In this document: one piece after another, positions 1-64,000 of the stretch
Layout: the number at the start of each line of letters is the position of its first letter
Numbering within the stretch: position 1 is the stretch's first letter
Source of the DNA: Microbotryum violaceum
Taxonomy: Eukaryota
Length of the DNA stretch: 64,000 bases
Assembly (NCBI GenBank): GCA_001244265.2
Contig: CDLV01000004.1
Span: 3,100,001-3,164,000 of the forward strand
Direction: 5' to 3'
Notes under the pieces: model-generated
The model's database searches: none
What the model saw: only the letters and a program-made list of their open reading frames with translations
Told to the model about the DNA's origin: nothing
Program-made: the position numbers and the translations under genes

Positions 1-3000
1 GCGTTGACGAGGAATTGAATAACAGATTCCAGTTCATCCGCAGCCTTGGATGAACTCGGCGAGTCACCAATCACGAATGCGGCAAAGTATTGGGCTGGGC
101 AAGAGACATCGTTGGGTGCAAGCATGTACACTCGAAACTATTCACAGAAACGCCAGCGAATGAGCAACCAATCAAAGCGCCGCACAGACATAGTCACCGA
201 CCTTGGTGCCAGCGACCGGAGGATTCGGTCCCCGAAAGATACCCTCGAGCTCCTGCGTGGTTTCATACACGATTGGCGGGCCAACCATGCCAACGAGCTC
301 GTGACGGAAGATTTTCTGCCCGCGCGGGCGAGCTTCCGCTTCCTTGTCCTTCGAAACCCGTGTTGTCCTGATTACTTGTCGCAGTTTCGTGTCGTCGACG
401 TCGAGGTTAAAGGTCTTCCCATCCGAAAGGATCTTTTGGATGATGCGCTGCATGTGGGGCTCATCTAAGCCGAACCTGGGCTTTTCGAATGTTGCTCGAT
501 GTTGTCTGAGAGACTTAGAATCGTCAGTAGCTTGAAGGAATGACGGATAGATCAGGTCTGAAACTTGCTGAAGTGTGCGCATCGAGACTCCGCCAACAGT
601 TTTTTGCACCACGCGCAACGCCGTGGGAGATGCCAGAGCCAGCGCGTGTTCAAAGTCAAGCAAAGCTTCGTCTCGCACATAGCCTCTCATGTCCTTGCCT
701 TGTGCGTCCCGCCTATGCTTGATCACGGCGACTTTTGCCATACCTTTCAGAATGTTGGCTCCAGCCAGCTCGCCGGAAACTAAACCTTGAGCGAAACGAA
801 GATAGACCTTGCCATCTTTGGTCCCCAAGAGTTTCTCCAGACCTTGGTGTTCCTTGAAAACCTTTGGCATCCAAGCCTCGACGGAAGCCAATCGTTTATT
901 CGTGAACTTGATTGTGGGTCCGACAGCCCGAGGACGATGTAACGCCTGTGAGAAGGCTTTCGTGCGAAGCAGTGCCTTGCATTTGGCGCAAGGCTCCAAT
1001 TTCGTTCCACATTGCGACTCCATTCCGATCCTGGTACAGTCGACACTGTTCACTCGGGGTGCTGAATGATTGTTCACCCACGTCCACTCGTTCGCTTCCA
1101 GATTGTTGATCTTACGGCGTTCAGAACGAGTCAATACACGTTTGCCAATTCTTGGGAACCTTCTCTTGATGAGCTTTAGCCGAGATGGTGCGCCTCCGCC
1201 CCGAGCAGAGCTCTTTGAGAGGTACACCTCTACACGCTTGCCTGTTAGGCCGGGACATGCGGGAGGATCGGCAAGGCTTTTGCCTTGCGACTGGACAGCC
1301 GTTTCGGCGGGCGATCGAACAGAAAAGTAGTGGTCGATCTTGCGCATGTTCGTGCACGGAGGCTTTTTGTTGAGATGCTTCATGAAGCGAGTGACGTCCT
1401 GCCGTGTCTTCATCTTGTGATACGTACGACAGCGACCGCACTGCACCGTCCTGGGATTCTCGATCTTCACGTCCGATTCTGGGCAGAGCTGCTTGACCTT
1501 CGCCCTAAACTCAGCAAATGCTGCGGGGCGAGCCTTCGAGTATTCGACGTCTTTAAGATGCTCCTTGGCTAGTCTGGCTCGTCGTGCTGTGATTGATTCC
1601 CCCGACTTCGGAGTTTCGTCGTCCGTGGTGCAATCATCGTCCGTGGTGCAATCGTCGTCCGTGGTGCAATCATCGCCCGTCTCGGAATCTGAGCGGAAGC
1701 ATACCCCGGACCATGTCTGCTCGTCATTCTCGATCTCGGCCATCTCCTCGACGTCCAACTCGTTCCTGTCTATGCCGGCAATGGGCGCGGGCAAGTCATG
1801 AGTGAGATGTTGAGATTTGGTTGCGAATGTTGCTAGTCGGTGAAACTGGCGAATGCGAGCGATATGAGCGCGACCGGCCAAAAAAGGTGGAACCAAAAGA
1901 AGCTCGGTTTCGACGACATTGATAGCCGCTGGTCCGCACGAGGAGCCGTCAGCCTGTTGAGCCATGCGGCCTTGCTTCGGTTCAGTCTTGAGAATATGCA
2001 GCTCGAGGTAGCCAAACAAGGCCAGTGCCGAGTTGCGAGTAATCTCGTCGATCCGAATATGCGAGAGCGAGTTGAAGAGCGTCCATGTCCTTTGCCCAAC
2101 ATCAACACGTGCCATTGCCCAATGATCGCGGAAGCAGAGCGGGAGATACCAGACCGATTGAGGGCGAGCTCTAACGAAAGATCGAAGGTCGGCGAGAGTT
2201 CGATATGGGACAAGAAAAGATGCGAAAATGTACTTGTCCAAGACTTCACGTTGAGGGGAGTCAGGTTGATGTTTTCTTGAAGCGACCAAAATCGCCATGA
2301 GATCGGATGGGAATGCCCCGTATACTTTGTCGGATGCTGTTGACGCTTGTACACGCGATGAAGCTAGTACGCTTGTGATGGCAACGTCCATCGCGGTTTC
2401 TTCAAGCCACTTGTCCCTAGAAAAAGCCTGAAAAATAATCCCAATCAATCACGCGATCGAACAAATGAACAAATTGGCTGCTTACCGACGAAATCGAGCA
2501 GCGTGCGCAAGGACGCGCTACGCCCGAGGATCATTGCGGGGGTATATTGGTCCTCAACGAGCAGTGACGGCAGCACCTCCAGAGCCTTAACGATGAGAGG
2601 TTGATTTTCGATATCGACACCCAGATAACTTTTCATCCACTCTTGGCTATTGATAACGACCAAACGCATGCGCTCGGCGTAATCTATATGCCGCCAGATC
2701 CTTTCGACACCGAAAGGCAGCCGGTGCCCGGCGATAGCGATAGACCGGTAACCTTGTTTACGTGCCGCAGTGATTGCTTCACGATCCTTGAACTTGTCCC
2801 TCCAAGCGCGGAGCGGCCTAGGAAGAGTATCAAACTCGAGAGGCTCGTCTGTCGACCACGAAAGCTGTATTTGCGTGTCTGGGTTGTCGAAGCGGAAGGT
2901 GAGAAGCTCAGACACCCTAACGTCCAAAAGGGGTGCCATTCGCTCAAACTCATCGTCGAGGAGCTCGATATCCGGATCGTCCAGATACGTTTCGTCGAAG

Positions 3001-3041
3001 CTGGCTGAAGCGAGAACGTAGGATAATGACGATGTTGGCAC
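1..3041 (-). CDS. Ulp1/C48-like protease fused to P-element-like transposase, copy 1 (multi-exon; 3' part runs off the window; start uncertain)
   Basis: ORFs 2445-3041 and 172-2448 are joined by a GT-AG intron. Protease motifs DKWLEE, DHWAMARVD, FNSL, QQADGSSCG; Cys motifs CGRC...H...C and PCAKC; FNLDVDDTK. Colinear with the 29621-35500 gene, including the exon at 1-130 (FRVYMLAPNDVSCPAQYFAAFVIG). Confidence 0.75.
1616..1675. repeat. 18-bp coding tandem repeat x3.3 (DDCTTD)
   Basis: TCRTCGTCCGTGGTGCAA at 1616, 1634 and 1652, partial copy at 1670. Confidence 0.95.
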
Positions 3042-3281
3042 AGACGACGCAACGCGGCGGGAGAGGCAAGAGACGCGCGCAAGGCTCAGACTTTTCGTTC
3101 ATCCAGCCAAGTGGCTATAATTGCAAAATTGTTCAACCAGCCAAGAGGCTATAAAATCGAGCAATTAGAGCCCTTGCTGTTAATTCGGTACAGCCCAGAG
3201 TGTTTCCCACGCGCTCCGCACGTTCTTGAGGGTCGGCAAACTTTGGCGTACCAAGCCGAATGTGGCTGAAATGGGTCCCCG

Positions 3282-3441
3282 ATTTGTCCACTGGCACCTA
3301 CGGGCCTAGACCCCACCCGCACCGGCGCGCCCTGATTTGTCCACCCCCGACTACGCGCCTTCGCGATTTTGGCCCATCTGAGGCCCCAAATTTGTCCAGT
3401 CGGGCACTACGCGCCTCAGGCCGGGCTTTCGGGGGTCCTCC
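3282..3441 (-). repeat. Conserved head motif and three subterminal repeats of P-like element copy 1
   Basis: Minus strand reads GGAGGACCCCCGAAAGCCCGGCCTGAGGCG from 3441, and has three AGGCSCGTAG-N8/9-TGGACAAAT-type units about 54 bp apart (3282, 3335, 3390). The head matches 27105 and 29239. Confidence 0.75.
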
Positions 3442-3738
3442 CGTTGCTCTCGCAGGCAGCTTCAGGCTGCTCTCGCCACTCTCTCGCCTGCTCTCGCACT
3501 CTCTCGCACAGTCTCGCACTTGCCTCGCCCTGCTTCGCCTTGCTTCGCTCGTCCTAACCTGTCCTGACGAGCCCCGACCTGCCCCGACTATTAAGCCTGC
3601 TCTTCCAGTTGTTTCAGCCCTTCCCGATTGCCGTGCCCACGCTCTTCCCATTCAAGCCCAGCCGGTCCCTCCCCTTCCGTCATCGTTCGTCGGTGGCCTG
3701 TCCTGGTTGTGGCCGTGGCCGACATCGGTTGTGCCCGA

Positions 3739-5205
3739 ATGCGATCCCAAGAGCTGTCGCGTGAAGCAGCATCGTCGGCCCCAGACCCACCGCGCCCGGA
3801 GTGCTCGAGTACGGCTCCGTCCGCGCTCACACCCACGCTGACGAGCTCGTTGCTCCGGATCGACCATACCAACCCATTGCTGGTGGGCGCCTCGGCTGTG
3901 AGCTTGACGCTGTCGAGCTATTGGATCTGGGCGCGGTATCTTCGTAGGGTTGCGAATGTCGAGCAACTCACCGCAGCGCATCTCAACGGGCGCGCCCTGC
4001 GCGGAATCGTAACGAGGTAAGTCGGTCGGTCGTCGTGATGTGGGGTCGCGTCGGGCGCGTTCCGGTTGCCGTGCTCGCGGACTGACAATTTCATTCGCCG
4101 TATCGCATCACATCACATCGCACCGCCGACCGGGGCGTGGCTCGGCAAACCAATCTCAGCGTGGGCGATGCCGACAATTTTCGGCTCTACCACAGACCGT
4201 GGTGGGCCTTCCATCGACGAGTGCCCACCACTCGAGCCGGTAGGTTCGATTGGTCACGATGAAGCCCTTTGCGTTTCTTGCAGTGCAGTGCAGTGCCATC
4301 GTCACAACCTCGGTTCAAGGCGAGTACCCCAAACGCCCCGAAGCTCTTTCGTTGAACTGCGCTTCCTGTCGCAGGCCTAAAGAATCAGACTTTGCACATC
4401 AGACTAGCGGGAGTCGATGCGCCCGAGGTGAGTTGACCTTGACCCGATCGCTTACTCTCGTCCCACCCTCTCCGCGGAATGGCTCATTCGCCTCGTCATA
4501 GCTTGCCCATTTCGGCAACCCTGCTCAGGCTTATTCGGCCGAGGCGCTGGATTGGTAAGGGCTGTCTCGTCTCAAGCCCATCCCGGTGCGAGAGAGAACC
4601 GCGCAGTTCGGCTGACCGACACCCTGACGCGCAACATGTGTTAGGCTCACCCGACGCGTGCTGGGGCGGACTGTCTACGTCGAGCTTTACAGTAAAGACC
4701 GCTACGGAAGGGTAGTGAGTGTCACGAGAGCCCGTGTGAGAAGGCTGCCAGCTGACTGGCTCCGCGCCGCAATCCTTCGTTGACATCATCCGCCCGGGCT
4801 GCAAGGTTGGTATGGCTTACGTTCGCAAATTCCCTTTCATCTTTCGACGGAACGTCAGCGAAGAGATGTTGAAGCGAGGTCGTAAGTGCCGGCTGCTTGT
4901 GATCCCAATCGTGCTGCTGCTGTTCGACTTGGCTCACCAACATCGATTTGACATCAGTTGCCACGGTCTACACTCAAGGAGGCGCCGTTCACGCAGGACT
5001 ACTTCACCGCTTCGAAGAAACCGAAGCGAGAGCCAGGTGAGCTTGACTCGAGAACTCTCAGGACCGGGGAATAGGACGTGTTTTGAACCATGCGGTCGAT
5101 CGCCATCGGATCTCGCCCGGCAGACGTCGAAAAGTCGGCATGTGGGCTCAAGCACCCACCGAGTACGAGAGCCCGGCTGCTTACAAAGCTCGGACCCGGA
5201 CCTGA
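3739..5205 (+). CDS. LCL3: Probable endonuclease LCL3 (staphylococcal nuclease family), multi-exon host gene
   Basis: Hydrophobic N-terminal anchor, then spliced exons give GIVTS-VGDADNFRLYH, TLHIRLAGVDAPE, AHFGNPAQ, KDRYGRV, NVSEEMLKRG, ATVY, KVGMW...YESPAAYK. GT-AG introns, e.g. 4018-4159; stop TGA 5203-5205. Confidence 0.88.
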
Positions 5206-5433
5206 GGTCAAAGATAGCAAGTTATGCCGTAATTCGTCGGAGTGAGGAAGTTTGGGAGGGGATACGGGCGGCGGACGCGGCGAACCTTTAGGGGACGGCG
5301 ACGCACCATGGGCGGTCGGCGACAAGCGGCCGCTGGGCAATAGATAGAGTGCTGCTGGACGCCTTCACAAGAGTCCGCAATGTTGTATCCATCGAATCAT
5401 TACCTATGATTGTAAAAGGGACTGTGAGCAGAT

Positions 5434-5785
5434 AGGCGAGTGCGCAGGGCTAGAATCGCATTAAGCCACTCAAGCCCAAGTTTTTTCATCCGCGACTATC
5501 TCGGGCCCCAGACCGTGGGCACACACTCCAAGGCTCGACACGGGGAGTGCGAAAGGACGAAGTCGACCGGACACTTTAGCACGTCCTGCTCGCAGGGCAA
5601 GGTCCAGCTGCCTCCCCCTCCCCAGCCCAACTTTTCCGAGTATCGACAGCTGCTTGCAGGTTCGGATAACAGTCAGCTGCTCCGTCCAGCAAAATTCGTC
5701 TGCAAGAGATCCACATCCTGAACTTTGCGACCGTATCCACATGCACACAGAAGCTAAAGCATTTCGCAAGAGCGCTGGGCGGTAC
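5434..5785 (+). pseudogene. Helitron N-terminal zinc-finger fragment
   Basis: LGPQTV..HSKARHGECERTKSTGHFSTSCSQGKVQLPPP, nucleotide-homologous to 37200-37520 (minus). Confidence 0.8.
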
Positions 5786-6386
5786 TGAAAGGCCAGCCCC
5801 TTCACAATTGGACTACACAGCCAAAAAAGACTAACAATTTCAATCGATGCAGATATCACGAAGGACAAAGATAGGAGGGATGGGCCGGACGAAGGGGCTC
5901 GAGACGAGGGGCGAGGGACGAGGGACAAGTCGAGAGATGTTCTAGGGACTTCTCAAGAGAGACGAGGACGAGGGACGAGTGCAAGGATGTGACCTTTGAC
6001 GAGATTCGAGTTGCAGAAGGGAAAGAGAGAAGTAAGCTACGGAAAGGGGGAACTAGACCAGAGGAGTCGGGGACGAGGTGACGAGCTTGAGGAGGCGAGG
6101 CACGAGGATTACGTAATAGTGTTCAGGCCGAGGATCACGTAATAGAGCTTGGTTGAGGATCACGTAAGAGTCGGGGGCGAGAGGGTTGTGAGTGTGTAGT
6201 CGGAGGAGAAGAGAGCAGTGCAGGTGCCGAAGCGGGGAGAGGAGGTCCTAGGCGCGGGAAGGCCGAAGTCACACGGATGACGAAGTTGCTGAGAGGCCGA
6301 ACTCGGAGTGGCGAACTTCCATTCATGACAGCAAATTGAAATCAGAAGGGAGCTATTTAAGGCGCAAGGTAACTTTGGTCCTTGCA
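5786..6386. mobile_element. Short (about 119 bp) solo-LTR-like element, interrupted by a second solo LTR
   Basis: Termini TGAAAGG...CCTTGCA; perfect 5-bp TSD GGTAC (5781-5785, 6387-6391); homologous to 45203-45318 once 5854-6335 is removed. Confidence 0.75.
5854..6330. mobile_element. Solo LTR (477 bp)
   Basis: Termini TATCACGA...TCATGACA (degenerate TGTCACGA/TCGTGACA); TSD GCAGA/GCAAA; absent from the homologous 45203 copy. Confidence 0.75.
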
Positions 6387-6412
6387 GGTACGAGGCCGCG
6401 TACAACAACTTA

Positions 6413-6939
6413 CGCGCTGTCGGCACAGTCGCCATCGAACTTTTCAAGCAGCTTGGCATTGATGCGATCGACCGTTGCGTTATGCGGAGCTAGGATTGCC
6501 TGACGCGAGAACAGTTGAATCAGGTCGTCGAGGGACTCCTTGTTCACGGTCCTTAGAACGGGGTAGACAAAGTTGATCAAACCTTCGGCGGTTCTTTGAA
6601 CATCCTGAAGCAGCAGGTAATCATGCAGCTGCGAAACAAATAAGGGGTAGTCTTAGTGTCGGTTGGTCGGGTGAAAGAGGGGAGCCGAACGTACGGCGAT
6701 CTTGTTGTATGGGTGCATGTTGGCAGATCCATCTCCCAAGTTGAGTAGCTATTCCGCAAAGTCGCGCGTTCGAACCAATTGAGCCTCGTCCATCGCATCA
6801 GCGTTCGAGCTGAGACGCATGTTCTCGGTAAGTCGCAAGACACGAACGTCGCGCCAGAAGTCTGCCTTGATGAGGGATGCATCGACGATTTGACCCGGAG
6901 TTCCTTTAGGAACGACAGGAAGGCATTGGCGAAAGTCCC
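6413..6939 (-). pseudogene. Helitron PIF1 helicase fragment
   Basis: GDFRQCLPVVPKG...LRLTENMRL...FAE*LLNLGDG...AILAPHNATVDRIN, with an in-frame stop. Confidence 0.85.
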
Positions 6940-7149
6940 CTGCAGATTGGAAACCTCGTTCATCAGCAACTTTGCCACTTTGCTAAACACCACTAAATAA
7001 ATCTCGAGCCGCTAAACCGCTAAAGTGCGCAAAATGGCACAAAATGGCACAAAAATTGGCACTGTTTGATGAACTTAGCAAAGCTTGATGAAGTTGACAC
7101 TTACAATTTGGAGAAGTGCTGTGGTGAGGTGTAACAATGTCAGGACTTT

Positions 7150-7408
7150 GGTTGCTATTCCGGCGTTGCTTCTCAAGGAAGGACACACGGCGCATTCGAC
7201 TTTTCGAATTCCACTTGACACGTCGCCAACCTCGACGTGTCCAGTCGACAGGGAGAGTGATCTCGCGCTGATGCTGCGTACCACCAAGCTCATCATTTGG
7301 GATGAATCACCAATGGCGCATCGATTCGCGGTGGAAGTGGTCGACCGTTTGCTGCGTGATCTCCGAGAGACCGAGGAGCTCTCCGCGGGGTGACGACAGT
7401 CTTTGCGG
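7150..7408 (+). pseudogene. Helitron PIF1 helicase fragment (motifs Ia-II)
   Basis: ALLLKEGHTAHSTFRIPL...KLIIWDESPMAHRFAVEVVDRLLRDL. Confidence 0.85.
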
Positions 7409-8028
7409 GTAAGTTGGGGTCTTCTGCCTCCGCTCTGAACGACTGCACGCTAACTTCAGGAACTTTACCACTTGCCGGTGCGCGCCTAAATCTGTCTAGA
7501 TGACTTTACCGTCTGAATCGTGGATCATGTCTAGATCCACCACTTCATCACACTGAAGTAGCAACTTGTGCAATGAATTGTTTTCGCTGTCACGGTCTTG
7601 TACACACTAGTCAGAGTCTTGTACTACATGGCAGGCAGTAGTGCTCACATCCTGATGTAGTCACTGCAAACACAGCCATAAATTTTATCCAGGAAAGTGC
7701 GTGCCGTTGATTGCAGCATACACATGATATACTGACATTTCAAATGCTATATAGGGGTTCTTTTGTTCGTCGCCCACCCGCCGCATGTTGCTCCGCATCA
7801 CCGCTCCCTCAGATCTTTGAGGATATTGAAAAAACTCTCACCAATGCACCAATGCAGTACAGAAAAAGCACTGAAAGAGATTTTCGGCTTTGCATTGTAC
7901 AGAAAAAGCATCGAAAGAAAACTGGCCCTCGCGGACCGACTTGAGCGCCGTCCGTCACCTTTCGTCCACTTTGAGCCAGAAGACGAAATGGTGATATCAG
8001 GTGACAACTATTGAGTGATTAGTTCTGG

Positions 8029-9463
8029 CTAAGAGAGTGTAACAATCTCCAACAGTTTTCGCTCCGCGAGGCCAAGAAGGGTTGGCCGCGCCTGCCTGCG
8101 TCGAGCCCGCCCGTACGCGCGCCTAGGGGGAATCACGTCTCCCAAGATGGTCCCCACGTCGACGAACATCGCTTGCTGCTCTGCCCCCCCTTGACGGCGG
8201 GACCCTGCAGGAGCACCCCAGCGTTCGGCTAACTCGGAAGTCCACTCCGTCGTAGATACCACCGGCTCGTAGCCATCAGGAATCTGATTCGGATCAGGTG
8301 GGTTGTTGTCAGCATCGTCAGATGGGCGACGGGAGGCGACGGGAGGCGGTGCTCTACCGTCGCCAGCAACAGGAGCTGGTGCTCGACCGTTGGGAACAAT
8401 AGGAGCAAGCTCTTGACCATTGCTGTGTTGAACTCTACCGCTGTTGTCTGGAGGGCGCTCGCGACCAGGCGCAGCGGGAGTGTGTTCACGATCAGGAGAC
8501 GTTGCTCGACCGACCGGAGGAGGGGTTGCATCTCGACCGTCGCCACCCGCAGCCAACGCTCGACGGGCAGCAACAGGAGTCGTCGCTTGGTCGCCGGCAC
8601 CAGGAGCATGGGCTCGAACGGCCCCGTCGGGAGCGAAATCGTGGTCGACAGCATTGTCGCCATCAAGGTTGAGGTTGAGGAGGGTACCCGGGTCGGTCGG
8701 AGCGTCACCGAAGCTTGTAGTCGGCGCATCCTCGCGAAGGGCAGCTTCGTCTGACTCCCCCCGTTGAATCTCGAAAGAGCTCTCGTCGAAACTCGCCCCA
8801 TCTGATACAAACACCGTGTTGGTGTCGGGCCGCCAGAACATCCATCCCTGGTCCGCATAGCCAATGAAGCGAGCCTTGACCCGGGGCGGTTCAATCTTCG
8901 AGGGATGACGTTCCGGCGTGATCCTGACATATGCCACGCAACCCCATACGCAAACGCGCGAAACATTGGGCTTGCGAATGTGGTACATTTCGAAAGGTGT
9001 CGAGCCTGGTAACGCGGCCGTAGTAGGACAATTGCTCACATGAGTAAATGTGTTTGGCGCGAATGCCCAGAAGGACAGTGGCAACCCTGAGACCAGCAGC
9101 CAGATCCGCACCGTCTTGAACATGGTGCGCCATCCCCGTTCGACGACGCCGTTCTGGTAGTGCGCGTAAGGTACTGTGGTTCTGTGCTCAATCCCTCGAT
9201 CCTTGAAGAAGACCTTCAGGGTGTTGTTCACAAACTCCCCACCGTTGTCGGAGTGAAAAACAGACACGTTGCAGTCACGACTTCGTTCCATTCTTCGGAT
9301 GAATTCAATGACTATGGTCGTCACGTCAGACTTCTTGGCAATCGGAACACTCCATCGAAAACGCGAGTAGTCGTCGACTAGGCCGAGGACCATGACCTCG
9401 CCACTGAAGCTTTCATGACGAACGGGACCCCAGAGGTCCGCGTGAATCGTTGGAAGCACCGCG
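8029..9463 (-). pseudogene. Ty1/copia integrase fragment
   Basis: IHADLWGP, VDDYSR, SDNGGEF, QNGVVER, WGCVAYV. Truncated upstream by the gypsy LTR; no RT follows. Confidence 0.88.
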
Positions 9464-10068
9464 TGCAGCCGTGCTCCAAGAACGATAGACAGGATCAAAC
9501 AGTTGTAGTTCAAGTCTAGAAACTCGAGGCAGTCAGCTACAATACTAAACATAGGGGACTGGTGCACTCACCTAGAACGTCGAGGCAGTCAGCTGGCGAA
9601 AGCCAAGAGAGGTTCTAGGCGCGCGCAAGCTATCCAACTAAGGCCCAAAATTCCATCACCTTCTTCCAGCTCCCGGGCAAAAGGCCTCGGGCCTTGCACT
9701 CTCCCCCTCCTGAATCAAACCCTCCCCTCCGTCCTCTTCTTCAGCTCCCATCGCCGAAGCGCCTCTGTCCCCTCCAAGTGCTCGCGCGGCTCCAAGGTGG
9801 CTTTGTGCTGCGGATATCCTTCCCACCACACACGAAAGCGCTTCTTTCCCCTTGTGGTCTCCTCCAGGATCTCTCGCACAACCCATTCTTCCTGCCCATT
9901 GACTATAACCGGCTTTGGTCTGGGTTGTTCTCGGCTTGGGAAATAGCTTGGGTCGTTGGCTCAGTAAGGACGAAGTTTGCTCACGTGGAATGTAGGATGC
10001 GATCGGTCACCTTCATTTAGCTGGAGCGTGTAATTGGAGGTGGCGACATTGGTGGCAAGAACCGTAGG

Positions 10069-10272
10069 TGTAAGGCGCCGCTCCGCTTACGCCTCACGAC
10101 GACCTCTCGAGCCGACCTCTGCGGCCTCACGCTTGCCCTCACGCGCGGCGCCGCCGCGTCTCTTGACCTTAGTCCTTTTAGTAGTCTTTCTTCGCCTGCA
10201 AATTACACCGTTTGAATCCTTTCAGTTTGGACTCGGAACCAGTGAGGCTCGAGAGCAATCTTGTGCCTTTCA
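10069..10272. mobile_element. Solo LTR (204 bp) inside gypsy integrase
   Basis: Termini TGTAAGGC...GCCTTTCA; TSD GTAGG/GCAGG; splits the integrase GPY motif. Confidence 0.75.
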
Positions 10273-13200
10273 GCAGGGTCCTTCAAAGCGATCAAAAAGC
10301 TTGGCGGATTTGCGTTGTCCCGTCTTAAATCGAAGTTGACGGTCACGGGTATCCACCATAACAAGATCTCCCACCGCAATTTCCGGTTCTGGCCGGCAAT
10401 GCCGATTAACCTGCTCCACTTGTCGTACCTTGGCCGCAGCCAACGCATCCCGCACCTCCACCAGTACTGCCTTCCGCTCGGCTATCAGGTCTTTTGCTGC
10501 ATGCACTTTGGGCAGGTTGGGTCGATTGAGAGATGTTGGCAACAAACTAGGCAAACGGCCTAGCACCACTTCGAACGGCGACTTCTTTGTCAAGGCGTTG
10601 ATTGCGAATTTGATGCTACCCAAATGTCGGACCCAATCGTTCTGCTGGTGGTTGACCACGGCTCGCAAGGCCTGAATGGCGGTCTTATTGGTGCGCTCGC
10701 TGCGGCCGTCGGTTTCAGGGTCGAACGATGTAGACATGGCGAGCCAAGTGCCCATCAGCTTGTGGTACGCGCGCCAGAAGTACGATGTAAACAGCTTATC
10801 CCGATCGGAGACCATACGTATTGGTGGGCCGAAGAAGCGGTGCCATCCCTTGTGAAAGCGCTTGGCGATGTCCTTTGCGGTATCCGCGGCCCTGCTTGGT
10901 ATCAAGCGCGTGTAACCTGACAAACGATCGGTGATGGTGAGGAGCATGTCGAATCCCTGGCTCTTGGGCAAGGGGCCCACAAAATCGAGGGCCACCTCCT
11001 GCATCGGCTCGTTCGGCACCCCCAAGGCATGTGACACGCCCGACGGCACTGTGGTGGCTGCCTTGGTCCGTTGGCATAGATCGCATGTTGAAACGTAGGC
11101 TTCGCACGAAGAACGCAGGCCCGGCCAGAAGAAAGTCCGCGACACTTGCTGGAAGGTCTTGCGCGGGCGGAAGTGTCCGAGCGCATCGTGGGCATCGTGT
11201 AAAACGTCCTCCCGAAGCGGTGGCACCGCAGGTATGACCATCCTTCCCTCAAAATAGAGCACCCCATCCACACAAGAGAACCATGGCGACGAATCGAGAT
11301 TGCGCTTGACCTGCTGGCAGAAGGGATCGGCTTCATAACCTTCTACCACCCGCCTCCGTAGCTGAGTATCGACTTCCATCACCACCACCGCCCGTATCGA
11401 GTCGGCCTGTCCTTGCGGGAAAGAGTATCGGCTCATCGCGTCTGCGACGGTGTTCTCGCCTCCCGGGATGTACGTGATGTCGAAATCGTAGTCGGCAAGG
11501 CGTTCAATCCAGCGAACTTGCCGTTTTGACAGGTTCTCCTGCGTCTTTAGATATTTCAGCGATTTGTGGTCGGACAGTACATTGAAGTGGACCCCCATCA
11601 AGTTGATGCGCCACTGCCGCAACGCGTCCACCACCGCTAACAGCTCCTGTTCGTGTGTCGGGTAGTTAATCTCCGCGCTGATGTGCTGCTGAGACCAGTA
11701 CGCAACCGGATGGGCCTTACGCCAATCTTGCCCCTGAAGCAACACAGCGCCGATCCCGACATTGCTCGCGTCCGTCATTACCCAGAGTGGGTCGGCAGAG
11801 TCCGTGTGGTCGACCGGCTTGAGACACGGCAGTGAGGTGACAATTTTCTTGATCACATTGAAGTGTCTCTCTTGCTCAGCACCCCACATGAGTCGGACAT
11901 TTGCGTTCTTCGACGTTAAATCCGCCAAGGGTTTGGTATGTTGGGCCAGGCCGTTGATGAACTTGCGCAAATACTGAACGAGGCCCAGGAATCCTCGCAG
12001 CTTGGTGACAGTCCGAGGACGTGGCCACTCCAGAATACGCTCGACCTTCGGCTGATCCGCCGCAATCCCCTCGCGTGAAATGACATGTCCCAAGAAGTCG
12101 CAAGAGGTTCGGAAAAGTTCGGTCTTCTTCGGCGAACAATACAGATCTGCCCGACGCAGCGCCTCGAGTACCTCCTTGACGTGAGTCCGATGTTCCTCTG
12201 GTATTCGAGAAAATTGTGATGCCGTCGAGGTAGGCAAAACAACTCTTGCCGATGAGACTTGACAAGGCTTTGTTGACCCGGTGTTGATGCGTTGCTGGCG
12301 CGTTGGACAGACCCATTGGCATGACCACCCACTCGAAGAGTCCCCAGGGAGTTGCCACCGCGGTCTTGGGGATGTCCTCCTCGGCCATCTTCGTCTGGAA
12401 AAAACTGTTCGTCATGTCGATCTTGGACCAGAACCGCGCCCTCGCGGAGACCGCTAAGATTTGGTCCGGGAGGGGAAGCGGTGTGCGATCTGGTACCGTG
12501 GCCGCATTAAGGATCCTGTAGTCATTGACCCAGCGCGGCATGATCGCAGGGTCGGTGTCCATGCCTTTCTTGGGAATGATGAAGGCCGGTGACAAGTATT
12601 CCAAAGAGGATGGACGAAGACGACCGGCCGCAAGGTGTTTATCCAGTAACCGTCGCCACGCTGCACGCCAGCGAATTGGAGTGCCATAGGTCGGTTGCCG
12701 CGGTCTCTTCATGCCCGGCTTGAGCGAGATACGGTGACGAACCTTTGACTCGTACTGCGAGACCGGCGGGATGTCCACAGGGAACCGATCCGAAAACTCC
12801 CTGCGAAACTCCGCCTCCATTGCCCGTAGGTAAGACTCCTCCGCCTGCTGCTCTTCGAGACGAACGAGGCAGGCCCGGACGCCTGCTTAGACCGCGCTCG
12901 CCGAACGGTCGGTCAGTAGATCGATACGCTCGTCGGGTAAGGTTGGATGCGGGACCAGCACTTGACGCCTTCTACAGTCGACCAGCATATTGTGTCGCTT
13001 CAAAAACGGTCGCCCCAGTACCAGTTTCAAGGACGTCAACGGCGCGACCTTCAAAATGACGTGTTGAGTAGACCATCGGTCGTTCAAGGTACAAAGTGGC
13101 ACACACATGAATTCAGCGACGAGATGCGAGACCCTGTGACTTTGAATTGCAACACTAACAGATGTGGGTACCTGAAGCTTCCTCCGTGTCAACCTTAGTT

Positions 13201-13432
13201 TATCCACCTCCTTATCTGCGATGAAAGAAGCGGAAGCACCCGTGTCAACTAGAGCTCGCAAAACAGGTCCATCATCGTTTGTGAGCTTCACAGGGAGGAA
13301 AATGGGTTCGCACCTCTCCTCATCCATGCCGTTGTCGTATTCGTCGTCGCGTAGGCAGTGTAGCTGCTCGCGCTCGTCGTCCACTCCCTCCTCGATGTCG
13401 GTCATGGAAACGACCTGCTCCGAAGACACGGG

Positions 13433-13807
<375 letters not shown>

Positions 13808-14071
13808 ACGGGACCTTGTCGCCAACCCGGTGGGACTTTACAAGCTGCGGTTGCCCAAGTGGTGCACGTGTCACTCAGGTGGCCAGCATTGATCTTTCGG
13901 CACTTGAAGCAGCCCCGGTTGCTCTTGAGGAAAGCACGCTCATGGTCAGTCATCGGCGGTGGTCGGATTTCGGAAGGCAACGGCGGCGGCGTAGACGGTG
14001 AGACGGTAGTGCGCAGCGATTTGATAGTGTGTGACGTGTGCGTAGGGCGGACAATCTTTGCTGAGGCTTGA

Positions 14072-19466
<5,395 letters not shown>

Positions 19467-20270
19467 CTCTTACGGGCCGCCGTTTGGGCAACAAATGGAT
19501 TTGCGCGCCCCCCGGGGCCTCCGCGCGCCCCGCCGAACGCTTCTGCGCGTCCGCGACTCGTCTAGCCTCGTTCATGCGCGGCACACGTGAGCTCACGCGC
19601 GACACTCGCGCGGACTTGCGCGGCCGCCTTCTTCCACACACACCGCCCCCACGTCAACCTTGTCCAGTTATTCCCTGCTTTCATAACGACTCTGTTTCAC
19701 TTAACAGCCTTCAACTGCTATCATGAGAGAGTTAGATGGCATCATTCCGACTTGGGAGAGGGAGTTGGCCGCCAAGGGTGCAGGTACGTTGCAAGCTGGG
19801 AGCTCTTTGTCGAGTCTTTGAGCCCTCCTGATTCAGGCTGGATCAGATGCAGAGGTTCTTCCAATGCTGATATTTGATACATTTGCTTCTGAGTTTTGGG
19901 AACAGCGACCTTCACGCTGCACCAGCACCGCTCGCTACGTCACCTCAACGGAACGTCGTCGCTAGACGGAGCATATACGATTTGGGCATGCTCGATGTAT
20001 AATCAAGTTCTCAAGTCGTACGACAAAGCAGGACAGGGTGCAATTCAGGACACGTTGCCCTCCAAAACAGGTTGATCCGTCTGATTGATGGAACCACGGA
20101 CCTCTCGTCATGGGCCAATCGAGCCTAGCACCTTCAAGCTCAGGAGGCAGAACCACACCTCAAGAATCGCTCTCTCGCCTTTGCGAAAGAAAGGTACTGT
20201 CACCCCTCTCGCTGCAAAGCTCCCTCCTTCACGACACACTCAGTCGCCGCGCACGTCCCTCAAGTCAGCC

Positions 20271-23200
20271 ATGAGCAACGCCAACAACCCGCATCCGGAG
20301 GCATTGCCTTCTTCCGCAGAAGCAACTATCTCACCCTCTAACCACCCGCATCCAAACCTCATTTGTGAGTCAAAGCATTCAGAGTAGCTGGGCGTCCCCA
20401 GCGCCGGCCGACTGTCTAGCTTGCGTGCTCACCTTGCGTTCTCCAGTCCGTGGCAGCGGCGCTGAGTTTTTCAACCCTCCGCCAGCTCTTGCCGCCCACT
20501 TTCCCGCCCCATTCATCAGTTCTTTTTGCAGACGCCTGCTCCGTACCCCACCCCGAACTTATGATCCTGCCCACGCACCACTCGGATATTCCCACCCTGG
20601 ACCCAATTACATCCCGTATTTACCTCCTCCACATCAACCCTATGCCCCCCCTCAGCCGTACCATCCCATGATGCATCATCAATACGACCTATCTCTTCTC
20701 CAGTCATTTACGTCCCACCGACATCCACCACTCCGCTCAGCAAATATTATGAATCAGCCTCCGTTTGTGCCGCACCCGATCGCCCAACACCCCGTGCCCA
20801 ACACGCACATCCCCTCCCAACTCGACTTAATGGGTCCGGATTCCCAACTGGCCAACCACCACGCGACCGCCCTTGCCCTTGCTACTGTTCCTCCATCAGC
20901 TTCCTCGACTGCATCCCCTTTACTAGCGCGCCCAGCCGTTCCCAGTCAGTCTCAGCATGCGGCCGCACCCGTCACTGCCGAGTACGCCTCGACTTCGCCG
21001 TCTTCGCAGGCTTTCCCAAGGCCACTCCCTATCCCAGTACTTCAATCTTCTGAGCATTCATCGCAAGCAGCACCGCATCTTCAATCGCGACCCCAATTGG
21101 CTGAATCTACTCCGTGGCGAAACTCTGTTCCCGCTGACAATCCGAATCCGAGGCCGAATCACGCGCCTCAGAACCCCCAGCCCTTCTTCGATAATATACG
21201 TGATCGCGTGACTCGGCCGATACCTGGACGTACCTCCGGCTCCACTAGCGCCAATCGAGGCCCGAGGGTTGCCGCATCGTCGCGCTTTCCAATCGAATCA
21301 ATCCAACCGCCCCAGTTGATACAATGCAACAGTTGTACGACGATTTCACAGCGTAGTGCAAGGGCAGGCCGTCTCAAGAACAAGCCAATCTGCTCCTGAC
21401 TGATGCGCGCTTTAAAGGCCTTTTGTTCCACGGACGGGTTTCCCAACTGTCTGACCCTCAGGCAAAGCCTTCGGGCAGGAGTGGTTGCGATGCTACACCC
21501 CTATTCCTAGCCAATGTGAGTGCGCCGCTATGACATACTTCTTTGATGCTTACAATTAGTTCCCTGATGTCTTATTACGCCAACAGTCCGATGAAGACAA
21601 CGACGGCAACGGAGCGAGCCCGGTTCTTTTTCCTAGGTCTGGGTTTGACATAATCGTCAACATGGAGTGCGCATCCAAGGCCCCGGTCAGAATTCCGAAG
21701 CATGGGACCACCGATCGTGAGGCAATGACTGCCGTTGCCGTAATTACTGAGTCTTTGCCAGCGTTGGCCGTGAGTCATTTGCTACACCTTTATGGAAAAC
21801 ATTCATAATCCTTTTGTTGTAGTACTGACATCCTTGCACTTTTGACAGTTTCATCTTGACCGAGCGGCGTTCAATTTGGGAAGGGATTGCACTCGTTTGC
21901 AGGACTACTTCATCGTTGCCAGGACTTCGTCCGAGCGGATCGAGGGGAAGTCGTGCTTCGTCTCTAGAGACAACGCGAATCTTAAGCCTCTTTCTCTTTT
22001 CCCACACAAGAGCTCGGCAGAAGCCTCGGAGCTGGCGACCATCCTGTCTCACAGGCCAATCACCTTTGGGGAGCCAAATAATAAGCGTCGTGTCTTGGCG
22101 TTGTGTGAGCCACGTCATTCAGGACTGGACTACATCATGGTAGCAAGAGCCACTAAACTGATTCAGCTTTTCTTTCATCCTTCTTGCCAGACCCGACGGC
22201 ACAGCAGCACATGTTTGGAATAGGTTTTCCCTTCAGTGCACTCAATATGACGGTATGTCACGCTACAACCGCAGTAATTTATAGTACCAGTCCACTGCAG
22301 ACACTAATGGGATGTCCCTGTTCTCTGTCACAGCCCGGCGACTGCTATGCTCCAGACGGCGGCAACGGCGGCAACGGCAACAATGGCATCAACGGCAACA
22401 ACGGCAACAACGACGATGACAATCCGATGTGTGCATCTTTGTTGCATCCTCCTTCCACCAACACCTCAAATGATCGTGATCGGGAGCCCACAGCTCTTTC
22501 ATCAGACCGAGACCTAGCCCAAGGTGTCACCAACCACTCTCGTGCTGGGAATTCAGCGGACCCTATCGCGCAAGCAAGCACTGATTTTGACCTTGAAGCC
22601 GACATGGATGATCTGTTGCCTCCATTTGGTTCCACTGGCCGGGGAGAAATACTAGAGGATCACAACCAATCAAGGACTCGCCGCCGAGCTCGGAGCCATG
22701 ACTCGCCTTCCATAAAGTCGAGCCACTCTTCAGAGTTGGAGGACACCGACAGTTCCGAGGATGACCAGTATTCGTATCCTCGTCGCCAACGCCCGCGCCA
22801 TCGGAGTCCAAGTCTCATGCGCTCAACTTCCCCTTCCGGAGACCGTCAAGCAGGTAGTCGTGTGATCGCCGCGTCGGAGAGTGTTACCACAATCACGCAC
22901 TTAGGCAATGCTTCTTCTGTTCGTCAACTCGAGGTTTGTGATCCAGGTTTGTGATCCATGTGTAAGCCATCTAGGCTGACATGTGAATGCGACTACTTTT
23001 CACAGTTGCCTGCGATGCCTCTGCGCGACGGCGGTCATAGCGACCGTGAGTGGGTGGCTTTTTCGGATTGTCTGCGAGCCAATGTGAAACGCACCCGCCG
23101 GGAATCTGAACCCCACATCTCAACACTCTCACACTGCTTTCATTACACCTCTCCAACACAAGAACTCAACTCGCAGCATCTCTTCAATGAGTTCAGGAAA

Positions 23201-24833
23201 TGGCTCTCGAAAATCTCGACCGTGGACATCGTCTCGAAGCAATCCCGATTCACCGCGGCGTGGGAGTGAGTGCTCGCATCATGTCTGCATACCGCTCAGC
23301 TCTGTGACACCTAACTCACTGAAATCTTCTTTCGGTGTCCCTGGTATCCAGATCGATGAAGACTTGAGTATGACCTGTGGTTCCGCACCTTTGTTGCACC
23401 TCATCAATGGAACCCTCACAGCCATCTTCCATCTTCCGACAACGTCTTCAACCCCTCACTCGTTGGGTCCACGGCGCGGAAGGATGGAAAAGAGGGTAGC
23501 ACATTGCTCGACGTTTTTAATGACGACCTGCCGGCCGAAATTTGGAATCAAGAATGCATTGGGGAGCGGATGCAAGAGGTACTCCGACTCCTTGCCCTGG
23601 CCTTGGTTCACCTCGAGACGTGGCGCGATCACATCTACCCGCACATGAATTTGTGAGTGTGCAACATCATCAAGTTTGTCCCCTTTCAACAACGAATTGA
23701 CCGCCCACACTGGCGCCTCTTTGCTCACTCTGTTGCAGGTTCCTTCTTGATGCCGCAGCTCAGAGCGCCACAAGCTCAGAGGACTCATTCACAATCGATG
23801 GCCTGATCGAGTGGGTCTGTCCCCATCTTTTGGCCCGGGTCTGCCACATTTTGCGCACCCATCCCACATTGGTCAAAGACATGGATCAATACACGCGAAT
23901 TCAAGTTCTTGGACTCTACGGCAGGGCCAAGTTCACAAATCTGGTGCGTCTCAGACTCGGCTGGTGTTGACTGCGTCGTGTATTTCTTCAATCGTGCTAA
24001 CACCACTCCATGGACGCTTCCAGGGTGAGAGCGAAGTATCGGAGAAAGACCGGACTCTCTTAGAAGAGTCTCGAGCAAATCGTTCACTTCTTGGGAATTT
24101 GTATCGGAATCGTGTTCTGGGCAAGACCGCAAAAACCCTAGCCCAGCGAACCGACATTTACTTCAGACTTTCGCGTTGTACACGAACTGTGACGGACATC
24201 CTGTTGGTATGTGCTAATCCATGGTCATCTACAGATCCCAGGCGGTTTTGGTTCTAACATGCTTATGTATCACATTGCAGGGTCTACTTTCAATGGCAGA
24301 GTCGCAGGATCTAACCCATTACGCAATGCTGTGCAATATGCGCGCCTGCAGTGGCTGCCGTCAGCCGATCGTTCTTTCAAGCTCACGAAGGAGACCTACC
24401 AAGTTGAATGGTGCGGGGCTTCTCAAGCCGGTATTGCTGGACCAAGTAGTCGACCCTACAATGCACTTGCCGCAAGAATCCGAGAAATGGGTGAGGCGGT
24501 TCTACTCAAGGCGCTCGAGTCGATGTCAAGCGAGGAGGCAGTTGGCTTTGCAAGATTGCCCACCCAACGCACGGATTTCCAGTTGCTGATCAGAATGATA
24601 ACGTCAAGGTGAGTGTCCAGTGGCTGTCTTCCTAACCCTGCTGGTCACGGAAAATTCCTGACCTACAACAGATGACTCACTCCACTCGCTGCTCTGCTCG
24701 GACTGCAGTTTGTCGTGCATTGGGAGAAGTGTGGCTGCAATGGGCTTGCCTCCCGCTCGGTAGTGCCATTGGGGCACATCTTACTTCAGGCGTGCCTGGG
24801 ACAGGTGCATTTGAGTCTGAGAACTTTGGGTGA
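20271..24833 (+). CDS. Large multi-exon hypothetical protein (Pro-rich N-terminus, Cys clusters, possible degenerate HECT-like C-terminus); likely partly decayed
   Basis: Chain of plus-strand ORFs separated by GT-AG introns with CTGAC/CTAAC branch sites, e.g. donor GTGAGT at 20364. Exon boundaries are approximate. Confidence 0.5.
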
Positions 24834-25153
24834 CCTGCTAAATACCACACCACAGGATTTCAGACCAGCTTTGGCGGCGGACGTCAAACTGGCTCTTGTT
24901 GCCTCCGCCGGAGTGGATGTGGCATTCAATGCCGGATGATGACGTGCAATTGGTGTGCAATTGGTCTGATAGCAGTCTTGATTTGTTTTATGCAATCACA
25001 TTGACCTGGAACATATGTGAATGAGTCCATAATGCGAGCGACTGAAAGGTGACCTTCAACCACCGGAATGAATGCGCAGTGCCCCAAATCCGTGAGACAC
25101 AAGATAGCTGTAACACAGAATGGGTCAATTCTGCGTGATAATTACCTCAACCA

Positions 25154-26699
25154 TCACTCAATCAGTTGCTCCATGGCATGCACACCCTCCAACCATCTGT
25201 CAACCGCTGAAGCATGCCATCGCTCCGTTATCCGCCGCTGGAGGCTTCAAGACCTTCGGGATTATTGAGAAATGGCGAGCGTTGACTGTGCAAGTCAACA
25301 TGACTTCTCACTTCCTCTCCAGACATGTTGTTGTTTGCGTTGCCCGGTTGTTCCGTCGACTCCGGAATGTGCAGGTTCTCGTCATAGATACCTCGGCCTC
25401 CGTTTTGAATACTGCCGGACCAGAAGAGTTGGTTTGGTGGATCGCTGCTCTGTGCGAAGCTTGTGGTTATTCCAAACATCTGGATACCATGCCAGGTCCT
25501 TGTTGATATCATCGAGAAATAGGAACTCCAAGAGCCACACATGTCGGGAGAGCTCGATGTTGAGGCCATGCTCGTCTTCCAGATGACGAAAGCGGTGTAG
25601 CCACGCATTGAGAACGGATTTCTTCAGGTCACGCCAGAACCTGTCAATTCGTTGGTTGTGTGGGGACCTGAAGATTGTGGGGCCGCAACATGACTACGAT
25701 CAGCGTTGGAGACAGCAACCTGGGGCCTAGGACGGGTCATGGTGCGGTGACTTACGTTCCCCAAAGGTAAGATCCGCGCCCAAGACCGCGAACGGCCTCC
25801 ATCATTGCAGCCACTTGAACGTTCTCTCCCCCCCTATCTCCTCTGACTCGAGACGGAACTCCGTAGAGTGCAATAGCGTCTTGGAAGACGCTCAGTACCG
25901 TGCTTGCCCAATTATTCGAAGATGCTCTGACCCCAGTAAGGACGCGGGAGTACCCGTCAATGAATCCATGTATGACAATGCCAAACGATATGAGCGCATG
26001 TTGGCCATCGTGATGCCACAGCGCGTTCGGCCCCGCCACATTGTACCTGCGCCTCATCACCGGGTGATTCGCATGTACGTGACGGCGAAGCGGACGCGTG
26101 CGCTGGATCGACGCTCGAAGTGCATCTCGGGGAACGTCGATACCCCGAGCCCGGAGTGCACCTCCCACTAGTATTTCGCCCAAGCTTGTTTCGTGATCGA
26201 GTATCTCCATTACGAGACGATTGAGTTCGGCATCGGGGAGGAGGGTCCGGGCCCTCGTGCGCTCGAAGGGTTGTCGCACTTTTTGATCAACGATGGCCTT
26301 TCGTATGGTCCGTCGAGAGACCCCAAACAGCTTCGCAATTTGTGTGGTACCAAGATTTTGCTCAGGAGCAGCTTGTCGTAAGAGTCCCGGGTCTACTTCA
26401 AGTTGCGGTCGGCCCCGTGCCCCACTTCGCACAGACGAGACCGGCGTGAACGTGGCTGAGACAGTCATGTCGGTGGCCGCGCTGATTTGTTCTGAAAGAG
26501 ATGATAGTAAAGAGTCGAAATGCCCAAGGTCAGTCGCCTCTTCTTGAGGATCGAAAGCACCCACTTGGATCGCTTGTTGGAACTGCGCCTCGGTTTGACG
26601 CGAGGCGCTCGTGGCACTCGAAAAGGCGATGCCGATCACCATCACAGTTCGCAAGGGCGTACAGGGCTTTCTGCACGTTTGCTGACCAGGTTGACGCAA
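25154..26699 (-). CDS. IS3/IS481-type integrase-core transposase with HTH (start uncertain)
   Basis: RGRPQL; HTH TQIAKLFGVSRRTI; NALWHHDGQH, IHGFIDGYSR, PSRVRGDRGGEN; after an intron (about 25668-25755) SPHNQRIDRFWRDL...WNNHKLR. Confidence 0.85.
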
Positions 26700-27104
26700 G
26701 TGAATGCAAGTCGATGGCCTTTCCGCGCTATTCCATGGGATAGCATCCGTCGGATCAGATGCGATGTCAGCTGTCAGGTGTTTACGAGGGAGTCCTGCCG
26801 AGCTCGAAGTTGCTCCAGCTTGGCAGTAGCTTATGTAAGCTCAGATACCTGGTTAATAGCCACTAGTAGTACGATCAAACAACTAGTACTTGAGGTCAAG
26901 CATTGGGCGATCATGTTTCTGTGGCTTTCAAAGTTGAATAACGATTCTGCTGCTGCATACCAAGACTCTTGGCCCCGACAAATAATTCTCTGGAACGAGC
27001 CCGTAGCTCTCTTCGCTTTTCGGCTTTTACTGCAAGAGTTTGACGCTGAGGACTTTAGCGCGCGCGACTTCAACACTCCCAGCCGTAAGCCGTGCCCGCA
27101 CGCA

Positions 27105-29238
27105 GGAGGACCCCCGAAAGCCCAGCCAGAGGCGGCCCGCAAATTTGGACATTTTTGGTTCAAAATGGGTCGAGGCTCACCTCATTTATGGACATTTTCC
27201 TCCCTCCGGTCAAACTTTGAAGCGCAGACCAGGGTAGCGGGAGGCTGGAGGCGCGGGGCATATATAGCCGGCCCAGCTGCGCGCGGGTAACAGTCGCGCT
27301 GTTTGCGATTTGAGCGCGTTGGTAAGTGCTGCATTTGCGATTAATCATGAGATCCTATTCGAGTCCATTTCAGTTTGACCCGCGCGACACGCCACCGACC
27401 GCGGTCGTGGCACCCAATCACTGGCACTCTATACTCTACAAAGGTGTCTACAAAGGTGTTCAAAATGCCTGTGATCATTAATATCAAACCGAGCTTTGCT
27501 CTCACCTCCGAGGAATTTGCAATCTTGAGCCCTGTTGCCGACCTACGCCTCGTTGACCTACTCGCGTACGACCTACCTGCGCCCGACGCTTCTCTCCGAC
27601 TTGCTCTATCGAAAGATGTCCCTCGACATTTTGACGCGCTGCCACGCCCCTTGAAGCAATCTATCGGAAAGTTTTCCGATCAAAGCTTTCTATCCTTGGC
27701 TTATCTCGATGGCTATCGATCTATCGCATTCGCCGTATCGGGGTCGTCGGTCAATGCGCCTTCCTCTTAATGCCTCGGCGTTATGGGCCCATCTCGACAA
27801 GGCAGAAAAAAATCGATATATCATCCACAACATTCAAGAATGGATTCCTCGATTAGCTAACGCCAACGCGATTCGGGAGCGTGAGCTTGCGAGTGCTCGT
27901 CATCACCTCACTCGCATACGTTGGACAGCTGTCGACCGCGTCAATCTTCGAGGTCGATCTACACGCCTCCAAGACTTTCTACAGATCCTCAGTGAGTTTG
28001 CATCCTCTGGGCTCATTCATGAGTCGATCTTGGATACTGATGTGGGTAGAATTTTGCGTGTGTCTGCAGGCTCCGCCTGGTACTCCGAAACACATCCGAG
28101 TCGACCGTTCGCCAAGGTGTCCCTCCGAACGTGAACGAGGCTGGTCTGAACCAAGTCCTCGATCGTCTCCGTCTTGTCGGATCGGAGCCATTACCGTGTA
28201 TTATGCGACGCCAGGAAGGCGACGCAAGGAAGGCAACGCAAGGAAGGCAACGCAAGGAAGGTGACGCGAGGAAGGCGACGCAAGGAAGGCGACGCGAGGA
28301 AGGCGACGCGAGGAAGGCGACGCGCTTCTTTCGGTGACTGCGCTTGACATTGACCAGGAAGCTCCGATGTACGTAGCTTGGTGTTTGAGAGCAACAAACG
28401 ATCACTAACAACCGTATATTGAAGCCTCAGCGATGCTGTTGATGCTGGCTTCGATCAAGCCGATGCAGAAGAAGAAGATCGACAGTTTCAAACGATCCTG
28501 CCGAAGCATGCCATGAGCATGAGCAATCCGTGAGTGAACACAATTATCGGTTGATCGATGCATTTACCGATACAGACCCGTGTTCCCAACCAGTGGGAAG
28601 CGCCCCATACCCGCGTGATCTTCTAGAGAAGGGGGCCCTCTACTCTGTCCCCACACTCGACTTGGACAGCTTGCTCGCTCGACGACGTGCACACCAATGC
28701 CGACACCTCGAGAAGATCAAGTTTAAAGGTGGCGCGCAGAACGTAGCGTCAGATCAACCTTTTGCCCAAGACCGAACCGAGCACCGCGGCAACGTGCATT
28801 CTGCCGCACTTCGACGGATAGTCGAGACAATGGGAATGGACAGGTATCGACAGTCTGTGGGGAACGAGAGGAACCTTCGCTTCAGGGGCAAATATCCGGG
28901 AGAAGACGTTGCACGAGCAAGCGACAACTGCGATCATCACCGAGGGACGATCTCACGTTAGTCGCTGATTCGTGATGTATCATGACCCAAGCTGGGGCGT
29001 GCCTTTTCTTGCGCTCACTGCCCTTGCTTGTTTTGCACCAGGAGGCCGTTCAGACGAAGACGAAGGGCGTTAACAATGATGAAGAATGAAGGTCAGCCTG
29101 GCTCATGCTCGTATTGCGGTAAGCTTTGTCAGAGCTTGGCCCATCAAGCGTGGCAGTGGATCGCGGCTGGGCGGGTGTGGAGCAGAGCGCTGGCGGCGCT
29201 CTTGGTGTGCGCGCGCGCGACCTTTCCGGCCCGCGCGC
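27105..29238 (+). mobile_element. Internally deleted, non-autonomous P-like element, copy 2
   Basis: Head motif at 27105. N-terminal homology EEFAILSPVADLRLVDLLAYD..DASLRLALSKDVP; C-terminal homology LDSLLARRRAHQCRHL...VHSAAL. Protease and transposase core are absent. Confidence 0.7.
28214..28325. repeat. 14-bp minisatellite x8
   Basis: GGAAGGCGACGCGA units; variants are mostly CGA>CAA. Confidence 0.95.
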
Positions 29239-29362
29239 GGAGGACCCCGAAAGCCCAGCCGGAGGCGCTTTTTTTTTTATTTTTATACATTTTGAGGACC
29301 CAAAATCCTGAAAATCGTCGAGGCGCATCGCAAAAAATTGACATTTAGATTTTGACATTTTC
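29239..29362 (+). repeat. Conserved head motif and subterminal repeats of P-like element copy 3
   Basis: GGAGGACCCCGAAAGCCCAGCCGGAGGCG, then CGAGGCGCAT...TTGACATTT and TTTTGACATTTT. Confidence 0.75.
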
Positions 29363-29620
29363 CCGTGAGTCGGCCCAATTTTGGCCTACCCTGAGCAGCC
29401 TACGGCATCGCTTTGGGCCCGTTTGCCTTCGCTTCGAAACGCGCTTCGCGATGCTCGCGCTTGAACAAGTCACTAGCCATTTTCGCTAATCACTTTAGTT
29501 CAGTGGCTGTTAGAGAATATTAGGGATTAGATACCCCTCTCGAGTAAGATAAAAATGACGGGGCCCCTGAGGTTCCGTTCCGCTTCACTTCGTTCTGACA
29601 CTGGAGCATAGCACGACGAA

Positions 29621-32600
29621 ATGATTCCATGCCTGTTTCTTGACGAAGATCAGGACTACTATTTGCACGACGATGACTTTGATCGATTATCGCCGCTCAC
29701 CAACATGACGGTTGCCGCGCTCCTCGCCTTCGATGTCGCTCCCGCCGACGCGTCTCTTCACATCGAGTTGTCCAAAGACGAGCCCACCCAGTATTCGAAC
29801 TTACCCTACCCGACTCTTCAGACCAGAGACGCGTTTCTCGCTACCGATGCTCTGATCAATGCACGCAAGAAAGGATATCGATCTTTGGCCGTTGGGTCGA
29901 CGTGTTTGCCGCTCGGCGCCGATCGGCTATGGTCAGAGTACGACCGAGCAAAAGACGTTCAAAGCTGGGCGCTGCGAGCTCAACGATGGATGGACAAAAT
30001 TATCGTTATCAACGAAATTGACCGCAACCGTATCGCTGTCGCACGTCGCATACTGAACGGATTGCAATGGCAAGAGCAAGACGGGCTTCTACCATTGCCT
30101 TTTCTTGCAAGTGGAACGAGTTTGGTTTATCTCCTGAGATTATTAAGTCAGTACACCAATCCTTCAGCTGGCCACTCGTATTCATCTCGTATCTGAGGCA
30201 ACTTGCTTATTCGCGTCTCTACCCAGGTCATGATTGGCTCGGTGAAGCCGCGGTGAACTTGTCAATTGAAAGCGTCCTTCGAGCTGGACGAGTGCAGAAT
30301 CCCGATTTCGAAACATCGTATGGACTTATACCCTCCACCGTCATCTCCTTGGTAATGGCTCGCCCTCCCAACTCGGATCCTCATTCGGTCTTCAAAGCCT
30401 GCTTTTTCGGCCCGCCAAACCAGTATCGGAATCTCATCGAGCTAGGCGATTGCATGCGCAACACGCCGACGTCAAAGTCAATCTGGTTTCTACCCCTCTG
30501 CTCCGACAGCCATTGGGTCCTGGCCCGCATCAACATGCACAAGCGGACATGGTCTGTGATCAACTCACTCTCCGCCACTCCGATCACCGCGGCTACTCGG
30601 ACGGCCGTCCTTACGCTATTCAAATTCCTGAAGCTGGACATCAAAAACGAGTTCCCTCATGCTCCTAAGGCGGAACAACAGGAAGACAGCTACTCGTGCG
30701 GGCCGGCTACGATCAATGCAGTGGAGACGGAGGTGCTCGGGATTGGGTCATTCAACGCAGCGCGCGCTCACATGTCACGGCTCCGTCAATTCTGTCGTTT
30801 ATCCTCTCTGGTTGGTGCTGTCGAGGATCCCAAAGAACTCGAATCCATCGTTGCCACGGGCGCAAAATCAAAGGCAAAGTATGGGAGGGGATCCGCTGCC
30901 GGAACACTGAGCAGCAAGAGCACGTCGGCAGAGTCCGGCAAGGCTGCGACAATCAAGCCAACAAATCAACGAGTCGCATCATCCTCAAAAAACCCGCCAA
31001 CTTCTCGACTTCAAACGACCTTCACCAAGGCATCGAAGCCGACGAAAGCTCGAGAGCTCATCCCGAGGAGCATACGATGTGGGCTCGCGACCATCCGCCT
31101 CTTTTCAGGAGGTTTGCTGAAAAAGTCGAAGATCGTTGCCCGGGATCGAATGTCGACGTCAACAATCCAAAGTACGTGCGGTGTGGGCGTTGTTATGTCC
31201 TGGTTCCAATGGCGGCCTTGCTGTGCAAGGCACGATTTCAATTACATCTCGGCAATAAGAAGTGTGTCAACCTCCAACCCATCAGCAATTTCTTCAGACC
31301 TATCGCCTCTGGCTCAACTGCTACCAGCCCCTCGCTAGGACCGTGCCCCGGCCTTACGTCTGAAACGGCGATGCATTATCTTTCATCAACTGCGGCGCAG
31401 GGTGCCGGGGTCCCTCCTCGACGGACGCTTCGTTTGCGCCTCTATCCCAAAATTGGTAAACGACCAATGACGGAGCTCGAGAGGAAGGAGGTGGACAAAT
31501 TGGAAGCAAATGAATGGAAGTGGCGCCACGATCATCGAGCACCGCGCATCATCAGTGTGAAATGTCGCAAGTATAGCGCTCGAGATTCGATCAACAAGGA
31601 CGGACCAAGCTTACCGTGTGAAGAATGCGCGAGGCTTCCTAAGGATTCATCCTGTCGAGCAGCTCTTCGACGTCAATATGCTGCTGGCGCAACTCGCAAA
31701 TACACCAACAAGAAATATGTCGCGGGCGATACACTTCTCTCGGCCATCTACCGGCGACATCATGGACTAGAAGAGATCCTGGATGACAACGGTCAAGGGA
31801 CCGTGTATCTACGATTCGCGCAAGGTGTGGCCTCAGGAGAATTTGACGGAGCGAACATCTTGGAGGGATTGGTGAAAGCGGCTACGGTCAAGCACGATCG
31901 GATGGTCAAGGGCAAATCAATGCAAGGCTTTGTGCGGTCCGAAGCGCTGCGTGACTTCGAGCAAGCCATGGCGCTGGCGTCTCCGATGGCTCTGAGAGTG
32001 CTGCAGGCTACAATCGGCGCATCCACAAGCCGAAAACTGCAGTGAGTACCGTCATTCTTTCGTTCCTTCAATTCAACCTCATACTGAATGATCGAGGTGC
32101 TTGCAGAATGGACCGAGCGACATCAGGCAGGATGCGCCTCGGCCTCGACAAGTCCAACATGGATCGTGTCTGCGCGAAACTCGAAGCAGACGGCCTAACG
32201 TTCAATTTGCACGTAGACGACACGAAGTGTCGATCCAGGATGCGAACCACTCCATACTACTCAGAAGACCTCAGTTTAGAGCGCGAACTACGTACGAAGG
32301 GCATATTCCGCCACGAGCTGATCGGATCAATTGCTCCGCCACGCATCTACGAAACTCCGAGTGAACTCCCTGATATGTTCAGCGGACCTGACCCCCGGTT
32401 GCTGGAACCAAAGTGAGTGGCAATGATGCTTTTAAGTTTGTACTTCATTTCCATGAGGCTTTAACATGTGTCGCCTCTTCATTCAGATCCGAGCTTACAT
32501 GATAGCACCGAACGATGTTGGCTCCCCAGCACAGGTGTTTGCCGCTTTTGTGATCGGCGAAACTACGAACGCGGAGGACGCGACCGAACAATTACATTCA

Positions 32601-35500
32601 GTGATACAAGAATTAATAAAACGTTGCGTCGCACACCTTCTGGTATCCATCTCCGCAGATGGTGCGGCAAGCGAGGGTGTGCTGCAACGTAATGTTGCCG
32701 TCCTTCTGCGCGATCAGGGTGGCGCTGTTGCTCAAACCGGATCAAGGAACGCGTCATCATACACCCTCCCCTCCCCAGATCCGGGCGAAGTGTTTCCTGA
32801 AATCATTATATCGACCGTCAACGTCGCGGGAACGCCGATAGTCTTTTGTCGGGACGAAAAACACCTGGCCAAATATCTGAGGAACGCTATCGACTCTGGA
32901 GCAAGATTGCTGCTCGGTGGTCTCGGATGCATTGCCTACCAGGATATGCTCACCATCCTGGGCGGACTGGAGTCGCGTCGTTCTCTGTCTCGTCGTGATG
33001 TGGTCGGGCGTGATCGTCAAGACGACAATGCAACACATCGGGCATTCTCCAAGGCGACGCTCGAACTCGTAACCGAACTCGCTGAAGACAAAAAACTCGA
33101 CCCCGATGCGGTCGTATATCTCTTCTTATGTGGCGAGTTACACGATGCCATCCAGAACCGGTCGCTTCAGCCCCTTGAACGTATCAGGATGTTGCTCGTT
33201 GTCAGATATACGTTCGAGGCGTGGTATGACTTTGTCCGAAGTCGCCCCGGATCTAGCTCTCACTCGTTCCTCGCCAAAGAAACGCTTGATGGGGTCAGGA
33301 AGATGGTTGACTCAACGATTGCTCTCGTCCGCAACTACCGAGATTTTTGGCCGAAGGAATCGTTCATTCCCTGGCGGCATGGCACAGAATTGGTGGAGCA
33401 CTTCTTCGGGGGTATACGCCAGATTGTAAAGGAGTTCGATGCTCTAGAGTTCTTGCAGGTGCGTTCTTCATAAATCAATCTAATCTATACAGTAGTTAAC
33501 CCGGCTAGAATCCGACAGGCAACTGGCAAAGTCACTGCACTCTTGGAGCTCATGAGGAAGTTTAAGACCGAGGCGGCGGGATCACGTCAAGGCTACCATC
33601 ATACCTACAACGACCTCGACGATCTTGACCTTGTTGCGATGCGAACGTACCCCAGTGATGGCGACATCTCTCTCACCAGTTTTGCAGCGGCAAATACTGC
33701 GCGTGAACTGCTTTCAGGTTTACGCATGTGGGAGCCTGTGCAACGCATCGCGTCCAACAGACGCAACCAAGGTCCGCAACCTGACATACTCGTCGAGGGC
33801 GTACTCGCCCATGGCACAACAGTTCAAGGTAGTTCAGAACGACTTGGCCTACAAGTGATGCGTATCTGACACGGGATACCATGCCCACTTGACGTAGATC
33901 TTGGAAACCATCATCCTACCAAGGAAGATCAAAGGTCTGCTCCGCACCGAATTGCTGGATTCTGCTCTTGATGGCATGCGGCGTAGCACGTGCCAAGGTG
34001 TTGTGAAACTGGACCCAAACGAGCGGGAAGCTGTCGACCGTGCAATTCGATCGCTTGCAGCTCTGGACTTTGACGTTGAGGCAGCCTTGTGAGTGGACAC
34101 TTCTCTGTGCCACGTGCGCTGAAGCGTTATTCTAACTTTTAATCCGGACCTCATATGGTTCTCCTTTCTCATTGGCCAGACTTGACGTGCAAATCGCTTA
34201 CGACGAAGCTGTCAGACAAGCTGAGGAACGCTACGTACTCGAGACCATTGAGAAGGCAAACAGCTCATTACGTCCAATCGTGCGTCTACCAAGCTTGACT
34301 AGCGTAATTTCGATCTGAACTCATGCATCTTCGGTACTATAGAGCCTACACACTTGAAACTTCCGCCTCTTGTTGATGCTTGCGATACCAGTTTCTCGCT
34401 GAACTGGGTCAGCTTGATTGCCCATCGAGCTGCTCATAAGTGTAGCCACCTCAGAGCTGTTCTACTCAAAGGGAGGCCAATGGAATTGAGCGACACAAGT
34501 CGCGGAAAGGCAGGCTTAGAGATTAGCAATACAGAGCAAGGACGCAGTGCAGTACATTCACGCGTCTTGAAAGGGTTGGTGCAGCCCATGGGACCATCTT
34601 GCTGCGAAGACATAACGGGCACGACGAGGAGCTTTTGCTGGACTGGAGGTGGCCAGGTGGCCCAAGCGCTCACAACAAACGAGATTCAGAAGAACGCCTA
34701 TATTGAGGATGGCCGCATTCAAGTGAGCTGTTGCTGAATTTAGGAACGAAGGCAACTGGATCTAATGTTTTGCCGGTCCTATACTTTTAGGAAAAGCTCC
34801 CTGAGAGAGACAAGCAGTATGGAGCGCTAGCACAACGCTATCCTCATTTTGGATCGCTTGACGGAGCTGTAACCGCTGCCACACCATTGGAGATTGGATC
34901 TCTAATCTGCTTTGCCTCAAGTGTGGCATGCATTCACTCAGCTGCGATCAAACTGTTTATGGAGAAGAAGCGCTGTCTATCGGAGTTAGTACGCGCGTTG
35001 TTTTGAGTGGCAGTTGAGGAAGTTCTCGTTTGACACAAGTCTTGTGTCCTACAGTGCGACACATCTACAGCAGAGTGACAACAAACCACTGCAACCAAGA
35101 CACGCTCGCCTCGTTGGTTCTACTCTCAAATGTCGTCGTACAGGAGCTTCGCCTCATCAAGAAAACATGTTATTCCACACACCTCATTGATGGCACTACG
35201 CCGTTCCGCATGATTGATGGTCGACAGGTCATCGAGTCATTAGGCCCGTCAACGACTACATATCGTTCAACCACGGACCTTACCTCATGTTACCCGGACG
35301 AGCGCCTAATCAGCACGAGCGCACATGCCGAGCAAAGCTTTGCCGCCCTTCGGAGCGTGCCCGGCCTGCGAGATGCCGCCGGCAGAACCTCTACAAGTCG
35401 CACAAATGCCACTGCGGAAACAAGGAGCTCAACTTCAGCAAAAAGGAAGTCTGACAACGAAGCAGCGAGCCAGCCAGCAAAGCAAGGAAGTCTTGTTTGA
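29621..35500 (+). CDS. Ulp1/C48-like protease fused to P-element/THAP9-like transposase, copy 3 (full length, multi-exon, at least two frameshifts)
   Basis: HDWLGE, SHWVLARIN, INSL, QQEDSYSCG; CGRC..H..C; LHVDDTK, ISADGA, DEKHLAKYLRN, DRQDDNATHRAFS, TELVEHFFGGIRQ. Frame changes near 31050 and 32390. Confidence 0.8.
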
Positions 35501-35711
35501 AGCCTGGAGCCACGCGCAACACCAGCCGAAGCGACGCGCGCCGCAAGCCACTTTCGATAGGCCGCGGCGCGCCCGCAAACGCTCGGAACGCGTTTTCGAG
35601 GACTTTTGAGCGATTTTTGGAGCATGTCGAACACATTTTGATAATATTTCCGAGGCGCATGCGAAATTTTGACATTTTGGGGCCAAAATAGGGTAAAAAA
35701 CAATGACAAAA

Positions 35712-37931
35712 CCAGTGGGAACCCGTTAAATTAACGGGAGGATGTAATTCAAAAAATAGCAGGATAATCGAACAGTCTACATGATATCAGCGCAGAGGTT
35801 AAGAAAACACAATACGAAATACAGCAAAGAAACAAAATCCATTCATCTTACATTCATTGCCGAAACAGCCTGCATGTCGCTTGTTGCCGGACTTGGCTTC
35901 AAACACTCGTGCAATGAGATCCGGACGGTTGCATGCTTTATCGGCCCCAGTGCAGCCTTGATTTCCGGTGAGTCGGGGTAATACGTCATCGTGATGAGCA
36001 GCGGAGGCTTTCCATGTTTGACAACGCACGCCATCGCATCCTGGTATCGCTGCGTAATGTCGCGATTTGGTTCGGGGCCAAGCCGTTGATGCCGTGGGTC
36101 GTGGTGAGGCGTAGGTTCTCTTGATGTAACCGGATGTGTTGAGTCGATCGGTCTCGACTTGGGAGGATATCCGTAAATCACAAACTCCAGGATGGGACGT
36201 TGGGTGCAATGCGGGATTGAGAAGTACTCGTCACGTTTGGCAAGTAGTGCGCAAAGAATGGTGAACGCGAGACTCGCCACCTCGACCCCTTTACTTGACC
36301 TTCGTCCTAGGTGTTCAAAAGTTCAATGTCAGTCTGTGCTTACGTCTCAACAGAAAGGAACATATGAGAAAGAGCGGAAGACGTTTACGTTCACCATCAC
36401 CATTCTCTTCGTCCCCTTCCTCGCCGTCTTCATCCTCATCGTCGCGGTCTTCGTCCTCCTCTTCGCCTCCGTCATCAAGACTGAGACCCGCAAGTACCTC
36501 GCGCGGTTGGACACCATTGTCGATCTGCTCTCGGTTTCTGGTGATTGGCAGCCCAGCTTGGCGAAACCCGCAAAGAGAAATGTTGGGGTGGAAGCCATCT
36601 TCCCCTGCAGGAAATAGTAGTGGCTACCGGAGAGGCAACGCAGACGGATGGAGCGAGCTGATGACTTGGTACTTGGGGCCGACCATCGGGACATCGATCA
36701 CCGTGCACCTGGAGAATACGGTCTTGAGGTCCACGATCTCCCATGTTGGTGTCGGAATCGCAGATAAGCATCGCCATTTCCGTGCTTGACGTAGGAAGGT
36801 TGTGGGTACGTCGGTCCCGGGGTGGCGGGAGGCAGAGGCGCAGGATCCACTCTTTGGCCGTATCCCAACCTGCGCGAGCTTTGGCCGATGCGAACTCCCT
36901 CACAAAGCGATTGCCGCTGCGCAGAATGGACTCGAGCTTGGTCAAAGTAGATCGTTGCATGCGACTGTCTGCGCCGTCGGGTCCAAGTCGAGTGTCGGTG
37001 GCCTCGGCCGGGTCGATCAGCCATGTTTGAGCAAAGGTTGGGCGTTGAGTCACGGCAGGGGTCAGGGCGCCGAGTCGATGGTAGAGGCGACCAAACACGC
37101 GAAACACGGGGGTCCTAGCGTGCCCACTTGAGTTTGGTCCCAGATGGCAGCGAGCGAAGTAAACGACAACGCGTTGTTGTACGACCGGGCATTCTCGCGG
37201 AATGCAACCGCTTCTGTGTGGGTGGGTAGAACAGTTCAGCATGTGGGTCTACTGAAGACGAACGTTGTTGGACGGAGCAACTGACCGCTATCCGAGCCTT
37301 GAAGAAGCTGCCGATACTCGAGATTGGGCTGGGGAGGGGGAGATAGCCGCACCTTGCCCTGCGAGCAGCACGCGCCGAAGTGTCTGGTCGACTTGGACCT
37401 TTCGCACTCCCAGTGCCGAGCCTTGCAGTGGGTGCACACGGCCGTCTGCGGGCCGAGGTCGTCGCGGATCGAAACGTGGGGCTTGAGGGGTTTGAGCGCG
37501 ATTCGAGCCCGGCGCACTCGCCTTTGCGGAGGTGGTGGTGGTGGGGCGAGCCCAGCGTCGAGTTGGCCATCGCGCTGACGACGCTGTCCGTTCTGCACAG
37601 CTGCACGGCGGGCTCGTATACGTGTCGCAATGCCAAGATCGGTTGACTTGTTGTCATGACGCGCGGGGGCTGATTCTTTTGATCGGAGCGGGACGAAGAG
37701 GAGGGTCGAGCCGCGGGGCGCCCAGCAGCGGGCGCTCGAGCTGGCCCATGGTACGGCGCTATCCTCGCGCCCAAGACTTGGCGAGGTTGCGATGGCCCTC
37801 CCTGGCGACGTTGGGACCGGGGCATAGTAGCGAAGGTTTGTTCTTGAATGAGTGTCACTAAAATTGGATGAGAGTGAGAGGGAGAAAGGAAAGGTTCGAG
37901 GGAGTGGCGCAGGATTATTTAAGTGGTTTGA
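35712..37931 (-). mobile_element. Internally deleted Helitron with intact termini
   Basis: 5' TCAAACC at 37931; 3' hairpin CCCGTTAA-T-TTAACGGG then CTGG ending at 35712; inserted between A and T. Encodes CTHCKARHW..CCSQGKV, GRLYHRLG..FAQ and HGKPPLLITMT..PEI..RPDLIARVF, then jumps to the 3' end. Confidence 0.88.
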
Positions 37932-37934
37932 TTT

Positions 37935-38011
37935 GTTGTTCAGCCCCTAATGCCGCTGGTCGAATGCCATACGGGCAAATTGGTTGTTCAGCCCCTAATG
38001 CCGCTGGTCGA
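37935..38011. repeat. 29-bp direct repeat x2
   Basis: GTTGTTCAGCCCCTAATGCCGCTGGTCGA at 37935 and 37983. Confidence 0.9.
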
Positions 38012-38333
38012 CTGCCGGAATGACACTCCACCGCCGGCGCACCGCATCACGTGACAAACGCCAGCCCTCGTCTCGCACGTCAGGCAGAGCTCTGCTGTAG
38101 AAGCAATATCATGCAAAGCCACGCGCTTGCGGTTCATTAAATGCAATATGAGTGGAAGCATTGTTTTATGTGAGCGAAAAAAAGAAGGAAAATACTGGGA
38201 GCGCTGTAGCTTCGTTGGAACGGCGCGGAAAATACAAAAGTCACCACAGGGCTTGGACATGACTTCTGATCGGAACCCCAACACCACAGGCAGTTGCGGC
38301 AGACACAACAGTATGCTGGTGCATCCACCACAG

Positions 38334-38357
38334 GCGGCCCTCCGGGCCGCAACCTAG
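38334..38357 (+). mobile_element. Helitron-like 3' terminus
   Basis: Hairpin GCGGCCC-TCC-GGGCCGC, then AAC-CTAG followed by T. The 5' TC end was not located. Confidence 0.5.
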
Positions 38358-38522
38358 TTAAAAACAGCGATTTTAGGTACATTCCTTAACTCACACTTTT
38401 TTTTTACTAGCTACTAGTTAGGGTAAAGTCCTCACGTAAACACTCCTCCCTATCTTAGTCGCGCGGAAATACTGTGCATCTCGAGCAAACGACGCCCAGT
38501 GAGGGGTTTACCTTCAAGGTAG

Positions 38523-41500
38523 ATGGCGCCAGTCGCACTCATCATGTCGACAGGAGAAATGAGCCAACTGCTCCAAAACAAAGGGGGCCGACCACCCATC
38601 GCGTTGCAGGAACAAAGCTCCCCAGAGGGATACGCATCGGAAGTTGACTCGAAAGTGGATGAGGATGAGGACAGTCTGCAAGTCTTGGCAGCTTTGGTCC
38701 CGGTTCCCTCAAAGTCCTCGATATCTAGCCCCTCCGCAGTCTCGGGGCTTTTAATCTCTCCAAAGAGCCGTTCGAGAGACTCCGACGAGGATTCGGCAGA
38801 CGAGGGTTACTACGGAGTCGACGACGACAATTCGGACGAGAAATCAATTGACAACATCTTCTCGGCACTACTCCTGGCTCGGAACGACAAGAAGATCCTT
38901 GACCGGCACACGTACGAGCCCTCTCGACAGGACAAAGAGTTATTGAACACGACGCGCGAGGCAATTTTCTCAAACATGATCCTCACGACTGCAGAGCACA
39001 ACGAGCTCCGTCTCAGGCCGCTTGTTCTCAATTGTCGCAAGCCGAGGTCCGAATGGGAATTTGTACGCAAACTTCCTGTCCTGGAGCTCCCAAAGTTCAT
39101 GGCTACAGAGGTATGTTGAAGCTACATGCTGCGCTGCGTTTTGTTTCGTCCTGTGAACGACTTAACTTTCATTGGTGCGATCTATTAACAGAAGCATGAC
39201 TGGGCTCCACGCAAATATGAACGCTGTCTCGCTGTCGTCGAGCGACCTTACGATGACGCGCCCTCGTCTACTCATCATCAACATCCGTCGGAGGTGGCAG
39301 TGGGGATCGAATGGCGTCCGGAAGTGCCTATCACCCTTCGAGAAGCTTGGAGCCAACCCGGCGAAGGTCGACCTGTTGCGGAGGTTCTACGGATTACACA
39401 TCGTTGCTCGGGGGCCTGTAAAAGAGTTCGGGTCAAGGATGGCAAACTTGGGTACAAGAAACGAGACAATGACAAGGACCCTGGGAAAACATGCTCTACT
39501 CAACTCAAGGTGATCATCCCGGATAGGAAATCAAAGGAGCTTGAGTTGGGTGGCTGATAAGACTCTCTGTTACCTTCTTCGTCCCTTGTGTAGATCCTCG
39601 TTCAGGCCGACGATCTTTCATCGGCGCTGGTGTACACCCTCGGCCGCCGGAAGGACGCCAACCACCGCCGAACGTCCGACGTCCAGCCCCTTTCATTCGT
39701 GCGTTGGCGCATCAGGAAGTCTTTCGGCAGGCCAACACGCCCACGCTTGCATTTCAAAGTGAGTGTGTGCTCCAAGTTTGCAAGAAGTTAGTTTTCACTT
39801 CTCAAGACTGACCATCAGTTCCTTTCTCGATAATGGACTCGATCATTTCACAGATATGAACCAGCGGATGTCGTTCTGGGAGAAACAGAACGAGATCATT
39901 CTCCCGCAGTACAGGAAAGTCGGCGCAAAGCAGCTGCGCAATATGTTCAGGGCAAAAGGTCGACAGAACGCGCAGCATGGATCCTCCTTGTACTCGCTAG
40001 CCGCGCATGGCTGAGCTGAGACCGTTCACCCTTCAAAATGCAACGGAGCCCGAGACACGTGGAGTGGCCTAGTGAGTGATCACGATCTAAGCTGCTTGCC
40101 GATCTGATGAGCTAACAAGCGACGGAGGTATTTACCCTTGTCAGCTTTCAACCTTTTAATGAGAAAACGAAGCAGCCGTTGATCTGCGTCCTTGCCTCCC
40201 TCCACTCCATCGACGTGTTAATTTCCTTCGCCACAGTTGGGAACGATTCAGGCGATTGGTCGCGGTTTGTTGGACTTGACTCAAGCTGGCGATACCTGAA
40301 CGAGAACCGCGCCCCCCTCACCGCCCTCGTCGCGACTAACTTGAAAGACAAACTTGCGCTAGGTGAGAGCCCGGGAAGCACTTGAAAGGAAGGTCCGGAC
40401 GAGTACAAAGACTCATTTCATCGCTTATGTATTGTCTTCTTCAGGTCCTATGCTTCTCTCCAGTGATGTGAAGGCAGATACTCTCGCCATCTACTTGGAC
40501 ACGGTAAAGAGGCTGGTCGAGGAGCACGCCGCGATCCTTGTAAGGAGTGCGTTGTAAGATGGGTTGACCAGGGTGTGCTGCGCGTCACGACAGTTTTGAG
40601 AGGAGTCGCTCACGCCCTTCTGTACCGTCGACGATTTGCATGCGTACTTCAGAAGCTCGTGAGAATGGGCCCAATCTACCCGGCTCGTCCCCCAGGTTGC
40701 CAAATCTTCTCCAAAATGCCGAATTCATCTTGGAAAATCAGTGGCAGCCACCGAATTTCATGATCGACAAATGTCGGACTGAGCTCAACGCCTTGACACT
40801 CTGTAAGCGCCGCTGCTTGCTAGGGCTACTATATGAGATGTGCAGACTGCTCTCACGATTTTGAATTCCTGATGATCGTCGTCTTCTGCATCTACGTTAC
40901 TATAGGGAAAGAAAAGCACAACCTCAACTTTCACATACGCCTTTGCCAATTCCACGTGCTTCAGGCCATTATTCGGTGGTCGAGTGACAGGAATGACGGC
41001 GAAAGGGGCAACACCGTCAAGCCTTCTCGGATTGCTCGCAAGACGTTGATCAACATTTTGTACGAATTTCGATCCATCATCCAGCGCTTTCGTTTTATAC
41101 GCACCGAGCATGAAACAGATGCCGAGGCGACAGCTCGGCGCTCGGCTGAGTTCGAAGAGAAGAAGCGGGCGTTCTTTGAAAAATCGGACGCATGGATCGA
41201 CAAAGAGTTCCGAAGTCGTCGCAAGCCAGCAGCAAACAAATCAAACGTCACCAAGAAGTCGGAACTGGGTTGCAACAGCCGAGAAGAAGAACAATTACAA
41301 GCAAAGAAGGATAACTTTCGGGCGTATTTTAATGTCAACTGGTTCGTACAAGAGTGGATCGGTGAGTCTTACTTATTCCTTCTTTACGTGTTCTCTCACA
41401 ATTTTTTTGGCTCACGCATTTCCACAATTCTGAAGAAACATACACAGATGATGGTTTACCCCTTGGCGCTTCACGGGAAACCATCAACACCAACAACGTT

Positions 41501-44061
41501 ACTGAACGAGCCTTCAAGACCATCCAGCAAGAGCATCTCCACGGCCGAGCCAACAAGAGGTATTGCGTAGCACCGGACTCAAGGAGCGAATCTCGACGGA
41601 AGAGCTGACAATTCTGCTTGCGCTCTGCACCTGCTAGGATCGACAATCTCGTTGTGGTCTTACTCGACAATGCTCTAGTTTATTTCATTTGGAAGGACGT
41701 ATCGGATGCAAAACCGGATCATGTTCTTCGAGATACTCTGGCAAATTCGATGGACATCTGGGAGCTTGGACAGTTCCGCCCTACCGAAAAGGAGGGCCAG
41801 TGGGTGCTTAGTTTACGGTGAGGTTTTACGGGTACCAGTGCCTTGGCTACCAAGCCCTTACTGACGCGAGAATGCTTCGGATTTCAAACTCAAATCCATG
41901 GATTCATCAATCACTCTCGATACTCGCGCGCCTTATTGTCCTTGTCGCGCATTCAAGCAAACAGGAAATAAATGCGCTCATCTTTGGGCGTGCGATCTGC
42001 TGGTTCACAATGGCGACTACCACACAGCGATGAGTGCGTCCGAAAGTTTTGATCACCCTCGTAGCGGCTTCACACGCCTAAAATCTGACAATTGGTGTGG
42101 GATTTCTCTTGCAGACCGCATCATGGCAGCAGCAGCAGCGGCAAAAGCAATGTCGGACATGCGGGACGGAACAAAATCAAGCAAGCTCCACGACGCCTCC
42201 GTCGAAGCCTTGATCGACAAAGTATTGGACTCTAAAATGCCATCGGCTTTGGAGGACGACAACGAGCCAGACGAGCCCTTGTCAGAGGACGAACTCGACG
42301 AACGCGACGAGGTGGATTCGGACGTCGAGGACGAGGACGAACGCGCTGCCGATATAGCCGATGTTGCTGAATTTCAGCCCAACTGCTCAACTGTCAAAGG
42401 TGAGCAATGTCTGAACGCCTTGCCGGAATGGAGACTTCCGTTCCAATCTGGTCTTGTTCTGTCACACAGGCAGATCAGCCAGGGACCGGCCATTGCAACC
42501 CCATCATAGCAAGAAGACAGCCAAACCGAAACTCTCAAAATCGAAGTCAAATTCAGGGGTCACGCTCGAGCACTCGGGAGAGTCGATGGCAAAGCAACGG
42601 CAGCAATTAGACGTTTGATACGCGACAAGCTCAATCCTGATCAACTTCGTCCAAAAACTTCCAAACACACCATCTTTGAGAACGGAACCACTCAGTTTGG
42701 GAAGACCCGTGGACGCCCACGTGAGACGAAATTTTCCAACAGCTTATCCTCGACCAAAGATCACGCGGCTGCCAAGCGAATGGCGGCCATTCCCGAGGTC
42801 ATAGACATCGAGGAACTGAGCGACGACGAGAGGCCACCATGCCAGCTCGCGCCGTTACAAGAAGGACGTCTTCCACTCGACATCTACGATACAGTTCAGC
42901 CGGAGGAGCGCCGAAGCAATGTTTCCGCCGTTAAGGACATTATCAAGCGCATTCCCAACGAGGTTCAGAAGGTTGATTGGGACGTATTCCTGGACATTCA
43001 CGCCGGCGACCACGCACCAGGTCTGAACTTGAGCTCCTTGCGCGAAGTGGCCAACGCTAATTTGTGGTTGAGGGCTTCGCACATCGATGCTTTCAGCAGC
43101 GCTATCAATCGGTTCCAAGGCCAACCGCCTTTCAATGGTCGGTCAAAAGAGGTTCTTGACCTTGAACCAACATGCTACGCATTCTATCTCGAAGGAGGAA
43201 AGTGCGCCAAGGGAATTGGAGGCACTCGACCAACCGAGCGGCAGCAGGGGGTGAGTTCGGATGGGAGTTCGCGAGCATATCTTTCTATCATTATTGACAG
43301 GAGGCCTGCTTCTTTGTTTGCGCTGCCCCTTTACCAGATTATCCTTTCTCGAACACCAGTTCTACTCTTCCCAACTCATGTCACCAATCATTGGATACTT
43401 GTCGAGGCACGCCTTTCGGATTGTACATTTCGGGTGTACGACTCTCTTTTTGGCAGGGAGAACATGCGCAAGGAGGCAAACGAAAGTCTCGATGTGAGTT
43501 CATCCCCATGACCATCACAAAGCACTTCAAAGGCGCTCAAACTCTGCGCAGCTGCTGACGTCATTCGCCCTTTCTGCCTGCCAGTCAATCATCACTTTCT
43601 TGGAAACTCGTGCAGAAGGACCGATAGAGCGCATCACTGGAGGCATCGATCGACCAACGGTCCCGTACAGAAATTGGAAGCGATTGATTGTCAAAGCGGC
43701 GAAGGCCGGCGATCAGCCTCAACCGGATAGATATCCTCAACAGACTGATGGCAACGCGTGTGGGGCGTTCGTGTGCCGAGCGATGGAAACCCTGGTATGC
43801 GCAGCAGTCGCCAAAATGGAACCCGATTGGAGCTGGGGCCCACAGGTTGAGCCAGGAAGATTTTATTCGGAGCTTCGAGACTGTATGTTGGATGTCACCC
43901 TGCACTCTCGTCTACGATGCGACATGAGCTCGTCTTGGTTTTCGGGCTCGCCGGAGTCTCCAACCGTCTCGTGTGCTACTCGTGATCCAGACAACGCGAT
44001 GGATAGCAGGAAGCCTCATGGCAATACACAGCCTGGAGATCACGTCGGTGAGTTCGGATAG
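38523..44061 (+). CDS. MULE (Mutator-like) transposase with SWIM finger and C-terminal Ulp1/C48 protease, multi-exon; tail probably continues at about 61500-61822
   Basis: FVGLDSSWR, FMIDK, LCQFHVLQAI, TNNVTERAFK; SWIM CPCRAFKQTGNKCAH; LWLRASHID, NHWILV, VYDSL, QQTDGNACG. Confidence 0.85.
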
Positions 44062-45202
44062 GATATTGAAGCTCCTGCATGCTCTATTGTCCTATGGAGC
44101 TCTGCTCTTCTCCTCCTCATGTCCCTTGTTGTTTCGGAATGACTCACCCCTGATCTCATCACCCGGCCATTGTTTCGTGCGCAGGCTACAGCAGTGACGA
44201 CGCGGAAGAAGTCTCACAACATCACAGTAAGTTCCAGGACAGAAAAAGCAACTTCTTGGCTTTGCTCGTGCCCTTGATTCCAGATTGTCACTCAATGATC
44301 CTTCCTCTCTTCGTGTCTGCGCCGCTCTAGTTTCCACCCCTGTGTCTACGAGATCCGTAACCTTCGAGGGGTCGAGTGTTGTGGGAAGTTAGTAAAGGGT
44401 CAGCGGTCCAGAGGGACTTGTGGCATTGGGAAGTTGGCGCGCGCGTGGCACGGCGCCGGATGGAGGCAGATGGCGATGTGGCGTATTGATTGGACTCAGA
44501 GGTGGCTCGCACGCCGATACTATCTAAGGCTCTGGTCTCGTTCACTCTCACTATCTCACAATAGGTTAGTTGTAATACATTTAACACACACTCGATATCT
44601 ATCTCGCCCATTTGCCTGCTACAAGTTGATTGACCTTGGCGATACTCTATCTCACAATAGGTCATCTATCAACGCCGTGTAGCTACAGCGAATCTTCATT
44701 CATTCATTGGTACTCCAAGTCCAAATCCACAACAGGTTATGAGTTCGACGACTACCACCAATGTATCGAATGAAGGGGACGTCAAGATCACCAAGCTCGG
44801 TAAAGATAACTACGAGCTGTGGTCGATCCAAGTCGACGCGTTCCTCGAAGGTCGTGGCTACAGCAGTGTACTTCAACACGGAGCCGACCGACCATCGATT
44901 ATGGATGTGCAAGCATGGAAGACTCTCCATGGCATCGACCCAAGTCTAGAGGAGGGCAAGGTCCCGACTCTAATCACCAAGTGGGATCGTAGGCGCGATC
45001 ATCATCTCGTGCCTCGACGATTCGAATCTCAAGATGGTCAAGAGCAAGTCGCTCTCAGCCAAAAACATCTGGGAGAAGTTGAAACAACACCACGAAGGGA
45101 ACGCCGATCCGTTCAAGATTCGCACGCTACTCTACGAGATTTCGAATGCGTCGTACGATGAGGACACCAACCTCGGCGAGTTTCTCCAGGGCATCACGGA
45201 CA

Positions 45203-45317
45203 TGTAATACCCCAGGCCCTTCACGACTAGGTTACACAGTCCAAAAGACTGACAATTTCAATAGATGCATATTGAAACCAGAAGGGTAGTTAAATAGCGT
45301 AAGGCAACCGAGCCTTA

Positions 45318-45318
<1 letters not shown>
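45203..45318. mobile_element. Short solo-LTR-like element (relative of 5786-6386), split at its last base by the LINE
   Basis: Starts TGTAA after GGACA and ends CCTTAC. The terminal A and second GGACA lie at 52308-52313. Confidence 0.65.
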
Positions 45319-45361
<43 letters not shown>

Positions 45362-45418
45362 CGAAATCGCGCCACCCGCCACCCTCGAAGCTACAAGTGA
45401 TACATCAGCCTACATTAG

Positions 45419-51656
<6,238 letters not shown>

Positions 51657-52449
51657 AGGCTGGGTTCGACTTTCCCCCCACCACCACCACACACACACAC
51701 ACCAAATTCTCGTGACATCATTTTATCCTACTGTACACTAAATAGATCGCTTTCATCTTTCATTTGTTACAGGTTCACCGTCGCGGATTATGGACCATCT
51801 CGCGATTTGGCGTCGACTCGGTGTGGCTCGCGCTCTCGGCTTCGGGGTTCTGAGTCAAGGGAGGGATCAGCGAACACAGGCAGAAAGTCGGCTTTGAGGG
51901 GCCAGGGACTGCCGATGGGGGAGGTTTTGAGGGACCTTCACCGCGTCTTGTTGTGACTGAGCAGAGACTTGGAGCGTCGAGGGTTGTGGTGGTTGCACAG
52001 TTGTGCTCTTGTCTTCGTCTCGACCGAGTGGGAAGTGGCTGTGGGGTGGGCCTTCTGTCGTTAGTACATTTATTTTCTTTCTTTTTCTCTTCGTCTCTCT
52101 TTCTCTCTCTCATTAGTCTCCTGGGGGGAGCAACCGCTTGGCTAGGGCATTTGAATCCGAATCTCGGATTGGTGGACTTGGCTCGTTTCTCGCACTTTTG
52201 CGGGCGGTTTGTGTTATCATTGTAGTCTTCCATCTAGTTTTTCCGTAGGCCAAAACAGGGGGAACAGGAATTGGGGGCAATATGATGAACGTTTTCTACA
52301 AAAAAAAAGGACAAGGTCGATCAACTCAAAGATCTCGGCCAAAAGTTCAAGGATGAAGCCATCGTCGCGTTTATGCTTCAAGCTCTACCTCCCTCATACG
52401 AGATGCTCAAGCAAGCTATAAAGCTCAGCGATAAGTGCTCGGTTGACTA

Positions 52450-57407
<4,958 letters not shown>

Positions 57408-57661
57408 GACTACGCCGTCAATCGACTTACCGACAAGTACAGTGAACGCAAGCTCACTGGCAAGTACGACAAATTACTCAAGAACGCGGGAGCGTTAGCA
57501 GTTCGCGAAGGCACGCAAGTCAAGCGTGATCCGAACGCCAAACGCGGTCGTAACAAGATCCACAGCAACAAGAAGAAGAAGCAACATAAGCATTCCAAGG
57601 GATCTGCGGATTCGGAGGAGTTGGCTTCTTTTGCATTGGTGGTCAAGTCTCTTGAGGAGAG

Positions 57662-57865
57662 AGTAGAAGTCAATGTTACCGTGCACCAGTCCGCCCGCCA
57701 TGGCTCCCAATGTGTGGTAGAACCACCGCCGGTGTAACTCGGGTGCACCGTCATATTCATCTATTCCCACTGGTTGAGTAGCTCAGCGGTCAGAGCAACT
57801 CTGATTAATAGAGTGGACCTGAGTTCAATTCTCAGTTCAGCCAAACTTTCTTTTGTTTTCCAATT
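57662..57865 (+). mobile_element. 204-bp insertion carrying a tRNA-like gene
   Basis: Absent from the homologous copia at 15421-15440; TSD GAGAG (57657-57661, 57866-57870). Confidence 0.85.
57772..57843 (+). tRNA. tRNA-like cloverleaf, anticodon position TTA, atypical anticodon loop
   Basis: Acceptor GGTTGAG/TTCAGCC, D stem GCTC/GAGC, anticodon stem ACTCT/AGAGT with loop GATTAAT, T stem CTGAG/CTCAG with loop TTCAATT. A and B boxes present; T-runs downstream. Confidence 0.75.
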
Positions 57866-58568
57866 GAGAGCCATTCGCTTCACATCAACGTCGCGAATAG
57901 GGTGTCACAGAACGACCAGAGTGAGATCTGGATCCTGGACACCGGTGCGAGTCAGCACTACGTCGGCAACGCAAGTCTGCTTACCGACCGTCAACATGGA
58001 AGTCTGAACGTTCAAACCGCAAGCGGTCAGGTAGTACATTGCGACACGTATGGTACGGTACGGTTCAAGTTGAGAAGCGAGGCCTCGCTCTCACTTTCAA
58101 ACGTCTACCATCTCCCGGGCGCTCCGGTGAACCTTGTCTTGACTCGTGCTCTATACCGATCAGGAGCTAGTTGCGGATGGGAAGACGGCAGGGATGTCAA
58201 CGATCAAGATCAAAGGGCTTACCGTAGCAAAGACGCTGAACGGTACCGGTTACACCCTTGACTTTACGCGCATTGTCAAGGACCAAGCTCATGTTGCAAC
58301 TCGTGCGACAGTGGGAGCGCCTTTGATGGAATGGCATTGTCGCTACGGCCACATCGCCGTGAGCTCGCTCAAGGAGCTTGTCAAGTCAGGCGCTGTAGAT
58401 GGACTAGTTCTCACCGACGAGAAGGTCCACGACTGCGAGCCCTGCATCAGTTCCAAGTCTCGCGTATCGAAGTTCTCCGAGTCGGTTACTCATGTCACCG
58501 ACGTCCTTCAACGCGTATTCATGGACATCGGATTCGTCGCAGAAGATCAAGTCAATTTTCAAGGTTGA

Positions 58569-58670
<102 letters not shown>

Positions 58671-58673
58671 TGA

Positions 58674-58919
<246 letters not shown>

Positions 58920-61900
58920 TAGGCCACATTTGTCGCGAATTGGGTCCTACACTCCAAGTTGGATGGCAAGACGGCTTACGAAGTTTTCTACGGAAAGAAG
59001 CCCAAGGTCTCGCACTTTTGTCCGTTTGGATTGACCGTCTTCGCGCAAGTCCCCAAGTCAAAACGCTCTAAGCTCGAGCCGACTTCAGTCAGGGGAACGT
59101 TCATCGGGTATGACAACGAGTACCACTATCCCGTGCTTGTCGACTCCGATTCGGAACACAAGGTGGTCATCACACGCGACATTGCGGTCTTGAACCTACA
59201 ACCAGAGGAGGTCCGTGCACCGGAGGTCACGACTTTGCTCGAGGGGCCAGATGAAGATGTGGGTCCCGTCTTGGAAGGCAACGACACCGGAGACGAACTT
59301 CAGGATGAGGTTGCTGTAGAGCAGATAGCCCCTGCTCATCCAAACCGTCCTCGTTGGGAACACGGAGATCCTGCGGTTAGGGGTCGAAACCCAGGCAGGT
59401 TTGAGGAGATCAACACAGGCAACGAGATTCATCAGCGTACTTGTGGCCAAAGACGCATCGCGGAACAACAAGGTCTCTTTGTCACAGATATACCCAAATT
59501 CGATCCCGAACCACCCATCATGTCTGGCTATGCGATGATCAGCACCGATCGACCGGCCGTACCCAGCAGCTACAAAGAAGCGATGAATAATGTCGAAGCG
59601 GACAAGTGGAAGGAAGCTATCCAGGACGAACTCAATGCGATGGATCGTCATCAAGTCCTTGCAGACTCGGATCTTCCCCACGGTGCTCGCGCTCTCGGGT
59701 CAAAGTGGGTTTTTGCTGTAAGGAGAACGCTCAAGGAGAAGTCATTCGTTACAAGGCTCGATTGGTCGCGCAAGTTTTTGCACAGCGATCTGGCATTGCC
59801 TACAATGAGACTTTCGCTCCTGTTGCTCGCTCTACGACGATTCTCTTTCTCATCGCCATCGCTGCATCCCAAGGACTGTGCCTCGAACAATTCGATTACG
59901 ACTCAGCGTTTCTGAACGGAACGATGACGGAGATGGTCTACATGAAGTATCCCAAGGGTTGGGATTGTCCTCAGCTTGGCCAAGTCCTTTGTCTTGTCAA
60001 ATCAATGTATGGAACGAAGCAAGCTCCTCGAGAATGGAACTCGGCAGTCAACAAACTCATGGTCGCTTGTGGTTACTCGCGATCTGACGCTGATTCATGT
60101 CTTTACGTCAAGCGTGTCGAGGAGATGTTCATCTACATTACTCTTTACGTCGATGATGGACTCGCTGCCTCGAACGATCAGACGTTTCTGGATTTGGAGA
60201 TCCAAGCTTTCAACAAGGTATACCAACTCAAGCGACTTGGTCCTGTGAAGGTGTTTCTTGGTCTCGAATTCCTGCGCTCGTCCAAGTTCATCTTCGTGCA
60301 CCAGTCCAAGTACATCAGGAGCCTTGTCGCTATGTATGGCGGAGATCACGGATCGAAGCACCCAGCGAAGGTCCCGATGGAGCCCAGGTCAAACATGGAA
60401 CACTCGGCGGAGCTGTTCGACGACATTGCACTCTACCAGTCAGCGTGGGAGCTTTGCAGTATGCTGCGCATCGTGCTCGTCCCGACATCGTCACTTTGGT
60501 TTGTGCAGCAGCTTCCAAGGTTTCAGCTCCTACCCAGGCCGACTGGATCGCGGTGAAGAGGATCATCCGCTACTTGCAAGGTACCATTGACTGGGGACTC
60601 AAGTACAACCTCGAGGGTTCGACTGTGTTCGAACTCTACTCAGATGCCTCGTGGGGAGACGACATGTTGACTGGCAAGTCATTAGGAGCGTTTGTCTCAA
60701 TCATGGCAGGCGCAGCAATTTCTTGGCAGAGTAAGCAGCAATCGATGGTTGCGACTTCGACTACTGAGGCCGAGATCTTGGCTGCTTCCGCGACAGCAAA
60801 GGAGGCCATGTGGCTTCGACGCCTGGCTGCGGATCTCAAGATTCAACAGCCTGGATCTACACTTCTCTGGGAGGACAATCAGGCGGTGATTGCGATCGCA
60901 CAGAACCCGGCTCATCATGGTTGGACGAAGCACTACAGTGTGCATCACTTCTACATTCGCGAGCGAGTTACGACTGGCGACATTCGAATCAAGTATTGCA
61001 AGACAGGAGCCATGACTGCGGATCTTCTCACCAAGCCGCTCGCTCGCAACTTGTTTGAACTTCATCGTGATGGATTGGGGATGGTATCCCGTGGAGCCTT
61101 GACTAGTGGGAGTGTTGTGGGAAGTTATTAAAGGGTCAGCGGTCCAGAGGGACTTGTGGCATTGGGAAGTTGGCGCGCGCGTGGCGCGGCGCCGGATGGA
61201 GGCAGATGGCGGTGTGGCGTATTGATTGGACTCAGAGGTGGCTTGCACGCGGATACTATCTAAGGCTCTGGTCTCGTTCACTCTCTTCTTCTTCTTTAAC
61301 ACACACTCGATATCTATCTTGCCCATTCGCCTGCTACAAGTTGATTGACCTTGGCGATACTCTATCTCACAATAGGTCATCTATCAACGCCGTGTAGCTA
61401 CAGCGAATCTTCCTTCATTCATTGGTACTCCAAGTCCAAATCCACAACAATCGAGACTTGCAAGGAATGTTTCGTCCTCTGCTGACACAGTCATTATCCA
61501 GCACCCACAACCTGGCGGTTTGTCACACGTGGGATCTGTACAAGGAAACAACATGTCGACAGCACGAACTTGTCTTGCATCGGACCAATCCGATTCGCCC
61601 CTAAACCGACCAACGCTCGCCTTTCCTTCATTTTCGCCAGTATTCGCCACGCGCAATATCGAACACCTACCAAAACAATGCAAGCACTCTGCGGTTCCTC
61701 AAGAGAGTAGCCCTTCCGCTGTTGTTACTCCCAGCAAACGGCGTCATTCGGAAGCGGAAAGCGTGACCCCAAGAGCTCCAGTCGGCAGAAAGCTTGCTCG
61801 CAATGTCGAGACCGAAAGTTGAAGTGTGATCTAGGTCATCCATGCTCGAAGTAGGTACAGTCTAGTATTTCATCATACCAAGAAAGAGCTGACAACTGGT

Positions 61901-62347
61901 TTGTTCACTTTGAGCAGCTGCACTAAGAAAAGGAGAGGTAAAGCGAGCCAAGTTTTTACATGTGAATACGTTTAAATATCGTTCAACTGCAATGATCATA
62001 CAAGCAAAAGTCCGCCGATGTCGAAGCGTGAATTATTAGAATCTGTATCCTTGCTCGATCTCTATAAACTGTTCTTCGTGGATGAGAGAAGCGAGGGACC
62101 GGTGCCAATTCTGGTCTAATCCCAGTCGGCGCAATCACGTTCGGGAGCGTCGGCCTTGGCGGTTCGGGCGCCGGACCGCTGACACCACGGGCGCGGAGAG
62201 GCCAAGCGGGGCAGAACATCGATGTAGTAGCTACTGCTTCGTCCGCCTCGTCTCACCGGCCAGAAGTACTATAGACCTATACATGCATCAAACTACTGTT
62301 CCCAGAGTGATACATCACACATTGCAAGAGATACAGGCGTCTATACT

Positions 62348-62475
62348 ATGTGGTACCAAAGTCCCCATGAACGTGGTACAAGAATGACCTCGGATGTGAT
62401 CCCAAAGTCCGCATCGATGTGATCCCAAAGTCGCCTCCGATGTGGGACCAGAGTTGCCATCCTCGTGACCAAAGT
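62348..62475. repeat. 23-bp-period array of a 15-bp motif (candidate transposon subterminal repeats)
   Basis: ATGTG(G/A)(T/G)(A/C)CCA(A/G)AGT-like motif at 62348, 62371, 62394, 62417 and 62440, partial near 62463. Confidence 0.8.
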
Positions 62476-62688
62476 GCCCTGCTATTCGCGGGATTAACCT
62501 AATTCCGTTTCGGCTTTTGCTGCAAGGATTTAACGCGCCGATTCAGGCTCGCGCGCACGGACCCTCTCTCTCCCGTGAATGTTGTGGATCTAGTGGCTAT
62601 GACACTTTAGATAAGTCCAACCCCCTTGTCAAGAAACATTGATTTTGCGGAGATAACCGAATATGTGATATCTAATCAGGCTTGATAC

Positions 62689-62896
62689 AAAAAAAAAAAA
62701 AAAAAAAAAAACTGTGCTTCCCACACACGCGGGCTCACGGGCGGTACTCGCAACACACGTTCCCTTTTGGGCCTTCACTGCGTTGTCGACGTTTCCCCCA
62801 GTGGATGCTATAGCTGTGCTTCCCACACGCGAGCTCACGGGCGGTACTCGCAACGCACGTTCCCTTTCGGGCCTAAACTGCGTTGTCGACGTTTCC
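62689..62896. repeat. A23 tract followed by a 102-bp-period tandem duplication
   Basis: A run 62689-62711; CTGTGCTTCCCACAC...GTCGACGTTTCC starts at 62712 and 62814. Confidence 0.9.
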
Positions 62897-63855
62897 TTAC
62901 CAGCTTCTATGGCTGCGTTCACCACCTGTAGGGACAGGTGCGTTCCTCACTCCCAAGACTACCTCCCAGCTGACGAGGTCGCTGATCGAGAGTTCCATCT
63001 TGCCGGACGTTCACAGCTGCTAGCAGCTCGGTATGAAACCCTCGACGTGGCTCGCTTAGAGTAGCTCGGGGTAAGTGCTTTGATACACCCAAGCTTGTTG
63101 CACAGTGTACTTTGCACTTGGATCCCTGCAAATTCTTTGTGGGGGCATTTTGTTCCGAGTCCTTGTTGGGCAACGAGCTAAATCGCATATCTCTCAGCAG
63201 ACCCTTTGCCGTCCTTTGCACCAACCGCGCCACAACTGTCTTCATACAGTGTCTTGACTTTGTCGCAAAGGTATGCTGAGACGATCAGTGGACTTGCTCC
63301 ATCATCAGTTGCAGCCGACTGACATCCAGAAGCTTGGGTCGCAAAGCTCCCAATTGTCATCCCGCCCACCATCCCTGTGTATCACCAAGAAGTTCGGACT
63401 CTCCTCCGTTTAGATCAATCTCTTGCAGTTTTCCCCAGAAGGCTGGGTTTTCACCGCTTGAGGTATTTGTTTAACAACTCCTACACCAATGTTGTCCTTC
63501 GTCTTGCTGCAACTCGAACCACTATTCCGCTACAACTCGCGCGAGTGGTCAGTAGAGTCGACCTCCCAGGCGCGCGCGGAGGGTTAGCGCAATGGGCCTG
63601 AGTTGGCGCAGGCTGGCTGACACGCGGCGCGAGCTGGAGCGTGTCGTCCCTTCTTGTGTTTCTTACCTTTTGTGCAATGCAGCTGGCACTCTCATTCTGG
63701 AACCTGGAACCGAACCGGCTCTGTCGCTTCCGCTACCTCTTCTCCGCCAGCCTCAACATCAAGTCAAGGCAGCGGGATCGGTTCCAGTCGCGACACTCCC
63801 GACAGTGCAACCTCATCTCGGGCCGACAAGCGTCGCATTAACGAGCTTTCAAGTG

Positions 63856-64000
63856 ATGGGCAGGATTCGGAACCAAGTGCGGCCAACCCGCTGGGCAAAA
63901 AGCCACTCGGCCGACTACCCAATCGTCCACCTGCATCCGCACCTGCACCGAAACGAGCTCAGGGTCGTCCGAGAAAGACAGACGAGGAGAAGGAGAAGAC
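63856..64000 (+). CDS. Partial hypothetical protein with an AT-hook-like motif
   Basis: MGQDSEPS...KRAQGRPRKTDEEKEK, open to the window end. Confidence 0.35.
   Translation, partial: MGRIRNQVRPTRWAKSHSADYPIVHLHPHLHRNELRVVRERQTRRRRR

Follow-up and report, generated by a model that had tools for sequence, protein, structure and literature searches.

A probable P-superfamily transposon of Microbotryum violaceum with an Ulp1-type protease domain ahead of its transposase core

We are highly confident that positions 29241-35711 of the window, the 64,000-nucleotide stretch of Microbotryum violaceum DNA analysed here, hold one damaged copy of a P-superfamily element, a multicopy cut-and-paste DNA transposon 6.5 kb long. 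Its gene lies on the plus strand in ten exons, from an ATG at 29621 to a stop at 35498-35500. The majority consensus of 13 copies is a single open frame of 1747 aa that runs through an N-domain, an Ulp1/C48 protease, two Cys/His clusters, a helix-turn-helix (HTH) region, a DDE core and a long C-terminus. One polypeptide very probably carries both protease and transposase, and the reading as a whole, a P-superfamily transposon with a single spliced frame, terminal inverted repeats (TIRs) and target-site duplications (TSDs), appears likely. The first-pass annotation had proposed a single spliced gene with protease and transposase motifs, and all of these motifs were found in place, on the plus strand.

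The left TIR (29241..29268, plus strand; about 28 bp, starting AGG) lies 380 nt upstream of the start given earlier, and this boundary is common to 15 of 20 fetched subfamily-A loci. In complete copies the motif returns in inverted orientation at the right end, giving TIRs of about 28-30 bp. Subterminal repeats follow at 29262..29370 (plus strand) as units of the form GAGGCGCA...TTTGACATTT, which may be bound by the zinc clusters described below; the complete copy L040 has three such units at its left end and one direct unit near its right end. The right subterminal region (35501..35711, plus strand) is truncated about 55 bp short of the right TIR. Beyond 35711, 12 other fetched loci run on into that TIR, whereas the window copy, L033 and L043 run into Helitron DNA. 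The intruder is a minus-strand Helitron fragment (35712..38430) with a Rep exon (Pfam Helitron_like_N, E 3.5e-6, just below cut-off) and a 3' CTRR plus hairpin at 35712-35745; the insertion hot spot also occurs within it, unoccupied, at 37738-37761. Because its right TIR was lost to the Helitron, the window copy is unable to move in cis. A TIR just past the window end was considered as the lost right end and rejected, being the left end of another copy.

Evidence for mobility comes from the other copies. With the window copy's right end lost, TSDs were counted elsewhere: an 8-bp GC-rich duplication was exact in 14 of 23 end pairs, had one mismatch in 3 and was absent in 6. At one target site TSD-AG-TSD occurs in 35 of 64 variants and TSD-ACT-TSD in 1 of 64; both would fit end remnants of a staggered cut, but the first form equals a 10-bp tandem duplication. 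Genome-wide, the TIR pattern gave 391 matches against 0 for the control, and the core matched 22 times at 90-100% identity. The multicopy mobile family suspected from the sequence is thus borne out, with dozens of copies bearing TIRs and TSDs scattered over unrelated sites instead of a single syntenic locus. That this is a domesticated host gene in single copy, or that a protease gene and a transposase are neighbours by chance, has a negligible probability and is refuted for this genome. Databases do label the relatives as hypothetical or Ulp-protease proteins; against this stand the dispersed copies and a protease exon found about 2.26 kb upstream of the core exon in copy after copy. A KDZ/Zisupton element, Helitron cargo and a TIR-less element were also dropped after the TIR/TSD ends and the fold comparison.

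Two related elements share the window. An internally deleted relative of subfamily C (27107..29236, plus strand, left TIR at 27107; about 55% protein identity) has its right part split by the element about 190 bp short of its end, and both its ends match L060, L061, L063 and L070 at 93-97% DNA identity. The 5' half of a subfamily-B copy of the same architecture (1..3439, minus strand; 64% core protein identity; Pfam C48 E 0.0035, below cut-off) runs off the window start.

Exon 1 (29621..30146, plus strand; aa 1-175) encodes the N-domain, whose last helix is part of the protease fold. A novel N-terminal domain had been announced at about 190 aa; its exon measures 175 aa. It has no Pfam match and contains a confident alpha/beta region in the model of the relative P0008. 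An archaeal methyltransferase family came up as best ESM Atlas match at 0.89, below 0.9 and with low recognition, a lead only. Exon 2 (30227..32041, plus strand; aa 176-780) holds the protease, a linker, both Cys/His clusters and the HTH start with no intron between protease and clusters, and at the paralog in 175-2448 this region is one open frame of 758 aa. Exon 3 (32107..32412, plus strand; aa 781-883) contributes the first catalytic Asp, and exon 4 (32487..33458, plus strand; aa 884-1207) the second Asp, the D-x2-H-x2-K-x2-RN motif, the helical insertion domain, and E-x2-E with the catalytic Glu. Exons 5-10 (33519-33828, 33898-34088, 34180-34279, 34345-34722, 34791-34988 and 35055-35500; 33519..35500, plus strand) encode the end of the core and the long C-terminal region. 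Eight of the nine introns proposed begin with GT and end in AG in 12-13 of 13 copies; the ninth donor is at 34989. None of the 13 copies is intact in the assembly. The window copy has four 1-bp indels (near 31060 in exon 2, 32391 in exon 3, and 33931 and 34913 in exons 5-10), possibly read errors, and no in-frame stop; copy L037 is open from the ATG to aa 1232, spanning the protease and the catalytic Glu. Selection within the family was estimated from the 13 copies: omega was 0.82 for singletons and 0.74 for shared changes (Fisher p 0.67), and the protease showed a nominal singleton deficit (31 N and 25 S; p 0.006), a result from one of six tests run with no correction.

The protease could instead be a passenger or a separate gene within the TIRs, with no part in the transposition or silencing of its own element, which we think unlikely. 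Contigs from run X3, guessed to be RNA, have GT..AG joints at four introns of the exon 5-10 region, all downstream of the core start, and no sequencing-run contig was spliced across protease and transposase exons; contigs of X1 and X13 were unspliced and cover in X2 was patchy. A passenger would also fit the presence of Ulp1 domains in other transposable elements of this genome, such as the neighbour at 38424-44100, and the absence of the protease from the gene models of 39 rust and 12 Rhizophagus relatives. What speaks against it is that protease and both clusters share one exon, that protease-bearing forms occur in two separate clades, and that Microbotryomycetes, Tremellomycetes and Agaricomycetes all retain the protease's catalytic residues despite an overall identity of 20-30%. 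These contigs gave no sign of the two as separate genes, and the 13-copy consensus supplies one frame.

The protease itself (30235..30840, plus strand) is of the CE clan, with Trp 30235, His 30511, Asn 30562, Gln 30679 and Cys 30697, all intact in 13 of 13 copies. Pfam Peptidase_C48 (PF02902) matched its exon (E 7e-6, 26.4 bits against a cut-off of 20.7) and was the only Pfam match among 11 element ORFs of the window; in long relatives C48 is above cut-off in 18 of 29 and reaches E<=0.01 in 22 of 29. The H-D/N-Q-C set is complete in 43 of 57 aligned rows and occurs in the second clade as well. A profile match to yeast Ulp1 (E 5e-17) agrees with structure models, which are of relatives of the window copy: Foldseek reached Ulp1 at E 1.8e-7, and fold scores were highest for NEDP1 (Z 18.9), SENP3 (18.5), SENP5 (17.9) and Ulp1 (16.8). 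In a viral fold library the only matches were giant-virus and pox Ulp-type proteases. The likeness to this group (Z 17-19, rmsd 2.7-3.7) extends to the W...HW...D/N...Q...C signature; the Microbotryum copies differ in having Asn for the triad Asp, as ASFV pS273R also does, and the main clade adds an unassigned upstream domain of about 140 aa. An Ulp1-type protease in the same frame, as first suggested, is therefore supported by Pfam, fold, triad and oxyanion Gln. The label deSUMOylase is not, as NEDP1, SENP3 and SENP5 score within 1 Z unit of one another and the fold does not single out SUMO as substrate.

Viral CE-clan enzymes suggest another role, in which the protease would cut the 1750-aa precursor to free or activate the transposase. 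The Microbotryum His-Asn-Cys triad has a precedent in ASFV pS273R (PMC9866604), a polyprotein-processing protease (PMC10318531). A Gly-Gly soon after the first Cys of cluster 2 is present in 45 of 45 protease-bearing but 12 of 34 protease-free proteins. Yet the fold is far nearer to SENP, NEDP1 and Ulp1 than to pS273R (Z 10.2), I7L (10.7) or adenain (8.5), and most of the family has Asp and not Asn (39 versus 9 of 57 rows). The Gly-Gly, moreover, is part of a folded cluster and is found in proteins with no protease as well, and common descent confounds the comparison; of 56 linkers between protease and clusters, only 21 contain one. Self-processing is improbable.

Assignment of the core to the P superfamily rests on fold, catalytic residues and ends. 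On the window copy the catalytic sites are the VDDTK Asp (32216/32219, motif 32216-32221), the SADG Asp (32658), D-x2-H (32853-32864) and the Glu of ELVEHFFGG (33396). Among 57 rows the two Asp are kept in 54-55 and 55, the D and H of D-x2-H, a P hallmark, in 56 and 57, and the Glu column is at least 90% conserved. An HTH region of approximate limits (31697..32176, plus strand), crossing intron 2, precedes the core; its basis is the model of relative P0002 (63% identical in the core), whose alignment with P transposase begins at residue 41 of the model and residue 138 of P. The same model matched the P transposase structure 6P5A at Z 28.2 (rmsd 3.3, 394 of 442 residues), followed by Tn5 (10.9), ISCth4 (10.2), RAG1 (9.4-9.7), Hermes (9.3) and Transib (9.0). 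Foldseek gave E 1e-14 for P transposase against 3e-5 for RAG1, and a second model agrees. KDZ and Plavaka were without a solved structure in the fold-comparison lists. Pfam families for KDZ, Plavaka/CMC, hAT, MULE and Transib/RAG matched none of the 71 core proteins or long relatives; more than one of the 71 was matched by P-type Pfam families only, mostly below cut-off. On the HTH region, Tnp_P_element exceeded its cut-off in relative P0051, and PF12017 did so in 1 of 29 long relatives and stayed below it in 2 more. No profile search of PDB sequences recovered P transposase. The P-type transposase read from the motifs does find a structural counterpart.

In Drosophila P, the catalytic residues are D230, D303 and E531, and GTP is bound by D528, K385, K400, V401, S409, F443, D444 and N447; the ends carry a 5'-CA terminal dinucleotide and cleavage is staggered, 17 nt inside the ends. 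The fungal termini start AGG, not 5'-CA (the Pdre TIR starts CAT, PMC10983969). Together with the missing THAP finger, a structural-alignment identity to P transposase of 12-14% and an invariant D-R/K-Q-D-D in the insertion domain, this might point to a sister superfamily distinct from P, with different chemistry and a remodelled or lost GTP site. We hold this to be very unlikely. HTH, split RNase H and insertion domain superpose on P residues 138-564, and the E-x2-E spacing equals that of P's D528-x2-E531. A D-x2-Q/L-N motif is conserved alongside the E-x2-E. The 8-bp TSD and the approximately 30-bp TIR are as described for P elements (PMC7776569), and Repbase already classes fungal elements as P. 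Drosophila P transposase (6P5A/6PE2) and THAP9/Pdre share with the element the HTH, the split RNase H with helical insertion domain, D-D-E, D-x2-H, TSD and TIR lengths, internal repeats near the ends, a spliced gene and deleted non-autonomous relatives. The fungal protein differs in size (about 1750 aa versus an 87-kDa protein) and in having an N-domain, a CE protease and two Cys/His clusters.

No scanned protein matched Pfam THAP, and a THAP-like pattern occurred in 0 of 162, as had been noted. By the account in PMC7776569, THAP is animal-restricted and absent from fungi, so its absence bars a THAP9-type branch, not the P superfamily. The idea that the protease replaced THAP is not supported. 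Cluster 1 (31182..31265, plus strand; C/H-x2-C-x17-H-x3-5-C), a candidate zinc finger, keeps its ligand columns in 49-50 of 57 rows, and cluster 2 (31344..31628, plus strand; C...W...C-x17-C-x2-C), a candidate zinc module, its Cys columns in 49-51. Proteins matched by a cluster-2 HMM numbered 30 among 39 from rusts and 9 among 12 from Rhizophagus, all protease-free. As these relatives keep cluster 2, the zinc clusters and not the protease are judged from sequence to take THAP's place, and cluster 2 may hold a structural THAP remnant. The cluster-1 HMM matched 0 of the 51, although a C-x-C-G...H pattern was seen in 7 of 8 N-termini viewed. ESM Atlas likened the cluster region to zf-BED at 0.76-0.77 (region best 0.88), under 0.9 and of low recognition, again a lead only.

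A search with the core exon retrieved 582 representatives at 50% clustering. The lineage spans anther smuts, Tremellomycetes, mushrooms, rusts and Rhizophagus, and its Puccinia/Melampsora branch, which shares the core motifs, is large. When animal P relatives were sought by profile, 5 proteins came back; judged by their names, none was a new one from outside fungi. Protease-bearing forms fall into two separate clades as read from a FastTree tree, with no clade test behind the split, and the design is common among mushroom-forming fungi. The missing protease in 51 of 51 rust and Rhizophagus models means either that it is dispensable for such transposases or that the models are incomplete. Table 1 of PMC5751038 gives 17 Repbase P entries for fungi, belonging to Pucciniales and Allomyces; that survey tallied 11 fungal P copies in which a transposase domain was present and termed them single occurrences. 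Since the rust branch probably overlaps these Repbase entries, we regard the lineage as a variant within the P superfamily, not a new superfamily. We found no description of the protease-fused architecture in the literature searched; the newness proposed for the family is tempered by the Repbase entries and the rust branch.

From P biology, the zinc clusters would do THAP's job by binding the subterminal repeats, the HTH would grip the TIR, and the D-D-E core would cut with a stagger inside the ends and insert at an offset of 8 bp; it would also mobilise in trans those deleted relatives that share the TIR. The protease would be a working isopeptidase that acts on SUMO, NEDD8 or ubiquitin. Brought by the transposase to its own ends, it would strip this modifier either from proteins of silencing or repair or from the transposase. 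We consider the case for this tethered role evenly balanced; given the branches without it, the protease would be helpful but not essential. A bolder version is doubtful: a large overlooked THAP-free fungal P branch would have gained an N-terminal CE protease twice, the protease in cis would be a transposase-tethered SUMO/NEDD8 isopeptidase required to escape silencing or complete repair, and the insertion domain may have altered or lost the GTP cofactor that defines P chemistry.

Capture of Ulp1 or OTU domains by Ginger, Mutator and Helitron elements is on record (PMC2836005), which limits the surprise. Ulp1-bearing Mutator (Kaonashi-type) and Ginger1 elements similarly carry a C48 protease fused to or alongside a DDE transposase, but of other superfamilies, and Ginger1 has its protease at the C-terminus, the element described here at the N-terminus. 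P elements were held to be almost absent from mushroom-forming fungi, yet the protease-fused design is common there; the lineage was missed by the survey's Pfam models (PMC5751038), yet is abundant in a single genome. It offers a view of how a P transposase can do without THAP, and its natural pairs with and without protease on one transposase scaffold make it possible to test directly why transposons bear Ulp1 proteases, a question of long standing.

The core of this element is P-like as modelled. The AlphaFold model of the relative P0002, which is 63% identical over the core (model from a 78-row alignment, pLDDT 74), matched the Drosophila P transposase in Foldseek with an E-value of 1e-14, the next hit being RAG1 at 3e-5. 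Structural comparison against 48,161 chains placed P first, with Z 28.2 and an rmsd of 3.3 over 394/442 residues (P residues 138-564), and Tn5 as the runner-up (Z 10.9). A second model, of P0008, found P at Z 20.4, its protease being matched separately. Sequence profiles fail to reach the P transposase among PDB sequences, and a Pfam scan of 71 core proteins gave TNP-like_RNaseH_N in six (best E 0.008) and Tnp_P_element in three (best 1e-4), with no further family matched by more than one. The Drosophila P element is described as having 31-bp terminal inverted repeats (TIRs), target site duplications (TSDs) of 8 bp, the residues D230/D303/E531, an insertion domain that binds GTP and a staggered cut of 17 nt (PMC7776569). 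The fungal family retains an E-x2-E spaced like D528-x2-E531 of P, as well as a D-x2-Q/L-N motif.

All motifs named in the first-pass annotation were recovered from the sequence of the window, on the + strand and in the order it gave. The protease residues are His 30511, Asn 30562, Gln 30679 and Cys 30697, the Cys/His clusters occupy 31182-31265 and 31344-31628, the acidic core residues are Asp 32216/32219, Asp 32658 and Glu 33396, D-x2-H lies at 32853 and the stop codon at 35498-35500. Among the 11 element ORFs of the window scanned with Pfam, the protease ORF matched Peptidase_C48 above its cut-off and the other ten had no match. The gene structure was examined in 13 near-full copies, namely the window copy together with 12 subfamily-A loci from the 20 fetched, which are 96-98% identical. 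GT and AG are present in 12-13 of the 13 at eight of nine proposed introns, the donor of the ninth being 34989; the majority reading is a single open frame of 1747 aa; copy L037 reads without interruption from the start codon as far as aa 1232, spanning the protease and the catalytic Glu; and exon 2 holds the protease together with both clusters. Thus, at the DNA level, a single polypeptide comprising protease and transposase is well supported. Contigs of run X3, which is guessed to be RNA and bears another organism code, have GT..AG joints at exactly four predicted introns (33459-33518, 34089-34179, 34280-34344 and 34723-34790). None of the 15 joints displayed, to which 11 undisplayed ones add, spans any of introns 1-3, and these contigs contain no spliced record that joins the protease to the core.

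The top profile match of the protease is yeast Ulp1 (E 5e-17), and by fold, in a relative's model, NEDP1 (Z 18.9), SENP3 (18.5) and SENP5 (17.9) tie, with Ulp1 at 16.8. Enzymes of the C48 family are described as targeting SUMO, NEDD8 or ubiquitin (PMC10318531). A 57-row alignment, which includes near-identical Microbotryum models, shows H-D-Q-C in 36 rows and H-N-Q-C in 7, the region being partial or altered in 10 and absent in 4. The Microbotryum proteases carry Asn at the triad position, the same residue as reported for ASFV pS273R (PMC9866604). Such deep conservation speaks for an active enzyme, whose function we infer.

The first-pass annotation saw this protease as standing in place of THAP, a position that turned out to be occupied by the clusters. 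Fungi are said to be without THAP (PMC7776569); Pfam THAP matched none of the scanned proteins, and a THAP-like pattern occurred in 0/162. A rust relative used as query retrieved 69 proteins, of which, by our own grouping, 39 are from rusts and 12 from Rhizophagus. HMMs built from the family detected neither protease nor N-domain in any of these 51 gene models, where upstream exons may be missed, and detected cluster 2 in 30/39 rust and 9/12 Rhizophagus models; Pfam C48 was found in none of 28 scanned proteins from the rust/Rhizophagus search. In a length-selected count, 60 of 61 proteins with a core start at or after residue 700 have the protease. Since the protease-free relatives keep cluster 2, the predicted zinc clusters are, judged from gene models, the constant N-terminal module in THAP's position and the protease is an add-on.

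The family search yielded 582 representatives at E 0.001. The nearest named proteins, from Microbotryum silenes-dioicae and M. lychnidis-dioicae, are at most 96% identical over the matched part, and named members include Athelia, Mycena, Coprinopsis, Steccherinum, Artomyces, Coniophora, Naganishia and Phenoliferia. Database models P0114, P0148 and P0214 of the family are labelled as, or joined to, methionyl-tRNA ligase, and are probably gene-prediction run-ons. A FastTree phylogeny of the core was built from the 101 of 227 proteins that matched the core over a long stretch and also hit cluster 2, and rooted arbitrarily on a Rhizophagus protein. In the main clade (n=67, support 0.84) N-domain plus protease are the rule; a rust clade (n=20, 1.0) is without protease, as are the Rhizophagus groups. 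A second mushroom clade (n=7, 1.0), adjoining two Rhizophagus proteins (0.94), has a protease that retains H, D, Q and C (C48 above cut-off in 7/10 scanned) and no N-domain. This clade could represent an independent protease capture; two captures and one capture followed by losses would both fit. Proteins P0207-P0212, P0219-P0221, P0226 and P0227 are of the same type, with the protease at the extreme N-terminus.

Copies and ends identify the family as a transposon. The core exon matches the 33-Mb, 20-contig assembly at 74 places, the first 22 at 90-100% identity and later groups near 63% and 50-55%. Fifteen of the 20 fetched subfamily-A loci have a common left boundary, and 12 run beyond 35711 to a terminus that repeats the left end in inverse orientation. 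The resulting TIR of about 28-30 bp, starting AGG, is common to all three subfamilies, and its pattern occurs 391 times genome-wide (control, 0). At 23 paired ends, an 8-bp duplication is exact in 14, has one mismatch in 3 and is missing in 6; the 8-mers adjoining 85 termini are roughly palindromic and G+C-rich (69% versus a background of 54%). Short repeats recur internal to both ends, and elements of 1.2-1.5 kb with identical types of ends are present. Fragments of the N-domain exon have at least 150 genome matches, far more than the core exon, many of them short pieces of 55-78% identity with stops; these fragments are probably non-autonomous derivatives. The majority of the listed core matches fall on C2 and C1, the largest of the TE-rich contigs, which might correspond to mating-type regions without recombination. 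A 14-bp tandem array at 28193-28332 sits within a deleted subfamily-C relative, full copies being without it in the corresponding stretch.

The window copy keeps all catalytic residues and has zero in-frame stops, but carries four 1-bp indels, and in this assembly not one of the 13 aligned copies is intact. Across the copies, indels at 31060, 32391 and 33412 lie within stretches of C or G and are shared by 5, 7 and 5 of the 13, respectively, in sets that disagree with the grouping given by a stop codon common to one sub-lineage, which suggests that they may be long-read errors or slippage. From 35712, Helitron DNA stands where the final ~55 bp would be, and the rest of the window holds no right TIR, so irrespective of the indels this copy is immobile in cis. 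A TIR just past the window end was considered as the lost right TIR and rejected, being the terminus of another copy. Helitron DNA adjoins the same base of the right subterminal region (35711/35712) in three loci, the window copy, L033 and L043; in L043 the Helitron is followed by the right TIR and an exact TSD.

Mapping of termini put 8 of 85, from six loci (L044, L045, L050, L054, L066 and L100), three subfamilies and both orientations, at or beside a single 8-bp Helitron site, empty at 37738-37761. Its 64 genome occurrences, classed by length, comprise 23 plain sites, 35 TSD-AG-TSD or near variants, 1 TSD-ACT-TSD, 4 with a 12-bp duplication and 1 other. AG, and A plus CT, are terminal bases of the element; such remnants would be expected under a staggered cut inside the ends, at which they faintly hint. 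Because the common form is identical to a 10-bp tandem duplication and was amplified by the Helitron, only the ACT form, also found beside L045, might be a specific trace of excision.

Remains of retroelements and DNA transposons crowd the window. A further DNA transposon near the element cluster (25755-26840, −) has an HTH and integrase-core gene (Pfam rva_4, E 2e-35), and a head-to-head retroelement pair at 13433-14518 forms an inverted repeat (99%, ~370 bp) that contains 97-bp repeats. At 38424-44100 (+), a second spliced transposon-like gene, which looks Mutator-type, carries near 41950 a motif resembling SWIM (C-x-C...C-x-H) and, at its C-terminus, a region resembling Ulp1 (HW, Q-x-D...CG; Pfam C48 E 0.014, below cut-off).

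Fungal P elements in Repbase are given as 17 entries, from Pucciniales and Allomyces, and a survey counted 11 fungal copies (PMC5751038). Word searches of the text found no mention of Ulp1 in two Microbotryum genome papers (PMC10502011, PMC4469406) or of P element in the first, and the text consulted of a 2025 study of transposons that carry TET in fungi names neither (PMC12730594). No description of a P-Ulp1 fusion was found in the searchable literature, a scope exclusive of Repbase Reports and subscription papers; supplementary files to PMC5751038 and PMC10502011 could matter for novelty. Ulp1 and OTU domains, with suggested roles, are described in Ginger1, Mutator and Helitron elements (PMC2836005), and protease capture is already a known theme. 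The element is a genuine multicopy transposon of the P superfamily in fungi; it has no THAP and a fused CE protease, and its architecture and breadth would be of specialist interest.

What the first reader, a model, noticed from the sequence alone, without database searches (positions are those of the whole stretch)
57662..57865. Mobile 204-bp module carrying a perfect tRNA cloverleaf with a TTA (ochre-reading) anticodon
Seen: a TSD-flanked (GAGAG) insertion in copia gag-pol containing a 72-nt cloverleaf with all four stems paired, A/B boxes and T-rich terminator-like runs. The tRNA lies in the 3' half after ~110 bp of leader, the reverse of a SINE layout, and there is no A-tail. Ends are AGT...AATT, resembling non-TG/CA gypsy-type LTR ends. 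The loop has G32/A33 rather than Y32/U33, arguing against normal decoding. Inference: a solo LTR or mini-element with a Pol III tRNA mimic (compare Cassandra TRIMs carrying 5S), or a mobile suppressor-like tRNA.
Basis: partly seen in the sequence, partly recalled or inferred. Interest (0 to 1): 0.72.

Follow-up and report, generated by a model that had tools for sequence, protein, structure and literature searches.

The report
Solo LTR carrying a tRNA look-alike
This is most likely the leftover end-piece (solo LTR) of a miniature retrotransposon whose repeats carry a tRNA look-alike, a kind of element first described in 2024, found here in an anther-smut fungus where a published screen had found none.

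Summary
Window 57662-57865 is a 204-bp insertion flanked by a 5-bp duplication (GAGAG) inside a copia gag-pol frame. An 83%-identical copia copy in the same window has the empty site. The 3' half is a tRNA-like cloverleaf (Rfam tRNA 49.9 bits, 21 of 21 stem pairs standard, anticodon TTA, loop G32/A33), followed by two T4 runs.

Contigs of four public runs show three things. The copia family mostly lacks the insertion. The module recurs with the same two ends in other flanks. In three of the four runs, two modules lie head-to-tail about 101 nt apart. One contig continues straight after the module with TGGTAGCG, the primer-binding start that several published fungal Helenus elements have.

This layout (leader + tRNA-like + T4 tail, LTR ~200 bp, short internal part, 5-bp duplication, frequent solo LTRs) matches Helenus/TRIMp3 (Kojima 2024, PMC10886601). 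The best reading (0.8) is a solo LTR of a Helenus-type TRIM in Microbotryum, a genus that paper reports as lacking Helenus. The ends are AG...TT, not TG...CA. Pol III transcription is inferred, and a working ochre suppressor is unlikely. It is a new member of a known kind, of moderate interest.

The parts
57657..57661 (+). left copy of the 5-bp target-site duplication GAGAG
   Evidence: the paralogous empty site has one GAGAG
57662..57865 (+). 204-bp module, read as a solo LTR of a Helenus-type TRIM (ends AGT...ATT)
   Evidence: same ends with other flanks in contigs of other runs; direct pair with 94 letters between in 3 of 4 runs
57662..57771 (+). leader (U3-like) with no family match; imperfect internal hairpin (arms 57672-57687 / 57742-57757)
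   Evidence: no Rfam hit; most variable stretch among copies is 57725-57740
57772..57843 (+). tRNA-like cloverleaf
   Evidence: 49.9 bits, 21/21 pairs standard
57779..57789 (+). box A-like TAGCTCAGCGG (fits the TRGCY...YGG that is conserved in Helenus LTRs)
   Evidence: sequence; motif definition from PMC10886601 section 3.5
57805..57807 (+). anticodon position TTA within loop GATTAAT (G32, A33)
   Evidence: 57807 A>G in a minority of contigs
57822..57832 (+). box B-like AGTTCAATTCT (AGTTC where Helenus mostly has GGTTC); most related contigs read AGTTCGACTCT
57847..57859 (+). T-rich tail TTTCTTTTGTTTT (two T4 runs), terminator-like
   Evidence: a T4 tail after the tRNA-like part is also seen in published Helenus LTRs
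57866..57870 (+). right copy of the target-site duplication GAGAG
57413..61449 (+). host: degenerate copia element (gag end, Pol_BBD, integrase SH3, RVT_2) with its 3' LTR at 61113-61449; its 5' part lies beyond a nested copia

Best explanation
The 204-bp module is a solo LTR of a non-autonomous miniature LTR retrotransposon (TRIM) of the Helenus / TRIMp3 type, in an anther-smut fungus (Microbotryum). Shown: it inserted into a copia gag-pol frame with a 5-bp duplication. It is a repeat family with fixed ends. It carries a complete tRNA-like cloverleaf followed by T4 runs. Inferred from contigs: the full element is LTR (204) - primer-binding site starting TGGTAGCG - about 100 nt - purine-rich tract - LTR (204), about 510 bp in all. 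Inferred by analogy with Cassandra and Helenus: the tRNA-like part serves as an internal (box A/B) RNA polymerase III promoter, not as a decoder. Transcription starts just upstream of 57772. The weak T4 runs are partly read through in the 5' LTR and end the RNA in the 3' LTR, so the tRNA-like stretch acts as the repeated R region. The 3' end of the host initiator tRNA primes reverse transcription, and the reverse transcriptase and integrase of an autonomous LTR element (5-bp duplication, so Copia-like) do the copying and insertion. Later LTR-LTR recombination left the solo LTR seen here.
For: (1) Insertion with a 5-bp TSD and a paralogous empty site; the frame is restored by removing 209 bp. 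(2), contigs of 4 runs of 4 coded organisms. The empty-site joint 57656>57866 is present in 4 of 4 runs. Loose ends sit exactly at the module's borders with unlike flanks: left border X1 1, X6 2, X7 1 contigs; right border X1 1, X6 2, X7 4 contigs. (3): the joint 57865>57655 with 94 letters between appears in 3 of 4 runs (X5 with 53 letters on the shorter side, X6 28, X7 29), so two modules lie in direct order. (4): the X1 contig continues after 57865 with TGGTAGCG. [quoted passage not shown] (5) tRNA-likeness. All 5 variant sites listed inside the tRNA part are loop positions (4) or turn U-A into U-G (1). (6) The layout matches published fungal Helenus: leader + tRNA-like + T4 tail in the LTR, 5-bp TSD, frequent solo LTRs. 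Sizes also match, e.g. 209/85/503 and 236/51/523 bp for LTR/internal/total. (7) The stretch or part of it is held by 20 of 24 listed runs from 9 studies and six coded organisms.
Against: The internal 94 letters were not shown, so the primer-binding site and the polypurine tract were never seen in one and the same copy. Only one contig (X5) bridges the LTR-internal-LTR joint with 31 or more letters on both sides. The TGGTAGCG start comes from a single contig of a run (X1) in which the pair joint was not listed. The LTR ends are AG...TT, whereas nearly all published Helenus LTRs seen in the passages, and the copia LTRs of this window, start TGTT and end CA. Box B reads AGTTC, not GGTTC. No TGGTAGCG and no second copy of the module occur in the window, so no autonomous partner is identified; the copias here use GGTTATGAG-type sites. 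TSDs of other copies were not seen. There is no evidence on transcription. The paper's own screen found no Helenus in Microbotryum, although that screen was by similarity to known families.
Confidence: 0.8

Rival explanations
1. A tRNA-derived SINE (SINE2) copied by a LINE's target-primed reverse transcription.
For: tRNA-like sequence with box A/B-like motifs, short length, multi-copy. One contig (X1, loose end at 57760) has the tRNA-like part behind a different upstream sequence, and a sub-family diverges after 57861 (X1 3, X6 5, X7 2 contigs). The tRNA-like unit therefore also exists in other settings.
Against: The tRNA-like part lies in the 3' half behind a 110-nt leader that moves with it. 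There is no A-rich or repeat tail, and the duplication is exactly 5 bp. Also against it: the direct pair with fixed 94-letter spacing and the TGGTAGCG start after the 3' end.
Confidence: 0.07
2. The LTR of a larger, possibly autonomous LTR retrotransposon, not of a miniature one; the short pair form would then be a deletion derivative.
For: Solo LTRs do not tell the size of their parent. The ends AG...TT differ from those of the copias in the window, so an unseen autonomous family with such ends must exist anyway.
Against: The only pair form seen has 94 letters between the modules, in 3 of 4 runs. A Pol III-type promoter with T4 runs suits short transcripts (argument of PMC10886601).
Confidence: 0.07
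3. A mobile, working ochre-suppressor tRNA (anticodon UUA) spread by retrotransposition.
For: Complete cloverleaf with 21/21 pairs, 49.9 bits, box A/B-like motifs and a T-run terminator. TTA is the majority state at the anticodon among laid contigs.
Against: G32/A33 instead of the near-universal Y32/U33 (alignment; general tRNA knowledge, recalled). The anticodon varies among copies (TTA/TTG). In rust fungi all predicted tRNA-Sup-CTA genes lie in Helenus LTRs, and the author judges Helenus unlikely to encode functional tRNA.
Confidence: 0.03
4. A one-off capture of a cellular or mitochondrial tRNA locus (filler DNA at a repaired break).
For: Single copy in the window. CCA is not encoded after the discriminator base, as in a gene copy.
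Against: The same 204-bp unit with the same ends occurs in other flanks in 3 further runs and is held by runs of six coded organisms. It has a clean 5-bp duplication.
Confidence: 0.02

Closest known systems
Helenus (TRIMp3), fungal families; Kojima 2024, Biology 13:119, PMC10886601
   Same: LTR of about 200 bp built as leader + tRNA-like sequence + short T4 tail. 5-bp target duplication. Solo LTRs flanked by 5-bp duplications are common. Short internal part (published 51-85 bp and more; here about 100). Some families have an internal part that starts TGGTAGCG. Predicted 'suppressor' tRNAs arise from such LTRs.
   Different: The host genus: the paper found none in Microbotryum. LTR ends are AG...TT instead of TGTT...CA. 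Box B reads AGTTC. The anticodon position reads TTA (the paper lists Sup-CTA). No sequence homology to a named Helenus family was established here; only short tRNA-part motifs are shared.
Cassandra TRIMs of plants (5S rRNA-like sequence in the LTRs); known to me from PMC10886601 and search listings
   Same: A miniature LTR element whose LTR holds a small-RNA gene copy with an internal Pol III promoter and terminator.
   Different: 5S-derived, not tRNA-derived; plants. No 5S match in the module.
tRNA-derived SINEs (SINE2)
   Same: tRNA-like head with box A/B, short, non-autonomous. Kojima proposes Helenus arose by SINE2 insertion into a TRIM LTR.
   Different: In SINEs the tRNA part is at the 5' end, with a LINE-related or A-rich tail and variable duplications. 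Here it lies in the 3' half, with no tail and a 5-bp duplication.

Membership tests
Helenus / TRIMp3 | tRNA-derived sequence inside the LTR, with box A (TRGCY...YGG) and box B (GGTTC) kept | tested here: met
   RF00005 49.9 bits. Box A TAGCT...CGG fits. Box B is AGTTC, 4 of 5 (motif).
Helenus / TRIMp3 | two LTRs in direct order around a short internal portion (whole element under about 1.3 kb) | tested here: met
   joint 57865>57655 with 94 letters between in 3 of 4 runs. Only X5 has 31 or more letters on both sides (53); X6 has 28 and X7 29. The window itself holds only a solo copy.
Helenus / TRIMp3 | primer-binding site right after the 5' LTR | tested here: inconclusive
   One X1 contig continues after 57865 with TGGTAGCG, the start of several published Helenus internal portions. 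It was not seen in the same contig as the pair joint.
Helenus / TRIMp3 | polypurine tract right before the 3' LTR | tested here: inconclusive
   In the pair contigs the match runs 7 nt upstream of the second module (57655-57661, AGGAGAG in the window), with up to 3 other letters in 53. The internal letters themselves were not shown.
Helenus / TRIMp3 | 4-6 bp target duplication (5 bp in fungi) | tested here: met
   GAGAG on both sides, one copy at the paralogous empty site. Only this one copy could be tested.
Helenus / TRIMp3 | sequence relatedness to a published Helenus family | tested here: inconclusive
   Motif look-ups only. The 13-mer of the majority B-box variant occurs 4 times in the supplement, the window's own 13-mer 0 times, and a D-arm 12-mer 3 times. 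No alignment was made.
Helenus / TRIMp3 | transcription by RNA polymerase III from the LTR | not testable with these tools
   Not validated for Helenus in the paper either.
canonical LTR retrotransposon LTR | termini 5'-TG...CA-3' | tested here: not met
   Ends are AGT...ATT, fixed by the duplication and the empty site and shared by other copies.
tRNA-derived SINE (SINE2) | tRNA-related part at the 5' end, LINE-like or A-rich 3' tail | tested here: not met
   A 110-nt leader precedes the tRNA-like part, and the 3' end is ...TTTTCCAATT.
functional (suppressor) tRNA gene | canonical anticodon loop Y32-U33-NNN-R37 | tested here: not met
   The loop is G-A-TTA-A-T.
Cassandra | 5S rRNA-derived sequence in the LTR | tested here: not met
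   No 5S match at E up to 10 in 57600-57930.

The most novel reading that the evidence does not exclude
An independently born Pol III-driven TRIM lineage of anther-smut fungi, with non-canonical AG...TT ends and hence an unusual integrase partner. Its LTR unit would be processed into a stable tRNA-like RNA with a UUA anticodon that acts in the cell, as a weak ochre suppressor or as a source of tRNA-fragment-like regulators.
Probability: 0.04. Interest if true: 0.8.

Novelty: new member of a known kind. Interest (0 to 1): 0.38.

Why it matters
It places a tRNA-bearing miniature LTR element (Helenus/TRIMp3) in Microbotryum, where the only published survey reported none. That survey searched by similarity to known families, so such elements are probably more widespread and more often independently born than it suggests. 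It also warns that 'suppressor tRNA' calls by tRNA finders in fungal genomes can be LTR fragments. The AG...TT ends point to an autonomous partner whose integrase accepts non-TG/CA ends. The family is shared by several related organisms and sits in a TE-dense region, so it could serve as an insertion marker in studies of TE accumulation in anther-smut fungi.

Tried and rejected
No whole genome is held for the window, so copies could not be collected directly.

Earlier findings of the scan gave nothing for this sequence, this genome, or the words used.

Module against the window: no second copy, only chance matches of 11-25 nt. The leader has no Rfam match.

Metagenome scans: a 26-nt 3' stretch gave 0 hits. 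A 22-nt T-arm/acceptor pattern gave 2 loci, L001 and L002. They are one locus at 99.6% identity, GC 43%, sharing only 30 nt with the module, and ARAGORN finds no tRNA in them. They are uninformative.

Expression: no RNA holder is listed. X7 is only guessed to be RNA, so its higher depth on the module than on the copia is not used.

Contig depths are not used as copy numbers, as the tool warns.

The Atlas look-up of a copia ORF only said Streptophyta or Basidiomycota. The genus came from named hits.

Terminal inverted repeats (the MITE reading): none.

TGGTAGCG in the window, to find a partner element: 0 matches.

The thermodynamic MFE of the 72 nt is not the cloverleaf; the cloverleaf is 1.8 kcal/mol above it.

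Only motif look-ups in the supplement were made. Table S1 and the figures of the supplement were not read in full.

Literature searches for Helenus/TRIMp3 after 2024 and for Microbotryum with TRIM/SINE/solo LTR listed no report of such an element in Microbotryum.

Full report
**What is there.** Window 57662-57865 is 204 bp long, begins AGT and ends ATT. It is bracketed by GAGAG at 57657-57661 and 57866-57870.
- ARAGORN finds one tRNA in the whole 64-kb window, at 57771-57844 (+), with anticodon tta.
- Rfam's tRNA model is the only family that reaches its gathering score in the window: 57772-57843, 49.9 bits against 29, E 1.1e-07 (alignment).
- Written as a cloverleaf, 21 of 21 pairs are standard (19 Watson-Crick, 2 G-U). 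Its energy is -22.0 kcal/mol against an MFE of -23.8 for a slightly different fold.
- The anticodon loop reads GATTAAT, so G32/A33 stand where tRNAs have Y32/U33.
- After the discriminator A come TTT, TTTT and TTTT (57847-57859). CCA is not encoded.
- The 110-nt leader has no Rfam match. It holds an imperfect hairpin.
- There are no terminal inverted repeats and no A-tail.

**It is an insertion.**
- The frame 57378-57661 (94 aa) and the frame 57866-58261 (131 aa with a copia Pol beta-barrel domain) are both open.
- They differ by exactly the 209 bp of module plus one GAGAG.
- A second copia of the same family in the window (15130-16763, 83% identical over 1336 nt) runs straight through the site with a single GAGAG.

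**It is a repeat family with fixed ends.** No genome is held for the window. The module has no second copy in the window.
- Of 24 public runs listed, 20 hold the stretch or a part of it, 15 of them half or more of the sampled words. They come from 9 studies and six coded organisms. None holds more than 0.75 of the words.
- I laid Logan contigs of four runs of four coded organisms on 57462-58065 at 80% likeness.
- In 4 of 4 runs a contig joins 57656 to 57866, skipping 209 with 5 ambiguous letters. Most copia copies therefore lack the module.
- Contigs that match up to the module's borders and then run into unlike sequence are listed at the left border (X1 1, X6 2, X7 1) and at the right border (X1 1, X6 2, X7 4).
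- The very junction of this window is bridged by a listed contig only in X5 (57592-57707, no other letters). 95 further pieces were not shown.

**Evidence that the module is an LTR.**
- In 3 of 4 runs a contig goes from 57865, through 94 other letters, back to 57655 and on into the module. That is two modules in direct order about 101 nt apart.
- Only the X5 contig has 31 or more letters on both sides (53). X6 has 28 and X7 has 29.
- In X1, where this joint is not listed, one contig continues directly after 57865 with TGGTAGCG.
- The 7 nt before the second module match the purine run AGGAGAG of the window. This could be a polypurine tract or a chance likeness to the target site.
A primer-binding site and a purine tract were therefore never seen in one and the same copy.

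**Variation among copies.**
- Inside the tRNA-like part five variant sites are listed. Four lie in loops: 57792, 57807, 57827 and 57829. One, 57810, turns a U-A pair into U-G.
- 57807 A>G changes TTA to TTG in a minority of contigs (X1 2, X6 1).
- At 57810, 57827 and 57829 most X1 contigs differ from the window.
- A related sub-family shares 57777-57861 at about 88% and then continues differently after 57861 (X1 3, X6 5, X7 2 contigs).
- One X1 contig shares only 57760 onward. The tRNA-like unit therefore exists in more than one setting in these genomes.

**What is known.** A literature search led to Kojima 2024 (PMC10886601). I read the abstract, Methods, Results, Discussion, legends and tables and searched its supplement by motif.
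[quoted passage not shown] With Cassandra (5S) and Ajax they are grouped as TRIMp3.
- Fungal Helenus make 5-bp duplications, and many families survive as solo LTRs flanked by 5-bp duplications.
- Elements are 311-1263 bp long. Fungal ones are thought to be moved by Copia elements.
- All predicted tRNA-Sup-CTA genes of two rust genera lie in Helenus.
- The consensus LTRs printed in the supplement passages have the same order as the module: leader, tRNA-like part, then a short tail with a T4 run.
- Several internal portions begin TGGTAGCG (13 occurrences).
- Table S1 rows give 209/85/503 and 236/51/523 bp (LTR/internal/total), each with a 5-bp duplication. The inferred figures here are 204 / about 101 / about 509.

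**Where it differs from published Helenus.**
- The paper states that no Helenus was found in Microbotryum. Its screen was by Censor similarity to known families.
- The window is from a Microbotryum. A copia ORF (53428-55173, minus strand) has its best hits, at 91, 86 and 83% identity, in proteins named as Microbotryum silenes-dioicae. Hits follow at 75% in M. saponariae and 72% in M. intermedium.
- The module's ends are AG...TT. The Helenus LTRs seen in the passages mostly start TGTT and end CA, with a few exceptions.
- The two copia families of the window have TGTTG...ACAACA and TGTCA...CTAAAA ends, with GGTTATGAG-type primer sites.
- TGGTAGCG does not occur in the window, so the autonomous partner is not in view.

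**How it most likely works.**
- Shown: insertion with a 5-bp duplication, the repeat family, and the tRNA-like fold.
- Inferred from contigs: an LTR-PBS-internal-PPT-LTR element of about 510 bp.
- Inferred by analogy: box A/B recruit RNA polymerase III, which starts just upstream of 57772.
- The two T4 runs would be weak terminators, read through in the 5' LTR and used in the 3' LTR. That fungal Pol III needs longer T runs for efficient termination is recalled, not from a call.
- The tRNA-like stretch would thus serve as the R region. Host initiator tRNA primes at TGGTAGCG, and a Copia-type reverse transcriptase and integrase complete the cycle.
- LTR-LTR recombination then gives the solo LTR.
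- I put this at 0.8 for the solo-LTR/TRIM identity. The Pol III step is plausible but untested, as it is for Helenus in the paper itself.

**Rivals.**
- A LINE-driven SINE (0.07) fits the tRNA likeness. It does not fit the leader, the missing tail, the 5-bp duplication, the pair form or the TGGTAGCG start.
- An LTR of a larger element (0.07) cannot be excluded from a solo copy.
- A working ochre suppressor (0.03) is opposed by G32/A33 and by anticodon variation among copies.
- A one-off capture (0.02) is contradicted.

**Verdict.** The kind was described in 2024, so this is a new member of a known kind. It has two points of modest novelty: a host genus reported as lacking it, and non-canonical LTR ends. 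Interest 0.38.

Noticed in passing
window 52445-57412 (minus strand): A young nested copia. Its LTRs are 52450-52640 and 57137-57407, 99% identical over 180 nt. [quoted passage not shown] A run of more than 20 G precedes the 3' LTR. The LTR ends are TG...AA, not TG...CA. It splits the older copia that also holds the module.
   Followed up: partly
window 57148-57290: The 5' LTR of that nested copia carries an internal tandem duplication of about 63-80 nt (57148-57210 against 57228-57290, 95%) that the 3' LTR lacks.
   Followed up: no
window 44377-44734 and 61113-61449: Likely the two LTRs of the host copia (90.9% identical, TGTTG...ACAACA). GGTTATGAG follows the first. The flanks are TCGAG and A+TCGAG. 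The element would then span about 17 kb with several nested insertions, and it is much older than the nested copia.
   Followed up: partly
window 57777-57861, seen in contigs of runs X1, X6, X7: A related sub-family shares the tRNA-like part at about 88% and continues after 57861 with a different tail of 30 or more nt that ends in a CAACA-like motif. It is possibly a sister family with canonical LTR ends.
   Followed up: no
window 57683-57692 (X1): One contig carries a 10-nt tandem duplication of these letters in the leader.
   Followed up: no
L001 994-1023 and L002 903-932: Two metagenome contigs (one locus, 99.6% alike, GC 43%) share 30 nt with the module's T-arm, acceptor strand and the following AAAC, inside a degenerate tRNA-like stretch that ARAGORN does not call.
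   Followed up: partly
whole window: The 64 kb looks almost wholly made of nested retroelements: several copia and gypsy pol fragments, an rva_4 integrase ORF at 25752-26840, and a Ulp1-protease-like ORF at 30022-31338. Eight of the 19 ORFs scanned have no Pfam family.
   Followed up: no
window 57700-57711 and 57863-57874: A 12-nt inverted match (92%) between the leader and the module/flank border. It is probably chance.
   Followed up: no
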